Of a DNA stretch of 64,000 nt, positions 1-64,000 are shown one piece after another; the first letter of the stretch is position 1; each line of letters begins with the position of its first letter. Source of the stretch: an uncultured delta proteobacterium (GTDB lineage: Bacteria; Desulfobacterota; Binatia; Binatales; Binataceae). Made by a program: the position numbers and the translations under genes. The notes under the pieces are model-generated. The model made no database searches and was not told where the DNA came from. It saw only the letters and a list, made by a program, of their open reading frames with translations. The stretch is taken from positions 1,120,001 through 1,184,000 of the forward strand of contig CAWEEQ010000004.1 in the NCBI GenBank assembly GCA_963808235.1. The letters run 5' to 3'.

Positions 1-2
1 TG

Positions 3-293
3 GCGCGAACGGCCGCGGTCGGGAGCGCAGTGATCCTTGGGTCGCTGGCGGCGGGCGTTTGCGGCTATCACTATCTGGATAATCTCTCTTGGATCGATTC
101 GTTGCTGAATGCGTCGATGATCCTCGGCGGGATGGGCCCGGTCGATCCCGTCACCACGAATGCCGGCAAAGTGTTCGCTTCTTTTTATGCTCTCTACAGC
201 GGACTTGCCTTGATCAGCGTCGCGGGACTGATGCTCAGTCCGATCATTCACCGATTTCTGCACAAGTTTCACATCGCCGACCGGAAGGACTAG
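3..293 (+). CDS. Small membrane protein resembling a two-TM ion-channel pore module; 5' end outside the window
   Basis: Frame is open to the window start. Hydrophobic helices flank WIDSLLNASMILGGMGP, followed by GKVFASFYALYSG. Confidence 0.6.
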   Translation, partial: ARTAAVGSAVILGSLAAGVCGYHYLDNLSWIDSLLNASMILGGMGPVDPVTTNAGKVFASFYALYSGLALISVAGLMLSPIIHRFLHKFHIADRKD

Positions 294-471
294 TTACGCG
301 CGGAACATAACCGTCATAGGTTGGCTGGTAGTTTCACCGGTAAACTTGATCCTTGACCCGTCGCGCTTTTCCTCGAGGCAATTTATGCAGACGACTCGCG
401 AATTCGCCTGCCGGCGGGCAAGAACAGAACTACAAACCGGAATAGCCAGTAGGAGGGATCAGGTATTCACT

Positions 472-759
472 ATGAAAAGAAAATTGAGTAATGCGGCGGC
501 GTTAATTGGTATCGCGTTTATCCTCAGTACCGTCGGCATCGGTTGCGAAAAGGATACTACTACTACCGTGCCGGTCCCGGTCGCCGGCGAACAAGGACCT
601 CCGGGAGCACCCGGCGCACCTGGCGCTCCGGCCGCAGCCGCATCGCCGGCGCAGGCTTCCGAGAAATCCTCGGAGTCATCGACTACCACTTCGAGCGACA
701 ACAATCCCGGCGGTTCTGTCACGACCACCGAGAAGACCAAGACTGAAAAGACAAACTAG
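472..759 (+). CDS. Putative lipoprotein with a short collagen-like segment
   Basis: AGGAGG upstream. MKRK plus hydrophobic core plus GIGC lipobox-like site. GEQGPPGAPGAPGAP, then a Ser/Thr-rich tail. Confidence 0.65.
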   Translation: MKRKLSNAAALIGIAFILSTVGIGCEKDTTTTVPVPVAGEQGPPGAPGAPGAPAAAASPAQASEKSSESSTTTSSDNNPGGSVTTTEKTKTEKTN

Positions 760-828
760 TCGAGTCGATACAATCGAGGGGCGGCTCGCGATGCTGGCCG
801 CCCCTCACTCAACGCACGGAATTGTTCT

Positions 829-1182
829 TCAATAAGGCGCGGTGCCTGGAGACGCGACCGCCTTATCAACGTCGCTCAGCGGGAAATCCTCGCCCTTGTT
901 AAGCTTGTCGATCAGCGCCTTGATTTCGTTAATCTTGGTGTCGTAGCCGGCTTGAGTCAGCGGCTCCTGCGACCATCCCGCACGCGCAATCTTGTCGTGC
1001 TTCTTGGCGTCCTCCAGCTTCTTTATCAGCGCAGCCTTGTCCGCCGGCGAGAGACTCGAGGCCATCGGAGCACTCGCCGCAGCCCCCGGCGCCGGCTGCG
1101 CAAATGATACCGCCGGTAAAATCGAAGCGCCGACCCCCGCCAACGCAATCATCGCCACGATCGCGGTCTTCCGCATGCCCAT
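829..1182 (-). CDS. Secreted helical hypothetical protein
   Basis: GGAGG RBS; signal peptide MGMRKTAIVAMIALAG...SFA|Q. Confidence 0.7.
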   Translation of the reverse strand: MGMRKTAIVAMIALAGVGASILPAVSFAQPAPGAAASAPMASSLSPADKAALIKKLEDAKKHDKIARAGWSQEPLTQAGYDTKINEIKALIDKLNKGEDFPLSDVDKAVASPGTAPY

Positions 1183-1390
1183 AGTTTTCTTCTTCCTCCC
1201 CAATAGTGGCGTCCGTTGATCGGCGCGCCAGTTGGCCACTCCTGCCAAACCGAGGTTACCGCGAGATTAACAACAGGTTGAAGCCTAGTGAAAAGTGAAG
1301 TCCTAACCCTCGGATCCGCGCCTCTCCCTTCGGGAGAGGCCGCGCTCTGAGCGCGGTGATGGCGCCTGCATCCAGCTCGACGCCGCCCCC

Positions 1391-2275
1391 TCACTCCTGA
1401 TGCTTGAGGCTCGCGCTTCCGAATCCATAGACCAGCGCCGTCTTGGTCGTGCCGCGTTCCACCCAGTCCGACGCCCGCGACTGGATCGACGTGTAGAAGA
1501 ACTCCGAGAGCTCACGCTGCTTTCGCCGCACCGCCTCGGGGCTGTCGAATTTCAGTTGATAGCCAAACTCAGCGACGATCGGCGCGTTGGTCGTGCGCAC
1601 CCGCCACACCGCAAGCGTCGCCTTCGCCTCGAGCTTGTGCCCGAAGTCCAGCATCCCGAGATCGACCTGGTATTCCTGGATCGAAAGCCCGTTGACCACG
1701 CTGAGCGCGGCCTTGGGATTCGCGTCGATCTTCTTCAGCGCCGGAAATGCCGCCGCGGTCGTCTCGAAGCGCTGCGTCAATATGATGTTCGGTGTGTCGA
1801 GCTCGCAGTTGTGCGAATAGACCAGCCGCATCCCGAGCGCGCCGTCCTTGGGCAGCAGGATCTCCTCCTTGAACTTCAGCGTATACGCACACGGCAGCAG
1901 GGGACGGGGATCCACCGCCAGCGCCACCTGCTTGTCCGGATGACGGAACTTGAGCACCAGTTCGTGTCTCGGCTCAGGAAGCCCATGATGGTAGAACGTG
2001 CGCTTGCGCAAAATGAATCCGTGATTGTACAGCTTGAAATGCGGCGTGTCGTAAAAAACCACTTCGCGCTGATGCGGCTTCACCGACTCGTCGAGCTTGC
2101 CGAGCTTGATCCCCAGCGACTTGGCCGCGTGATGCGCTATTTTCCAGAACTTGTGAAACCCCTTCTCGTCGGGAAATCGGTCGGGCTTCAGCAACAGTTT
2201 GTATTCGCGATATTGAATCTGGTCCGACGGTACGATCGGTTCGTAGAACCCGGAACGATCACCTTGCGTACTCAT
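1391..2275 (-). CDS. CYTH/triphosphate-tunnel-like hypothetical protein
   Basis: 294-aa ORF with N-terminal YREYK, FYDT-x4-LY...ILRKR, LVLKFR and C-terminal TTKT, as in the CYTH fold. Confidence 0.6.
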   Translation of the reverse strand: MSTQGDRSGFYEPIVPSDQIQYREYKLLLKPDRFPDEKGFHKFWKIAHHAAKSLGIKLGKLDESVKPHQREVVFYDTPHFKLYNHGFILRKRTFYHHGLPEPRHELVLKFRHPDKQVALAVDPRPLLPCAYTLKFKEEILLPKDGALGMRLVYSHNCELDTPNIILTQRFETTAAAFPALKKIDANPKAALSVVNGLSIQEYQVDLGMLDFGHKLEAKATLAVWRVRTTNAPIVAEFGYQLKFDSPEAVRRKQRELSEFFYTSIQSRASDWVERGTTKTALVYGFGSASLKHQE

Positions 2276-2448
2276 CGAAGTTTGTTGCGGCAGGCAACCA
2301 TCTTTCCACCCACATCCGCCGACGGGCGCCGGCGCCCCCTACCTCCACGTGATGCCATCGAACTACCAGTCCTCCAGAGCGCGGTCAATTCCGGACAGTT
2401 TTTCCACCAAGGCCCAATCTGTTACTTGAGCTTAAAACTAGAAGTTAG

Positions 2449-2481
2449 GTTCCCCTTCCCTCGAGGGTCAGGGGCTAGGTT
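2449..2481. repeat. Truncated copy of the CCCCTTCCC..GGG intergenic palindromic repeat
   Basis: GTTCCCCTTCCCTCGAGGGTCAGGGGCTAGGTT resembles 9093-9133 and the reverse complement of 39704-39744. Confidence 0.55.
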
Positions 2482-2499
2482 GTCTGAAGAAGGCTGACG

Positions 2500-3270
2500 T
2501 TACTTCCCCACGAACCGCGCCGCCCGCTTCTCAATAAATGCTCGCACCCCTTCCTTGGTATCCGCACTGCGATTCGTCTCGAGTAGTTCGCGCGCCTCTG
2601 CGTCGAGCGAGTCGCTGAGATAATTCTCGAGCCCATGATTCAGCAACATCTTGTTGCTGCCAATCGCTCCCGTCGGCATCTCTGCCAGCCGCTGATTGAA
2701 CTCTTTGACTCCCTTCTCAAACTCCGCCTCCGGAAACACCCGCGTCAGCAGTCCCCATTCGAGAGCATCGCGAGCGCTTATCTTGTTGCCAAGCAACAAA
2801 ATCTCCGCCGCGCGACCGACTCCGACGTAACGCGGCAGCCAGTACGCCGCTCCCGACATCGAGTTGATCGCGCGATTGATCCTGATGTCGCCGACAAACG
2901 CGCTCTCGGCCGCCAGCCTGAAGTCGCAAGCGAGGATCAAATCGAACGCGGCGCCATACGCATAGCCCTGTATCGCCGCGACCACGGGGATTCGCATCGC
3001 GCGGATTCGCTTGATCATCGCATGATGGCCAGCGCGCATCTCTTCCAGCGGATGCCGCGTGCCGCCCATCCCCGCCAGATCGTCCCCCGCCGAAAACGCG
3101 CGCCCACCTCCGCGAAACACTACGACGCGCGCATCGTTCACCTCGCGATTGAGGACCTGGTTCACCTCCGCGAGCATCTTGAAAGTGAATGCGTTGAGCT
3201 TCTCGGGACGGTTGAAGGTGATCGTCAAAACGCCCGCGGATTTATCCAGATTTATCTGCTGATAAGCCAT
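2500..3270 (-). CDS. Enoyl-CoA hydratase/isomerase family protein
   Basis: ITFNRPEKLNA, AFSAGDDL, PVVAAIQGYAYG, EGVRAFIEKRAARF. Confidence 0.92.
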   Translation of the reverse strand: MAYQQINLDKSAGVLTITFNRPEKLNAFTFKMLAEVNQVLNREVNDARVVVFRGGGRAFSAGDDLAGMGGTRHPLEEMRAGHHAMIKRIRAMRIPVVAAIQGYAYGAAFDLILACDFRLAAESAFVGDIRINRAINSMSGAAYWLPRYVGVGRAAEILLLGNKISARDALEWGLLTRVFPEAEFEKGVKEFNQRLAEMPTGAIGSNKMLLNHGLENYLSDSLDAEARELLETNRSADTKEGVRAFIEKRAARFVGK

Positions 3271-3363
3271 TTTTGAGGTTTCCCCGGAGATGGTTGAAGC
3301 GCCTTCTTTCCTATGTTACGTTCGCATGCACGTGAATTTCGTCCCCCGTTCAGCTTAGTCCTC

Positions 3364-4274
3364 ATGGCAAGAGAACGCTCGCTCAGACTGCCCGATGTAA
3401 TCGGAGTCGGATTGCCGCGCACGGGATCAACCTGGCTTTACGATGCGTTGCGTGACTCAGTCGACATGCCCGCCGGCACTAAGGACACGCACTTCTTCTA
3501 CCGCTTCCGTGACAAGGGAATCGAGTGGTACGCTCGTCACTTCCGCTACGCGACGGGTGAGCGAAAGATCGTCGAGATTTGCCCGGGGATTTTTTTCAGT
3601 CCGTCGGCGCGCGAGCTTATCAAGACTCACATTCCGAACTGCAAGATCATCGCGACCATGCGCGATCCTGTCGATCGAGTTTATTCCGTCTACAAGATGC
3701 TCCGTCATTTCGGGAATGTGCGCAGACGGAGCTTCGATCAGGTTTTGAATACGTGGACCGATCTGGCCGGGGACAACCGCTACGCGCCGCTTCTCAAGAC
3801 GTGGTTCGAGAGTTTCGGCCGCGAAAATGTCCTGGTCACAATGTACGATGAATTGCGCGCGGAGCCACAGAAATTTGTGAATCGGGTGACCGACTTCATC
3901 GGCATCGAGAAAATCGTGCTCTCCGAGCGGCCCAAAATCGGCACCAACGTCAATGCCTTCGCGCGTGCGCCCAGAAATGGCAGGCTCGCGCGCAGAGCGA
4001 CTACGATCGAGTACTGGCTGAACGTCGCCAGGCATATGGCGTGGTCAACTTCTTCGAACGCTCCGGCGCGTTGGATTTCTGCCGGGGAGGCGGCGACACC
4101 TTTCCGCCGCTGACTCCGGAACAGGACGCGCGCTTGCGCAAGCGCTACCTTCCCGAAGTTGAAGCGCTGGAAGATCTTCTGAGAATCGATCTTTCCGCGT
4201 GGAAGAAGGCACGTGCGCCGCGCAACTTCGAAACCGCGGCAGGCAGCGCAGTGCCAAGAATGGCCCACGCATGA
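3364..4274 (+). pseudogene. Sulfotransferase 1 with a 1-nt deletion near 4021-4025 (pseudogene or sequencing error)
   Basis: GLPRTGSTWL and RDPVDRVYS motifs. Similarity to paralogues (YWLxxRQAYG...DLSAWKK) continues in the 4041-4274 frame, whose stop overlaps the next ATG (ATGA). Confidence 0.85.
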
Positions 4275-5185
4275 GCGCAAACATCAAGCGCCGGCTTCCA
4301 TCGATCATCGCCGCGGGTCCCGGACGCACCGGCACCACCTGGCTGCATCAAGTGCTCGAAGGCCACGTCAATCTGCCTTACGGCATAAAAGAGACGCAGT
4401 TCTTCAGCCACTTCTACGACAAGGGCCTCGACTGGTACGCGCGCCATTTTCGCTACGCAACCGACGATCGCCCAATCATGGAGATTAGCCCTCCGTACTT
4501 CTTCAAGCCGGAAGCCGTCGAGCGCATAAAGAATGACATCCCGAACTGCAGGATCATCACCACGATGCGCGATCCGGTCGATCGTGTGTACTCGAAGTAC
4601 AAGCTGGTTAAGCATACCGGCACCGCGCGGCGCGGAACTTTCGAACAAATCCTGAATGCATGGCCAACCATCTCGGGCGGCGGCCGCTACGCGCAACATC
4701 TCGAGGGATGGTTCGAGAAACTCGGCCGCGAAAATGTTCTGGTCACGCTTTACGATGAATTGCGCGCCGAGCCGCAGAAATATTTAAACCGCGTCACCGA
4801 CTTCATGGGCGTGGAAAGAATCTCCCTCTCCGAGCGGCCCCAAATCGGCAGCGACGTAAATACCTTCGCGCGCGCCCCCAAGAATCGCCACCTAGCGCGC
4901 AGAGCGACCAGGTTCAAGTATTGGCTAAGGGGCCGCCAGGCTTATGGCACGCTCACCATGCTCGAACGCGTAGGCTTCTTTGAATTCTGCTACGGACGCG
5001 GCGAGCTGTTTCCACCGCTGACCTCCGAGCAGGACGCGAGCCTGCGCGAGCGCTTTCGCCCCGACGTAGAAGCGCTCGAACAATTGCTCGCAATCGATCT
5101 CTCCGCATGGAAAAAACCGCGCGCGCCGCGCACCGTCGAGGACTCGCCGGCGGCGCCGCGTCTCCAGCGCCTCGCCAGCGGATAG
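4271..5185 (+). CDS. Sulfotransferase 2 (PAPS-dependent)
   Basis: GPGRTGTTWL 5'-PSB loop, KETQFF, RDPVDRVYS 3'-PB motif. Confidence 0.9.
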   Translation: MSANIKRRLPSIIAAGPGRTGTTWLHQVLEGHVNLPYGIKETQFFSHFYDKGLDWYARHFRYATDDRPIMEISPPYFFKPEAVERIKNDIPNCRIITTMRDPVDRVYSKYKLVKHTGTARRGTFEQILNAWPTISGGGRYAQHLEGWFEKLGRENVLVTLYDELRAEPQKYLNRVTDFMGVERISLSERPQIGSDVNTFARAPKNRHLARRATRFKYWLRGRQAYGTLTMLERVGFFEFCYGRGELFPPLTSEQDASLRERFRPDVEALEQLLAIDLSAWKKPRAPRTVEDSPAAPRLQRLASG

Positions 5186-5233
5186 GCGTAATAGCAAAAT
5201 TGTCCGGATTAGTTATCGACGATTGATATCCAG

Positions 5234-6148
5234 ATGACCACCAGCGTTAACCGCCGGCTCCCGTCGATCATCGGCGCCGGTCCCGGACGCACCGGCACGA
5301 CCTGGTTGCATCGCGTGCTCGAAGGCCACGTCGATCTGCCTTATGGCGTCAAAGAGACCCAGTTTTTCAGCACCTACTACGACAAGGGCATCGATTGGTA
5401 CGCGCGTCATTTTCGTTACGCGACTGGCGAGCGGCCGATCGTCGAAGTATGTCCTTACTTGTTGGATCCGCGCGCACCCGATCGCATCAAGACGCACATT
5501 CCCAACTGTCGCGTCATCACGACTCTGCGCAATCCGATCAACGTCGCATTTTCGGCGTACAAGATGCTCGCCCACTACGCGTGGGTGCGCGGCTCGTTCG
5601 ACGAGGTGCTCAAATCCCGGCCCAATCTTGCCGGCGGCAATCGCTATGCGTTCCATCTGCGCAAATGGTTCGAGACTTTCGGCCGCGCGAACGTGCTCGT
5701 CACCAGCTACGACGAATTGCGCGCCGACCCGCAGAAATATCTGGACCAGGTCACCGGCTTCATCGGCATCGAGCGAATCGCGCTGAACGAACGGCCCGAG
5801 ATCGGCGCAGACGTTCATTCCTTCGATCGCGCGCCAAAAAGTCGCCGCCTCGCTCGCCGCGCAACCCGCCTGATGTACTGGCTCAAGGCCCGCCAGGCAT
5901 ACGGCGCGATCAATTTTCTCGATCGCATCGGCTTGTGGGATTTCTGCCACGGCCGCGGCGAACCGTTCGGCCATCTCACCCCCGCGCAAGAAGAGCTGCT
6001 GCGCAAGCGCTATCTCCCCGAAGTCGAAGCCGTCGAGGAATTGCTCTCGATCGATCTGTCCGCGTGGAAAAAACCGCGCCCACCGCGCGCCGCCGGTGAC
6101 GCTGCCGATTTCCGCTCCTCGACAGTTCTGCGCACGGCCAGCCTCTGA
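5234..6148 (+). CDS. Sulfotransferase 3
   Basis: GPGRTGTTWL, KETQFF, RNPINVAFS; colinear with paralogue 2. Confidence 0.9.
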   Translation: MTTSVNRRLPSIIGAGPGRTGTTWLHRVLEGHVDLPYGVKETQFFSTYYDKGIDWYARHFRYATGERPIVEVCPYLLDPRAPDRIKTHIPNCRVITTLRNPINVAFSAYKMLAHYAWVRGSFDEVLKSRPNLAGGNRYAFHLRKWFETFGRANVLVTSYDELRADPQKYLDQVTGFIGIERIALNERPEIGADVHSFDRAPKSRRLARRATRLMYWLKARQAYGAINFLDRIGLWDFCHGRGEPFGHLTPAQEELLRKRYLPEVEAVEELLSIDLSAWKKPRPPRAAGDAADFRSSTVLRTASL

Positions 6149-6158
6149 CGCCGGTCCT

Positions 6159-7088
6159 GTGACATCTTCAAATAGCAAATCTCAACCGAAACTCCCCGAT
6201 TTCATCGCGGTCGGCCCCGGCCGCACCGGCACGACCTGGCTTCACGAGGTCCTCAAAGGCCGCGTCAACCTGCCTGAGGGAATCAAGGAAACCGATTTCT
6301 TCACCACCAACTTTTACAAGGGCGTCGATTGGTACGCGCATCACTTCCGCAACGCCGACAACCGCCGCCCGATCGGCGAAGTGAATCCATACTTCGGCTT
6401 TCCCGAAGCAGCCGAGCGAATCGCGCGGCTCATCCCGCGCTGCAAAATCATCTGTACGTTTCGCCACCCCGTCGAGCGCATCTACTCGGAATACAAACTC
6501 TGGCGTCACTATACGCAGACCAAATTTCCCATCGATGAGTTCCTGGTCAAGGTTCCCCAGGTGATCGAGGTGACCCGCTACGCAAAGCATCTGCCCGATT
6601 GGCGCGCGCGCTTCGGCGACGACCGCGTGATCGTCTGTCTCAACGACGATCTCCACTCAGACCCGCAAGCGTATCTCGATCGAGTTTGTGATTTTATCGG
6701 GATCGAAAAATATCCCGTGCCCGCCGCCGCAGCCGAGGGTGAGCTGATCAATTCGATAAATGACCTGCCCCGGTTCCCGCGCTTCGCCCGCAAGATGCGT
6801 CATTTCATGTACTGGCTCGAGGAGAAACAGGCGTACGCCACCAGCAATTTTCTCGAGCGCGCGGGCTTCTGGAAATTCTCTTTCGGCGGCGGCGCAAAGT
6901 TCCCGCCGCTCGATCCCGCCACTGAGGCCCATCTCCACGAGCTGATGCGCCCCGAGATCGACGGGCTCGAGCGTCTCATCGGGCGCGACCTTTCCGCGTG
7001 GAAGCAACCCCGAAACCGGACGGCCGGCGATGCGAGCGCGGGCGTCTCGCCTGAGATAAGCTATCCGCGATGGCAAAAGTCACGGTAG
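6159..7088 (+). CDS. Sulfotransferase 4
   Basis: LPDFIAVGPGRTGTTWL, KETDFF, RHPVERIYS. GTG start chosen just after the previous stop. Confidence 0.88.
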   Translation: MTSSNSKSQPKLPDFIAVGPGRTGTTWLHEVLKGRVNLPEGIKETDFFTTNFYKGVDWYAHHFRNADNRRPIGEVNPYFGFPEAAERIARLIPRCKIICTFRHPVERIYSEYKLWRHYTQTKFPIDEFLVKVPQVIEVTRYAKHLPDWRARFGDDRVIVCLNDDLHSDPQAYLDRVCDFIGIEKYPVPAAAAEGELINSINDLPRFPRFARKMRHFMYWLEEKQAYATSNFLERAGFWKFSFGGGAKFPPLDPATEAHLHELMRPEIDGLERLIGRDLSAWKQPRNRTAGDASAGVSPEISYPRWQKSR

Positions 7089-7988
7089 TAATCCCGGCGT
7101 GGAACGGCGCGCGGACTCTTCCGCGCGCACTCGCGAGCGTCTTCGCCCAGTCATACACCGACTATGAAGTCGTGGTCGTCGATGACGGCTCGACCGACGA
7201 TACCCGAACCGTGCTCGCCGGCTACGGAGATCGAATCCGCATCGTCAGCCAGCCCAACCGCGGCGTCTCCAGCAGCGCGCAATGCCGGCGTCGGCGCGTC
7301 CAGCGGCGAGTACCTGGCCTTTCTCGACGACGACGACGAATGGATGCCCGAGCATCTTGCGCGATGCGTCCCGGTTCTCGATCAAGATTCGAATTGTGTG
7401 CTGGTCTACACCGCGGCGTTCAAAATCGATCTGGCCGGCCGCGCGATGCCCAATCAGGAGAGCCAGACCTGGGGCCTCGATTCGCCAACTCCCGCGCAGA
7501 TGTTCGAGCGTCCATGGAACGTTCCGCCGAGTCAGTTCATGGTGCGCCGCGCGACCTTCGCACGATGCGCCGGCTTTGACGAGCGCCTGAGCAACGGCCA
7601 GACCGAAGACATCTTCTTTCTGCTACGTGCGCGTGAGTACGGATATTTCCGATCCGTGCCCGAGGTTCTGGTGCGCAAGACCACGCGCCCGCATTATCCC
7701 AAGGCGCTCGAGCGCGAGCAGGGATGCGAGCTGTTCGTGCAAGCGGTCCGCGAGCGCTACGGCGCCGCGGCGATCGATCTGATCAGGGAATTCCGCCGCA
7801 ACCGTTTGAAGCTCATGATCCATATGGCCCACGTCCTGACTCAGGAGGGACGCCCCAAGGATGCGCGCCGATGTCTTGCCCGCGTCATTCACTATCAGCC
7901 CACCTCGCCGAAAGCCTATCGTCGATATCTGAAAACCTTCCTGCCGGCTCGAGCGCCGCGCCAAACTTCGCGCACAGACGAAGCTTGA
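7070..7988 (+). pseudogene. GT2 glycosyltransferase with a 1-nt insertion near 7268-7272 (pseudogene or sequencing error)
   Basis: VTVVIPAWN..VVDDGSTD in one frame and ARNAG..LAFLDDDD in another; the NRGxxxARNAG motif is split. Confidence 0.85.
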
Positions 7989-7998
7989 GCTTAACTTC

Positions 7999-8952
7999 AT
8001 GACTTCAGCGGCAGGACCAGGTTCGCAACCCGGCGATCGCTCGCCGCTCGTGTCCGTCATCATTCCGGTTTACAACGGCGCTGCCACGATCGGCCGCGCG
8101 CTTCAGAGCGTCTTCGCGCAAACCTTTACTGATTTCGAAATTATTTGCGTTGATGACGGCTCGACCGACAACACGGCGTCAGTCCTGGCCACCTTCGGAT
8201 ATAGAATCCGAATCGTCAGCCAGGCCAACCGCGGATTTCCCGGCGCCCGCAATGCCGGCGTCGCGGCGTCCCGCGGCGAGATGCTCGCGCTGATCGATCA
8301 CGACGACCAATGGGCGCCGGATAAGCTCGAGCTCTCCGTCGCGGCGCTCCAGGGTAATCCGGGCGCATCGCTCGTTTACTCGGATCTGGTAGTGGTCAAC
8401 GAAGCGGGTGAGGAGTCGCGGCCGTCACCGATTGAGTCCGACACCGCGCATGCGCCCTCGATGGACGAGATGCTCTCGCGGATCTGGCCGATCATGCCGA
8501 GCACTGTCGTGATGCGTCGTCCCGCCTTCGATCGCGCCGGTGGATTTGGCGAGGACCTGAAAGAAGACCTCGACTTCTGGCTGCGGATGCGAGAGCAGGG
8601 CGACTTCATCTACATCCCCGACAAGCTGATTCGGTTTACCTTCGGCCAGCTCTATCCAAAGGTTTTGAAGCGCGACATCGGTCCCCGGCAGATGATCGAT
8701 CTGGTCCGCGCCCGCTATGGCTCCCGCGCCGCCGGATGGGTACAAGATTTCATCCAGCACAAAGTCAGGATGATCGCCTACGCCGGCGTCGTCGAGATGA
8801 GCCGCGGCAACATGGTCGGCGCGCGCCGATGCTTCATGCAGGTGCTGCGCTACGATCGCCTTCACCTAAAGACTTACCTGCGCCTGGCTCGAACACTTCT
8901 CCCCGAGCGCGCCCGCCGCGCCCTAAGCGGCCGCGCCGCCCGCGGCGCATGA
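7999..8952 (+). CDS. GT2 glycosyltransferase with helical C-terminal domain
   Basis: VSVIIPVYN, VDDGSTD, ARNAG, DHDD, EDLDFWLR. Confidence 0.92.
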   Translation: MTSAAGPGSQPGDRSPLVSVIIPVYNGAATIGRALQSVFAQTFTDFEIICVDDGSTDNTASVLATFGYRIRIVSQANRGFPGARNAGVAASRGEMLALIDHDDQWAPDKLELSVAALQGNPGASLVYSDLVVVNEAGEESRPSPIESDTAHAPSMDEMLSRIWPIMPSTVVMRRPAFDRAGGFGEDLKEDLDFWLRMREQGDFIYIPDKLIRFTFGQLYPKVLKRDIGPRQMIDLVRARYGSRAAGWVQDFIQHKVRMIAYAGVVEMSRGNMVGARRCFMQVLRYDRLHLKTYLRLARTLLPERARRALSGRAARGA

Positions 8953-9000
8953 TCGGAACTAACAGTGGCAGAATCAGCAGTAGCACCTGCAGAAAAAATA

Positions 9001-9221
9001 GTGGCACGGGCGTCCCTGCCCGTGATGTCGATAGCGTCTTCGCAACCTTTACCCTCTACAAGATCATGTCGGCGCGCCCCGTGATAACCACGCGATTGTT
9101 CCCCTTCCCACATGGGAAGGGGTTAGGGGTTAGATTATCAAGGCTCAAGCAGCCCGTTCGCACTTCTCAAGCCCCCTCTTCCTTTTCCTATTCCCGTGGC
9201 ACGGGCGTCCCTGCCCGTGAT
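9001..9221 (+). repeat. Two identical 26-bp REP-like elements (9001-9026, 9196-9221) flanking a second palindrome type (9093-9133)
   Basis: GTGG-CACGGGC-GTCCCT-GCCCGTG-AT occurs twice: a tetranucleotide followed by a 7-bp stem. Confidence 0.8.
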
Positions 9222-9241
9222 TGAACTGAACCACTGAAAAA

Positions 9242-10465
9242 ATGCCCCGCGTCTCAGTAATCATCCCGGTCCACAACGGCGCCCGCACCGTCGCCGCCGC
9301 GCTCGACAGCGTACTCGCGCAGACCTTCACCGACTACGAGATCATCGCGATTGACAACAACTCAACCGACGCGAGCCGCGAGGTGCTCGCGCGCTACGCC
9401 GACAAGGTGAAAATCCTCGAGGAACCAAAACGCGGCCCCTCCGCGACTCGCAACACCGGCGTGCGCGCGTCGTCGGGCGAGTACCTCGCCTTCCTCGACG
9501 CCGACGATTGGTGGCGGCCCACGATACTCGAGCGCACGGTCGAAGTCCTCGACCGCGACCCCGAATGCGCGCTTGTGTACACCGATCTCGCGCTCGCCGA
9601 CAGCACCGGCCGCGAGCAGATGGCTTCGCTCGCCGGCAACAGCCATCCCCCGACCGTCGATGACATGCTCAAACAGTTATGGCCGATTCTACCCAGCGGA
9701 GTCCTGATGCGCCGGCGCGCGTTCGATCTCGCCGGCGGTTTTCCCGAGGATCTGATCGCATTCGAGGACGTCTACCTCTGGCTCCGCGCCCGCGAGCACG
9801 GAACCTTTCAGTATCTGCCCGAGCCGCTTGCAGTATGGCGCTTCGCACTATTTCCGGATCCCCTGAAACCCGCAGGAGGCCAGGACGAAGCAGGCATAAT
9901 CTTCGAGCAGATGGTCCGCGAGCGCTACCACACCGAAGCGCATCACCACGTGCTCGCTCGTCGACGCGCTCCCCGCAGCATCCTCGGCTACATCGGCCTC
10001 CGCGCCCTAAGAGAGGGCGATCGATCGTTAGCGCGTAGCAGTTTCGCCCGCGCAATCCGCATCGACCCACTAAGAATCAAAAACTATTTGCGATTCTCAA
10101 GAACTCTGCTGCCAGAGGCGATCGCGCGAGCCCTCAGCGGCCGCTCGCGCAGCGAGTCCGCCGCCGACGAGCGGCCATCGCGTCACCTTTGGCTATGGGG
10201 GCTATTGACACTGTTTATCTTCATTCTCGGTCAGCACTACTTAAGACCAACGGACTTTGGAGTCTTCAAGGACCTGTTTGCAATGGGGTTCGGACTGCTC
10301 TGCGCGATTCGCAACGAGGACGCGGCAAGGCAAGCCGCTCAACCAAATAAGTGGCTCGGGCGCAAAGATACTTCCGATAAGATTCCCCTGTACAGGTGGG
10401 CATACGCCGTTGGCGGCGTGTTTTTTGTGATTTTTGGAGTAGTCGATCTTTTCTTCAGGCTCTGA
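9242..10465 (+). CDS. GT2 glycosyltransferase with an extra C-terminal membrane region
   Basis: VSVIIPVHN, IDNNSTD, LAFLDADD, FEDVYLWLR; about 90-aa tail with three hydrophobic segments. Confidence 0.88.
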   Translation: MPRVSVIIPVHNGARTVAAALDSVLAQTFTDYEIIAIDNNSTDASREVLARYADKVKILEEPKRGPSATRNTGVRASSGEYLAFLDADDWWRPTILERTVEVLDRDPECALVYTDLALADSTGREQMASLAGNSHPPTVDDMLKQLWPILPSGVLMRRRAFDLAGGFPEDLIAFEDVYLWLRAREHGTFQYLPEPLAVWRFALFPDPLKPAGGQDEAGIIFEQMVRERYHTEAHHHVLARRRAPRSILGYIGLRALREGDRSLARSSFARAIRIDPLRIKNYLRFSRTLLPEAIARALSGRSRSESAADERPSRHLWLWGLLTLFIFILGQHYLRPTDFGVFKDLFAMGFGLLCAIRNEDAARQAAQPNKWLGRKDTSDKIPLYRWAYAVGGVFFVIFGVVDLFFRL

Positions 10466-10520
10466 TCGAGAAAGTAATCGCGCACTGAGCGGCCGCACCC
10501 GCTAGCCGGAGTTTCACTTT

Positions 10521-10982
10521 TCACATCTTGCCGCCGGCATGCACGGCCGGAATCTCCTCTCGAACCGTCAAGACTGGGCACGTTGCTTTGCGCACCACCG
10601 CTTCGGTAACGCTGCCTAGAAACATGCGCGCAAGGCCTCTCCGACCATGCGTCGCCATCACGAGCAAGTCGGGCTGAAGCTTGGCCTGCGCCGCGAGGAT
10701 CGAGGCGATCACGTCGCCAGTGTAGACATGCGCTTCATGCTTCAACCCGCCGAGTTTCTGCTTCGCGATGTCGGCCAGCTTTGCTTGTGCGTCTTTTTCC
10801 TGATCCTCGTAAAGCGCCATCGGCGGGGGGACTTCGCCGAGCGCAACGATCAACGGCAGCACGTGCACCAGTACGATGCTGCTTTTGAGGTGTCGCGCGA
10901 TCTCGACTGCCTTGTCGAGGGCAGCGAGCGAGTTCTCGTCGAAGTCGACCGGACAGAGAATCGTTTTGTACGGGAATGCCAC
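10521..10982 (-). CDS. Universal stress protein (UspA family)
   Basis: YKTILCPVDF, DLLVMATHGRRG..LGSVTEAVVRKATCPVLTV. Confidence 0.93.
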   Translation of the reverse strand: MAFPYKTILCPVDFDENSLAALDKAVEIARHLKSSIVLVHVLPLIVALGEVPPPMALYEDQEKDAQAKLADIAKQKLGGLKHEAHVYTGDVIASILAAQAKLQPDLLVMATHGRRGLARMFLGSVTEAVVRKATCPVLTVREEIPAVHAGGKM

Positions 10983-11073
10983 AGTTTAAAGTACCTCCAT
11001 CCAAGCGGTAACAATATTTTGCAATCGGCGCCCTCAATTGACAATAAAGCCGGGAATACTGACACTTGCCGTC

Positions 11074-11658
11074 ATGCGATTGGCTGCCATCTGCTTCTTG
11101 ATGTCCGCGTTGATCCCCTCAGTGAGCCTGGCGCAGGATGTTCCTGTTTTTGTGATCACCCCGGTAGAAAGCTCGATTAAGTTCGACGTCCAGGCCTCGG
11201 TGGCTATCGACGGCAAGTTCGACAAATGGAACGCCACCCTGAAATTCGCGTCTCCAGACGTGACCACAGGAGTTCTGAACGTCGAGATTCAGGCTGCCAC
11301 CGTGGATACCGGAAGCGGATTGAAGAACGGCAAGCTGAAGGGTCCGGACTTCTTCGATGTCGTCCAGAATCCATTGATCACTTTCAAATCAACGAAACTC
11401 GTACCGACTGGTCCCAACCTCTTCCAAGTGTATGGCAACTTCACGATCCGCGGAGTTACAAGATCCGAGCAGCTTGCACTTACCGTGTCCGGCAAGGGGA
11501 CCGGCTCAGGCACGATTAGCGGGACACTGTACTTCGACCGTAAGGACTACGGGATGAACAGCGGCATCCCTTTCATCAAAATCGCTAACCGCGTCGAGGT
11601 GACCGTCGCCCTCAAGGGAACGCGAGTAAGCGGTCCTCCGTTGGTCTTCAAGCAGTAG
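11074..11658 (+). CDS. YceI-family lipid/polyisoprenoid-binding protein
   Basis: Signal peptide; SSIKF, ATVDTG, LKGPDFFDV..P.ITFKS, GNFTIRGVT, DRKDYGM. Alternative start at 11038. Confidence 0.88.
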   Translation: MRLAAICFLMSALIPSVSLAQDVPVFVITPVESSIKFDVQASVAIDGKFDKWNATLKFASPDVTTGVLNVEIQAATVDTGSGLKNGKLKGPDFFDVVQNPLITFKSTKLVPTGPNLFQVYGNFTIRGVTRSEQLALTVSGKGTGSGTISGTLYFDRKDYGMNSGIPFIKIANRVEVTVALKGTRVSGPPLVFKQ

Positions 11659-12128
11659 CCGGCCGGTTAGAAGTGCGTTCGCCGAACGCCCCGTCCTATC
11701 ATCCTTGTATGTCGTTGATGAAGCGGAAATGAATGGAGCGGAAGGAAGGCCCTCGGACTTCGCGCCCATCTGTCATCCTGACCTACGCTCGCGGACGCGA
11801 GCGGAGCGGACATGGCTCCTGGCCTCCGGACAGCTTCGCGCCAGCGAAGCCGGTTCCGGTTTCGAGTCGCCGCATCCCAATGCTGAAAAAACCTCGCCCC
11901 AGTTCGGATGTCGCGTTCCGCGCCACCCGTTACTTGCCTCTCCCGCTTTGTTGCGGAAGAGGCCGCGCCACACGCGCGGGTGAGGGTGACCTTTTACGGG
12001 CGAGGCGGCCGGCCGCTCAGCGGCCGGTAGGTGATGGTGCCGCCGACCCAAGCAATCCGCCTGACAGCGCACACCACCACCGGCGCTCTCTCTCCTTCCT
12101 GAAATAGCCTCAGCGGTCTGAGGCCTTA

Positions 12129-13319
12129 TCAGACCTGAGTTTTCACCCACGACGACTCTGCCCGCGGGAGCGAGCGTACCGATCGCCATTCCATTTCCTT
12201 GGCCTCCGCTTCGACTTTGCCTTCGGCGATCCCCTTCTGATGAATTGCTTCAAGCCCGGCAACTTCCCGATCCACCGTCAGGACATACGGAGCCACCTGC
12301 TCGAATGCCTCTGGCGCGACGAAGATCGGCGCGCCTGCGCGCAATGCAAGCGAGATGGCGTCGCTCGGGCGCGCGTCAACCTCGGAGGTCCCGCCCCTGG
12401 CATCGATCCACATGGTTGCGATGAAGGTTTTCCCGCGGAGCCCGACCACCGCCACCTTCTCGATCTTCATCTCGCCGACCTCGAGCAATCGCGCGGTCAA
12501 ATCGAACGTCGTCGGCCTCACCACCGCGATGTTGGCAAGCAGCATCGCGATGATGTCCCCCTCGCCGGCTCCGACCCAGATGGGCAGGACCCGATTGCCC
12601 GAGCGCTCCTTCAGCAGGATGACTCTGGTGAAGCCGAGTTTGTAGTCTTTGCCATCAGCCAGCCATTTCGCTTCCTCGTTCTTGGGCGAGCGTGCCACGA
12701 CGTCGTCTACAGTTACTTCGATCATGGAATCTCCTCCTCTTCGTTCGCGATTCGGCGCGAGCCCGATTTCAGATTCGAGCACGATCCGTAGTCGCTCTCG
12801 CGCGCGATGAATACGAGCCTTGACCGTGCCGAGCGGCACTTCGATCAACACCGCGATCTCGCCCAGCTTGAGCCCTTCCACGTAGTGGAGACGGACGGCC
12901 TCCTGCATTTCCTTCGGTAGCGTGCCGACCGCGTCGGAGATCATACGGTGCAGCTCGCGGGCTTCCTGAACAAACTCCGCTGACGGCGCGGCGTCTTCGA
13001 GGCGGAAGCCGGCAATCGCGCGCCCACCATAGCGGTCGTCGAAGTATCCTTCGCGTCGGAGTCTGAGCCGCGTCCGGCATAGATTGATCACGATGCCAAG
13101 CAGCCATGGTTTGAAACGCTCCGGCGCGCGCAAGTCTTTGAGCGCGAGAAACGCACCGATGAGGGCGTCCTGTACAACATCCTCTGCATCTGCACGCATC
13201 ACCAGCCGCCGAGCAAAGGCGACCGCGCCCGCTCGATGGCGATCGATCAGGACTCCGAAGGCGGACTTATCGCCGGTCAGAACCCGCGCGATCAACTTGG
13301 CATCGTCATCAGCGACCAT
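12129..13319 (-). CDS. ECF sigma factor fused to a DUF151 (bifunctional DNase/RNase) domain
   Basis: Sigma2 (DAEDVVQD..FKPWLLGIVINLCR), sigma4 (EIA..VPLGTVKARIHRARERLR), then ILLKE..RVLPIWVG..RPTTFDL..DARPSDAISLAL. Confidence 0.88.
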   Translation of the reverse strand: MVADDDAKLIARVLTGDKSAFGVLIDRHRAGAVAFARRLVMRADAEDVVQDALIGAFLALKDLRAPERFKPWLLGIVINLCRTRLRLRREGYFDDRYGGRAIAGFRLEDAAPSAEFVQEARELHRMISDAVGTLPKEMQEAVRLHYVEGLKLGEIAVLIEVPLGTVKARIHRARERLRIVLESEIGLAPNRERRGGDSMIEVTVDDVVARSPKNEEAKWLADGKDYKLGFTRVILLKERSGNRVLPIWVGAGEGDIIAMLLANIAVVRPTTFDLTARLLEVGEMKIEKVAVVGLRGKTFIATMWIDARGGTSEVDARPSDAISLALRAGAPIFVAPEAFEQVAPYVLTVDREVAGLEAIHQKGIAEGKVEAEAKEMEWRSVRSLPRAESSWVKTQV

Positions 13320-13330
13320 ACTTCAATTAA

Positions 13331-13359
13331 TAGTCGTTTCCCGGCGGAAAAAGGTTGCA
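13331..13359 (-). promoter_or_regulatory. Putative autoregulatory ECF promoter TGCAAC-N17-CGACTA
   Basis: AAC/CG(A/T) ECF-type elements end 12 nt before the ATG of the ECF-DUF151 gene. Confidence 0.55.
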
Positions 13360-13628
13360 GTCGGAGGGGCCGTGCTTTTCCGAGACGACCGCTTGCGGCC
13401 GCGGCGGAGCGAACGCTCATCGACCTTGAGTTAGCAGAACCGCCGCGCGACCGACAAATGGCGGACACAGAATGGCGTAGCCTCGTCCGCTGATGTGTCT
13501 TCTTGTGTCGGAGGCGAACCGTAACCAAAATGGTCTCCCGCCGTTCTGTGATCAGCGTTGTTGAGATACGAGGCTTTGGCCGCGATGCCACAGTATTTGC
13601 GCTAGTAGCCGCGTTTGGAGGTCTTTCG

Positions 13629-14393
13629 ATGTCGAACCTACCGCTTACGCAGAATCAAATCGAAAAGAAGCTCACCGACGAGAACCTCGATGAGTTGTTG
13701 CACTTGTGGTGGGCTGAGCAGGGCGATGCCAAGCGCCGCGACTTGGAGTTGATCGCCTCAGCCATTCCCTTCTCTTCGAACGAAGGGTTGATTGTTCTCG
13801 ACTTGGGTTGCGGTCCCGGTGACGTCGGACGAGCTATTTGGTCGCGCTTCCCGCACTCACGCGTCGATTGCCTCGATCGCGACCTGTTTCTCATCTCGAT
13901 GTGTATCGGGCTGAACCGGCGCGAAGGCGTTCCGGGAAAGACCTTCGTACGCGACTTATCGAACAGCGACTGGTGCACTGGTCTGTCGCGGGATTACGAC
14001 GTAGTGGCAACCGCGAACGCGCTTCATTGGCTCGATGCTCGACGGGCAGGGGAGCTGTTCACGGAAGTCTTTCGAGCACTCCGTTCCGGCGGGGTATTTC
14101 TGTTCGTGGAGCCCGCCTGCGCGGAGAAGATATTCGCCCCGGGGTTTATCGAATGGAAGGCTAAGCAACCGGCCCGTTACGTTGCGGAGAATTGGGAACG
14201 ATTCTGGTCGCGGGCCAATGCCATCCTCGGCTACGATCATACGAAGCTGCTCGGCTCTCGCGATACGCCCCGGATCGGCGATGAGATGCCTGTCTCGGGC
14301 TGGATTCAACTTCTAAAGAACGCGGGTTTCGAATCGATCGACGTGCTTCTTCGCGATTCCGACGAGGTGATTCTGGCGGCCACAAAACGCTAG
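13629..14393 (+). CDS. Class I SAM-dependent methyltransferase
   Basis: GGAGG RBS; VLDLGCGPG, YDVVATANALHWL, LRSGGVFLFVE. Confidence 0.88.
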   Translation: MSNLPLTQNQIEKKLTDENLDELLHLWWAEQGDAKRRDLELIASAIPFSSNEGLIVLDLGCGPGDVGRAIWSRFPHSRVDCLDRDLFLISMCIGLNRREGVPGKTFVRDLSNSDWCTGLSRDYDVVATANALHWLDARRAGELFTEVFRALRSGGVFLFVEPACAEKIFAPGFIEWKAKQPARYVAENWERFWSRANAILGYDHTKLLGSRDTPRIGDEMPVSGWIQLLKNAGFESIDVLLRDSDEVILAATKR

Positions 14394-14550
14394 CCCTCGC
14401 CCACGAGGGCTAATCTTTCGACACGCCGAAAGCAAAAGACCGTCCGCGGGATTTTGCGATTGAATGGACACTGGGTGCAGGGGTCACCCCTGCCGCCCCG
14501 CGCGCAGCGGTCCTGAATCTCGACTTCTCTTCCGCTGAGCCGGCCCCGAA

Positions 14551-14573
14551 CCGAAACCCAGCGTGGGTTTCGG
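14551..14573. terminator. Hairpin between convergent genes
   Basis: CCGAAACCCA-GCG-TGGGTTTCGG, a perfect 10-bp stem with no clear U tract. Confidence 0.45.
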
Positions 14574-14587
14574 CTATCCTGCGGCTT

Positions 14588-15781
14588 CTATGCCTTCTGC
14601 ACGGCCGGCTTGCGGAACGTCCGGTAGCTCCGGCCTTCGGCCAGTCCGAACCGATTCAGCATCCGATAAACCGTGTAACGCGACACGCCCAGGAGCTCTG
14701 CCGCTCGATGGCAATTGCCCTGCGTCGCCTGCAGCGCCCGTATCAGCGCCAGCTTCGATGCCTCCCGGATTACCGCGTCGAGCGAGTAGGGCCAATCCTT
14801 ATCCGCGCGCGCCTCGGTATCTTCAGCCACGATCGGAGCGCCATCGGGGAGCACCGCATCGGCCGACTCCGTCAGCGTCGTTGGCGAGCTGCCGTCAGTA
14901 AGATGCATCGGCAGATCGTCGAGCGTGATTCGGTCCCCTTCGGTCATCAGGACCGCGCTCTCGAGCGCATGTCCAAGCTCGCGCACGTTGCCGGGCCATG
15001 GATGCGCGCATAGAGCGTCGAGCGCCGGGCGCGCAACCAGCTTAACGTCTTTCCCGAACAGCCGGTTGTAGTGCTCGATAAAATGCGCGACGAAAGCCGG
15101 AATAGCCTCACGACGTTCGCGAAGCGGCGGAACCAGGATTGCCGCCGCGTGCAGGCGATAGAAGAGGTCGTCGCGGAACTGGCCCGCCTTGACCATCGCG
15201 CGAAGATCGCGATTGGTCGCCGCGACCAGCCGGATATCGACCTTGTAGCTGTGCGACGAGCCGACCGGCTGAATCTCGTGCGTCTCAACCGCTCGCAACA
15301 GCTTGGGCTGAAGGCGCAGTGGCAGCTCGCCGATTTCGTCGAGAAACAGCGTGCCGCCGTTGGCCGAGCGGAAGTATCCGAGCGAATCTTCGCGCGCGTC
15401 GGTAAACGCTCCGCGCACGTGCCCGAACAGTTGCGATTCGGCCAGCGACTCGACCAGGTTGGAACAGTTGAAGGTTACGAACGGCCCCCCCGGTGCCGGG
15501 CCGAGCGTATGCAACGCGCGGGCAACCAGCTCTTTGCCGGTGCCCGACTCCCCGTTGATGAGGACGCTTGCTTTGTAGGGACTTAAGCGTGAAATGGTTT
15601 TCAGGACCTTGCGCACTTGCGCCGATCTCACCACCATCCCCCCAACCCGCTCCGATCCGAGCGCAAGATGCTCCAGGCTGAGCCATTCGCACGCGGCTGC
15701 CACCGGCTCTCCGCGATGACTCTGCATCGCGGCGGCCGGCGTTCCATTCGCCGTGTACTCTTGAGGACGCATCTTTGACAA
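14588..15781 (-). CDS. Sigma54-dependent activator (AAA+ plus Fis HTH) without an N-terminal sensor domain
   Basis: GESGTGKE, GAFTDA, LFLDEIGE, FRDDLFYRL, WPGNVREL, AAELLGVSR. Confidence 0.92.
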   Translation of the reverse strand: MSKMRPQEYTANGTPAAAMQSHRGEPVAAACEWLSLEHLALGSERVGGMVVRSAQVRKVLKTISRLSPYKASVLINGESGTGKELVARALHTLGPAPGGPFVTFNCSNLVESLAESQLFGHVRGAFTDAREDSLGYFRSANGGTLFLDEIGELPLRLQPKLLRAVETHEIQPVGSSHSYKVDIRLVAATNRDLRAMVKAGQFRDDLFYRLHAAAILVPPLRERREAIPAFVAHFIEHYNRLFGKDVKLVARPALDALCAHPWPGNVRELGHALESAVLMTEGDRITLDDLPMHLTDGSSPTTLTESADAVLPDGAPIVAEDTEARADKDWPYSLDAVIREASKLALIRALQATQGNCHRAAELLGVSRYTVYRMLNRFGLAEGRSYRTFRKPAVQKA

Positions 15782-16414
15782 CTCCCCCTGTCCTATCCTT
15801 GACCTACAGTCGGTAACTTATGTCTACCTACAGATTGTAGGGTCTGGGATATATTCGAGTAGTGGTCGATATGTCAAGCAGCACGAGGCAGATTTTAGCC
15901 TCTCCGTTATCCAAATGCGAGCGACGTTGCGTTCTATCATCTCCTGTTCGGCGCGTCTCCGGAGTGACAGCGGCATCTGCGGCCGCCCAATTGTGCTCGC
16001 GTTGCACAGTTCGCCAGCCGGATCGAACGGCGCTGCAGGCAGATCCGGGAATCGCATAAGTGCTTGAATAATCGAATGTTTTGCGCGACGAGCCGGATCG
16101 AGGTGCAGCGGCCGATACAAAAAGTAGGAATTTTTTGTTATTCCGGAGATAGGATTCGGGCCGGTCGGGCTGTGCGATACGATCAGATGATCAGACATAT
16201 TAGTCGGCAAAGCACATTGAGCGTCAGGGGCCACAAAAGAATTAACCATCATCTGATAGCATCTTTAAAGGCCTTATTGAAAGCGCTCAAGACATTTTCT
16301 ACCGGGATTCAGCAATTTTTCAGCAAACTCGTGCCGAGACTTGCCGAGATTTATGATAAGTCAGGCGCCTGATTCGGATAAGCGTGGAAGGTCCAATCGA
16401 CGGAGGAACATTGG

Positions 16415-16795
16415 ATGAGAATCGTCACGATCGTCGCTCGTATTCTTTTGGGTTTGGTTTTCCTGATCTTCGGACTGAATGGATTTTTTCATTTCATGCC
16501 GAATCCGCCGCCGACGCCCGCAGCCGGCGCGTTTTTCGGCGCGCTCTTCGCGACCGGATACATGTTCGGGCTGATCTTCGGCGCCCAGGTAATCGGAGGG
16601 GCGTTGTTGCTGCTCGGCCTGATGGTTCCGTTCGCGCTGATGATACTCGCGCCGGTAATCGTGAACATCATCGCCTTTCACATTTTTCTGTCGCCGGTTC
16701 CAATGCAACTGGTGATCGCCTTCATCGTCACCGCGCTCTGGCTGATCCTGGCCTGGAACTATCGCGCCGCATTCGCGCCGCTGTTCAAAACATGA
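16415..16795 (+). CDS. DoxX-family membrane protein
   Basis: GGAGG RBS; ARILLGLVFLIFGLNGF; four TM segments; PVIVNIIAFH. Confidence 0.8.
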   Translation: MRIVTIVARILLGLVFLIFGLNGFFHFMPNPPPTPAAGAFFGALFATGYMFGLIFGAQVIGGALLLLGLMVPFALMILAPVIVNIIAFHIFLSPVPMQLVIAFIVTALWLILAWNYRAAFAPLFKT

Positions 16796-16845
16796 CGACT
16801 ATTTCCAATGCTTTGAATTCTCTGTAAGCATTGAAATCCTCGGGA

Positions 16846-16918
16846 GAGCCGTTAGCTCAGGTGGTAGAGCATGTGACTTTTAATCACAGGGTCCCGGGTT
16901 CAAGTCCCGGACGGCTCA
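16846..16918 (+). tRNA. tRNA-Lys (anticodon UUU), CCA not encoded
   Basis: Acceptor GAGCCGT/ACGGCTC; D-arm TAGCTCAGGTGGTAGAGC; anticodon arm TGTGA-CTTTTAA-TCACA; T-arm CCGGG-TTCAAGT-CCCGG. Confidence 0.96.
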
Positions 16919-16970
16919 CGAATTTCACACCACGGGGAGAACGACCAGGCGCACTTGAGACTCCGGCCGC

Positions 16971-18131
16971 CTACGCCGCCAGCCGCAGGCCCGCGACGAT
17001 CGTCCTGCGGATCGCGAACCAGCCCGGAACCAACGCGCTCAATACTCCCACCAACCACGCAAGACCGATCCCGAGCGGTATGATCGCTTTGCTCATCGGC
17101 AGCGGTACGTTCACGCCGGGGAGCGAGGGCGCATAACGCCCCAGTACCAGCCAGGTGATCAGGCCTCCGAGAATCCCGCCGGCGATCGCTACGAGCGAGG
17201 CTTCCGATACCAGATAGACCAGCACGCTACCCGGGCGAAATCCGATCGCCCGCATCACCGCGAGTTCGCGACCACGTTCTCGAATCGACATCGCCGCGGT
17301 GTTGGCCGCCACCAGGGTAACTACTCCTACGACGATCACGCCGAGGACCGCTGCCAGCGTGAAGATCGACGCGAGGCTGCTGAAGACGTTGCGCGTGAAT
17401 TGTCCTTCTGCGTCGGTCTTCGTCTGATGCTCGGAGTTTGAGAACGTCTCATCGATCGAAGCGATCACCGGGTCGATCGAAGAAAGGCTATCTGTCTCGG
17501 CCCAGATGAGCGTCACCAACCCGGGATTGCCTTTGAGAGATTCAAAGTAGTCGCGGCGGAACACCAACATGTTCAGGGGGCCGGTGGACGAGGGTCCCGG
17601 ATGCAATTCGCCTACAATCCGCACCGGGACGTCGAGGGTCGGGAGCGTACCGCGCACGATGATCTGCTGGCCGAGATGCCATCGGTGACGACGCATCAGG
17701 TCGGGGCCGACCAGCGCCGCCGTCCTTTGATGTTCGAATGCTGCCGCCGCGGAGCTTGAGACGCCCCATTCCGGCCAAAGTTCGTGCATGTCGACTGGAT
17801 CGACTGCATAGCTGAGAAACTGATCCGAGGCGCCGGCGAACTGAGAGGGCATAAATTCCCACGCCTGCACGACCTTGACGTGCGGCAGCACGGAAATCTT
17901 CCGTGTGTAGGACTCAGGCAGCCAGTACGTCATCCCCGCGGCGTTGCTGCAGACCAGCCGGCGCGAGCCCGCACTGCCGCGCATCAGGAGCGCGGGAATC
18001 TCCGCGATGCTCGCAAGGCCGCAGAACATGAAGATCGAGATTGCGATCGAGAGGGCGGTAAGGATATTGCGTCGGCGATTGCGGCGCAGGTTTCTCCAGA
18101 TGAGCCAAATGAATTTCACGATTGCCGCCAC
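16971..18131 (-). CDS. MacB/FtsX-family ABC transporter permease (orphan)
   Basis: WRNLRRNRRRNILTALSIAI, a large periplasmic domain, NTAAMSIRERGRELAVMRAIGF, three C-terminal TMs. Confidence 0.88.
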   Translation of the reverse strand: MAAIVKFIWLIWRNLRRNRRRNILTALSIAISIFMFCGLASIAEIPALLMRGSAGSRRLVCSNAAGMTYWLPESYTRKISVLPHVKVVQAWEFMPSQFAGASDQFLSYAVDPVDMHELWPEWGVSSSAAAAFEHQRTAALVGPDLMRRHRWHLGQQIIVRGTLPTLDVPVRIVGELHPGPSSTGPLNMLVFRRDYFESLKGNPGLVTLIWAETDSLSSIDPVIASIDETFSNSEHQTKTDAEGQFTRNVFSSLASIFTLAAVLGVIVVGVVTLVAANTAAMSIRERGRELAVMRAIGFRPGSVLVYLVSEASLVAIAGGILGGLITWLVLGRYAPSLPGVNVPLPMSKAIIPLGIGLAWLVGVLSALVPGWFAIRRTIVAGLRLAA

Positions 18132-18261
18132 TGGATCATGGGATCATGGCGACCCCAGGGACAAGAGGCAGCTGCGTGCGCGCTCCGCAAGGACGAAAAA
18201 TTTTCTTTCGCTCCGCTGCTACGCATATCGTTTCGGATTCCGAAGGCACATAATCGCCGAC

Positions 18262-18795
18262 ATGGACGACGACCAGCTGAATATTCTTCTCGAAAAGGTG
18301 GCCACAGCTTGGCACGATGTAATGGCGCTCTACGGTCACGCGATGCTCAGTGCGCAAGTTCTCGAAGGCGAGCTAGTTTGGGTATTGGGGGCTCTGCGAA
18401 CAAAAATCGGCGAACTCAAGGACAACGATTTCGATTGGGCGTATGAACAAATGCGGCGGGCCAAACCGCTTGATCTGTTGAATTTGATTCGAGGAAGTGG
18501 AGGCAATCTTTCGGCGGATAATCTGGAAGTCATCTGCAAGGCTATTCGCGCAAGAAATTTTCTCGCCCACAGATTCTTTCATCAATACAGTCCCATAACG
18601 GGCGTGCTGAAAAGTCGGCAGTGCGCTACAAAGCTCCGAAAGATCAAGTCAGAACTCGAGGCTGCCCACAGCCTCCTCCTACCCCTTCGACTGAAACTGG
18701 AAGGAGAGCTTGGCCACTCAGAGGAACTAAAGGCGATTGATGACGACTTTTGGAAACGAGCCACACAAGCGATTCTGTCGTTTGACGAGGAGTAG
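18262..18795 (+). CDS. Hypothetical helical protein with an RxxxxH (HEPN-like) motif
   Basis: G.AM..AQVLE helix followed by IRARNFLAHRFF; visibly AT-richer than flanking core genes. Confidence 0.65.
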   Translation: MDDDQLNILLEKVATAWHDVMALYGHAMLSAQVLEGELVWVLGALRTKIGELKDNDFDWAYEQMRRAKPLDLLNLIRGSGGNLSADNLEVICKAIRARNFLAHRFFHQYSPITGVLKSRQCATKLRKIKSELEAAHSLLLPLRLKLEGELGHSEELKAIDDDFWKRATQAILSFDEE

Positions 18796-18995
18796 AGGTC
18801 GGTACCCTGGCACGCGAATCGCTTAAATGAACGCCCGATCATCGCCAAGCCTCTGCAACCCTGTGACTAAAGGTCACAGAATGGGGGCTTTGTGCTGACT
18901 TTGGCGGCTCCTGCGGGCGAAGACGCACCACCGCACCGCGCCCAAAAGCGACCGAGTACTTGAGTGTCAAACTTTCGTGCCTATGATCTTGAAAT

Positions 18996-20186
18996 ATGAG
19001 ATTCGGTGGAAACCCTAGCGCTGATGATGTCCTGGACCTGGTGAAGAACGCCGTCCATGAAGACCGAGAGCTCGATTATAAGCAAACCCTCCCCGGCAAC
19101 TCTCCAGACTCCCATCGCGATTTTCTCTACGACGCCGCATCGCTGGCGAACGCGGCGGGCGGTCTGCTCATATTCGGAGTTCGTGAACGCCGAGATGACG
19201 CGGGCAAGCCGACCGGCGAGCCGGAAGCGGCCCCGGGGTTGGCGGGTTTCAACCAAGACGCGGCTATTCAGCGGCTGGAATCGATGTTGCGCGATGGGAT
19301 TGAACCGAGGCTCCCTGGCGTGAGGGCGCACGTCGTTTCGGGACTAAGCGACGGACCAGCGCTCGTGTTCGCAATTCCCAGGAGCTGGGCGGGGCCGCAT
19401 ATGGTTAAGTATGGCGGCATGGCTCGATTCTATACCCGTAATAATCGCGGCAACGAACCAATGAATTACCAGCAGATAAGGGACGCATTCGCAGCGTCGT
19501 TGGACGTGATCGAAAAAGCGCGCAACTTCCGCGGTAAGCGGATCCGTCAAATTGAATACGGAGGGCGTCTTCCAACAGCTCTTCAAGGCTCTGCGCGCTC
19601 GGTCCTTCACTTGATTCCGCTGTCAACGATTGGCCAAGCCGACGCCGTCGACTTACCCCGTCCACGCCGGGAAATCGGCCTAATGCCTCCTCCAGGCTGG
19701 AGAGAGGCACGCTCAATGGGCGAAAGAATGAACTTTGATGGGTATGCGCGAACCGACGAGAGGGTTTCGTATGTACAGCTTTTCAGATCCGGCGCTCTCG
19801 AGGCGGTTGATTCGCACCTGCTGAACTTTGCGCCCATGCCCAACAAGATTCCCTGGCCGACTCTGGGGAAAGAGTTAATAGAGCAATCCCGACGTTATTT
19901 GAAGTGTCTAGACGCCTTAGGGTGCGATCCGCCGCTCGCCATCGCAGTGAGTTTGATCAATGTGCAAAATTTCTCGATCGGGCGGGATGGCGGACCTTCC
20001 TTCCCTCCTACGCGAGAGCTCGATCTTCGCATTCTTTCGATACCCGAGGTGGTAATCGAGAGTCTCGAAGTTGATGTGCCACGCGTAATGCAGCCGATCT
20101 TCGATATCTTGTGGCAATCCTGCGGACGTGATCGTTGCGACAACTACGATCCGGCCGGCAATTGCAACATTGTGCTCGAAGACTAA
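18996..20186 (+). CDS. Schlafen/AlbA_2-domain protein with an uncharacterised C-terminal domain
   Basis: EDRELDYK, AASLANAAGGLLIFGV, IEPRL, PHMV..RFYTR. Confidence 0.85.
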   Translation: MRFGGNPSADDVLDLVKNAVHEDRELDYKQTLPGNSPDSHRDFLYDAASLANAAGGLLIFGVRERRDDAGKPTGEPEAAPGLAGFNQDAAIQRLESMLRDGIEPRLPGVRAHVVSGLSDGPALVFAIPRSWAGPHMVKYGGMARFYTRNNRGNEPMNYQQIRDAFAASLDVIEKARNFRGKRIRQIEYGGRLPTALQGSARSVLHLIPLSTIGQADAVDLPRPRREIGLMPPPGWREARSMGERMNFDGYARTDERVSYVQLFRSGALEAVDSHLLNFAPMPNKIPWPTLGKELIEQSRRYLKCLDALGCDPPLAIAVSLINVQNFSIGRDGGPSFPPTRELDLRILSIPEVVIESLEVDVPRVMQPIFDILWQSCGRDRCDNYDPAGNCNIVLED

Positions 20187-20319
20187 CGGCCCAAATGAAT
20201 CGGAGGAAGCGTCGTAAGCAGATAAACTACTACGGCCACCATTACTTCGAGGGCGACGCAGTGCGGGCGCTCGCGCCGAAGTCCCGGACGGCTCATGCAC
20301 TCCTTGCCCGAAAATTTCC

Positions 20320-20844
20320 GTGAAGATTGATACATCGCGGCTGAGCGTCGTGATGACGGAGCATCCGGGCGAGCTTATGGATCCGGCGGCAGTGATGCGC
20401 GTCTTCAACAGCAATCCGGATTTTATTGATGACTCCGAAGGGCGGGTCGGGAAGTTTGCGTATGCGCTCGACGAAGTGGCGGGGTGGGCGATGTTCCGGG
20501 AGCCGGTCAGAGAGCATCAGCGGTACTTTGCGATTCGGCCGCTCGGCAGCGATGAGTTGATTGGGATGGGCGATATGCTGACGCCGCATCCGAGCGGCAA
20601 CTGGGCGGCGCTGGGCCTGCTGATATTGCATCGCGAATGGCAGGGCCGCGGGCTGGGCCGCGAGGCTGCCGAGGCGATCGAAGCGATGCTCGCGGCGGAG
20701 CGATGGCCCGAAGTGGAACTGGTGGTGCTGCAAGTGCGGCCGCGCTCGCGTCGCTTCTGGGAGAGTTGTGGGTATCGGTATTTCCGGGATTCGGCCAATG
20801 AGACGAATCAACCGGTCTGGGTGCTCCGCAAGCCGCTCGGCTGA
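20320..20844 (+). CDS. GNAT N-acetyltransferase
   Basis: LGLLILHREWQGRGLGR, RRFWESCGY. Confidence 0.85.
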   Translation: MKIDTSRLSVVMTEHPGELMDPAAVMRVFNSNPDFIDDSEGRVGKFAYALDEVAGWAMFREPVREHQRYFAIRPLGSDELIGMGDMLTPHPSGNWAALGLLILHREWQGRGLGREAAEAIEAMLAAERWPEVELVVLQVRPRSRRFWESCGYRYFRDSANETNQPVWVLRKPLG

Positions 20845-20905
20845 TACGGTCCTAAGTCGCCGATTCAGATCGCATTTTTTAGGAGACCGCTTTAAGATTC
20901 GGCGC

Positions 20906-22204
20906 ATGCGCCGAACAGCCCGAATCGCGTTTATGTCGGTTGCGGCGATGTTGGCCGCAGGATGGGTCGAGGCGTACGCGCAGACTGGCGCGGCGGCTTC
21001 GCCGATCGCATCGCCAGGCCCCGCCGCGGCGGAGACACTGAAGCCCGGTACGATCGTTGGCGCGGACAACGCCGAACAATACGCGCGCTATCTTCCAGCC
21101 GCCGGCAAGTTTGCTATCGCGCATGGGTTCCGGATGCGGATCACGCCCGAGCGCCGGATCGAGTGGTCCGCGGGCTTCCGGCACGCGACCGAAAAATACT
21201 CGCCCCAAGTCACGCTCGACAGCGACGACTACATCAAGAATTACATAGCCGGGATGCCTTTTCCGCTGGTCGATCCAACCGATCCGAAAGCCGCGGTCAA
21301 AGTCGCTTACAACTGGCACATGGGACCGTTCATGCCCGACGATTTCTCGCTCGCACCATGGAGCAGCAACGGTTACGCGCCCGATCCCGCCAACCCAAAT
21401 CGAATCGTTCCGAAAAGCGACAAGGATTATGTCTGCGAGCAGTTTGAATTTCTCCGCTACGCGCATCGCACCGACGTCGATCCGCGCCCGACCATGGGCG
21501 ACAACGCGAACGGCTTCGAATGGAAGGCGAGATGCAATCGATGGGAAAGCGATCTGTCCGACAATCAGACCGGCGAAGGCGCGGGAATCTGGATCCGCTA
21601 CCTGGACCCGAAGCGTCCCGACGAATTTTTCGCTTTCATTGAGGCCACCCGCCGGGTCCGCCGGCTCGCGGTGAACCTCGACTATCCCAATGAATTCTGC
21701 CGCGGATGTCATCAGCCGTTCTGGGCCTATGCGTTGCCCAAGACCGAGAAGTATTTGTACCGCCTGCTCGGCACCACGACCCTGCTCGCATGTCTTGCGG
21801 CGGACGACGAACCGGCCGGATTCAAGAACGGGGCGAACGGGATGGTGCTCAGCGAGGAACCCTTCGAGCTTCGACACGCATACATTATCGAGATGAGACC
21901 GCGATTTCCCGACGCGACCTCGCAGGGCCTGAGGACCATCGTCTATGTGGACAGCGAAGTGTACGTATGGCTGGCGGCTGAGTTTTATGAATCGAGCGGG
22001 CTGACTGCGACTGCGATGCCGCTATGGCGGATGCGTCCGGCGGCCGAAGGCGGAAACCTGTTCGATCTTGCCGGCAGCTTCTACCGTCCCGAGCGCGACG
22101 GTTCATATTTCCGCTCGCTGATCCCGGCGCACAATGAATTCAAGCAGATAATAAACAGCGGCGACGTGTCGGAAAGCGCGTTCAATCCCCAGATGATGCA
22201 TTGA
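20906..22204 (+). CDS. DUF1329-like exported protein
   Basis: Signal peptide; PGTIV..DN, YIAGMPFP..DP.DPKAAVKVAYN, RRVRRL. Confidence 0.72.
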   Translation: MRRTARIAFMSVAAMLAAGWVEAYAQTGAAASPIASPGPAAAETLKPGTIVGADNAEQYARYLPAAGKFAIAHGFRMRITPERRIEWSAGFRHATEKYSPQVTLDSDDYIKNYIAGMPFPLVDPTDPKAAVKVAYNWHMGPFMPDDFSLAPWSSNGYAPDPANPNRIVPKSDKDYVCEQFEFLRYAHRTDVDPRPTMGDNANGFEWKARCNRWESDLSDNQTGEGAGIWIRYLDPKRPDEFFAFIEATRRVRRLAVNLDYPNEFCRGCHQPFWAYALPKTEKYLYRLLGTTTLLACLAADDEPAGFKNGANGMVLSEEPFELRHAYIIEMRPRFPDATSQGLRTIVYVDSEVYVWLAAEFYESSGLTATAMPLWRMRPAAEGGNLFDLAGSFYRPERDGSYFRSLIPAHNEFKQIINSGDVSESAFNPQMMH

Positions 22205-22240
22205 GGCGACGGCCGCAACCGTCTTCAAACTTCCCGAGCG

Positions 22241-22636
22241 TCACGGCGAACGATGCTCGTCGCAGGTTTTGCGAATAATCGCCAGCAGGCGGTCGACTTC
22301 GACCGGCTTTGGAAGAAAAGCCTCGACACCTTCGAGCGGCATCGGTGGCACCACGCTGCCCGAAACCACCACCACCGGAATCTGACGCAGCGCCGGATCG
22401 GCGGCCCGAAATTTCAGGAATTGGCGGCCGTCCACGACCGGCATCGCCAAATCCAGGACCACCATGCAGGGAGGTTGCGGAACGCTTTTCAGCACATCGA
22501 GCGCTTTCCGGCCATTTTCAGCTTTCAGAACGGAGTAGCCCTTCTCGTCGAGCAACTCCGATAGTGATTCGCGAATGAACGGATCGTCGTCCACCACCAT
22601 AACAGTTTCGTTCGCTCGCTTTTTGCGTCGAGGCAT
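22241..22636 (-). CDS. Single-domain response regulator (CheY-like)
   Basis: VMVVDDD, VLDLAMPVVDG, FLPKP. Confidence 0.9.
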   Translation of the reverse strand: MPRRKKRANETVMVVDDDPFIRESLSELLDEKGYSVLKAENGRKALDVLKSVPQPPCMVVLDLAMPVVDGRQFLKFRAADPALRQIPVVVVSGSVVPPMPLEGVEAFLPKPVEVDRLLAIIRKTCDEHRSP

Positions 22637-23359
22637 TGCCAGGAATCTCCAACATTCAGGTGAAAAGTGAAAATAAGTGAGCAAGGACCAAGCCGCGGGA
22701 TAACTTCAGGTGGCGATTTGTTCTCTAGCGTACATTTCCATAGCTAAAGCCGAATACCGGCGTCAAAAATGCCTGCGCTAAATCGGCCGCGACTTGTGTC
22801 GATTACGAGAAACCGTCGTTCCAATACGCATCGGCGGAGCACCGCAACTCGTCCCGACCGAAGCACGGGAAGTCGAATGCCTCGGCGCGCGGGCGAGGGA
22901 CACTCGGAAAATGTTCGAATCTGACTATAGAGTTCCCTTTGAGAAGTGTGAAGCGGGTAAAAACTTCCTTCACATTTTACCGACGCCCATGGAATTCTCG
23001 GCGCGTTTTCAGACGCCACGGCTGATAATCGCTCACTTATCAGAATCAACGATCAATTTTATGCATTGGCGCGTATTTTGCGTCTTGCGGACCACAATGG
23101 TTCTGCGCGTAACGGACTGGGGAGACCGTACAGACAGTTGAAGCCTGAATACGCTCAATCGCCGACGCTAAGCTATTCCTTTCACACCCCCGCCTCTTTG
23201 TACTCGTGGGCTGCGATCGCCGACGACAAGAAGTGCCCAATCTGCGGCATCCGGCATGACGCGCCCAGGGTATCGCTCCCGGCAAAGCAGTCTATCGGCT
23301 CCCCATCCAACCCAAGCCATTGATTCGCCGCGACCGCTCTTTTTGTGGAGGGAAAAATC

Positions 23360-26300
23360 GTGGATTCTGACGAAACCACTCGTGAACCCGTGGCGCCCAA
23401 GCGCAGCCGCTCCCGCAACGGCAATGGTGTCGAAGCTGCGGGCCCAGCGGAACATCCCGCGCCTGCCGTCGAAGGCGATGGCCGCCCAGCTCGCAACGGG
23501 AAGAATGGCGCCGGCGCCCGCAGCCTCGACCAATCGCATCTGAACAAGCTTCTCAGCGCGATGTCAGCGGCCGGCGATGGCGATTTCACGGTGCGGCTGC
23601 CGGTCGGCGCCGACGACGGAATCCTCGGCAAGCTGGCCGAAAAGTTCAACGAAGTAGTCGAGCGCAACGAGGCGATGGCGCGTGAGATCACGCGCGTCGA
23701 GCAAGCAGTCCGGCACGAAGGCTTGATGACGGAGCGCGCGACGTTGCATGGCGCCAACGGCGGATGGCGTCTGATTTTAAGTTCGATCAACTCGCTGATC
23801 GGCGGCCTGGTGCAGCCGACCACCGAGGTTGCCCGCGTTATCAGCGCGGTTGCCGAAGGCGACTTGAGCCAGAAGATGGCGCTCGAGATCGATGGGCAAC
23901 CGGTAAAGGGCGAGTTCCTGCGGATTGGGACCACGGTTAACGTCATGGTCGATCAGCTGAACTCATTCGCATCAGAAGTTACCCGCGTGGCGCGCGAAGT
24001 CGGCACGGAAGGAAAACTCGGCGGCCAGGCCGACGTCAAGGGCGTTTCGGGAGTCTGGAAGGATCTAACCGACAACGTCAACGTGCTGGCCGGCAACCTG
24101 ACCGACCAGGTGCGAAATATCGCGAAGGTCACGACCGCAGTCGCGAACGGAGACCTCTCGCAGAAGATCACGGTCGATGTAAAAGGCGAAATCCTCGAGC
24201 TGAAAATCACTATCAACACGATGGTGGATCAGCTCCGCTCCTTCGGCGCGGAAGTTACCCGGGTGGCGCGCGAAGTCGGCACCGAAGGGAAGCTCGGCGG
24301 CCAGGCCGACGTGCGCGGCGTTTCGGGGGTCTGGAAGGACCTGACCGACAACGTCAATCTGATGGCCTCCAACCTGACCACCCAGGTCCGCGGCATCGTG
24401 AAAGTTATCACGGCGGTTGCCAACGGCGACCTGTCACCGAAATTGGAAGTGTCGGCCAAGGGCGAGGTCGCGGCTCTGGCCGATACGCTCAACGGGATGA
24501 CCAAGACGCTCGCGATCTTCGCCGAGCAGGTTACCGACGTGGCGCGCACGGTCGGCGTGGAAGGAAAGCTGGGTGCGCAAGCAGAGGTTCCGGGGGTCGC
24601 AGGAACCTGGAAGGACTTGACCGACAACGTCAACGTGCTCGCGCGCAACCTGACCGACCAGGTGCGAAATATCGCGGAAGTTACGACCGCAGTCGCCAAT
24701 GGCGACCTGTCGAAGAAGATCATCGTCGATGCGAAGGGCGAGGTGCTCGAGCTGAAGAGCACGATCAACGCGATGGTCGATCAGCTTAGCTCGTTCGCCG
24801 ATGAAGTCACCCGCGTGGCAAAGGAAGTCGGCACCGACGGCAAGCTTGGCGGCCAGGCGCAGGTCCGGGGCGCATCGGGAACCTGGAAGGACTTGACCGA
24901 CAACGTTAACGTGCTGGCGCGCAACCTGACCGACCAGGTGCGAAATATCGCGGAAGTTACGACCGCGGTCGCCAAAGGCGATCTGTCCAGGAAGATCTCG
25001 GTCGACGCGCGCGGCGAGGTGCTGGAGCTGAAAAACACCATGAACGTCATGGTGGATCAGCTCAATTCGTTCGGCGCGGAAGTTACCCGCGTGGCGCGCG
25101 AAGTCGGCACGGAAGGAAAGCTCGGCGGCCAGGCGGAAGTGCAGGGCGTGTCAGGGACCTGGAAAGACTTGACCGACAACGTTAACTCGATGGCGTCGAA
25201 CCTCACGACCCAGGTCCGAAATATCGCGCAGGTTACGACCGCGGTCGCGAGCGGCGACCTGTCGAAGAAGATCACGGTCGATGTCAAAGGGGAGATCCTC
25301 GAGCTGAAGAACACGATCAATACGATGGTGGATCAGCTCAATTCGTTCGCCTCGGAAGTTACCCGCGTGGCGCGCGAGGTCGGCACCGAAGGACGCCTCG
25401 GCGGCCAGGCGGAAGTGCGCGGCGTTTCGGGGGTCTGGAAGGACCTCACCGACAACGTCAACTTCATGGCGAGAAACCTTACCACCCAGGTCCGCGGGAT
25501 CGTCAAAGTCGTGACCGCGGTCGCCAACGGAGAACTGAAACAAAAGCTGGTCGTCGAAGCGGCGGGCGAGGTCGCCGCGCTGGCCGAGACGATCAACAAC
25601 ATGACCGACACGCTGAGCACCTTTGCCGAGCAGGTCAGCACGGTGGCTCGCGAGGTCGGCGTGGAAGGAAAACTGGGCGGCCAGGCGCGAGTGCCCGGCG
25701 TCGCAGGAACGTGGAAGGATCTGACCGACAACGTCAATTTCATGGCCTCGAACCTGACCACCCAGGTCCGGGGAATCGTCAAGGTCGTGACCGCGGTTGC
25801 CAATGGCGACCTGAAACAGAAGCTGGTCGGAGTGGAAGCCAAGGGCGAGATCGCGGCCCTGGCCGACACGATCAACAGCATGACGGACACGCTCGGAATC
25901 TTCGCCGACCAGGTCACCACGGTGGCGCGCGAAGTCGGAATCGAAGGGAAGCTCGGCGGACAGGCGAAGGTGCCTGGCGCGGCCGGCACGTGGCGCGACT
26001 TGACCGACAACGTCAATCAGCTCGCAGGAAACCTGACTGCCCAGGTCCGGGCGATCTCCGACGTGTCGACCGCAGTTACCAAGGGCGACCTGACCCGATC
26101 GATTCGGGTCGAGGCGGCGGGCGAAGTCGCCGCGCTGTCGGACAATATCAACCAGATGATCGTCAATCTGCGCGAGACGACGCAGAAAAACACCGAGCAG
26201 GACTGGCTCAAGACCAACCTGGCGCGGTTCTCCAGTATGATGAGCGGCCAGAAAAACCTGGAGTCGGTGTCGCGAATGATCATGTCGGAACTGACCCCGC

Positions 26301-28183
26301 TGGTGTCGGCGCATCATGGCGCATTTTTCCTGATGGACACCGACGACGACGAAGAAGTCCTGAAGCTGACCAACACTTACGCCTATCGGCAGCGCAAGGG
26401 AGTCTCAAACCGATTCGCGCTCGGCGAGGGTCTGGTCGGCCAGTGCGCGCTCGAGAAGAAGAGCATCCTGGTGAGCGGCGCGCCGGGCGACTACATCCAA
26501 ATCAGCTCGGGTCTCGGCGAGGCGCCGCCGGTCAACATCATCGTGCTGCCGATCCTGTTTGAGGGAGAGGTCAAGGCGGTAATCGAGCTGGCGTCGTTCA
26601 ATCCGTTCAGCGCGATCCATCAGATTTTCCTCGACCAGCTGAGCGAGAGTATCGGCGTCGTGCTGAACATGATCATGGCCAATATGCGCACCGAGCAACT
26701 GCTGCAGCAGTCGCAAGGCCTGACCCAGGAACTGCAGAATCAGTCGAACGAGCTGACTTCGCAACAGGACGCGTTGAAGCAGACCAACAACGCACTGGAA
26801 CGGCAGGCGCTCGAACTGGAAGAGAAAGCAAAACTGCTCGAGGAACAGAACGCCAAGGTCGAGGTCAAGAACCGCGAAGTCGAGCAGGCGCGCAAATCGT
26901 TGGAGGAAAAGGCCGAGCAGCTCGCGCTGGTATCCAAGTACAAGTCGGAATTCCTTGCCAACATGTCGCATGAGCTGCGCACGCCTTTGAACAGCCTGCT
27001 GCTTCTTTCCAAGGTGCTTTCCGAGAACAAGGAAACCAACTTGAGCGAGAAGCAGATGGAGTACATCCGCACCATCTACAGTTCCGGCACCGATCTGATG
27101 AAGCTCATCAACGAGGTTCTCGATCTGTCGAAGGTCGAAGCCGGAAAGATGGAGCTGGAGCCGCGCGATCTTCCTGCCTCGGATATTATCGACTTCGTCC
27201 GGCGGAGCTTTGGGCCCCTGGCGGAGCAGAAGAACCTGAAATTCAGCGTCGAGATGGCGGCCGGAGTTCCAGAAGAAATCCGCACCGATCAGCAGCGCCT
27301 CGAACAGGTCCTCAAGAACCTGCTCGCCAACGCGTTCAAATTCACCGAGGAAGGTTCGGTGCGATTCCGCGTCGAGATGGCGCCGCCGACCAAGTACTTC
27401 GAGAGCGAATCGTTGAAGATCGCGGGCAAGGTGATCGCGATGTCGGTGACCGATACCGGCATCGGGATTGCGCGCAACAAACACCGGCTGATCTTCGAAG
27501 CCTTCCAGCAGGCGGACGGCAGCACCAGCCGCAAATACGGCGGCACCGGACTCGGACTTTCGATAAGCCGCGAAATCGCGCAGGCGCTGGGCGGCGAGAT
27601 CCAGGTCCAGAGCGACTTGGGCGAGGGCAGCACGTTTACGCTGTACCTGCCGATCAGATATCAGGCGGCCGCAGGAGTGCCGGCGCGTCGCGATACCGAG
27701 TTGGACTATCCGTCGAAATCGCAGGCGCTGAGCGAAAGTTTGCGGACCGGCTCTGCGACGGTGGCCGAACTGCAAAAGGCCGACTACTCACTCACCGGCA
27801 AAACGGTTCTGATCGTGGACGACGATCCGCGCAACATTTTCGCGATCACCAGCCTGCTCGAAGGCGAGGGCATGAAGGTGCTGTCGGCGGAAAATGGCCG
27901 CGCCGGAATCGACATGATCGAGCAGCATCCGGACATCGACATCGTGCTGATGGACATCATGATGCCCGACATGGACGGCTACGAGACCATGAAGATCATC
28001 AGGAGCGATCCGAAGAAGCGATACCTGCCGGTGATCGCGGTGACTGCCAAGGCGCTCAAGGCCGATCGCGAACGCTGCATGACGGCGGGAGCTTCGGACT
28101 ACCTGTCGAAGCCGGTCGACGAGTCGCAGTTGGTTGATTTAATCGGAATCTGGGCCAGTGGCGCGCGGCCGCAGTCGGTATAG
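23360..28183 (+). CDS. Cytoplasmic poly-HAMP hybrid histidine kinase (HAMP array-GAF-HisKA-HATPase-REC)
   Basis: Eight W(K/R)DLTDNVN repeats; [46 protein letters not shown] start follows GGAGGG. Confidence 0.95.
23930..26040 (+). repeat. About 276-bp intragenic tandem repeats encoding the poly-HAMP array
   Basis: Recurrent ACCGACAACGT(C/T)AA at about 276-bp intervals. Confidence 0.9.
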
Positions 28184-28299
28184 GCAATAGCTATAGCCAG
28201 TAGCTATATGTTCCTGCGCACATGCGACGCCGCAGAAGGCATTCGGAAGAGCAGACGAGGCGCGGACCGGTGAAGGTAGTAAGTTCACTAGCAACGCGA

Positions 28300-30255
28300 A
28301 TGGGACCGGCGGAAGCGACGGCCAGCATCCTGCTGGTCGATGATCGCCCGGCGAATCTGGTCGCACTCGAAGCCATCCTGGATCCGCTCGAGGCGCGACT
28401 GGTCAAGGCGAATTCCGGCGAAGAGGCGTTGCAAAAGATCACCGAGCATGACTTCGCGGTCATCCTGATGGATGTGCGGATGCCAGGGATGGACGGACTG
28501 CGCGCGATCGAATTGATCAAGCAGCGCGAGGAGTCCGCGCGGATACCGATCATCCTGCTCACCGCGGTATCGATCGACAGCTCCGACATATCGGGCGGCT
28601 ACGCGCTCGGCGCGGTGGACTTTATTCTGAAGCCGTTTGATCCCGTGATTCTGCGCTCGAAGATTTCCGTTTTCGTCGACCTCTATCTGAAAGAGCAGAT
28701 GATCAAGCGGCAAGCGGAATTGCTCCGCCAGCGCGAACGGGAGGCATTCGAGCGCCGCAGCGAGCAGCGGTTTCGGGCTTTGATGGACGCGCTTCCGCAA
28801 TGTGTGTGGGCAGCGCGATCGGACCTGGAGTTCTACTACTGGAACAAGCGCGCCGCGGAATATTCGGGTGAGCCCGGCGATCAACCCGTCGCCCATAGCC
28901 GGCTACTCGCGCAGGTGCATCCCGACGATCAGGCGCTCGCGGCCGCGGAATGGGAAGCCGCAACCAAGTCCGAACGCGACTCTACCTGCCAGGTGAGACT
29001 CCGGCGTCAGCGCGATGGCGCGTTTGCGTGGTTCCTGGTCCGGATAGTGCCGCTGCGTGAATCTGAAAGGCTGACGGGATGGATCGTGGCGGCGACCGAC
29101 ATCGACGTGCAGCATCACGCATTGGAGCAGGCTGAGGCCGCGAACCGGATGAAAGAGGAGTTCCTGGCGGTCGTCTCGCACGAGTTGCGCAATCCGCTCA
29201 ACGCGATCAAGGTTTGGACCCATCTCCTGCGCCAGGGGAAGCTCGATCCGAAAAAAAGAGAAAAAGCGATGGAGACAATCGAGCGCAACGTCGATCTCCA
29301 GACGTCGCTCGTCGAAGATATCCTCGACGTTTCGAGCATCGTTCGCGGCAAGGTGAAGTTGACGCTGCGCCCGCAGCGGCTTTCCCCGATAATCGGGGCC
29401 GCGATGACGGTGGTGAGGCCTGGCGCCGAGGCCAAAGGAGTGGAACTCGAGTACGAGTGCGAAGCTCCCGAGGAGGTAATAAGTGCCGACGCCGAGCGCC
29501 TGCAGCAGGTCTTCTGGAACCTGCTCTCGAATGCGGTGAAGTTCACGCCTCACGGCGGCAAAGTGACGGTTCGCCTCAGCCGGCAGGGGCATCAAGCGCT
29601 CGTGATGGTGCGCGATAACGGGCAGGGAATCAGTCCGGAGTTTTTGCCGTATGTGTTCGACCGATTCCGTCAGGCCGAAAGTCCCTACACTCGAATCAAC
29701 GGAGGACTCGGGCTCGGGCTCGCGATCGCGCGGCAACTGGTCGAGCTCCATGGAGGCAATGTGACCGCGGATAGCGAGGGTACGGACAAGGGCTCAACCT
29801 TCTGGATTTTATTGCCGATCAAGGAAAAAGCCGCCGAGGCTCATCCAGATGACCGTCACATCGACGAGCGCGCGGGGCATCTAAGCGAACTGTCCGTGTT
29901 GGTCGTGGAAGATCAACTGGATTCGCGCGAAGCGTTGGCGGAGGCACTCGAGAGTCTCGGCGCGCGGGTGAAGACGGCGGCATCGGTGCCCGATGCGTTG
30001 CGGTGTCTGGAGAAGGAAACGCCGAGCCTGCTAATCAGCGACATCGCGATGCCGCTGGCGGACGGCTTCGAGCTGATCCGCAAAGTGCGCGAGTTCATAC
30101 CGAGCGAGAAAATGCCCGCGATTGCGATCACCGGACTCAGCAGGCTCGCGGAGCAGGAGAAAGCGCTCGAGGCCGGCTTCCAGGTTTGCATCGTGAAACC
30201 GGCGTCTCTGGAGCTATTGTCGGAATCGATACAGCGGCTGACTACGCACGAGTAG
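28300..30255 (+). CDS. Hybrid kinase REC-PAS-HisKA-HATPase-REC
   Basis: ILLVDDRPAN, LMDVRMP, VHPDD (PAS), SHELRNPLN, NAVKFT, GGLGLGL, ISDIAMP. Start uncertain (28222-28300). Confidence 0.92.
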   Translation: MGPAEATASILLVDDRPANLVALEAILDPLEARLVKANSGEEALQKITEHDFAVILMDVRMPGMDGLRAIELIKQREESARIPIILLTAVSIDSSDISGGYALGAVDFILKPFDPVILRSKISVFVDLYLKEQMIKRQAELLRQREREAFERRSEQRFRALMDALPQCVWAARSDLEFYYWNKRAAEYSGEPGDQPVAHSRLLAQVHPDDQALAAAEWEAATKSERDSTCQVRLRRQRDGAFAWFLVRIVPLRESERLTGWIVAATDIDVQHHALEQAEAANRMKEEFLAVVSHELRNPLNAIKVWTHLLRQGKLDPKKREKAMETIERNVDLQTSLVEDILDVSSIVRGKVKLTLRPQRLSPIIGAAMTVVRPGAEAKGVELEYECEAPEEVISADAERLQQVFWNLLSNAVKFTPHGGKVTVRLSRQGHQALVMVRDNGQGISPEFLPYVFDRFRQAESPYTRINGGLGLGLAIARQLVELHGGNVTADSEGTDKGSTFWILLPIKEKAAEAHPDDRHIDERAGHLSELSVLVVEDQLDSREALAEALESLGARVKTAASVPDALRCLEKETPSLLISDIAMPLADGFELIRKVREFIPSEKMPAIAITGLSRLAEQEKALEAGFQVCIVKPASLELLSESIQRLTTHE

Positions 30256-30301
30256 CATCCCGAGTTCGAATCGTCTACGGGTCTGCTCGGACCGCGCGGA
30301 T

Positions 30302-30502
30302 TCAGCTGCCGCTCTTTTTGGGGACTTTGCCGCCTGCCTTGCGAGCTTCCGAAAGTCCGATCGCGATCGCCTGTTTTCGGCTCTTGACCGTTTTTCCGGA
30401 TTTGCCCGACTTCAATTGTCCCCGCTTCATTTCATGCATCGAGCGTTCGACCTTCTCGGAGGCTTTCTTTCCGTATTTTCTTCCAGTCGATTTCCGTGGC
30501 AT
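30302..30502 (-). CDS. Small basic protein (DUF6496-like)
   Basis: KVERSMHEMKRGQLKSG..VKSRKQAIAIGLSEARKAG. Confidence 0.8.
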   Translation of the reverse strand: MPRKSTGRKYGKKASEKVERSMHEMKRGQLKSGKSGKTVKSRKQAIAIGLSEARKAGGKVPKKSGS

Positions 30503-30739
30503 GGACATTTACCTCGATTGAAATATCGACAGCGCGCAAAACTCGTGACGCGCTGCCGTGTCGTTAATCAGCAACCTGCGTGCCGCTCGGAGAATGCAAC
30601 GGTCTCTTCATGACCAGATCGAAAAAATTGAAAACTCTGAAAGATTTTCCAAGATCTTCAGAGACTGCGCACGCGGCGTCGCTGAAAAAGGGGTTTTCCC
30701 GATTCGCCTGGTGGGATAGACCATGCGCACGGTTGTTCG

Positions 30740-31981
30740 ATGGCGCCACCGATCAATAGTTGGTTTCCACGCTCCGCGACGGCGGACGGCAAGTTGCTGC
30801 TCGTGACGCGCGCACTCAGGGGGCTCGCCGACGGAGCAGTCAGCGTTCTGTTGCCAGGCTACCTGACCGCGATCGGATTCAGTCCGCTCCGAGTCGGCGC
30901 GATCGTTTTTGGAACCTTGCTCGGTTCCGCCGGATTGACGCTATGGGTCGGACTTGCGACCGACCGGCTCGGACGCCGACGCGTTCTGCTCGCGGCATGC
31001 GCGTTGATGTTGCTCACCGGACTCGGATTCTCCGCCATGACGAGCTTCTGGCCGCTGTTTGCGGTCGCGATAGTCGGCACGCTCAATCCGTCGGCCGGCG
31101 ACGTCAGCCTGTTCCTGCCGGTCGAGCAAGCGGCGTTGGCGCAGGCCGCGGCAGTAGGCGAGCTGACCTCGATGTTTGCGCTGTACAATGTTGCGGGCGC
31201 GATGGCGGGCGCACTGGGAGCGCTCGCGAGCGGAGTGCCCGCGGTACTCGCGGCGCGTCATGGATGGGCGCTCGCGTCGGCACTGCGCTCGGGCTTCGTT
31301 GCGTACTCGATCATCGCGGTGATCGCATTCATGGTGTATCGCAGACTCTCGCCGGCGGTCGAAGCGATGCACGGGCCCGGAAAATCCGCACCGCTCGCGA
31401 AGTCGCGCTCGATCGTGCTGCGACTGTCGGCGCTGTTCAGCATCGACGCCTTTGGCGGCGGCTTCGTGGTGCAATCCCTGCTCGCGCTGTGGCTGTTCCG
31501 GCGCTTCAACATGTCGATCCAGGTGGCGGGTTCGTTCTTTTTCGTTGCCGGCTTGTTCGGCTCGCTGTCACAACTAGTCTCGTCGGCGCTGGCCGCGCGC
31601 TTCGGGCGGATCAACACAATGGTCTTCACGCATCTCCCGGCGCAGGCGCTGATCATTCTGGCCGCACTGATGCCCAATGAGCACCTGGCGATCGCGTGCC
31701 TGCTCGGACGCTCGCTGCTTTCCTCGATGGACGTTCCCGCCCGCCAATCGTACGTGATGGCGATGGTGCCACCCGAGGAGCGTGCAGCGGCGGCGACAGT
31801 AACCAACGTCCCGCGCAGCCTCGCAACCGCGCTCGCGCCGCTGCCCTCAGGCGCAATGCTAGACCACTCGACCTTCGGCTGGCCCCTAATCTGCGCCGGC
31901 GCCCTCAAAACGCTCTACGACATCTTGCTGCTGATGCAGTTCCGCGCAGTAAAGCCGAGCGACGAACAGTCCGAATCCTAA
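30740..31981 (+). CDS. MFS transporter
   Basis: About 12 hydrophobic segments; DRLGRRR motif A; MDVPARQSYVM. Confidence 0.9.
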   Translation: MAPPINSWFPRSATADGKLLLVTRALRGLADGAVSVLLPGYLTAIGFSPLRVGAIVFGTLLGSAGLTLWVGLATDRLGRRRVLLAACALMLLTGLGFSAMTSFWPLFAVAIVGTLNPSAGDVSLFLPVEQAALAQAAAVGELTSMFALYNVAGAMAGALGALASGVPAVLAARHGWALASALRSGFVAYSIIAVIAFMVYRRLSPAVEAMHGPGKSAPLAKSRSIVLRLSALFSIDAFGGGFVVQSLLALWLFRRFNMSIQVAGSFFFVAGLFGSLSQLVSSALAARFGRINTMVFTHLPAQALIILAALMPNEHLAIACLLGRSLLSSMDVPARQSYVMAMVPPEERAAAATVTNVPRSLATALAPLPSGAMLDHSTFGWPLICAGALKTLYDILLLMQFRAVKPSDEQSES

Positions 31982-32058
31982 AAATCCTAATCACCTCTAC
32001 TTGTCCAAGGAGAGCGTTAGGGAGAAGTTCCACGCCAGGCGCCTCGGGATTCGCGCAA

Positions 32059-33696
32059 TCAGCTCTTACGCCGACTCCGATACCTTCGAATCAGCGCGTT
32101 CGTTGAGCTGTCGTGCGCTAGAGGGGGCTCGGCGGCGGATTCCAGCTCGGGAATGATCTTTTGCGCGAGCACCTTGCCTAGCTCTACGCCCCATTGATCG
32201 AACGAGTCGATATTCCAGACAGTTCCCTGCGTGAAGACGCTGTGTTCGTAGAGCGCGATCAGCTTGCCGAGCGTCTCGGGCGTCAGTTCGTCGGCTAGTA
32301 TCACCGTCGAGGGACGATTGCCCTCGAATACGCGATGCGGCACGAGCCAATCTGGAGTTCCCTCGGCTTTGACTTGCTCCGGCGTTTTGCCGAACGCGAG
32401 CGCCTCCGCCTGGGCGAAGATGTTGGAGAGCAGAAGATCATGATGCCGACCGAGACGATTCAGCGGCCGATTAAACCCGATGAAGTCGCACGGGATAATT
32501 TTCGTGCCCTGATGGATCAGTTGATAAAACGAATGCTGCCCGTTGGTGCCGGGCTCACCCCAATAAATCGGCCCGGTCTGATACTCGATCGGCGCGCCTT
32601 CGAGCGTAACGTGCTTGCCGTTCGATTCCATCGTGAGTTGTTGCAAATAGGCGGGGAAGCGTTTCAGGTATTGTTCGTAAGGCAGCACGGCAACGGTTTG
32701 CGCGCCGAAAAAGTCGTTGTACCAGACTCCGAGCAGACCCATCAGGACGGGCAGATTTCTATCGAAGGGCGCGGTGCGGAAGTGCTCGTCGATAGCGTGG
32801 AATCCGGCGAGCATCGCGCGGAAATTGTCGGCGCCCACCGCGATCATCGTGGACAGTCCAATCGCGGAGTCCATCGAGTAGCGGCCGCCGACCCAATCCC
32901 AGAAGCCGAACATGTTTTTCGTGTCGATGCCGAACTTCGTCACCTCGGCCGCATTTGTCGAGACCGCGACGAAATGTTTGGCCACCGACTTATTGTCGCG
33001 GAGCGCGGCCAGGCTCCAATCGCGCGCCGTGTGCGCGTTGGTCATGGTTTCCAAAGTGGTGAAGGTTTTCGACGAAACGATGAACAGGGTTTCCGCGGGA
33101 TCCAGGTCGCGCGTGGCCTCGGCGAAATCGGTCCCGTCGACATTGGACACGAAGCGCATCGTGAGCGAGCGATCGCTGAAGTGCCGAAGCGCTTCGTATG
33201 CCATCACCGGCCCAAGATCCGAGCCGCCAATTCCGATGTTGATCACGTTGCGGATTCGTTTGCCGGTGTGACCGGTCCAGGAGCCGTCGCGGATGCGCGC
33301 GGAAAACGCCGCCATCCGATCGAGCACCTCGTGAACCGCCGGCACTACGTTCTCGCCGTCGACGACGATTGAAGCGCCGCGCGGCGCGCGGAGCGCGACA
33401 TGCAACACCGCGCGCTTCTCGGTCACGTTTATCTTGTCACCGCGAAACATCGCGTCGATTCGCGCGCGCAAGCCAACGTCTTCAGCTAGCGCGAGCAGCA
33501 GCCGTAGCGTTTCATCGGTTACCCGATGCTTCGAATAGTCGAAATAAAGCCCGGCGGCATCGACCGTGAGACGCTCGCCGCGCTTCGGATCTTCAGAAAA
33601 CAGAGTTCTCAGGTGCCGGTTATGAATTTGATTGTAATGCGCCTGCAGCGCCTTCCACGCAGGGCGTTCGGTAAGGGCGGGTGTCGATGCGGGCAT
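32059..33696 (-). CDS. pgi: Glucose-6-phosphate isomerase
   Basis: [42 protein letters not shown]. Confidence 0.98.
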
Positions 33697-33708
33697 GACG
33701 GCCTCCTT

Positions 33709-34584
33709 TTATAATTGCGGCGCCGACGGAATCCGGACGGCAAGGTGACCCTGAAGGTCACCAGCCTGCACCGGCGCGAGACCGCGCGGCGCAAGCATAC
33801 GGAACATGATTAGCGCGCCCGGCACCAGGTAGAAAAGAGAACCGGGCACCCACATGATCGCGCCGGCGACAATCTGATCGCCGAGCGGCGTGAAGCCTGC
33901 GACGCGCGGCATCGTCGCATAGATCGGATAAATCAGGCGATCGGAAAACATGAACATCGCGGCGAGGATCGTGTTCTGCCCGTCGCTAAGAAGCAGGTAC
34001 AGAATCATCGCCCAGCGCGGCCATCGCGGGACGCTCGGCCATGGTTGGATGACAGGGTACCAGTACATAAGCGCGGTCACGAAAAAACATCCGTGCTCGA
34101 CCACGTGCCATCGTTCAGATCGGATCGCGAGCTGAAAAAATGATGGCAGGTGCCAGACCCAAAACGCCACCGAGAAAGCGAACCAACACACGAGCGGATG
34201 AGTCAGCCGTGCGAAGACTCGGCGGACCACGCTCGAGCGCATCGCGGGCCCGAGTACTAACTTGGCGAGAGCCGGCGGCATCGCGCGAACAAAAACAATC
34301 GCGGGCGCGCCGGCCAGCAGCAGAGTCGGCGCGACGAGCATCAGGATCAGATGCTGCGTCATGTGAACTTGGAGAAGTCGATCGTCAAACTCTTCGAGCG
34401 GCGAAGCGACCGCGACCAACAACGTCGCGACTCCCGCGATGAAAGCAGTCAGCCGCCAATTCGGAAAACGACCTGGCATCTGATGATGCAGTCGGCGGAA
34501 ACCGCGAACGTAGATTGCGGCGGCGACGAGCAGCATCGAAGTCGTGCCGAGCGGGGGCGTCCATGATTCGAGTATTGGCGCCAT
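33709..34584 (-). CDS. ctaG: caa3-type cytochrome c oxidase assembly factor
   Basis: SPL..HMTQH, WHLP, EH, DQIVAGAIMWVPG. Confidence 0.85.
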   Translation of the reverse strand: MAPILESWTPPLGTTSMLLVAAAIYVRGFRRLHHQMPGRFPNWRLTAFIAGVATLLVAVASPLEEFDDRLLQVHMTQHLILMLVAPTLLLAGAPAIVFVRAMPPALAKLVLGPAMRSSVVRRVFARLTHPLVCWFAFSVAFWVWHLPSFFQLAIRSERWHVVEHGCFFVTALMYWYPVIQPWPSVPRWPRWAMILYLLLSDGQNTILAAMFMFSDRLIYPIYATMPRVAGFTPLGDQIVAGAIMWVPGSLFYLVPGALIMFRMLAPRGLAPVQAGDLQGHLAVRIPSAPQL

Positions 34585-36101
34585 CAGAAATTCGTGCCAA
34601 CCCTTGCCGAGTCGTGCGCGGGAGGTTCACCGCGCGGATGCATCGTCGCGAGGAACGCGACGATCGCGTTGACTTCCGCGGGGCTCAGGTTTTTGCCGTA
34701 GGCCGGCATGTTCCCGCCGCCCTGGATTATTTGCCGGACGATCTGGTCGTGCGTTAATCGCGTCGCGGTGTTGTCGAGCGCGGGGCCGCGCAGTCCGCCG
34801 GCGCCGCCGAGCGAATGACAGTTGCGGCATTGTTTGTTTTGGATCAGGAGCGCGCCTTGCAGTTCGAGCGGGGAGCGGCCTTTGAGGTCGTCGACCGGAG
34901 TGGGCGCGCTGCTCCATGCGTCCATCACCGGCGACCATGGTGAGAAAGTGCCGAGCCAGGTCAGGGTGCCGATTGCGGTCACGATCAGGATGACGAACAC
35001 GACCGAGATCGGACGCCTGCGCCAGCTTTTCTCGCCGGTGCCTGAAATGAAGGGTAGGGCGAAGAGCAATCCGATGACGACCGGCGGACCGGCCAGCATC
35101 AGAAATGTTTCCGTCCATGGAGGCAGGAGCGCGAACAGCGAGAATAGCCAGAGGAAGAAAAGGTCGGGGCGCGGAACGGTTTGAATGATCGTGGGATCAG
35201 GCTGCCCGTTGGGCCCGATTGGACCGGCTATCGCCGCGACCACGAGCAGGCTCGCGATTATCAGACCGGCGAAGACGAGGTCCTTTTGCGCCGCGTAGGG
35301 CATGAACGGCTCGCCGTCGGCGCGTACCAATTCCTGGTACTGGTGGAGATAGGTGTCGCGTCTGACAATTCGACCCGGCATCGGCCATTCGTTTATTCCG
35401 AGCCGCAGTACGAGGAAGAGATGCAGGCCGACGAACCCGATCAGCAATCCCGGAATCACGAAAACGTGGAGCGCGAAAAATCGCGAAAGGGTCTCGCCCG
35501 CGATGATCGGGCCGCCCAGCAGCAGGTGCACGATCTTGAAGCCGACAATCGGGAAGCGCCCGGCGATCGACGCGCCAATGCCGAGACCCCAGTATGCGTT
35601 CTGATCGAAGCGGAGAACCTGGCCGGTGAACGCCATTCCCAGCGTGCACAGCAGCAGCACGCATCCCGCGAGCCAGGTCAGCTCGCGCGGATATTTATAT
35701 GCGCCGAACAGAACCACCTGGATCAGATGCGCGAACATCAGCGCGACCATGAAGTTCGAGCCCCATCCGTGCAGCGCGCGCAGATACCATCCGAGCGGCT
35801 GCTGGTAATTGAGATAGATCAGGCTGTCCCATGCGCGATCCGCGGCGGGAGTGTAAACGGTCGCGAGACAGATGCCGGTGACCACCTGCAGAATGAAGAC
35901 GACCAGGGTGGCGCTGCCGAATACATACCACCAGCTCGCTGAGCTGCGCGGCACCGGATGCTCCGCGACTTCGGCCAGCGTCGAGCCGATCTGAACTCGC
36001 GCATCGATCCATCTGCCGATCGCTTTGAGAGTAGCCGCGCTAGCCTGACGGGAAAGCCGGTCCGCGCGGCGAAACCGCTCCATCATGCTTCGCACTGTCA
36101 T
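34584..36101 (-). CDS. Cytochrome b (unsplit) fused to a C-terminal monoheme cytochrome c
   Basis: RALHGWG..AHL, PRELTW, RFFALHVF..LHL, CRNCH..MPAY; ATGA overlap with the Rieske gene. Confidence 0.92.
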   Translation of the reverse strand: MTVRSMMERFRRADRLSRQASAATLKAIGRWIDARVQIGSTLAEVAEHPVPRSSASWWYVFGSATLVVFILQVVTGICLATVYTPAADRAWDSLIYLNYQQPLGWYLRALHGWGSNFMVALMFAHLIQVVLFGAYKYPRELTWLAGCVLLLCTLGMAFTGQVLRFDQNAYWGLGIGASIAGRFPIVGFKIVHLLLGGPIIAGETLSRFFALHVFVIPGLLIGFVGLHLFLVLRLGINEWPMPGRIVRRDTYLHQYQELVRADGEPFMPYAAQKDLVFAGLIIASLLVVAAIAGPIGPNGQPDPTIIQTVPRPDLFFLWLFSLFALLPPWTETFLMLAGPPVVIGLLFALPFISGTGEKSWRRRPISVVFVILIVTAIGTLTWLGTFSPWSPVMDAWSSAPTPVDDLKGRSPLELQGALLIQNKQCRNCHSLGGAGGLRGPALDNTATRLTHDQIVRQIIQGGGNMPAYGKNLSPAEVNAIVAFLATMHPRGEPPAHDSARVGTNF

Positions 36102-36607
36102 ACTTCGGGCTTGCCGAGGGTTGGCAATTCGCCGGCGCGAACCCACAGCCGGCCCTTCTCGACCTTGTATTTATATTGATAGAGCGAACGCGGCGGCGGC
36201 CCCGAGGCGTGCCTGCCATCGGCATAAAATACGCCGCCATGACATGGGCACATGAACAGTTCCGATTCCGCGAACCATCGCACTGGGCATCCGAGATGGG
36301 TGCAGTTGATCGCGAAGACCTGGAACGTATCGCCCGACATCCGGCGCACCCAACACGGAATTTTGGCGGTCTCGCCGTCCCATGCTTTCTTGAACGGGTT
36401 TACATACTCAGCCAGCCGCGTTTGATGTTCCGGATAGTCAGTGAGAGGTCCAAGCGGTATCCAATCCAGCCAGGTGAAGCGGCGCGCGGGAGACAGGACA
36501 TAGCCGAGGATCGGGATCGCGAAGATAGTCACAGCGATCGCGTTGATAACCAGTCCGAACCGAAACAGGAACGTGCGCCGCGATGTTTTTTCGGGTGACT
36601 GATCCAT
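36098..36607 (-). CDS. Rieske iron-sulfur subunit of the cytochrome bc complex
   Basis: Tat motif SRRTFL; CTHLGC; CPCHGG; GPPPRSL. Confidence 0.94.
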   Translation of the reverse strand: MDQSPEKTSRRTFLFRFGLVINAIAVTIFAIPILGYVLSPARRFTWLDWIPLGPLTDYPEHQTRLAEYVNPFKKAWDGETAKIPCWVRRMSGDTFQVFAINCTHLGCPVRWFAESELFMCPCHGGVFYADGRHASGPPPRSLYQYKYKVEKGRLWVRAGELPTLGKPEV

Positions 36608-36878
36608 AAGGGCCGCGATTCGGCTTGAGCTTGATGGCTAATTTACGACGAGTCCACGCAGAAACCCAACAGGTTTTCCAACCGTGCGTGGATTCAATCA
36701 GAAGAGACGCTCAGCTTCGCTCGGGGTTGCGGAAAGAGAAAAGAAAGAGCATCGCGTCGCGGAGGTCCTTCGACTTCGCTGAACTGGGATTGCGACCGGT
36801 GCCGTTGTTAAGTTATGGACCTTTCTCATTACGTGGGGAGGCGAAGAGTCGGTACAGACCGGCGCATGGATACCAGAT

Positions 36879-37442
36879 ATGACACACAGAATTTGTGCCC
36901 CGGCGTCTTTGCGATTCGTCACCATTCTCGTGTTTCTGATTTCCGTTGGCTCCGTGGTTGCCGCTCAGCCGAGTGGCCTTCGGCCCTTGCCGGCACCGGT
37001 GGTTTCGCAGGCGCCTGGAATACGTCTGTTCGGGAAGGGCCGCCACACGTGGTGGGGCATCCAGATGTACGACGCGACGTTATGGATAGTCGGCCCGCGA
37101 TGGTCTGCGGCGCAGCCGCATGCGCTCGATATCGAGCCGAACCGAGCGGTTTCCTCCGACATTTTGGTGAAGAACGCGATTACCGAGATGCGCGATCTCA
37201 AGGTTGGCGACGAGCGCAAACTTCGAGTATGGCAGGAGGAATTGAAGAAGGTTATTCCCAACGTTCAGCAAGGCGATCAGGTCGTCATCTTCTGCTCGGA
37301 CAGCAACCAGACCATTGCGTATTTGAACGGTTCGAGGACCGGCCAGGTTGACGACCCGTCATTCTGCCCGGCGGTCATGAGCGTGTGGCTTCATCCGCAA
37401 ACCAAGCATCAGTCGATGCGCAAATCGCTGCTCGGACAGTAA
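36879..37442 (+). CDS. Chalcone-isomerase-like exported protein
   Basis: Signal peptide; G.G..TWWGIQMYDATL, PNVQQGD, SVWLHPQT..MRKSLLG. Confidence 0.75.
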   Translation: MTHRICAPASLRFVTILVFLISVGSVVAAQPSGLRPLPAPVVSQAPGIRLFGKGRHTWWGIQMYDATLWIVGPRWSAAQPHALDIEPNRAVSSDILVKNAITEMRDLKVGDERKLRVWQEELKKVIPNVQQGDQVVIFCSDSNQTIAYLNGSRTGQVDDPSFCPAVMSVWLHPQTKHQSMRKSLLGQ

Positions 37443-37469
37443 TGGAAGGACGTCGCGTCCGGATACGTT

Positions 37470-38186
37470 CTAGTGACTCCGCGCTACGGGTCCGGGAGCT
37501 GGAGGACGCTTTGAGGCCAGCCATGCTACCAAGTCCGACACTTGAGCAGACTTCAGGGGTTGTCCGGAGGGGTATTGCTTCCAGCTGGGATGAGGCCAGT
37601 CGGGGCGGCCTGCGATTACGAGCGTGCGAAGATATTGGTCGCTGACGAGCGACAGGTAAGAGGCGTCGACGATCGATCCGGCGGCCGATCCGCCTTTGCC
37701 GTCGGCGCCGTGGCACGATTGGCAGTTGGCCGAATAGACCTGCGCGCCTCGATTCGGATCGCCTGAGTCCGTGCTCGCATATGATGGAGCGCCCTGCGCC
37801 GAGTTGGCGGGACCGGCCCACGTCTTGCGCATCGTGGCGATCAGAATGTCGATCTGTTTGTTGGTGAGAGAACCGCCGGCGCTCAGTGCAAACGGAGGCA
37901 TCGCGGTGCCGCGAACTCCGTCGGCGACTGCCCGACGTATCGAGGCGTCATCAGCGATCCCGAGATAATCGGGATTGTTGAGAGCGATCGCGGCGCCGAA
38001 CTTGCCGTCGGCGCCATGGCATCCGGCGCAGTTCTCACCGTAGAGCTGCGAGAAATCGGTAATCGCCGAGGGGCGCAGAGGAACGTCGGCTGGCTTGGGG
38101 CGTCCGGGGAGCGAGTCGCAACCGGTGAGCATGATTGTCGCAAGCAGCGCGATCGCCAGCCGCGATTTAATCGGGCGCGAGGTCAC
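37470..38186 (-). CDS. Diheme c-type cytochrome lipoprotein
   Basis: LTGC lipobox; CAGCH and CQSCH. Confidence 0.88.
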   Translation of the reverse strand: MTSRPIKSRLAIALLATIMLTGCDSLPGRPKPADVPLRPSAITDFSQLYGENCAGCHGADGKFGAAIALNNPDYLGIADDASIRRAVADGVRGTAMPPFALSAGGSLTNKQIDILIATMRKTWAGPANSAQGAPSYASTDSGDPNRGAQVYSANCQSCHGADGKGGSAAGSIVDASYLSLVSDQYLRTLVIAGRPDWPHPSWKQYPSGQPLKSAQVSDLVAWLASKRPPAPGPVARSH

Positions 38187-39034
38187 TAATGATCTCCGCG
38201 TTCTCTATCATCAGGTTTCGGGCCGAGACCGGGGGCTTCGATGCCGGTGCGAATTGCGAATGGGACATGCTGAAGCGTGTGGACTCGCTCAGTCAGGTTG
38301 ACGACGAAACCGGCGACGGCGCCGAACGCAATCTGACACAGGATGAACCATCGCCATTCGATGCGGGCGTCGAGGAGCGGATTTATCACGCTGAGCGAAG
38401 ACCAGAGCAGGCCGGTCCAGAGCAGCGGTGCGACAATCGCGGCCCAGAGCGCAGGGTAGCGCGGGAACATCGGAAGCATCACGCCGTAAAGCAGTCCGAC
38501 CAGTATCGATGCGATCGCGTGGATGACGAGGGCGGCAAAAAATGCCTCCGGAATAAACGATGAGAGCGTCGCGGTGTCGGCGTGGGCGAGATTCGCCATC
38601 GCAGTCGCGGCGAGGATATTGATCGTGTACCAGGGGCTTCCGTGAAGCGCGATGCCTTGCAGAATCGCAAGTATCGCCATCACGAGACCGCCCGCGATTC
38701 CGCCCTTGATACCGGCAGAGTAGGGGTAGATTTCGAGCGGGAGGACGGCACGATTACCCATCTGGCCTACGCGCAAGTAATCGACCTCGACTTTTGCGGG
38801 CACGATGACGTCCGGGGCAGGTTGAATCGCGACTGTCTCGCGATGTTCTAGAGGCAGCACTTCGCGGAACCATCCGACTGCGCCCGCCGCGGTGAGCACG
38901 ATACCGACAAAGCTGACCACGACGCTGGTGACGAGGCCCGCAAACGACAGCATTATGCCGAGCGCCATGATCATCGGCCACTCGGTCGAGGCGGGAACTT
39001 CGATTACTCTGTCGGTATTTTCCTCAATAGCCAT
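38186..39034 (-). CDS. Membrane protein of the oxidase cluster (N-terminus resembles subunit III/IV helices)
   Basis: PASTEWPMIMALG followed by about six TM segments; coupled to neighbouring genes. Confidence 0.7.
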   Translation of the reverse strand: MAIEENTDRVIEVPASTEWPMIMALGIMLSFAGLVTSVVVSFVGIVLTAAGAVGWFREVLPLEHRETVAIQPAPDVIVPAKVEVDYLRVGQMGNRAVLPLEIYPYSAGIKGGIAGGLVMAILAILQGIALHGSPWYTINILAATAMANLAHADTATLSSFIPEAFFAALVIHAIASILVGLLYGVMLPMFPRYPALWAAIVAPLLWTGLLWSSLSVINPLLDARIEWRWFILCQIAFGAVAGFVVNLTERVHTLQHVPFAIRTGIEAPGLGPKPDDRERGDH

Positions 39035-39043
39035 TGGTCCGGC

Positions 39044-39646
39044 TCAGCGGCCGATCACGTAGACAGTTATGAATACTACTACCCATACCGCATCGACGAA
39101 GTGCCAATACCATGAGAGAACATCGGTACGCTCGATGTGGCGACGATCCATGTAGCCCAGCGTAGTCAGAATCATTACGAGCAATATCAAAATGAGACCC
39201 ACCGTCACGTGGAGCGCGTGCAGGCCGACGAGTGAGTAATACGTCGTGCCGAAGAGATTGGTGCTGATGGTCAAGCCTTCGCGATAGATGAGGCGGCGCC
39301 ATTCGAGGGCGGTGCCGAGCATGAATTCGAGGCCGAGCGCGAACGTCACCAGCCACCAGATGCCGAAGGAGCGAATCGAGCCGCGTCGGAGCGCGCGAAC
39401 TGCCAGGACGATCGTGATGCTGCTCGAGAGCAGGCAGATGGTATTCACGATCGGCGGCGAGAGTACGTCTCTTGGATACGGACCGGTGAGGCTCTTGCCG
39501 ATGTAGAAGACGTAGGCGGCGACGAAGATCGAGAAGAATGCGGATTCGGTGAGGATCAGGGCGAGCACGCCGACTTTGCCCTTGTACGGCATCGTGAGTT
39601 TCCAATCCGATGGTGCGCCGCCAATTGTGGTCGGTGCTGCGGACAT
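39044..39646 (-). CDS. ctaE: Cytochrome c oxidase subunit III (short form)
   Basis: NTICLLSSS, GLHALHV, YWHFVDAVW. Confidence 0.92.
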   Translation of the reverse strand: MSAAPTTIGGAPSDWKLTMPYKGKVGVLALILTESAFFSIFVAAYVFYIGKSLTGPYPRDVLSPPIVNTICLLSSSITIVLAVRALRRGSIRSFGIWWLVTFALGLEFMLGTALEWRRLIYREGLTISTNLFGTTYYSLVGLHALHVTVGLILILLVMILTTLGYMDRRHIERTDVLSWYWHFVDAVWVVVFITVYVIGR

Positions 39647-39703
39647 CAAGAGGTGCTCCGTTGTGTTGGGGCGCATGCACATGGTGATGGATGCCGGGCT
39701 AAC

Positions 39704-39744
39704 CTAACCCCTAACCCCTTCCCTTGAGGGAAGGGGAACAATCG
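39704..39744 (-). repeat. Intergenic palindromic repeat, inverse copy of 9093-9133
   Basis: Reverse complement CGATTGTTCCCCTTCCC-TCAA-GGGAAGGGGTTAGGGGTTAG differs from 9093-9133 only in the loop. Confidence 0.8.
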
Positions 39745-39851
39745 TAACGATTGTGCATGCGTCGCAGAATCCTCACCTGCCGGCCGCATTGCGGCCAGCC
39801 GCCTCTCCTGCGAAATAACGGGCGAGGTAGGGTGACGGAAAGGAATCGGGT

Positions 39852-41534
39852 TCATTCGTATCTCCAGTCGGGATCTTCCGGGTGTTTCAGGTCCCAGAGC
39901 GGGCGGCGGCTGCGGACGACTGGGGGTGTGGCGAAGTTGTATTCGGGTGGGGGCGAGGTCGTCGTCCATTCCAGCGTCCACGCGTCCCACGGGTCGTCGC
40001 CGGCTACTTTGCCGGAGCGGAGGGACTTCGCGACGTTGATGATCAGGATCAGTACGGCGACGCCTTGCAGGAGCGCGCCGATTGACTCGATGAGGTTAAG
40101 GGTGTCGAGGCCGCGGCCTGGCTGGTAGGTGTAGATGCGGCGCGGCATTCCTTGCATACCGGCGAAATGCATGGTGTCGAAGGTAAGATGGAAGCCGATC
40201 AGGAATAGCCAGAAGTGCCATTTGCCTAATCGTTCACTGAGCATTCGGCCAGTAGCCTTTGGGAACCAATAGTATATTGCGGCGAATATCATGAAGACGA
40301 TCGCGCCGACTAGTATGTAATGGAAGTGGGCGACTACGAAGTAAGTGTCGGTGAGTTGCCAATCGAATGGCGCGACGGCGAGCATGATGCCGGTCAGGCC
40401 AGCGATCAGAAACTGAAACAGAAAGGCGATGCTGAACAGCATCGGCACTTTGAAACGAATCTTTCCGCCCCAGATGGTGCCGAGCCAGTTGAAGATTTTT
40501 ATGCCGGTCGGCACGCCGACCAGCATCGTGGAGGTCGCGAAGAATGCGTTGCCGGCGGGGGTCATGCCGACCGAGAACATGTGATGCGCCCAGACGCTCA
40601 TGCTGATGAACGCGATCGCACACGAGGCGGCAACCATCACGTGGTAGCCAAAGATCACCTTGCGTGAGAATACCGGGATGATCTCGGAGGCGAAGCCGAA
40701 AGCCGGAAGGACAAGGATGTAGACCTCGGGATGGCCGAAAATCCAGAAGAAGTGCTGCCACAGGATCGCGGAGCCGCCGGCCTGGGTGTCGAAGAAGTGT
40801 GCGCCGAGGAAACGATCTAGGAGGAGCATCGCCTGCGCGGCGGAAAGCGGCGGCAGCGCGATCAGCATCATGAAGGACACCACCAGCGAGAGCCACACCA
40901 GCACCGGCATCTTGGTGAGGGTCATTCCCTCGCATCGCATCGAGAAGGTCGTGGCGATGAGATTGATCGCGGTCGCGGTCGAACCGACGCTCGTCAGAAA
41001 GATACTCAGTATCCAATAGTCAGTGCTGTTGCCGCGCGAGAAGGCGCGCTCGGTGAGTGGTGCGTACGCGAACCATCCGACGTCGGGCGCGCTGCCCGCG
41101 CCGTATAGGCCGTCGCCGGCTACATAGCTGAAGTAAATGAGCAGTGCGCCGAAGAACCATAGCCAGAAGCCGAATGCGTTGAGCCTCGGGAAGGCGAGAT
41201 CGCGCGCACCGATCATCAGCGGGACCAGGTAGTTGAACAACCCGGTCAGGATCGGCATCCCGACCAGGAAGACCATCGCGGTACCGTGCATCGTGAGCAG
41301 GCGGTTGAAGACCTCGGGCGGCACGATGCCGGCATTGGGGATGGCGAGTTGCAGGCGAATCGTCATTGCCTGTAGGCCCGCGACCACGAAGAAGAACAGG
41401 CCGCAGCCGATATACATCAGGCCGAGGCGCTTGTGATCGACGGTGACGACCCATCCGTGGACTTTGCCGAGGATCGGCAGCGCGCGCAGATCGTCGGCGC
41501 TGAGTGCGATCTCGTGTTCGATGCTGCCTGCCAT
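39852..41534 (-). CDS. ctaD: Cytochrome c oxidase subunit I (A1 type)
   Basis: DHKR, GARDLAFPRLN, GHPEVY, VWAHHM, PTGIK, VVAHFHY. Confidence 0.97.
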   Translation of the reverse strand: MAGSIEHEIALSADDLRALPILGKVHGWVVTVDHKRLGLMYIGCGLFFFVVAGLQAMTIRLQLAIPNAGIVPPEVFNRLLTMHGTAMVFLVGMPILTGLFNYLVPLMIGARDLAFPRLNAFGFWLWFFGALLIYFSYVAGDGLYGAGSAPDVGWFAYAPLTERAFSRGNSTDYWILSIFLTSVGSTATAINLIATTFSMRCEGMTLTKMPVLVWLSLVVSFMMLIALPPLSAAQAMLLLDRFLGAHFFDTQAGGSAILWQHFFWIFGHPEVYILVLPAFGFASEIIPVFSRKVIFGYHVMVAASCAIAFISMSVWAHHMFSVGMTPAGNAFFATSTMLVGVPTGIKIFNWLGTIWGGKIRFKVPMLFSIAFLFQFLIAGLTGIMLAVAPFDWQLTDTYFVVAHFHYILVGAIVFMIFAAIYYWFPKATGRMLSERLGKWHFWLFLIGFHLTFDTMHFAGMQGMPRRIYTYQPGRGLDTLNLIESIGALLQGVAVLILIINVAKSLRSGKVAGDDPWDAWTLEWTTTSPPPEYNFATPPVVRSRRPLWDLKHPEDPDWRYE

Positions 41535-41552
41535 TGCGGGATGTGCCTGCGC

Positions 41553-42650
41553 TCAGCGGAGCGTTGCCAGGTAGGCAACGAGGTCGTCGAGATCCTTGTC
41601 GTCGAGATTCATCGCGGGCATCAGCGCGCCCGGCTTCATCCGAGACGGATCGCTCACCCAGATTTTCAGGTGCGCGGGAGTATTCATCGCTACCCCGGCG
41701 CCGATCGTCTCACGCGCCATCAGGTGCGTGAGGTCGGGACCGAAGCGGCCGTCAGCCGCGGTGCCGCGAATGGTGTGGCAGCTAACACAAGCGGTGGACT
41801 CGAAGACCGCGCGGCCGTGCGACGCCGACGCGTCGAGTGCTGGCGGCTGCTTCTGTGCGGCTGCCCAGCGCTGAAAATCGGCGTGCGGCTCGACGACGAC
41901 GCGGAGCAGCATCATGGCGTGCTCGGTTCCGCAGTACTCGCCGCATTGTCCGAGATAGGTTCCCGCGACTTGCGGATCTATCCACATGGAATTTTTTTTG
42001 TTCGGGATCACGTCGGTCTTGCCTGCCAGGCGCGGCACCCAGAAGCTGTGCGCGACGTTGGCGGACTCGAGCTCGAGGAAGGTCGGCGTGGGACTCTGCG
42101 GATCGCTCAGCGGGACATGAAGCTCGTTGGCGGTGACGATGCCGAGACCGGGGTATCGGAACTCCCACCACCATTGATGTGCGATCACGCGGACACTGAG
42201 CGCTCCGGGCGGGCGGGGCGCGGCCTGGACGACGTAAATAGTCCGCGCCGTGACCAGGATGAGGACGAATACAATGATGATGGGCACCGTCGTCCACGCG
42301 AATTCGATCGGGTTGCTGCCGTAGACCTGGGGCGGTTCGCGGCCGTCGTCTCCGGGGCGCGCTCGAAAGCGAACCACGCTATAGGCGAGCAATCCCGCCA
42401 CGATCAGAAAGATCACGGCGGTTATGGCGATGACGAAGAATGCGACCGTGTCGATCTCGCGAGCGGGGGTCGAGACAGGATTGAAGATGCTGCTCGGAGG
42501 AATTTTCGCGTTGGAATCGCCCATCCCCCAATCGTTGGCGAATGCGGGAATTGGAGCGGCGACGAGGAGGGCGACCGTCACGCACAAGCGTTTGCTCCAA
42601 CGTTTCGTGAGTGCGGACAAATTTCTTTCGAGCCGCGACGTTGAGTGCAT
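41553..42650 (-). CDS. ctaC: Cytochrome c oxidase subunit II with fused cytochrome c (caa3 type)
   Basis: QWWW, HSFWVP, CuA motif CGEYCGTEHAMM, CVSCH. Confidence 0.95.
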   Translation of the reverse strand: MHSTSRLERNLSALTKRWSKRLCVTVALLVAAPIPAFANDWGMGDSNAKIPPSSIFNPVSTPAREIDTVAFFVIAITAVIFLIVAGLLAYSVVRFRARPGDDGREPPQVYGSNPIEFAWTTVPIIIVFVLILVTARTIYVVQAAPRPPGALSVRVIAHQWWWEFRYPGLGIVTANELHVPLSDPQSPTPTFLELESANVAHSFWVPRLAGKTDVIPNKKNSMWIDPQVAGTYLGQCGEYCGTEHAMMLLRVVVEPHADFQRWAAAQKQPPALDASASHGRAVFESTACVSCHTIRGTAADGRFGPDLTHLMARETIGAGVAMNTPAHLKIWVSDPSRMKPGALMPAMNLDDKDLDDLVAYLATLR

Positions 42651-42764
42651 TGCGATGCGCTCCAGCCGGCGAATTACGATCCCGCTGGAATCAGTAGCAC
42701 AAAATATTTTTTAGCACTAAGCAGAGCGGCGCCGGCCGGAGAAGCGATGCGAGCAGATCGCGAA

Positions 42765-43706
42765 TCAGTTGGCGGTCGCCGCGACGATCGCATGATCGTA
42801 ACGGGGCAGAATCATCACTTCGGACATTCGGGTTTCGGGATCGAGCCTGATGATATAGGCAGGAAAGCCGGTTTGGATTACCGAGACGTTGGTGCGCGCG
42901 TCGCAGCCGCATCGCGCGGCCATAGCGTCGTTGATCGCGGAGAGCTTGTCGAGGCTGAGCGCGGCGAGTTGCAGGTTGGCGCCGTCAACAGAGAGCGTCA
43001 AGGTCGATTTGTCGATTTCGACGTTCGAGGCGAGGGTGGTGCCCGACACGGTCGAAGTCTTGACCACCCATTGGGTGAACTCGTGGTCGTTCATGCCATG
43101 AACCTTCGGATAATTCTTGCGCAATTCGGAGATAGTTGCGCCGAGCGAGCGCTTCTTCGCACCGGCGTCGGCAAATACCTGCTCATCGGCCATGGCCCAG
43201 ATTTGCTTTGACCATCGCGAGAGCAGAGCCGGATCGGCGCCGGGTAGATTCTGATAGTCGGTTGCAGCCCGTTCTGCTCCCGCCAGATCGCGCGCCTCGA
43301 GCGCGGCCTCCACTTCCTGCGCGTCCTTGCGGCGGGCAGCCTCATCGATTCGGGCCATGATGGTGGCGCTCTGACTGCCGGGCTCCTTCATGGCGTCGGC
43401 GCATACACTGCGTTGTTCGGCGATCGTGAAGGACGGCCGGCCGAGCATGAAGTCGGAGAGGCACAGATCGTCCTTGACCTCGCGCCGCTCGCTCGCGCTG
43501 AGCTTGTCTTGGTTTGCGGAGAGGGTGACGAGCTGTTGATGCGCTGCCGCGTAATTGCCCGCTGCAATCTGGCTTCGTGCCGAGGTGAGTGCGGACGGAG
43601 CGCATCCCCATATAGAGGATGCGAGGGCGGTGGCGGCGCCAAATTGGAGCCCAATACGGACTAAGTTGCGGCAGGTGGATGAGTATGGGTCTGAATCGCG
43701 TCGCAT
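42765..43706 (-). CDS. Hypothetical exported protein or lipoprotein
   Basis: Long ORF with ALASSIWGC lipobox-like site and a helical N-terminal half; start uncertain. Confidence 0.6.
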   Translation of the reverse strand: MRRDSDPYSSTCRNLVRIGLQFGAATALASSIWGCAPSALTSARSQIAAGNYAAAHQQLVTLSANQDKLSASERREVKDDLCLSDFMLGRPSFTIAEQRSVCADAMKEPGSQSATIMARIDEAARRKDAQEVEAALEARDLAGAERAATDYQNLPGADPALLSRWSKQIWAMADEQVFADAGAKKRSLGATISELRKNYPKVHGMNDHEFTQWVVKTSTVSGTTLASNVEIDKSTLTLSVDGANLQLAALSLDKLSAINDAMAARCGCDARTNVSVIQTGFPAYIIRLDPETRMSEVMILPRYDHAIVAATAN

Positions 43707-44197
43707 GGATTGATTATGCTCCACGGAGAGGCCTCTTGACCACTGGATTTGTTTCTCGCCGATTACGAGCCCACGCCTGTATCGCGATGAGTCGCGGCGC
43801 GGCGCGAAATCGCAACCCGATCCGTGCAAACGGCGGCGGGATCAACATCGTCTTTACAGGCAGCGCCGCGGCGGGCACTTCGCCGAGCAGGACGGCCGTC
43901 AACTTCGGTACCTATCGCGCCGTGCTGGAGCAATGAAGTGGTCGATTCTGCACATTGATTGCCGCATTGAGGCAACGCTTACTGTAGTCACTGCCTGTTC
44001 TTACGATTCTCCAAATACACGATTTCCAAAATGTATTCGGAAGCAGACTCGCAGATTCGTCGGATGGACTCCGAGGTGAGCATTCGACCGCCGAGTTCTG
44101 AGCCGCTCAGTGTACCGCGATGAGACACGGTGGGTCTCAGAATCGCGATCCCGATCCGCTTTGACCTCCGCTAGATGCCTACCCTCGCAGATCCGCA

Positions 44198-44213
44198 TGG
44201 CATGAGTGCTGCA
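44198..44213 (+). promoter_or_regulatory. Putative sigma54 (-24/-12) promoter of the flp/tad cluster
   Basis: TGGCATGAGTGCTGCA has exact GG-N10-GC spacing and lies about 90 bp before flp1. Confidence 0.65.
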
Positions 44214-44300
44214 CCTACCTCCACTTGTAAGGTTTCACGCGGCAAGACGGACGAAGTTATCAAGCGGTGCTGATCCAGTAGGGAGATGAGAGAAAAGACG

Positions 44301-44480
44301 ATGAGATATCTGTACCAAATGATCGTAAAAACTCGCGAGAGCCGGAGAGGTCAGACCATGACCGAGTACGTGCTGATTATCGCGGCAATCGCAGTAGCTG
44401 GTTACACGGCTTACGTCGGTCTCGAAGGCGGAATCAACGGCATTATCGCCAACGTGACCGCGACTCTGACGGCGGCGTAA
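44301..44480 (+). CDS. flp: Flp-family type IVc pilin 1
   Basis: RRG|QTMTEYVLII prepilin motif; 59 aa. Confidence 0.9.
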   Translation: MRYLYQMIVKTRESRRGQTMTEYVLIIAAIAVAGYTAYVGLEGGINGIIANVTATLTAA

Positions 44481-44648
44481 AGCGCCGGGACCAAGAGTAA
44501 TGCGGACTGGTTATATGAACAGCCACTCAAACTCGAGCACCGAACCAAAAGTATCGATTCGATGAATATGCTCCATACCAGCGCGGCAAACAGCCTGGTG
44601 CGTGAAACGAAATAGAAGCGCTGAGTTAACGCGTAAGGAGGAAACCTA

Positions 44649-44828
44649 ATGAACTATCTGAACAAGTTGATCGTCAAAGTTCGCGAGAGCAGGAAAGGCC
44701 AGACCATGACCGAATACGTGCTCATTATCGCGGCGATCGCAGTAGCAGGTTACACGGCCTACGTCGGCCTTGAAGGTGGAATCAACAACATCATCTCCAA
44801 CGTAACCACAACGCTGAAGGCTGCGTAA
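44649..44828 (+). CDS. flp: Flp-family pilin 2 (not in the ORF track)
   Basis: AAGGAGG RBS; MNYLNKLIVKVRESRKG|QTMTEYVLIIAAIAVAGYTAYVGLEGGINNIISNVTTTLKAA. Confidence 0.92.
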   Translation: MNYLNKLIVKVRESRKGQTMTEYVLIIAAIAVAGYTAYVGLEGGINNIISNVTTTLKAA

Positions 44829-44870
44829 AAAAGCCCCCAAGCCCGCGAGTCTGAATGTAGGCGAGCGGGA

Positions 44871-44900
44871 TAGCGGCGGGGTCCGAGTGCCCCGCCGCTA
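44871..44900 (+). terminator. Strong hairpin after the pilin genes
   Basis: TAGCGGCGGGG-N8-CCCCGCCGCTA, 11-bp stem. Confidence 0.55.
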
Positions 44901-44992
44901 AACCTAGAGAGAGAGATGAGTGAGAGTTTGAACGGTGACTTCAGGAAAGCAAATCGCAGCCCCGAATCCGATGCCTCGAGCGGGGACAATCG

Positions 44993-45388
44993 ATGGCGGA
45001 ATTTGCGCTCCTGGCGCCGCTTTTTCTGTTCGTGGTGTCCGTCGCGATCACCTTTGCGGTGATCGGGCAGTCGGCGCTGGCGGTCAGCCAGCTTGCCTAC
45101 AACGGCGCTCGCCACGCAGCCGTAAATCCGCAACTCAGCTCGGCACAAGTGCATACCTACGTCATGTCGGGAGCAACCGGAGCGCCGTCGATCACGGCGG
45201 GCAACGGAGCGCATCTGACCGTGACCGCCGTGCAGGCCCCGTTCGGCCAGCCGGTGACGGTGACGGTCGCATACGATCTCTCCGGCAACGCAATCGTCTC
45301 GAGCATGATGAAGCTCTTCACCGGGCTCGGCTTCCGACAAACGTTTCCGACTTCGCTCAGTTCGACGGAGGTCGTAATGCGCGAGTGA
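44993..45388 (+). CDS. tadE: TadE-like pseudopilin; true start probably upstream across a frameshift
   Basis: In-frame ERG|QSMAEFALLAP and AYNGARHAAV; no in-frame start codon before the G|Q site. Confidence 0.8.
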   Translation: MAEFALLAPLFLFVVSVAITFAVIGQSALAVSQLAYNGARHAAVNPQLSSAQVHTYVMSGATGAPSITAGNGAHLTVTAVQAPFGQPVTVTVAYDLSGNAIVSSMMKLFTGLGFRQTFPTSLSSTEVVMRE

Positions 45389-45461
45389 TCGAATGAACTC
45401 TGCCCGGTTTGGGGGTCACGATCCGCGCGCAAGCGGATGGTGCAAAAAAGGGGGGCAATAG

Positions 45462-46598
45462 ATGAGACGACCGATTATTTTCGTAGTACTGGCAGGACTC
45501 GGCGCGGTGCTGGCCGCGATGGTGGTTTTTTCCGCGCTCAGAAACCGCGAATCCGAAGTGCAACAAGCGATGGCGCACACGGTGGAAGTCGTGGTCGCCG
45601 CGCGCGATATCCCGATTGGCGAAAAGCTGCAGCCCGACGCGGTCAAGACCGTCCGATGGGCTCGCGACGGCGTTCCGCAAGGCGCCTTTACCAATCCGCA
45701 AGCCGTAGTCGGCTCGTTTGCCAAAAGCCAGTTCGTCGCCAACGAGCCGGTGGTCGCGGCCAAGCTGTTTACCGGTGAGAAGACCTCGGGCGTGATGCCG
45801 CTTTTGATTCCGCCCGGGATGCGCGCGATGTCGGTGCCGGTTGACGAAGTCGCCGATATCGCAGGATTTGTCGCGCCGCATACCCGCGTCGACGTTCTGG
45901 TCGCGGTCTCGGGCAGCGGCCCCGGCGAATCCTCGTTTTCGCGGATTGTCCTCCAGAACATCGAGGTGGTCGCCGTCGCCCAGGAAATCGAACACGTCAA
46001 GGATGAGCCGCAGGTGGTCAAGGTGGTGACGCTGCTGGTCAGCCCGCCAGACGCCGAGAAGCTGACCCTTGCGAGCCGCGAGGGAACACTGCGTCTGGCG
46101 ATGCGCAACTACGGCGACAGCAAGATTATCGCAACCAGTGGAGTCGCGATGAGCGAGCTCATGCACAACGGCGCCGCGACCGTGCCCCTGGTTCAGCAGC
46201 AGCCCGCAATTTCGATGAGAGTTAGCGCGAGCCCGGCGCATCTCAATGCCGACGGCCGCACCCCGCTTCGGGTCGAGGTGATGCGCGACGGCAAATCGTC
46301 CGAGGCGATCTCGTTTTTGAAGTCCGGACGCATCCGGCCCACTTACGATCGACCGCCCGATACCGCCCCGGCCGTTTCCGCGCCGCCGAATGTTGCTGGT
46401 CCGTCGCCCGAGTCCGACGAGTCTCCGGCCACGTCGCCGGCGGGCTCCGCCGCGAGCTTGGCAGGGTCCGGCGGGAACGCCTTTGCGTTAAGCCAGACCG
46501 CGCCGAGCACCGACCATACATCCGTAAACCTCGCGCCGCCGCTCAAACCGGGGGAACCGGGTTACCAGGCGGCGCCGAAAACTTACGTAGTCCACTGA
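45462..46598 (+). CDS. cpaB: Flp pilus assembly protein CpaB/RcpC
   Basis: VVVAARDIPIG (SAF), PPGMRAMSV, AGFV.P..RVDVL, VTLLVSP. Confidence 0.92.
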   Translation: MRRPIIFVVLAGLGAVLAAMVVFSALRNRESEVQQAMAHTVEVVVAARDIPIGEKLQPDAVKTVRWARDGVPQGAFTNPQAVVGSFAKSQFVANEPVVAAKLFTGEKTSGVMPLLIPPGMRAMSVPVDEVADIAGFVAPHTRVDVLVAVSGSGPGESSFSRIVLQNIEVVAVAQEIEHVKDEPQVVKVVTLLVSPPDAEKLTLASREGTLRLAMRNYGDSKIIATSGVAMSELMHNGAATVPLVQQQPAISMRVSASPAHLNADGRTPLRVEVMRDGKSSEAISFLKSGRIRPTYDRPPDTAPAVSAPPNVAGPSPESDESPATSPAGSAASLAGSGGNAFALSQTAPSTDHTSVNLAPPLKPGEPGYQAAPKTYVVH

Positions 46599-46640
46599 AA
46601 GAGTGAGAGAGGGTTCAGTTCGCAGCTCAGGGGGAAGCTA

Positions 46641-48498
46641 ATGGAAGCACGCACAATAATGGATCTCTGCAAGCCGGTTCTACTGGGAGTCTTCATGCTG
46701 ATCGCCAGCGCCGCTCCCGCCCGCGCGCAAGCCGCCAAGCCAGGCGCCGCCGGCGCGCAGTGGATTCCGGTGTCGATCACAGCCGGCGAGACTTACACCA
46801 TCGAAAACATCAAGCTGGGAACCAAGCCCGCATTTCGCATCGCCCAGAATCCGAACGCCTTTGTATCTTACGATTCGGTCCCGGGCAGACTCACGATGCT
46901 CAGCGCCGCGGCAGGCCGATGGATAGTGACGGTCACCAACACTTCCGATCAGACTGTCAACTATGACGTGAACGCGTTTGCGGCGGCGAAGCCGGATGCG
47001 CCACTGACGCCGGGCACTCCACCGCCGACGATTAGCGATAGCGGGCTTGCCCCACGCCCGGGCGCAGGAGCGGCCACGCCCGTATCGAGCTTTGCTGCGA
47101 TGCCCGAGCTGGGGACAATTTCGTCGCTGCGGCCGCCTTCCGCATCCTCTTCGCATGGCGATCCTCAAATGGTGCAACCGTCTTCGTCCTACGAGGCTTC
47201 ATTGAGGGATCCCGCCGGACCTCAGGCGTACGCGCCAAGCCAAACGGCAAGCTCATCGATAAATCCTGTCGCGTCGTCGCCCGCGCGATATCGAACCGAT
47301 CCATCAGTCCAGGATTCCGGGGCACGTTTACAGCACTGATTCGATTTCCGGCGGAAAGCATTACCTGCCCGACGATGCGATGTCGTTGATGACCGGGACT
47401 TCCGAAATTATCGACTTCGAACGCCGCATCACGCGCATCTCGGTCGCGGACTCGAAAATTGCCGACGTGCAAGTGATCAATCCCTTTCAGTTGAACCTGA
47501 TTGCTCACCAGCCGGGTGCTACCACGCTTTCCATCTGGGATGACCAGGGGCGCTACGACGAGAGGATGGTGCGAATCGACGCGAGCGGCCGGCAGCAGGT
47601 GATGCTGAACACGATCATCGCAGAGCTCGATCGCAGCACGCTGGAGAACCAGGGAATCAACCTGTCAGTCGCACTGACCAAGTTGGGTGTGTCGCTGGTC
47701 GGCATGCCGGGCAACGTGGCGACTCCCTATACGTCAAACTCAAGTCTCTCGTCCTCGACCACCAACTCCTCGGGCAGCACTACCTCAAGCGGAGGCCTGT
47801 TGCCTTCGGGCGGCTCGCTGATTCCGCTGCTGCTCTCGTCCAATCTTACTTACGGCCTGGCGGCGCAGAACTCCAACGTCCAGTGGCAGGGATTTTTTCA
47901 ATTCCTTGAGCAGCACAGTCTCGGCAAAGTCCTTGCCGAGCCGCATCTGCTCGCGAACTCGGGCGAGAAGGCGAAGTTTCTCTCCGGCGGAGAGATTCCG
48001 ATCGTAATCGCGCAGGCGCTCAACTCTACGATTGTCTTCAAGACCTTCGGAACCTCGGTCGAATTTATACCGACCGTAATCGGCCGCAACGAGATCGAAC
48101 TGTTGGTCAAGCCCGAGGTCTCCGAGCCTGACTTCGCCGAGGGCGTGAACCTGTTCGGCTTCACCGTTCCCGCTTTCGTCACGCGCAGAGCGGAGACCCT
48201 GGTGCGCCTCAGAGACGGCCAGACCCTGATCATCGCCGGACTCATCCTCCACGAAAAGACTTCCCAGGTGCAGAAGGTGCCCTATCTCGGCGATATCCCG
48301 TGGGTGAAGGGTCTCTTCCGCACCACCTCCTGGTCCAACAAGGAAACCGACCTCGTGATGAGCGTGACACCCGAGATTGTCCGGCCGCTGCCTGAGAACG
48401 GGCAGGTCTATCTGCCGACCAGCGTCGGAGAAATGACTCCGGAAGAGATCAGAACCAAACCAATAACTCCGGCTGAGGCGGCGCGGCCGCGTTTCTAG
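46641..48498 (+). CDS. cpaC: Tad secretin CpaC/RcpA, frameshifted at GGGG 47319-47322
   Basis: The 5' ORF carries the signal peptide. The 3' ORF has QQVML, LAEPHL..SGEKAKFLSGGEIP, RRAETLVRLRDGQT, KVPYLGDIP. Removing one G joins them. Confidence 0.85.
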
Positions 48499-48518
48499 GC
48501 GATACGGGGAATTATCGA

Positions 48519-49742
48519 GTGGCAGTCCTTGGATCAAACGGCGAAGGCCGGCACAGCACGATGAAGGTGATGCTGGTCGGCGAGCCCGGTGATCAGCGCA
48601 CGCAGCTGAAATCGGTGCTGGCGGCGCTTACCGAACCGGAGCTCGAGATTATCGAAGGTGAAGCGGCAACCGCTGCGAACCTTTCGGAAAACGTCGGCGC
48701 GCCACCAGACGCGACCCTGGTGATGCTCACCGGCAACGACGAGGCGGGGCTGAATTTTCTGCAAGCTCAGGCGCTCAATTCGCCGCGTCCAATTCTGCTC
48801 GCGGTACTGTCGGCGCGCTCGGCGGGAACTATGAAAAAGGCGCTCCGCTCCGGCGCCGACGAGATTTTGTTCCTCCCGCTCGACCCCGGAGAGGCCACCC
48901 GCGCGCTGCTGAAAATAAGCGAGGCGCGATGGCGAACCGAACGGCGTGAGGGCGGCGTAGTCGTTTCAGTCGTCAGCCTGGTAGGCGGAGTCGGGGTCAC
49001 CTCGCTCGCCGCGAACCTGGCGCTGGCGTTGCAGTCACTCCATCAGCGGGTCGGATTGCTCGATCTCGATCTGCAGACCGGCGGGCTCGCGGTCTTTCTG
49101 AATCTCGATCCGGAAGTGACGATCATGCCGCTGGTCCGTCTCGACCGCAAACTCGACTCGATTCAGCTCGAATCCGCCCTGACCAAGCATAGTTCCGGGG
49201 TCTACCTGCTCGCCGCGCCCAAGCGAATCGAGGAGGGCGAACTGATCTCCGACCTGACCGTCGGCACGGTGCTCGATCTGATGCGCCAGCTGTTCGACTA
49301 CGTGATTGTCGATTGCGGAGACCACGTCGACGAAAATGCCGTCGCCGCATGGGAGCGTTCCGAGCAACTCTTTTACGTGCTGAATCAGTCGATCGCGGCT
49401 GCGCGATGCGCCTGGCGGTTCATCGATCTGTTCGAGCGCCTGGGTCTCACCAGTCTCGAGCCGCGCTTCATTCTGAATCGCTACAACCCATCGCATCCGC
49501 TCACCGAGAAGGCAATCGAATCCACGCTGGCGAAATCTATCTACGCGAAGATTCCGGCCGACAGCCGGACCTTTGAAAATATCGAGATGAAGGCGCAAGA
49601 CCTTTTTCAAGTCGCGCCCAATTCCCCGGTCGCCCATGCGGTTCTCCAACTCGCCAACCAGATCCTGCCTCGCGCTGAACTGGCGGCGCCGCGTGAGACT
49701 GGATTTATGTCGCGGCTGAAATCCGCATTCAACCCGCACTGA
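48519..49742 (+). CDS. cpaE: CpaE/TadZ (atypical receiver plus MinD-like ATPase)
   Basis: [28 protein letters not shown]. Confidence 0.88.
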
Positions 49743-49776
49743 CAGGTACGGCATCGAGAGAGACGAGGTACTTACC

Positions 49777-51165
49777 ATGGGATTGACCGAGAGACTCACC
49801 AACTCAGGCCACGGCGGCCGTCCCGCCGAGGTGTCAGGCAGCGCCGCGGGCTCGCTTATCGGCGCAACCGTCCGCCGGCGCAAAGATGCGATCGCGGACA
49901 GCTCGCGGCGCCTCAAGGTCAAGGTCCACAACAAGCTTTTCGAGACCATCGACGTCGCGAAACTAGAATCGCTCGAGCCTGCGATGGTCTCCATAAAGGT
50001 CACCGCCGCGATCAACGACATACTCAACGAAGACGGCCGCCTCCTTACCGATACCGACCGCGCCCGTCTGATCGACGAACTCAAGAACGAGCTGCTCGGC
50101 CTCGGACCGCTCGAGCCTCTGCTCCACGACGACGAGATCACTGACATCCTCGTCAACGGCCACAACCAGGTTTACGTCGAGAAACGCGGCAAGCTGCATG
50201 CGACCGATGTCGTGTTTCAGGACGATCAGCATCTGATGCTGATCATCGACCGGATCGTTTCGCGAGTCGGACGGCGAGTCGATGAATCCTCGCCGATGGT
50301 CGACGCGCGCCTGCCCGACGGCTCGCGTATCAACGCGATCATACCGCCGCTGGCGCTCGACGGGCCCGCGCTATCGATTCGCCGCTTCGGCAAGCATCGT
50401 TTCGATATCGGTGCGCTGGTCGAGAAAGAAGCTCTCACCTGGGACCTGGTCGAGTTCCTGCTCGCAGTAGTTCGCGCGCGGCTGAACGTAATCGTCTGCG
50501 GCGGCACCGGCTCGGGCAAGACGACCATGCTCAATTGCCTGTCCGCATTCGTTCCCGAAGACGAGCGAATCGTGACTATCGAGGATTCGGCGGAACTCTC
50601 CTTGCAGCAGCCGCACGTCGTTCGGCTCGAGACTCGGCCGTCAAATCTCGAAGGCCGCGGCGAGGTGACGCAGCGCGATCTGGTCAAGAACTGTCTTCGA
50701 ATGCGTCCCGACCGAATCGTGGTCGGCGAGGTCCGCGGCGCCGAGGTCTTCGACATGCTCCAGGCGATGTCCACCGGCCATGACGGCTCGATCGCAACCA
50801 TCCACGCCAACAGCCCGCGCGAATGCCTGGGGCGGCTCGAAATGATGATGCTGCTGTCGGGAGTCTCGATTCCGCAGCGCGCGATGCGCCAGCAGATTGC
50901 GTCGGCCATCAACGTCATCGTGCACGTCAGCCGCCTCTCCGACGGCTCGCGCAAGGTGATGAAGATTTCCGAGATCAGCGGCATGGAAGGCGAGATGATC
51001 ATGATGCAGGATCTCTTCGAGTTCGTCCGCACCGAGACCACCACCACCGGAAAAATTGTCGGAAATTTCAAATCGACCGGCATTCGATCGTCTTACAATC
51101 AGCGGCTCGAAGTCGCCGGATACAAGACCGAATCCAAGGTGATCAAAGCCCAGGCCGCGCGATGA
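49777..51165 (+). CDS. cpaF: Pilus assembly ATPase CpaF/TadA
   Basis: [44 protein letters not shown]. Confidence 0.96.
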
Positions 51166-52124
51166 GGCTCGACGAGATTCTGATTCCCGGCGCGGTCGCC
51201 GGATTCTTTCTGATCGTCTGCGCGCTGCTGTATCTGCGCACCGGCCGGCGGCCCGCCGTCAATCGCGGCGTGATCAGGAGAATGTCGCGGCCCGATGAAA
51301 CCGCCGCCAATGACATCACCAAGACCGATCGCTATCGGCGCACCGGTCAGGAGCTGCTCGGATGGCTCTACAAGCGCAATCTCCTCCGACGACTCGAAGA
51401 GAACCTCTGGCAGGCCGGAATCTACGTCCGAGTCGCCGACGTTCTGCTCGTGATCCTGATGATGTTCGCGGCCGGCCTTTCCGCGGGTCAGGCGATTTGG
51501 GGCGACGCGATGATCTCGATTGCGATGGGCGCCGGGATGGGGAGTTTGCCGATATTCTATATCCGGATCCGCAAGCAGCGCCGGCTGAAAGCTTTCGCCA
51601 AACAACTGCCCTACGCTCTCGACCTGATCAAATCATCGCTAGAGGCCGGCCACTCCTTGCTGCGCGGATTGCAGGTCGTGGTCGCTGAATATCCCGACCC
51701 GCTCGGCACCGAGTTCCGCTCCGCCATCGAGCAAAGCCGGCTCGGCCTGCCACTTCCGCGCGCGCTCGAAGAGATGCTCAAGCGGGTGCCGCAGGACGAT
51801 CTGCGCCTGCTCGTGGTTGCGGTCCGGGTCCAGTCCGAGGTCGGCAGCTCGCTTGCCGTTATCATCGGGCGGCTTTCGGAAATCGTGCGCACCCGCCAGC
51901 GCCTGCAACAGCAAATCAAGGCGCTGACCGCGCAATCGAAGATGAGCGGAATCGTGGTCGGATTCCTGCCGATCGTGATGCTTGCCGCGTTCAGCATCAT
52001 CCAGCCGAGCTATACACACGTGCTCTTCTACGAACCGAGCGGTATCAAGATCCTCAAGGTCGCAGGCGTCCTGGACATCATGGCCTTTCTGTCCATCCGC
52101 AAGTTGCTCAAGGTGAAGTACTAG
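51162..52124 (+). CDS. tadB: TadB platform protein
   Basis: [28 protein letters not shown]; ATGA overlap with cpaF. Confidence 0.9.
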
Positions 52125-52126
52125 CT

Positions 52127-53062
52127 ATGTCCGCGATCTACGCAAGCTTGACGATATTCCTTCTATGCGGCGCGATATCGCTCTCGATCTACGTCGCAAT
52201 CTACGGCGGTCATCGGCCGTTCGACGAACGCATCTCGGATATGGGCGTCAAGATGCGCGTCGCCTATGGAAATCCTCTCGACCTCGATATGGAATCCGAC
52301 ACCTTCGCGCGTTCGCTGTTCCGATGGGTCGCCAAGCGTATTCCGGAACCCGCATCAAACACTCCCCAGGCCGAGAAGATGGCGCAGATATTGGTTCGCG
52401 CCGGATTTCGCGACCCCGGCGCCGCGCGCATCTTTCATTTCGTCCGCCTGGCGTGCACGGTCGGACTCGCGATCGTTGCGGTGACGGCCTCGATCATCAT
52501 GGGCTTTCATGGAATCAAGCCGCTCGTCTTCATGATTGTTGGCGCCGCGGTTGGCGCGTTCGCCCCCAGCTACTACCTGACCCGCAGGGCCGGGAAGCGT
52601 CAGCAGGAAATCGCAAGCCAGCTTTCCGACGTCCTTGATTTGCTCGTCGTATGTGTCGAGGCAGGCCTTGGCTTGAGCGAAGCCATCAAGATTGTTGGGA
52701 GCGAAACCGAACGCCAGAACCAGAAGATCGGTTTCGAGCTGTCGCTGGTGTCGTCGGAGTTGGCCTCCGGAAACTCGCTCGGCCAGGCGCTCAGAAGTTT
52801 CGCGGACCGCACCGCCGTCGAGGACATCAGGCCGCTCGCCGCAACCCTGGTGCAGAGCGAGAAACTCGGCGCGCAAATCGGTCCCGCGCTACGCTCGATC
52901 TCCGACACGCTGCGCACCACTCGCCGGCTGCGCGCCGAAGAGGCCGCCGCAAAAACCACCGTCAAGATTCTCTTTCCGCTGGTCCTCTTCATCCTTCCCG
53001 CAATGATGAGCGTAATAATCGGCCCCGCGATGATTCAAATCATGCAAACCCTGGGCAAGTAA
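52127..53062 (+). CDS. tadC: TadC platform protein
   Basis: DVLDLLVVCVEAGLGL, AEEAAAK..VKILFPLVLFILPA. Confidence 0.92.
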   Translation: MSAIYASLTIFLLCGAISLSIYVAIYGGHRPFDERISDMGVKMRVAYGNPLDLDMESDTFARSLFRWVAKRIPEPASNTPQAEKMAQILVRAGFRDPGAARIFHFVRLACTVGLAIVAVTASIIMGFHGIKPLVFMIVGAAVGAFAPSYYLTRRAGKRQQEIASQLSDVLDLLVVCVEAGLGLSEAIKIVGSETERQNQKIGFELSLVSSELASGNSLGQALRSFADRTAVEDIRPLAATLVQSEKLGAQIGPALRSISDTLRTTRRLRAEEAAAKTTVKILFPLVLFILPAMMSVIIGPAMIQIMQTLGK

Positions 53063-53119
53063 CCCCGTTCGCCCGGATGCCCTTGACGCGGCCCCATCGC
53101 GCGCCGTATCCGATCGATC

Positions 53120-53602
53120 ATGGACGATCCCGCACGTTCGCGCGCGCTTGAACTGTGGAACGAGGCGATGCGCTTTCATATGAGCAACGATCTCGATCGC
53201 GCGGTCGCGCTGTATACCAAATCGATCGAAGTTTTCCCGACCGCGGAGGCATATACGTTTCGCGGTTGGGCGTTCAAGAGTATGGGACGCATCGACGACG
53301 CGATCGCCGAATGCCGTCGCGCGATCGAAGTCGATCCAACCTTTGGAAATCCGTACAACGATATCGGCGCATATCTGATCGACAAGGATCAACTGGACGA
53401 AGCGATCGAATGGCTCGAGAAAGCCAAGCAGGCGCCGCGTTATGATCCGCGCCATTATCCATTCATGAATCTCGGCCGTATCTACGCGGCAAAAGGAATG
53501 ATGAACCGCGCGATCGAGGAATTCGAAGGCGCGCTCGAGCGCGCGCCGGGTGATCCCGGATGCTTATCCGCGCTGGCCCAGCTGCGCGCGTGGTTGAACT
53601 GA
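53120..53602 (+). CDS. TPR protein
   Basis: About four TPR units (AIAECRRAIEVDPTFGNPYNDIG); no signal peptide. Confidence 0.85.
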   Translation: MDDPARSRALELWNEAMRFHMSNDLDRAVALYTKSIEVFPTAEAYTFRGWAFKSMGRIDDAIAECRRAIEVDPTFGNPYNDIGAYLIDKDQLDEAIEWLEKAKQAPRYDPRHYPFMNLGRIYAAKGMMNRAIEEFEGALERAPGDPGCLSALAQLRAWLN

Positions 53603-53648
53603 GTCTCATCGGATCGCGATTCGTCGGGAACCTACGCGGGAACATATT

Positions 53649-54095
53649 ATGGTCAAGGCGGGAGAACCGGCGCCCGATTTCACTCTCTCGGCGCACAATA
53701 GCGAGCAGGTTTCTCTGAAAACTCTTCGCGGCGCCAAAGTGCTCTTGTGGTTCTTCGTCGAGGCCGGGACGCCGGGATGCACGCTCGAGGGACGCGGATT
53801 TCGCGACCATCAGTCGTACTTCGACGAAAGCAATATCAAGCTCGTCGGCGTGAGCTTCGACACGCCCGAGGCCAACGCCGCCTTCGCAGATAAGCACCAA
53901 TTCAAGTTCCCGCTGCTGAGCGATACCGATCATGCCGTCGCGATGGCCTACGGCGCGTGCGCGGGAACCGCGGCAAGATATCCCGACCGCGTGAGTTTTC
54001 TGATCGATGAGCGCGGCATGATCGAAAAAGTGTACGATCAGGTCGATCCGCGCGACCATCCCGCGCGCGTCCTCGCGGAAGTTCTTGACGTCTGA
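53649..54095 (+). CDS. Peroxiredoxin (BCP/PrxQ-like)
   Basis: GEPAPDFTL, TPGCT, GVSFD, FPLLSD, RVSFLID. Confidence 0.88.
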   Translation: MVKAGEPAPDFTLSAHNSEQVSLKTLRGAKVLLWFFVEAGTPGCTLEGRGFRDHQSYFDESNIKLVGVSFDTPEANAAFADKHQFKFPLLSDTDHAVAMAYGACAGTAARYPDRVSFLIDERGMIEKVYDQVDPRDHPARVLAEVLDV

Positions 54096-54207
54096 TTCAA
54101 TCGCGCGACCGCCAGTCTTGTGGTAGCGGTCGCAGCCCGCAGATCCCACCCATTGGAGTCCGGGGCGGCACAATAGTGTCGTATCCTGATTACTCGACGG
54201 CATCGCA

Positions 54208-55551
54208 ATGCCGCATCAGCGGCCGCATCACGTCCGATGCTCAGTTGTGCCTAATACAGACAGCCGTTCAGTCAGTGTCCCGAATTGGCGACGGTGGCCC
54301 GTCACTTGCTCTCATTGTGGATTGTCGGTCGCTATTCGCGGGCCGAAAGCGAGAGCACTGTTGCAGCATCCCGACCCAAATTCGACCATCGCCGATCGCT
54401 TCGTGTCGACAACCGCTACAGTCGAGGACGGCGCAAATGGGAACGGGACTGACGCTGAGAGCGAGATGATCGGCTTGGACCGTCTTGCGCTCGGTTCGGA
54501 ACGGCTCGGAGGTATGGTCGTGCGGTCGGCGCAGGTGCGCAAGGTGCTCAAAGCGGTGTCGCGCCTCAGTCCCTACAAGGCGACCGTGCTGATTTCAGGC
54601 GAGTCGGGCACCGGCAAGGAACTGGTCGCGCGCGCGCTGCACACGCTCGGTCCGATGCCGGGTGGCCCATTCGTGACGTTCAATTGTTCCAACCTGGTCG
54701 AGTCGCTGGCGGAGTCGCAGTTGTTCGGCCACGTCCGCGGCGCGTTCACCGACGCTCGCGAGGAGTCGCAGGGTTATTTCAGATCGGCGAACGGGGGCAC
54801 GCTGTTCCTCGACGAGATCGCGGAACTGCCGCTCAAACTGCAACCCAAGCTGCTGCGCGCGGTCGAGACTCATGAGGTGCAGCCGGTCGGATCGTCGCAC
54901 AGCTACAAGGTAGACATACGGCTGGTGGCGGCGACCAATCGCGATTTGCGCGCGATGGTAAAGTCGGGGCAATTTCGCGATGACCTTTACTACCGGATGA
55001 ACACCGCGGCGATTTTCATCCCGCCGCTGCGCGAGCGCCGCGAGGCTATACCGGCGTTCATCGGTTATTTCATCCAGCATTACAACCGCCTGTTCGGCAA
55101 AGAGGTCCTGGAAATTTCACGGCGCGCGGTCGAAATCCTGTGCGCCTACCAGTGGCCCGGCAATGTCCGCGAGCTTGCGCATGCGATCGAGAGCGCGGTC
55201 ATCCTGAGCGAGAATGCCAAGCTCGGCGTTGCCGATCTTCCCGAGCAGATTGTCGACGGAACCGGCGCGGAACTGCTTTACCCGCAGGAAGAGTCATCGC
55301 CCCGCAACAGCCATGCGAGCGACCGAGCCGCACATCATCCAGCGGCGATAACGCTGGGCGACGAGCCACCCGAATTGCTGCTCGACGACGTGATCAAAAA
55401 GACCCTGGTCCGCTCGCTCGAAGAGACCGAGGGCAATCGCCGCCGCGCCGCCGATTTGCTCGGCGTGTCGCGCTCGACACTTTACCGGATGCTGACCCGC
55501 TACGGTCTGGCCGAGAATCCGCGCCGCATCGCCGGCGAGCACCGCATCTGA
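54208..55551 (+). CDS. Sigma54-dependent activator, paralogue of 14588-15781; start uncertain (may be as late as about 54466)
   Basis: GESGTGKE, GAFTDA, LFLDEIAE, WPGNVREL, AADLLGVSRSTLYR. Confidence 0.9.
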   Translation: MPHQRPHHVRCSVVPNTDSRSVSVPNWRRWPVTCSHCGLSVAIRGPKARALLQHPDPNSTIADRFVSTTATVEDGANGNGTDAESEMIGLDRLALGSERLGGMVVRSAQVRKVLKAVSRLSPYKATVLISGESGTGKELVARALHTLGPMPGGPFVTFNCSNLVESLAESQLFGHVRGAFTDAREESQGYFRSANGGTLFLDEIAELPLKLQPKLLRAVETHEVQPVGSSHSYKVDIRLVAATNRDLRAMVKSGQFRDDLYYRMNTAAIFIPPLRERREAIPAFIGYFIQHYNRLFGKEVLEISRRAVEILCAYQWPGNVRELAHAIESAVILSENAKLGVADLPEQIVDGTGAELLYPQEESSPRNSHASDRAAHHPAAITLGDEPPELLLDDVIKKTLVRSLEETEGNRRRAADLLGVSRSTLYRMLTRYGLAENPRRIAGEHRI

Positions 55552-55615
55552 TCCTCGCCGCTCTTCGCCCTCACCGGTGGAAAATCGCGCGCAGTTCGAT
55601 AAGAATTCCATCTTG

Positions 55616-55915
55616 ATGCGCCCGGGCCTGAAATTGCTGATCGCGATCGTCGCGCTTGGTACGACGACTGCTCAGTCCGATCGGGTATTTGCAGGTTCGC
55701 CGCCGCCGGATCTGGTCAAGCTCGAGCGGCAGGTCTCGCTCGAACTCGCGCACGTGCGCGACAATGGCCCAACCGACGACACCAGGCGCCGCCAGCTCTT
55801 CGAAGCGAAGCAACTCGAGCAAAAGGGCGAGGACGCGATCAAATCAGGCGACTACAAATCCGCCGAAGACAGCCTACTGCACGCGCGCGTGCTCCTGCGC
55901 CAACTCACCGACTGA
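55616..55915 (+). CDS. Small secreted helical protein
   Basis: Signal-like N-terminus and amphipathic helices. Confidence 0.55.
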   Translation: MRPGLKLLIAIVALGTTTAQSDRVFAGSPPPDLVKLERQVSLELAHVRDNGPTDDTRRRQLFEAKQLEQKGEDAIKSGDYKSAEDSLLHARVLLRQLTD

Positions 55916-55987
55916 CGCGGCGTCTCCGAACCGGAGACGCATTCATCGGGGCATCGGGTTCTGGTAAGTTCTAACTACGGCTCTGCG

Positions 55988-57142
55988 ATGAATGGCCCCG
56001 ATCAAATCTGGTCCGAAGCTTTGCGCACGCTAGAGCGCGGACGTTCGTTTGCACTGGCAACGGTTGTAAATGTTCGCGGTTCTACGCCACGCGAGGTCGG
56101 CGCGAAGATGATCGTTCGCGAAGACGGTCAGTTCGGCACAATCGGCGGGGGATGCGGCGAGGCGGAAGTTTTCCGTAAAGCTCGAGTACTACTTGAAGAA
56201 GGCGGCGCGTCGCGCCTGGCCGAGGTCGATCTGACCGGCGACTTCGATCAGCGCGAGATCGGCACCTGCGGCGGAATCATGGATGTCTTCGTCGATCTAT
56301 GGTCTCCCGCGCGAGATCTTGCGGTTGCGCGCCAGTTGGCTGACGCCGCGGTGCGCAGTGCGCCGGCGGCGCTTCTGACGCTTGTCGATCCGGGTTCGCG
56401 AGCCGAGATGCCGGCGGGAACGCGCGCGTTTATTGATCCCAAAGAGGCAGGCGCGGCAGGCGCCGCAACATTTGATCTGCCCGCGGCAACGCTCGCGCAG
56501 ATTGTCGCGCGCACCGCCGATGCGATTCCGGCGTTGCTCGAGGTCGATGGCAACGGGGCGCTGAAACCGATCACCCGTGTGGAAGCGAGCGGCAGCGCGC
56601 GTCTGTTCGTCGATCCAATCATCGGTGCGCAGCGGCTGATAATCGTCGGCGCCGGGCATATCGCCGTGCCGTTAAGTGCGCTCGGCGCGATGCTTGGGTT
56701 TCGCGTGACGGTGATCGACGATCGTGCGTCGTTCGCGAATCGGGAGCGGTTTCCCACCGCCGACGAGATAATTGTGAAACCGTTCAAAGCCGCGATTGAA
56801 TCGCTCGGCCTGGACGGTCACTGCTACCTGGTTTCAGTCACGCGCGGCCACGCGTTCGACGAAGAAGTGGTGCGCGCGGCGCTGATGCAACCATGCGGAT
56901 TTGTCGGAATGATCGGCTCGCGCCGTCGGGTCAAGGCGACGCTCGAGAGAATCGGAGCGACTGGAGTGCCGGCCGAGCGACTGAACGATGTCCATGCGCC
57001 GCTCGGCGTCGCGATCGGCGGAGAGACGCCCGAGGAGATCGCGATCTCGATAATCGCCGAGATTATCCGTGAGCGCCGCACTTCGGCCCGCGACGAGTTC
57101 ACGCTCGGTGTCCGGTTCGGTCGCCTCAAAAGCTCGAAATAG
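55988..57142 (+). CDS. xdhC: XdhC/CoxI-family molybdenum-cofactor chaperone
   Basis: GSTPREVGAKM, GTIGGGCGE, CGG, GAGHIA, GMIGSRRR, ETPEEIAISI. Confidence 0.92.
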   Translation: MNGPDQIWSEALRTLERGRSFALATVVNVRGSTPREVGAKMIVREDGQFGTIGGGCGEAEVFRKARVLLEEGGASRLAEVDLTGDFDQREIGTCGGIMDVFVDLWSPARDLAVARQLADAAVRSAPAALLTLVDPGSRAEMPAGTRAFIDPKEAGAAGAATFDLPAATLAQIVARTADAIPALLEVDGNGALKPITRVEASGSARLFVDPIIGAQRLIIVGAGHIAVPLSALGAMLGFRVTVIDDRASFANRERFPTADEIIVKPFKAAIESLGLDGHCYLVSVTRGHAFDEEVVRAALMQPCGFVGMIGSRRRVKATLERIGATGVPAERLNDVHAPLGVAIGGETPEEIAISIIAEIIRERRTSARDEFTLGVRFGRLKSSK

Positions 57143-57145
57143 GCA

Positions 57146-57751
57146 ATGGCTAGCCGGGTAGAGGGGATAATTCTGGCGGCGGGCGAATCGCGGCGGATGG
57201 GATATCCGAAGCCGCTTCTTTCGATCGACGGGCAAACTTTTATCGAAAAGATCGTGGCGACGATGCTCGCCGTCGTGCCGAGGCTGGTGATCGTGCTGGG
57301 TGCGTATGCCAATCGAATCCGGCCCGTGATTCCACACGACCGTCGGATCGAGATCGTCGAGAATCCGAACTATTCGCGCGGGCAGCTTTCGTCGTTGAAG
57401 ATTGGACTTGGCGCTGTTCAAAAGGACTCCGCCGGTGTGATCGTGCATCTCGGCGACCATCCGATGGTGCGGGTCGAATCGTTTCGTGCGATTGTCGAGT
57501 CGTATGGTCGCACTGCCGGGCCAATTGTGATCGCGCGTAACGCAGGCCGGCGCGGCCATCCGGTACTTTTCGATCGGTCTGTGTTCGCCGAGCTTCAGAG
57601 CGCCCCAGAGAGCCAGGGTGCGCGATCAGTCGTGAACGCCGACAATTCGCGCGTGCAGTATATTGACCTGGACGACCCGGGAATCAATCTGGATCTGGAC
57701 ACGCCCGCCGATCTGGCGCGCGCGGGCCTGCCACCGCCTCCGAGAACTTAA
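57146..57751 (+). CDS. mocA: MocA-like molybdenum cofactor nucleotidyltransferase
   Basis: ILAAGESRRMG.PK.LL, LGDHP, GHPVLF, DLDTPAD; directly follows xdhC. Confidence 0.8.
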   Translation: MASRVEGIILAAGESRRMGYPKPLLSIDGQTFIEKIVATMLAVVPRLVIVLGAYANRIRPVIPHDRRIEIVENPNYSRGQLSSLKIGLGAVQKDSAGVIVHLGDHPMVRVESFRAIVESYGRTAGPIVIARNAGRRGHPVLFDRSVFAELQSAPESQGARSVVNADNSRVQYIDLDDPGINLDLDTPADLARAGLPPPPRT

Positions 57752-57805
57752 AGGGTTTGATTAAGAAATGAGGCTCCGAAAAGGCGGAAATCGGGTCGAA
57801 AATTG

Positions 57806-57833
57806 TGTAACCGTTAGGACGACAATGCGTATT
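57806..57833 (+). promoter_or_regulatory. Putative autoregulatory ECF promoter TGTAAC-N16-CGTATT
   Basis: AAC-N16-CGT arrangement in the AT-rich gap before the ECF gene. Confidence 0.6.
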
Positions 57834-57883
57834 AATAAACAGTTATGTTGGGCCTGTCGGCGAAAAGAAGGGCAGGGTGGCGA

Positions 57884-58480
57884 TTGACCGACAAACCCGA
57901 CGAGGAACTGATAGCAGAAGTCCTTGCCGGGCAGACTGATTCCTTCAGCGAGCTTGCAGGACGACATCGCCAGCGCGTCGAGCGGCTTTGCCGGCGTTTT
58001 TTCTCCGACGAGGAGATGGCGCGTGATATCGCGCAGGAGAGTTTCATCCGCGCCTTCACCGCGCTCGCGACTTATCGCGCGGAGATGCCTTTTGGCGGAT
58101 GGCTGCGCGCGATCGTGGTGAATCTCTGTTACGACGAGCTGCGCCGGCGGCGGCGACGGCCCGAGGAGTTGGTCGGTGATTTCAGCGCACCGGAAGTACA
58201 ATGGATGCAGTTGGTAAACGGTGCGACACCCGAGCAACTTGTTGGCGAAGCGGAAGAGCGGCGCGAATCGTACGACCTGGCGCATCGCCTGCTCGACACG
58301 CTCAAGCCTGAGGATCGAATGGTAATGGTCTTAAAAGAAAGCGAAGAACTGAGCGTCAGCGAAATCGCGGAGACGCTCGGATGGAGTGAAGCAAAAGTAA
58401 AAATCCGCGCGTTTCGCGCGCGGCAGGCGCTTCGCAAACAGGCGGAGCGGATGCTGGCGGCGTCGGGACGCACGAGGTAA
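57884..58480 (+). CDS. ECF sigma factor
   Basis: DIAQESFIRAF, FGGWLRAIVVNLCYD, EIAETLGWSEAKVKIRAFRAR; TTG start assumed. Confidence 0.92.
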   Translation: MTDKPDEELIAEVLAGQTDSFSELAGRHRQRVERLCRRFFSDEEMARDIAQESFIRAFTALATYRAEMPFGGWLRAIVVNLCYDELRRRRRRPEELVGDFSAPEVQWMQLVNGATPEQLVGEAEERRESYDLAHRLLDTLKPEDRMVMVLKESEELSVSEIAETLGWSEAKVKIRAFRARQALRKQAERMLAASGRTR

Positions 58481-58485
58481 AAATC

Positions 58486-58944
58486 ATGAACTGTTTTGAA
58501 TCACGGCAAGAGTTTCCGGCCCTGTGGCGCAAGCGTGCGACGGTTGAGCGTCGGGCGGAGATATTGGCTCATCTGAACGGCTGCGCGAAGTGCGATCACG
58601 CGTTTCGGGTCTTCGCGTTGACGGCGCCGGTGCTGCATTCGGAATCCGAGCCGCACCAGGCGGCGCGCGCGTCGGCAGCGCCGCGGCGCGAGTTCTCACT
58701 GGGCGATCGTCCGCGGCGATTCGCGTCGATCTCGCGTGAAGCGCCGACTCCGCAGCGTTGGATCGCGATGTCAGCGGCAGCGGCCATATTCGTTTTCGCG
58801 AGCAGCGTGGCTTTTTACTCGGTAGACGTACCCCGCCAAACGCTTGGTGACGAACTGACGCCCGAGGCGAGTGCCAATTACGAGGCCGCCTCCGATCCGC
58901 TGGCGCCGGAAATGCCCACGACAGAGAGCGACTTTGCCAGCTAG
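58486..58944 (+). CDS. Zinc-binding (ZAS) anti-sigma factor with one TM segment
   Basis: MNC...HLNGCAKC (HxxxCxxC); TM WIAMSAAAAIFVF. Confidence 0.85.
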   Translation: MNCFESRQEFPALWRKRATVERRAEILAHLNGCAKCDHAFRVFALTAPVLHSESEPHQAARASAAPRREFSLGDRPRRFASISREAPTPQRWIAMSAAAAIFVFASSVAFYSVDVPRQTLGDELTPEASANYEAASDPLAPEMPTTESDFAS

Positions 58945-59371
58945 ATCGAATCTCTGGCTCGGACTCCTGGTCGGCGTTTCGGGCTTGCTAATCGGTTTCG
59001 CCGTTAGCACGCTGGCGTACCGCTATCGGATTCTGCGGGTACCCGGACCATCGATCATGGAGCGGATGAGCCGCGATCTGCAATTGACCCCGGCGCAGCG
59101 CGATCGAGTCAGCGATATATTCCGCGATTCGCGATTCAAAGTGCGGGAGGCGCACCTCGAATTCCAGCATCATCGCCATGAGTTGTTCTGGCAGGCGCTC
59201 TCGCAGGTTCGCCAGGCGCTTACGCCAGAGCAGCAGAAGTTATTTGATCGCGATTTCGCGCGGCCATGGGCCGAGCACGGCGCCGGCGACCATGAGCACG
59301 GTAGCGGTGACCATGAGCACGGGATGGCTGACGATTTCGCGGAGCCGATGCAGAGTCCGTCGCCGAAGTAA
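58934..59371 (+). CDS. Spy/CpxP-like membrane-anchored periplasmic protein with a His-rich tail
   Basis: N-terminal TM; LQLTPAQ and LTPEQQ (LTxxQ); EHGAGDH-EHGSGDH-EHG. Confidence 0.75.
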   Translation: MPARSNLWLGLLVGVSGLLIGFAVSTLAYRYRILRVPGPSIMERMSRDLQLTPAQRDRVSDIFRDSRFKVREAHLEFQHHRHELFWQALSQVRQALTPEQQKLFDRDFARPWAEHGAGDHEHGSGDHEHGMADDFAEPMQSPSPK

Positions 59372-59383
59372 CGATACGCGCCG

Positions 59384-59950
59384 CTAGAGCGCGCCCATCT
59401 GCTTCAGAGTTTTTTCCGCTTCCGCCGAGATAGAAGGATTTTTCACGCTGTCGGCTAGCGCAATTCGTAGAAACTTGAGGGCGTCGTCGTGCTGGCCGCT
59501 CTGGGCGAGAAGTTCTCCAATTCGCAGAGCGGCAAAAGAATTCGTGGGATCGATCTCGTACGCCTTGCGGTAGTAGACCAGTGCATCGTCGATCCTGGGC
59601 GGCGAATACGACATGTACGCCTCGCCGATATTCAGATAGGCGCTGATCTGCTTGGGCTGATACTTGATCAGTTTCTGATAAACTTTTATCACGTCGTCAT
59701 GATCGGAACGCGAGTCGTAGTAGAGGCCAAGATAAACGTAAGCGTCGCCAAACGTGGGGTCGATTTCCGTCGCCTGCCAGAGCAGCTTTACCGCCGCGTT
59801 ACTGTCGGTCATTTTGATTGCGGCCTCGACGAGCGAGCGCGCCTTGGCGGTGTTGGAGTCCTGGGCCCGCGCGGAAGCCGGCAAGACCGCCAGCGCGAGC
59901 ATCAGGAAAGCAACTAGTGATAGCGGTTTCAGCCGGGTTCGATCTCGCAT
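59384..59950 (-). CDS. Secreted TPR protein
   Basis: Signal peptide ..ARA|Q; TPR repeats (AYVYLG, AYLNIG). Confidence 0.82.
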   Translation of the reverse strand: MRDRTRLKPLSLVAFLMLALAVLPASARAQDSNTAKARSLVEAAIKMTDSNAAVKLLWQATEIDPTFGDAYVYLGLYYDSRSDHDDVIKVYQKLIKYQPKQISAYLNIGEAYMSYSPPRIDDALVYYRKAYEIDPTNSFAALRIGELLAQSGQHDDALKFLRIALADSVKNPSISAEAEKTLKQMGAL

Positions 59951-60073
59951 GGCGTCGGGTCGCGCACAACAGCTAATAGAATGGTGGCATGAAAGGACCG
60001 CGCTGCAAAGGTACTAGCCGCGCGCGCAGGAGGGCATGACTTCCGCGCCTGACGAAGGCGAGCCGAGCGAGTT

Positions 60074-60889
60074 ATGAAGGAGCATCGTTTCAAGGCCAAC
60101 GGACTCGAGCTCAACTGCCTCGACTATGGCGGCGAAGGCAAGCGCGCGATGCTATTCATTCACGGCGGTTCCGCGCACGCGCATTGGTGGGACTTTGTCG
60201 CACCGGCGTTCTGCGGAGATTTCCATGTGCTTGCACTCGATCAACGCGGTCATGGCGAGAGCGAATGGGCTGCGGATTGGGAATATGGCTCGCGGCATTA
60301 CGTGTCGGACCTCGACCAGGTGATCGACGGATGGGGCTTTGGCGCGCCGATCCTGGTCGGCCACTCGATGGGTGCGCATAACGTGCTGGCATATGCGGCT
60401 CAGCACAGTGAGAAGCTGCGCGCCATGGTCGTGATCGACAGCCCGGCTGATTACTCGGAGTATGCGGTAGAGTTTTTGCGGAGCTATGCGGAGAAACCGC
60501 CGCGGCGCTTCGAATCGCTCGAGCAGGCGACCCGCAACTTCAAGGTGTTGCCGCGCGAGACGCTGGCGAAAAAAGAAATTCTAGATCACGTCGCGCATCA
60601 CACCTACAAACGCCTCGCCGATGGTGCGTGGACGCATAAGCTCGATCGACGCACCCTTATTCGCGAGCCCTCGCGCGTGTGGGATTCGCTGCATCGCATC
60701 GCGTGCCCGTCGCTGGTCGTGAAGATCGCGAAGAGTCCGGTGCTCGATCGTGAGGCGGCAAAAAAGATGGTCGCGGCGCTGCCCAACGGCCGCCTCGCAG
60801 TGCTGGACGACTCCTATCATCACGCGATGCTGGATAATCCGGCGGGATTGATCGCGGTCATTCGTGACTTCGTAAAAGATCTGAAATGA
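60074..60889 (+). CDS. Alpha/beta hydrolase
   Basis: HGG, DQRGHGES, GHSMG, C-terminal HH. Confidence 0.9.
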   Translation: MKEHRFKANGLELNCLDYGGEGKRAMLFIHGGSAHAHWWDFVAPAFCGDFHVLALDQRGHGESEWAADWEYGSRHYVSDLDQVIDGWGFGAPILVGHSMGAHNVLAYAAQHSEKLRAMVVIDSPADYSEYAVEFLRSYAEKPPRRFESLEQATRNFKVLPRETLAKKEILDHVAHHTYKRLADGAWTHKLDRRTLIREPSRVWDSLHRIACPSLVVKIAKSPVLDREAAKKMVAALPNGRLAVLDDSYHHAMLDNPAGLIAVIRDFVKDLK

Positions 60890-61716
60890 CGGCGCCGCAT
60901 AGTCATCTCCTCGAGGGCTCGCCGCGCCTGCATTACCTGGAATGGAATCCCAATGCCGAGCAGACGATCGTGCTGCTGCATGGCAACTCCGCGAATGCAT
61001 GGTGGTGGGATCCTGTGGCGGGTGCGGCCAGCACAAAATTTCGGCTGCTCGCGCTCGATCAACGCGGGCATGGCGATAGCGAATGGGTGAGGCCGCCGTC
61101 GTACTCGCCACTAGACTACGCGCGCGATCTTGCGAGGTTCGTCGAGCATGTAAGCGCCGGCCGGCAGAAGCCGGTGGTGGTCGGTCACAGCATGGGCGGG
61201 CTCAACGTGCTCGCGTTTGCGCTCCAAAGTCCCGAAGCTGCTCGCGGGGTGTTGGCGATCGACATCGCGATCACGTCGAGTCGTGGGCGCGATCGTTATC
61301 TTAGGCGACTCAAGGCGCTGCCGCTTGTGACCTATCCCGATCTCGACACGGCGAAGGCTCGTTTTCGCCTGATGCCGGATGAAGGCGGAATCGCGATCGG
61401 GATATTGCACGAGATCGCGGAAAAAAGCCTCGCGCGAACTGAAGAAGGGCGATGGACGCTCAAGTTCGATCGCGAGAGCTTTCTGGGCGGCGATGGGCTC
61501 GCGGTGCTGGACACGATCAAGGAGATTCGGATTCCGATGATGCTGGTGCGCGCGGAGCGGAGCAGAATCATGACGGTGGAAGGATTGGAGAGTGCGCGGG
61601 TCGCGAATCCGCAGCTCCGCGCAATTACGATTCCCGACGCGCATCATCACGTACTGCTGGAGAAGCCCGAGGAGGTTGCACGCGCGATCGAAACGTTCGC
61701 GGCGAGCCTCGACTAG
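60886..61716 (+). CDS. Alpha/beta hydrolase (tandem paralogue)
   Basis: LHG, DQRGHGDS, GHSMGG, AHHH; ATGA overlap. Confidence 0.9.
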   Translation: MTAPHSHLLEGSPRLHYLEWNPNAEQTIVLLHGNSANAWWWDPVAGAASTKFRLLALDQRGHGDSEWVRPPSYSPLDYARDLARFVEHVSAGRQKPVVVGHSMGGLNVLAFALQSPEAARGVLAIDIAITSSRGRDRYLRRLKALPLVTYPDLDTAKARFRLMPDEGGIAIGILHEIAEKSLARTEEGRWTLKFDRESFLGGDGLAVLDTIKEIRIPMMLVRAERSRIMTVEGLESARVANPQLRAITIPDAHHHVLLEKPEEVARAIETFAASLD

Positions 61717-62147
61717 AAAACTTTTTCCATTTGGCGATGCGCGATGCCGGCTTCCTCGAAAACGCCGCCGACCCGCGTGAAGCCTTCTTTCAAGTAAAAT
61801 CCTTCAGCTGAAACTTGCGCATGCAAGATGGCTTTTCGCGACCCGCGCGACTGCGCCCGATCGATCAGAAAGCGAAGGATATCGCGGCCGACTCCGGTCC
61901 CGCGATATTCTGGCAGCACGGCCATGCGGCCGATCTTTACTTCATCGCCGTGGTCGAGCATCCGGCCGCATCCGATCGCGGCGCCGTCCATAGTCGCGAG
62001 CGCATGGAACGCGCGCGCATCGTCGTCGTCGAGCTCGATCTCTTCGGGAACACGCTGCTCTTCGATGAAGACGCGGCGCCGGATCGCATAGGCGCGCGCC
62101 ATGTCGGCGGGCGATTCGATCGCGATCACTTTCACCTGGCGAGCCAC
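61713..62147 (-). CDS. GNAT acetyltransferase (ElaA/YjcF-like)
   Basis: IRRRVFIEEQ, KIGRMAV..YRGTGVG, HAQ..A.GFY, EAGIAH. Confidence 0.88.
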   Translation of the reverse strand: MARQVKVIAIESPADMARAYAIRRRVFIEEQRVPEEIELDDDDARAFHALATMDGAAIGCGRMLDHGDEVKIGRMAVLPEYRGTGVGRDILRFLIDRAQSRGSRKAILHAQVSAEGFYLKEGFTRVGGVFEEAGIAHRQMEKVF

Positions 62148-62268
62148 GTAACTTTCAGTAGCGTGCGAATCGTGAAGCGTCAAATGCGCTTATGGCTGAA
62201 AGCGAGGCTTATGCTACGCTCCGCGCAAGGGGGCGCGATTGGATCCGGAGTTGGCGCGGGAGACATTG

Positions 62269-63249
62269 ATGCCGCAAATTTCCGAAACGATATTGGCGCC
62301 CGAACTCGAAGGCGGGCAATGGATTCAGCACGGCCCGGTCGCGCTCAAGGATTTGCGCGACAAGGCGGTCGTGCTGGTCGATTTCTGGGACTACACCTGC
62401 GTCAATTGCATCCGCACGTTACCTTACGTGGTGGGATGGAATCGCAGGTACGCCGGGTCGGGTCTGGTGATCGTCGGCGTGCATGCGCCCGAATTTTCGT
62501 TCGCGCGCGAGGGTTCTCATGTCGCGGAGGCGGCGGCGCGTTTTGGCCTCGAATACCCAATCGTGCTGGATAACGAATACGCAATCTGGCGCGCGTACTC
62601 GAATCGATTCTGGCCGGCTAAGTACCTGATCGATTCCAAGGGACGAATCCGCTACTACCATTTCGGCGAGGGCGCCTACCAGGAAAGCGAAGTAGCTATT
62701 CAGGGATTGCTGCGCGAACTGAATCCCAATGTGAGTTTGCCGCCGCCAATGGAACCGGTGCGCGACACCGATCGTCCCGGCGCGGTCTGTTATCGCGTTA
62801 CGCCGGAGCTATATCTCGGACACGCGCGCGGACAATTCGGAAATCCTGAAGGCATCGCGCGAGACAAGCCGCATGACTATCGCGATATCGGGCCGCACAT
62901 GGAGGGCATGAGTTATCTTGCCGGGCGATGGCGCGTCGAGCAGGAAGCGGCACGCGCCGAGGCAGTGGGTGCGGCGATTTCGCTCAAGTACACGTCGAAG
63001 GACGTCAACCTCGTGATGGCCCCGCCGGCGGGTGTGAGCGTTCGCTTGGAGATCGTGCTCGACGGCGCGCAGCGTGCCGGCGACGACGTCAAGTTTGACC
63101 GCGAGCGCGGCTTCATCAATGTCGATCGGCCCAGGATGTATAGCTTGGTCGCTAACGATTCGGTCGTTTCGGGAGCGGTTACGCTGAAGGCGGAGCAGGC
63201 CGGCGTTTCGCTGTACGCGTTCACATTTATCTCCTGCACCGTCACGTAG
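62269..63249 (+). CDS. DipZ-like thioredoxin-fold protein (redoxin plus C-terminal domain, no TM domain)
   Basis: DFWDYTCVNCIR, GVHAPEF, WPAKYLID, TPELYLG, YAFTF. Confidence 0.85.
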   Translation: MPQISETILAPELEGGQWIQHGPVALKDLRDKAVVLVDFWDYTCVNCIRTLPYVVGWNRRYAGSGLVIVGVHAPEFSFAREGSHVAEAAARFGLEYPIVLDNEYAIWRAYSNRFWPAKYLIDSKGRIRYYHFGEGAYQESEVAIQGLLRELNPNVSLPPPMEPVRDTDRPGAVCYRVTPELYLGHARGQFGNPEGIARDKPHDYRDIGPHMEGMSYLAGRWRVEQEAARAEAVGAAISLKYTSKDVNLVMAPPAGVSVRLEIVLDGAQRAGDDVKFDRERGFINVDRPRMYSLVANDSVVSGAVTLKAEQAGVSLYAFTFISCTVT

Positions 63250-63281
63250 CGTGCCGATTGCGCGTGGAGGGCGAATTCACG

Positions 63282-64000
63282 ATGGCAGAGCGAGTGGAGA
63301 GGGCGAGCGATCAGCAAATTCGGGAAGCTGCCGAGATGATCATGGCGGCGCGATACCCGATCGCGCTGACTGGTGCGGGGATGTCGGTCGAGAGCGGAAT
63401 CCCGCCGTTTCGCGGGCCGGGCGGACTATGGACCAAGTACGGCGAGCCGCCGATGAATGGGTTCCAGCGTTTCATGGCCGATCCGAAAAAGGCTTGGGAA
63501 GATCGGCTGACCAAACGCAACGATGAACTCTTCAAACCGCTTGCGGTTGCGAAGCCGAATCCTGGTCACATCGCGCTGGTGGAGTTGGAGCGCCACGGAG
63601 TCCTGCGCTTTATGATCACGCAAAACGTGGATGACCTCCACAAGCAGGCGGGACAAAAGGCGCTTGCGGAAATTCACGGCAACTGGACGCTGATTCGATG
63701 CCTTGATTGCAACTCGCGCTTTCATGGAGACGCGATCAGTCTGGAGAAGTTGCCGCCCGAATGTCCACGATGCGGAGGCCTGCTGAAGTCTGACACGGTC
63801 TCGTTCGGTGAACCGATTCCGATCGACGTGCTGAAGATGTGTGCGGAACATTCGGCGCGTGCAGACCTGGTAATCGTGGCGGGAACTTCCGCGACAGTTT
63901 ATCCGGCTGCGGGATTCGCGCTCGAAGTAAAGCAGCGCGGTGGAATTTTGATCGAAGCAAATCTTTACGAATCGGAGATCACGCGGATATGCGACGCGAG
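63282..64000 (+). CDS. Sir2-family NAD-dependent deacylase, truncated by the window end
   Basis: TGAGMSVESGIPPFRG, TQNVDDLH, EIHGN, CxxC..CxxC, GTSATVYPAAG. Confidence 0.92.
   Translation, partial: MAERVERASDQQIREAAEMIMAARYPIALTGAGMSVESGIPPFRGPGGLWTKYGEPPMNGFQRFMADPKKAWEDRLTKRNDELFKPLAVAKPNPGHIALVELERHGVLRFMITQNVDDLHKQAGQKALAEIHGNWTLIRCLDCNSRFHGDAISLEKLPPECPRCGGLLKSDTVSFGEPIPIDVLKMCAEHSARADLVIVAGTSATVYPAAGFALEVKQRGGILIEANLYESEITRICDA

Follow-up and report, generated by a model that had tools for sequence, protein, structure and literature searches.

Two candidate single-gene defence modules, a prokaryotic Schlafen protein and a probable HEPN-like protein, in a putative decayed islet at a tRNA-Lys gene

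The 64-kb stretch of DNA analysed here, referred to as the window, carries a short islet at the 3' end of a tRNA-Lys(UUU) gene. On balance, we favour the explanation that this is a decayed, integrase-less islet, in which an orphan permease of host-like composition stands beside two foreign and independently acquired single-gene defence candidates, rather than a two-gene system.

ARAGORN finds a single tRNA gene in the window, an intact tRNA-Lys (anticodon TTT in the DNA) at positions 16846-16919 of the plus strand, which is the presumed integration target and matches Rfam RF00005 over 16846-16918 (71.3 bits, E 1.1e-14). The 3' end of this gene, the 17-mer AAGTCCCGGACGGCTCA whose final base is the discriminator base, occurs in exactly two copies in the 64 kb, both on the plus strand: an attL-like core within the tRNA gene (16902-16918) and an attR-like remnant (20279-20295) 24 nt before the start codon of a GNAT acetyltransferase gene (20320-20844; Pfam Acetyltransf_1, E 4e-10). 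Sequence identity between the copies ends at either edge of the 17-mer. Allowing up to two mismatches, 0.03 matches are expected by chance and none of 100 dinucleotide shuffles contained two or more. Site-specific integration into a tRNA gene classically leaves behind an exact, directly oriented copy of the tRNA end a few kb further downstream, and the repeat by itself suggests that such an integration took place at tRNA-Lys. The copies delimit an islet of 3.4 kb beside the tRNA gene with three ORFs (16971-18131, minus strand; 18262-18795 and 18996-20186, plus strand). Pfam families of integrases, recombinases and transposases had no match in the 56 of 65 greedily selected window ORFs that were scanned; the other nine comprise seven of 89-246 aa and two long ones (23345-28183 and 28222-30255), which were judged by eye only to be sensor kinases. 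The first-pass annotation of this DNA, made from the sequence without database searches, had reported the exact repeat, three enclosed genes without a recombinase and the GNAT gene beyond them, and all of these are borne out.

The first enclosed gene (16971-18131, minus strand) encodes an FtsX/MacB-type ABC permease of 386 aa (PF02687 FtsX, E 7.8e-14, 52.2 bits against a cut-off of 25.5), with a MacB_PCD match that stays under its Pfam cut-off (E 2.6e-5) and weak NCBIfam matches to ADOP/LolCE/MacB. No adjoining gene encodes an ATPase partner for it, and no ABC_tran match was found among the scanned window ORFs. Neither the identity of the permease nor its host-like codon composition had figured in the first-pass annotation. 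Its GC3 is 0.765 (z +0.8), while the HEPN-like gene has the lowest GC3 among 41 window genes (z -4.0) and the Schlafen gene the third-lowest (z -2.7); a dip in GC is seen at the islet, and the second repeat copy sits exactly at the boundary from foreign to native composition. Because the permease is host-like in GC3 and the two RNase-type genes are compositional outliers, the islet appears to be a mosaic; the permease is a poor fit to a single foreign element and points to a mosaic or old history. Cis-mobilisable elements (CIMEs) are integrase-less, att-flanked islands, and the islet resembles them in being bounded by a direct repeat of a tRNA 3' end and in having no recombination genes of its own, but differs in that one of its three genes looks native and in that no helper element or integrase was identified.

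A further tRNA-derived fragment lies between the HEPN-like and Schlafen genes, where positions 18858-18878 (minus strand) hold an inverted copy of the tRNA-Lys anticodon stem-loop (tRNA positions 16872-16892) with 19 of 21 positions identical. A second match at up to three mismatches was seen in none of 100 shuffles. The hairpin forms on either strand and is present in the MFE fold; Rfam gave no match at this site, and the copy is absent from the 89 loci that were fetched.

The third gene (18996-20186, plus strand) encodes a two-domain prokaryotic Schlafen protein (pSlfn) of 396 aa (AF2 pLDDT 92.3), and the full-length family counts at least 137 proteins. The first-pass assignment of this protein to Schlafen/AlbA_2 is solid. 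Its nuclease domain (aa 22-157; 19059-19466, plus strand) scores 37.1 bits against a PF04326 cut-off of 25.3 and carries the catalytic motif E22-x4-D27-x-K29 together with E64. The acidic Ex4(D/E)xK motif is present in all 51 aligned relatives (E22, D/E27 and K29 each in 51/51, E/D64 in 50/51), and its residues align with the SLFN13 segments ES..IEFK and GVDD. Foldseek matched the model to 18 PDB structures at E<=1e-3, the top ones being DIP2311, the SAMD9 tRNase domain, SLFN13, SLFN11 and SLFN14 (E 2e-5 to 8e-4), and a PDB profile search with the nuclease domain retrieved CbCash (5.4e-9) and the N-domain entry of SLFN13 (PDB identifier 5yd0; 1.1e-4). PGAP names the relatives only 'ATP-binding protein' or 'AlbA family DNA-binding domain-containing protein'. 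Supplement file 21 of Perez Taboada et al. 2026 (PMC13056530) files them under pSlfn8 ('pSlfn.TBP-like') or under unannotated-fusion clusters, and its pSlfn8 (TBP-like) entries include two homologues that are about 30% identical across 93% of the length. Judging by sequence, the protein most likely has the pSlfn8-like (TBP-like) architecture, a catalogued class with 89 members and a defence score of 0.82; the seven systems tested in that study are of architectures other than pSlfn8, and 30.4% of the pSlfn genes surveyed are without defence neighbours (PMC13056530).

The C-terminal alpha/beta domain of the pSlfn (aa 176-390; 19521-20165, plus strand), presumed to be a sensor or regulatory module, matches by BLASTP a TIR_2 protein of B. 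cereus pAH820_272 (E 9e-23, aa 176-389) and a Mrr_cat protein of Natronomonas (E 4e-13), and the same domain is found behind TIR_2 and Mrr_cat effectors as it is in the pSlfn. It has no match in Pfam, the PDB or BFVD, and its 30 nearest Atlas clusters share no Pfam family. Genomic contexts and published work uphold the defence-type role that had been proposed for the Schlafen family. Co-oriented restriction-modification (R-M) genes lie within 4 kb of the pSlfn relative in 18 of 80 loci (15 type I, 3 MmeI-like), the type I loci mostly having the order hsdM-hsdS-pSlfn-hsdR; some of the 80 loci have housekeeping neighbours, such as Memo/AMMECR1 and MgsA in L051. The family is patchily distributed across bacteria and archaea and shows recent transfer. 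The closest locus, L005, encodes a pSlfn with 89% amino acid and 84% nucleotide identity, and the region it shares with the window is confined to 18956-20184, that is, the Schlafen gene and about 40 nt upstream; its neighbours encode ThiF E1, Prok-E2_E and SduA_C proteins. Within the shared block, immediately 5' of the Schlafen gene, is a promoter-like site (TTGAGT-16-TATGAT; 18960-18987, plus strand), the single such match in 16700-20500; shuffled sequence yields no fewer. The window pSlfn has no known defence gene alongside it, the HEPN-like candidate excepted.

The second gene (18262-18795, plus strand) encodes an all-alpha protein of 177 aa, predicted to be a symmetric homodimer, with an RNFLAH motif (R98-H103) and a conserved glutamate in helix 1 (E35). 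It matches no Pfam, PADLOC or NCBIfam model at threshold, and its family comprises 99 representatives (E<=1e-3). In a set of 70 sequences with identities of 19-54% to the window protein (three closer relatives reach 54-91%), the RNxLAH motif is 96-99% conserved (R98 69/70, N99 67/70, H103 69/70) and E35 is kept in 69/70. This pattern fits the HEPN rule of Rx4-6H, with a polar residue after the Arg and a conserved acidic residue, as given in the sections on HEPN motifs in PMC3710099. The sub-threshold Pfam and PADLOC matches of the family are for the most part to HEPN-type models: HepT-like matches in 7 of 95 members, each falling on profile positions 54-101, which is the motif-bearing part, weak DUF4145 and HEPN_Apea matches, and PADLOC matches to Cas13-ApeA, Csm6 and CARF_HEPN models. 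Homodimer prediction gave an ipSAE of 0.71 against 0.00 for the best of three controls, with at least 56% of contacts agreeing between runs and a partner pLDDT of at least 74; among proteins of solved structure, 20 of 30 that are one-chain pairs and 1 of 23 that are single chains attain the ipSAE mark, counts that hold only roughly here as a custom alignment was used. The predicted interface (residues 18-36 and 102-107) coincides with the conserved positions, and this score may stem from resemblance to solved HEPN dimers rather than from binding by the window copy. The AF2 model of the monomer is poor (pLDDT 63.6) and shows an additional helical hairpin at the C-terminus (aa 115-176); a fold search with it returned no match at E<=1e-3, a PDB profile search gave nothing meaningful, and the nearest named Atlas cluster is MtlR (score 0.83), which is a lead only. 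Family members occur as single genes in defence-rich contexts. They are found in a Vibrio integron-type cassette array whose neighbouring genes encode a restriction enzyme, toxin-antitoxin pairs and an Abi protein, immediately downstream of qatD, behind an ATPase and RloB pair, and between transposases. No antitoxin gene is visible beside the window gene, and a stand-alone active RNase of this kind would need some other control. Thus, the HEPN-like label of the first-pass annotation gains from motif conservation, sub-threshold profiles and the predicted dimer, but has neither a confident fold nor a curated family match behind it; the protein is probably, though not provenly, a HEPN protein, and its unnamed family is probably HEPN-like.

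The first-pass annotation had presented the HEPN-like and Schlafen genes as a pairing or cassette and had proposed a search for co-occurring homologues, which speaks against that claim: the HEPN-like profile found no match in the 80 loci of pSlfn relatives, up to 10 kb on each side, the two families do not co-occur in any of 12 plasmid loci, and the HEPN-like gene is absent from L005. Both families are found elsewhere as single genes. The 200-bp gap between the two genes, confirmed at 18796-18995, had been accompanied by the caveat that they need not form one system, which, from the lack of co-occurrence, is the better reading; most likely each is a defence module of one gene, independent of the other, within a decayed islet. 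As to nuclease activity, targets and triggers, we infer that the N-terminal metal-dependent Ex4(D/E)xK tRNase of the pSlfn is probably kept inactive by the C-terminal domain, which would respond to a signal from phage or to the condition of a partner system; once active, the enzyme would cleave the anticodon arm of tRNA and bring translation to a halt. The pSlfn gene would move as a single-gene unit with its own promoter. The 177-aa protein would form a symmetric homodimer whose interface brings the two RNxLAH motifs together into an endoRNase site that needs no metal, in the manner of HepT and further HEPN toxins. The distal edge of the islet would still be marked by the displaced 17-nt tRNA end.

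A history without any integrated element, in which the permease is native, the foreign genes were inserted otherwise (by illegitimate or homologous recombination, in a variable region) and the 17-nt repeat arose as a by-product or relic that has nothing to do with them, seems rather improbable to us. It would accommodate the host-like GC3 of the permease, the lack of an integrase among the scanned ORFs of the 64 kb, the clear mobility of pSlfn as a bare gene-plus-promoter unit and the anticodon-arm fragment at 18858-18878, which hints at a history more tangled than one integration. However, a direct 17-mer ending at the discriminator base is not expected by chance, and its second copy falls on the composition boundary just ahead of the GNAT gene. 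We consider it very unlikely that the two genes make up one two-gene RNase defence system, be it as a sensor with its effector, a toxin with its regulator or a pair of effectors activated together. They are adjacent, co-oriented, both compositionally foreign and both of RNase type, and, with relatives present in metagenomes (91% and 89% identity for the HEPN-like protein, 87% for pSlfn), they might be found together again among the nearest kin; yet neither the 80 pSlfn loci nor the 12 plasmid loci hold both, the homology with L005 ends 40 nt before the start codon, the 200-nt gap has a promoter-like site inside the transferred block, and either family occurs alone elsewhere.

An alternative is that the 177-aa protein is not an RNase and that its R-N-x3-H-like motif is no more than a resemblance; it would then be either a non-catalytic helical regulator that binds RNA or proteins, or a factor in immunity or anti-defence. 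With no curated HEPN model matched at threshold, a fold that is not confidently modelled, no adjoining antitoxin gene and, in the sections of PMC3710099 on such families, non-catalytic HEPN families such as MtlR, the nearest named cluster here, this is conceivable but unlikely, since R, N, H and the helix-1 Glu are kept in 67-69 of 70 sequences, a pattern typical of a catalytic site, the conserved residues make up the predicted two-fold interface, and the motif, according to the same sections, tends to be lost in non-catalytic families. A housekeeping or regulatory nucleic-acid-binding role for the Schlafen/AlbA_2 protein, instead of a defence nuclease, has a slim chance of being correct: the PGAP names, the 30.4% of pSlfns without a defence neighbour (PMC13056530) and the housekeeping neighbours at some of the 80 loci would suit it, but the three acidic catalytic residues and the lysine are retained in 50-51 of 51 sequences, the C-terminal domain is also fused to TIR and Mrr nucleases, the gene lies within R-M operons in 18 of 80 loci, and the distribution over bacteria and archaea is patchy with recent transfer.

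As a probable defence nuclease, the window pSlfn shares with pSlfn8 'TBP-like' and with the tested RorSlfn5 and EcoSlfn7 (Nat Microbiol 2026, PMC13056530) the N-terminal PF04326 nuclease with Ex4(E/D)xK, the single polypeptide of effector and C-terminal non-nuclease domain, and relatives in defence-island and R-M neighbourhoods; other homologues of its family are filed there as separate 'unannotated fusion' clusters, and the window copy is located in a tRNA islet instead of an R-M operon. Among PDB sequences, its nuclease domain is matched best (E 5.4e-9) by the CRISPR-associated Schlafen Cash (PDB identifier 9ylu; PMC13462974), a tRNA-cleaving prokaryotic Schlafen fused to a Csx15 sensor and activated by type III CRISPR cA4, whereas neither a Csx15 domain nor a CRISPR locus is present here. 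Restriction-linked tRNA-Lys anticodon nucleases of the PrrC/RloC type offer another parallel: PrrC is embedded in the EcoprrI hsdMSR operon, according to parts of bioRxiv 10.1101/2024.01.29.577857 and PMC1484252, and 15 of 80 pSlfn relatives lie inside a co-oriented type I R-M operon, mostly in the hsdS-hsdR slot. Because of this PrrC-like placement, pSlfns in R-M operons may be back-up tRNases guarded by the restriction enzyme, the silencing being suggested by analogy only. However, PrrC/RloC combine an ABC-ATPase with a HEPN nuclease and the window Schlafen is a metal-dependent nuclease, so that fold and chemistry differ, and the window copy, unlike PrrC, has no R-M genes nearby. The 177-aa protein, for its part, resembles HepT (DUF86) and other small HEPN RNase toxins, as these are described in sections of Anantharaman et al. 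2013 (PMC3710099), in being small and all-alpha, with R-N-x3-H and a helix-1 acidic residue, and further in its predicted two-fold dimer with interface motifs and its sub-threshold profile matches on the motif region. Unlike HepT, it has no adjoining MNT or other antitoxin gene, falls short of the gathering threshold for all Pfam HEPN models and carries the additional hairpin at its C-terminus.

There is one tRNA gene in the window, a tRNA-Lys(UUU) at 16846-16919 (Rfam score of 71.3 bits). Its final 17 nt, ending at the discriminator base (AAGTCCCGGACGGCTCA, 16902-16918), are repeated without a mismatch (17 of 17 nt) and in the same orientation at 20279-20295. Allowing up to two mismatches, these two copies are the only matches to the 17-mer in the 64 kb, where 0.03 would be expected by chance, and two matches were obtained in none of 100 shuffled sequences. 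Beyond the 17-mer, the flanks of the two copies differ. A direct repeat of the 3' end of a tRNA is the classic scar of integration. The copies enclose three ORFs, and the start of a GNAT gene lies 24 nt past the second copy. Pfam searches did not find an integrase, recombinase or transposase in the islet, i.e., the segment between the two copies (16902-20295), or among the 56 of the 65 non-overlapping ORFs of the window that were scanned; the remaining nine comprise seven of 89-246 aa and two long ORFs that look like sensor kinases by eye. The first-pass annotation had described a 17-nt repeat of the tRNA-Lys 3' end around three genes with no recombinase, and this description holds. An Rfam search of 16000-21000 found the tRNA alone; matches to sR14 (E-value of 0.033) and Plastid-ycf2 (E-value of 0.23) lie far below their gathering scores and are taken as chance. 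A scan of 16700-20500 for promoters and terminators gave no more matches than did shuffled sequences.

Directly after the tRNA is a complete FtsX/MacB-type ABC permease of 386 aa (16971-18131, minus strand; FtsX, E-value of 7.8e-14). Its match to MacB_PCD is slightly below the cut-off, its similarities to the NCBIfam models ADOP, LolCE and MacB are all weak, and a PADLOC match to CARF_LolE_TM is read as mere similarity of transmembrane domains. An ABC ATPase partner was not found among the scanned ORFs of the window. This orphan permease lies inside the repeat-bounded segment, yet its codon usage is host-like, with a GC3 of 0.765 that is ordinary for the window (z of +0.8 against 38 other window genes, for which GC3 is 0.731 with a standard deviation of 0.044). 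Among 41 genes, GC3 is lowest in the gene of the HEPN-like protein (0.556, z of -4.0), and the Schlafen gene ranks third from the bottom (0.615, z of -2.7). Thus, codon composition splits the islet into two genes that look foreign and one that looks native. The islet is small, lacks an integrase and includes a permease gene that looks native, which speaks for a decayed or mosaic remnant and against an intact element. It is real and ordinary, probably a decayed tRNA island.

The Schlafen protein (396 aa; 18996-20186, plus strand) matches SLFN_AlbA_2 (PF04326) over residues 22-157 with 37.1 bits against a cut-off of 25.3 (E-value of 5.1e-9). Its catalytic motif reads E22-DREL-D27-Y-K29, with E64 as the third acidic residue, and among 51 aligned family members E22, D/E27 and K29 are conserved in all 51 and E/D64 in 50. 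When aligned with the N-domain of SLFN13 (PDB identifier 5yd0, labelled Schlafen 8 in the PDB sequence search), E22, D27 and K29 correspond to ES..IEFK and E64 to the second D of GVDD. The best match among PDB sequences is CbCash (PDB identifier 9ylu; E-value of 5.4e-9), followed by 5yd0 and other Schlafens. A structural model built on the 51-member alignment has a pLDDT of 92.3, and Foldseek matched it to 18 PDB entries at an E-value of 1e-3 or better, all confined to the N-terminal domain and led by DIP2311, the SAMD9 tRNase domain, SLFN13, SLFN11, SLFN14 and SLFN5; the Foldseek probability is 1.00 for the SAMD9 tRNase (9o0d), SLFN13 (5yd0), SLFN11 (7zep) and DIP2311 (3lmm). Matches in BFVD are Schlafen-like proteins of poxviruses and giant viruses, and the phage collection returned no match to the protein. 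The Schlafen/AlbA_2 assignment of the first-pass annotation is borne out by the above-cut-off PF04326 match, the catalytic motif and the fold matches. The full-length family, of about 390-400 aa, is spread over many bacterial and archaeal phyla; 137 proteins were found at an E-value of 1e-3 or better among 8000 candidates scored, and 385 genomic relatives were confirmed. According to the accessible part of a recent survey (Perez Taboada et al., PMC13056530), the Ex4(E/D)xK signature is found in 5,930 prokaryotic Schlafens (pSlfn), two of which protect E. coli from phages; one of these two, RorSlfn5, cleaves tRNAs in the anticodon arm, and the fragments that predominate come from tRNA-Lys(UUU). 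Judged by its sequence, the window protein is a pSlfn of this recently described kind and a putative nuclease.

The C-terminal region of the protein (residues 176-390) has no match in Pfam, the PDB or BFVD, and its nearest Atlas clusters are all unnamed. A word-based search with this domain retrieved 10 proteins only, all of them Schlafen fusions or truncated forms. Searching plasmids with tblastn, we found the domain behind two other effector types: behind TIR_2 in Bacillus cereus pAH820_272 (4491-5657 of locus L003, with a SMEK-domain gene next; 29% identity over 218 aa, E-value of 9e-23) and behind an Mrr_cat restriction-nuclease domain on a plasmid of Natronomonas marina (284-1444 of locus L004; E-value of 4e-13). 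The C-terminal domain is a portable module that serves three different effectors. We infer that it may be a sensor or regulatory module, as expected where effectors are swapped on a constant C-terminal domain. Two plasmid homologues of the Schlafen protein, which align with it over 93% of the length at about 30% identity, appear as 'pSlfn.TBP-like' in group pSlfn8 (PMC13056530, supplement file 21), a group of 89 members with a defence score of 0.82 (PMC13056530), and two further homologues form singleton 'unannotated fusion' clusters in the same file; the window protein itself is absent from that table. The seven systems tested in PMC13056530, as its accessible part describes them, did not include the pSlfn8 architecture, and the locus provides a natural example of a catalogued pSlfn8-type Schlafen outside those seven. 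Tandem arrangements also occur in the family. Schlafen-fusion paralogues lie side by side on Oceanithermus profundus pOCEPR01 (3962-5182 and 5342-6559 of locus L090) and belong to different singleton clusters in PMC13056530, and at another locus (L083, 4846-6009) a second AlbA_2 gene is found close to the first.

The neighbourhoods of Schlafen relatives were compared at the best 80 of the 385 genomic loci. Co-oriented restriction-modification (R-M) genes were observed within 4 kb at 18 of the 80, a count that is a lower bound because only 46 of the loci extend 4 kb on both sides. The R-M genes are of type I at 15 of these loci, mostly in the order hsdM-hsdS-pSlfn-hsdR (L008, L010-L012, L018, L021, L025, L028, L034, L062, L066-L068, L076 and L077), and MmeI-like at three (L014, L023 and L080). 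The slot inside type I R-M operons resembles that of the anticodon nuclease PrrC, which is embedded in the EcoprrI hsdMSR operon according to the accessible part of a preprint (bioRxiv 10.1101/2024.01.29.577857). These arrangements open the hypothesis that the C-terminal domain of the Schlafen is a sensor, which may monitor restriction enzymes. A tRNA gene is present within 5 kb at 8 of the 80 loci and within 1.3 kb at three. The neighbours of a Schlafen copy on a Ralstonia megaplasmid are phospholipase D, helicase and SIR2 genes.

The HEPN-like protein (177 aa; 18262-18795, plus strand) has no matches in Pfam, PADLOC or NCBIfam. A word-based search found three relatives only, and an exhaustive search found 99 representatives of the family (at 50% identity) with an E-value of 1e-3 or better, 12 of them at or below 1e-10. 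Family members are mostly 150-210 aa long, and the nearest metagenomic relatives share 91% and 89% identity with the window protein. An alignment of 70 sequences, with identities to the window protein of 19-44% for 66 of them and 54-91% for three closer relatives, reveals a pattern of an AQxLE helix followed by RNxLAHxFF. Its conserved positions are G25 (64 of 70), Q32 (67), E35 (69), R98 (69), N99 (67), L101 (67), H103 (69) and F106 (68). The motif agrees with the HEPN rule given in the accessible part of PMC3710099, i.e., Rx4-6H with a polar residue after the Arg, together with an acidic residue that is conserved; the acidic motif does not take its usual Ex3[KR] form here. Profile matches below threshold are mostly of HEPN type. 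For example, 7 of 95 members match HepT-like (DUF86), always at profile positions 54-101 and with E-values of 8e-4 to 4e-3 (17-19.6 bits, below the cut-off of 23.5); a Pfam scan of the 70 sequences gave weak matches to HepT-like (6 of 70), DUF4145 (3 of 70) and HEPN_Apea (1 of 70); and the Cas13-ApeA, Csm6 and CARF_HEPN models of PADLOC account for 7 sub-threshold member-hits among 11 families hit (E-values of 9e-5 to 2e-3). The agreement of these sequence matches with one another on HEPN type is suggestive. Neither the window protein nor its relatives matched a curated HEPN model at threshold. Look-alikes in the Atlas are unnamed clusters, with MtlR (0.83) and DUF4145 (0.81) as leads only.

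An AF2 model of the HEPN-like protein, made with an alignment of four sequences only, is all-alpha but poor (pLDDT of 63.6), and Foldseek searches with this poor model against the PDB gave no match at an E-value of 1e-3 or better, the best (0.23) being to generic helical bundles. The 70-sequence profile searched against PDB sequences had a designed coiled coil as its best match (E-value of 0.038), which is nothing meaningful. The 70-row alignment was used to predict a homodimer, which scored 0.71 (best of three controls, 0.00), with contact agreement of at least 56% and partner pLDDT of at least 74 in the runs; the mark used is reached by 20 of 30 solved same-chain pairs and 1 of 23 solved single chains, a rough calibration that used our own alignment. 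The conserved positions, residues 18-36 and 102-107, build the predicted symmetric interface, in the same arrangement as in HEPN RNase dimers, where the catalytic motifs face each other. The pass may in part reflect likeness to solved HEPN dimers, and the prediction supports, but does not show, a dimer with its motifs face to face. The HEPN identity proposed by the first-pass annotation is probable: the conserved motif, the predicted dimer and the sub-threshold matches favor it, whereas neither a curated family at threshold nor a fold match was found. The protein probably represents a new family-level branch of the HEPN RNases, a membership short of proof, and the unnamed family of about 170 aa with its strictly conserved E...RNxLAH is a candidate new stand-alone HEPN RNase.

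A tblastn search of plasmids with the window HEPN-like protein gave no match, and plasmid contexts were therefore examined via distant members of the family; a search of phage genomes for family members was likewise without a match. On plasmids, the members are single genes in defence-rich places. One is a lone cassette in an integron-type array of Vibrio alginolyticus plasmid NZ_CP054704.1 (67044-75505, L085), in which DUF3265 pseudo-ORFs lie between cassettes and the companions include an Abi protein, a cytidine deaminase, RelE/RelB, an HTH and PIN pair and a restriction endonuclease. Others are found immediately 3' of qatD, after an ATPase and RloB pair, flanked by transposases, or near HEPN and GIY-YIG proteins.

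The first-pass annotation had joined the HEPN-like and Schlafen genes into a candidate paired RNase defence cassette, and the distribution of their homologues argues against this. A HEPN-like family profile built from the 70 sequences, which recovers the window gene with an E-value of 1.7e-44, matched at none of the 80 Schlafen loci, each searched with up to 10 kb per side. Among 12 plasmid loci, the five with a HEPN-like gene are without a Schlafen and the seven with a Schlafen are without a member of the HEPN-like family, so that homologues of the two genes were not seen together at any of the 80 genomic and 12 plasmid loci. The closest Schlafen relative (89% amino acid identity), found at locus L005 of another metagenome-assembled genome, shares only the Schlafen block with the window. 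The homology is confined to window positions 18956-20184 (84% nucleotide identity) and runs from about 40 nt upstream of the start codon to the stop codon, with its upstream edge within a promoter-like TTGAGT-16-TATGAT site. These limits indicate that the Schlafen gene travels as a gene-plus-promoter unit. No synteny with the window flanks was observed at L005, the one of the 80 loci for which this was compared. The Schlafen gene of L005 lies between a pair of ThiF-type E1 and Prok-E2_E genes and a Shedu SduA_C-domain gene (6304-8400 and 14003-14458), surroundings that look like a defence island. The contigs of the 91%-identical HEPN-like relative (P0001) and of a Schlafen relative (P0018) have nearly equal lengths (3842 and 3843), a mere hint that the two genes may be neighbours there. 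The pairing of the HEPN-like and Schlafen genes is local, and a new two-component system formed by them is not supported.

The block common to the window and L005 begins downstream of a further copy of tRNA-Lys sequence. In the 200-nt spacer that separates the HEPN-like gene from the Schlafen gene, 63 nt past the stop codon of the former, is a 21-nt inverted copy of the anticodon stem-loop of tRNA-Lys and its four following bases (18858-18878, corresponding to 16872-16892 of the tRNA), with 19 of the 21 positions matching. None of 100 window shuffles gave a second match at up to three mismatches. The element can form a hairpin on either strand, with a stem identical to that of tRNA-Lys. Its minus-strand sequence closely resembles the anticodon arm; the loop retains TTT and departs from that of the tRNA at positions 33 and 38. 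On the sense strand, the 7-nt loop CUAAAGG retains C32, U33 and a purine at 37 and displays AAA, and direct reading of the sequence reveals that it is complementary to six of the seven bases of the tRNA-Lys anticodon loop.

Some integrases cross over at the anticodon loop, and the element may be debris of older recombination at the same tRNA. The similarity, as judged by eye, does not extend into a tRNA pseudogene, and Rfam found nothing there. The other reading is that of a functional RNA acting as a substrate mimic or antisense for the flanking tRNase-type proteins. Such an RNA could serve as a cis-encoded decoy for a flanking tRNase-type protein, as an inhibitor resembling a type III RNA antitoxin, or as a kissing-loop sensor of tRNA-Lys integrity. 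Since tRNA-Lys(UUU) is the favored target of PrrC, PARIS AriB and RorSlfn5, according to the accessible part of PMC13056530, a mimic of it beside two tRNase-type genes is noteworthy, and the locus would, if this were true, present a defence RNase carrying a mimic of its own substrate. The anticodon-arm pattern was found at none of 89 fetched loci, and the fold of the whole 200-nt spacer is not unusually stable (z of -1.3 on the plus strand and -0.7 on the minus strand). We regard a functional role of the element as very improbable.

Other genes of the window also have features of note. An ECF-type sigma factor (12129-13319, minus strand) has Sigma70 r2 and r4 fused to a C-terminal bifunctional-nuclease domain (BFN_dom, E-value of 3.7e-29), which is an unusual architecture. 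Downstream of the islet, a protein of 1612 aa (23345-28183, plus strand) consists largely of repeats of about 90 aa and has histidine-kinase-like and receiver-like sequence at its end, and it is followed by a hybrid kinase of 677 aa (28222-30255, plus strand), both as judged by eye from their translations. Three consecutive genes for sulfotransferases (3313-4113, 4199-5185 and 6096-7088) precede three for family-2 glycosyltransferases (7164-10465), and this run is probably a sulfated-polysaccharide locus.
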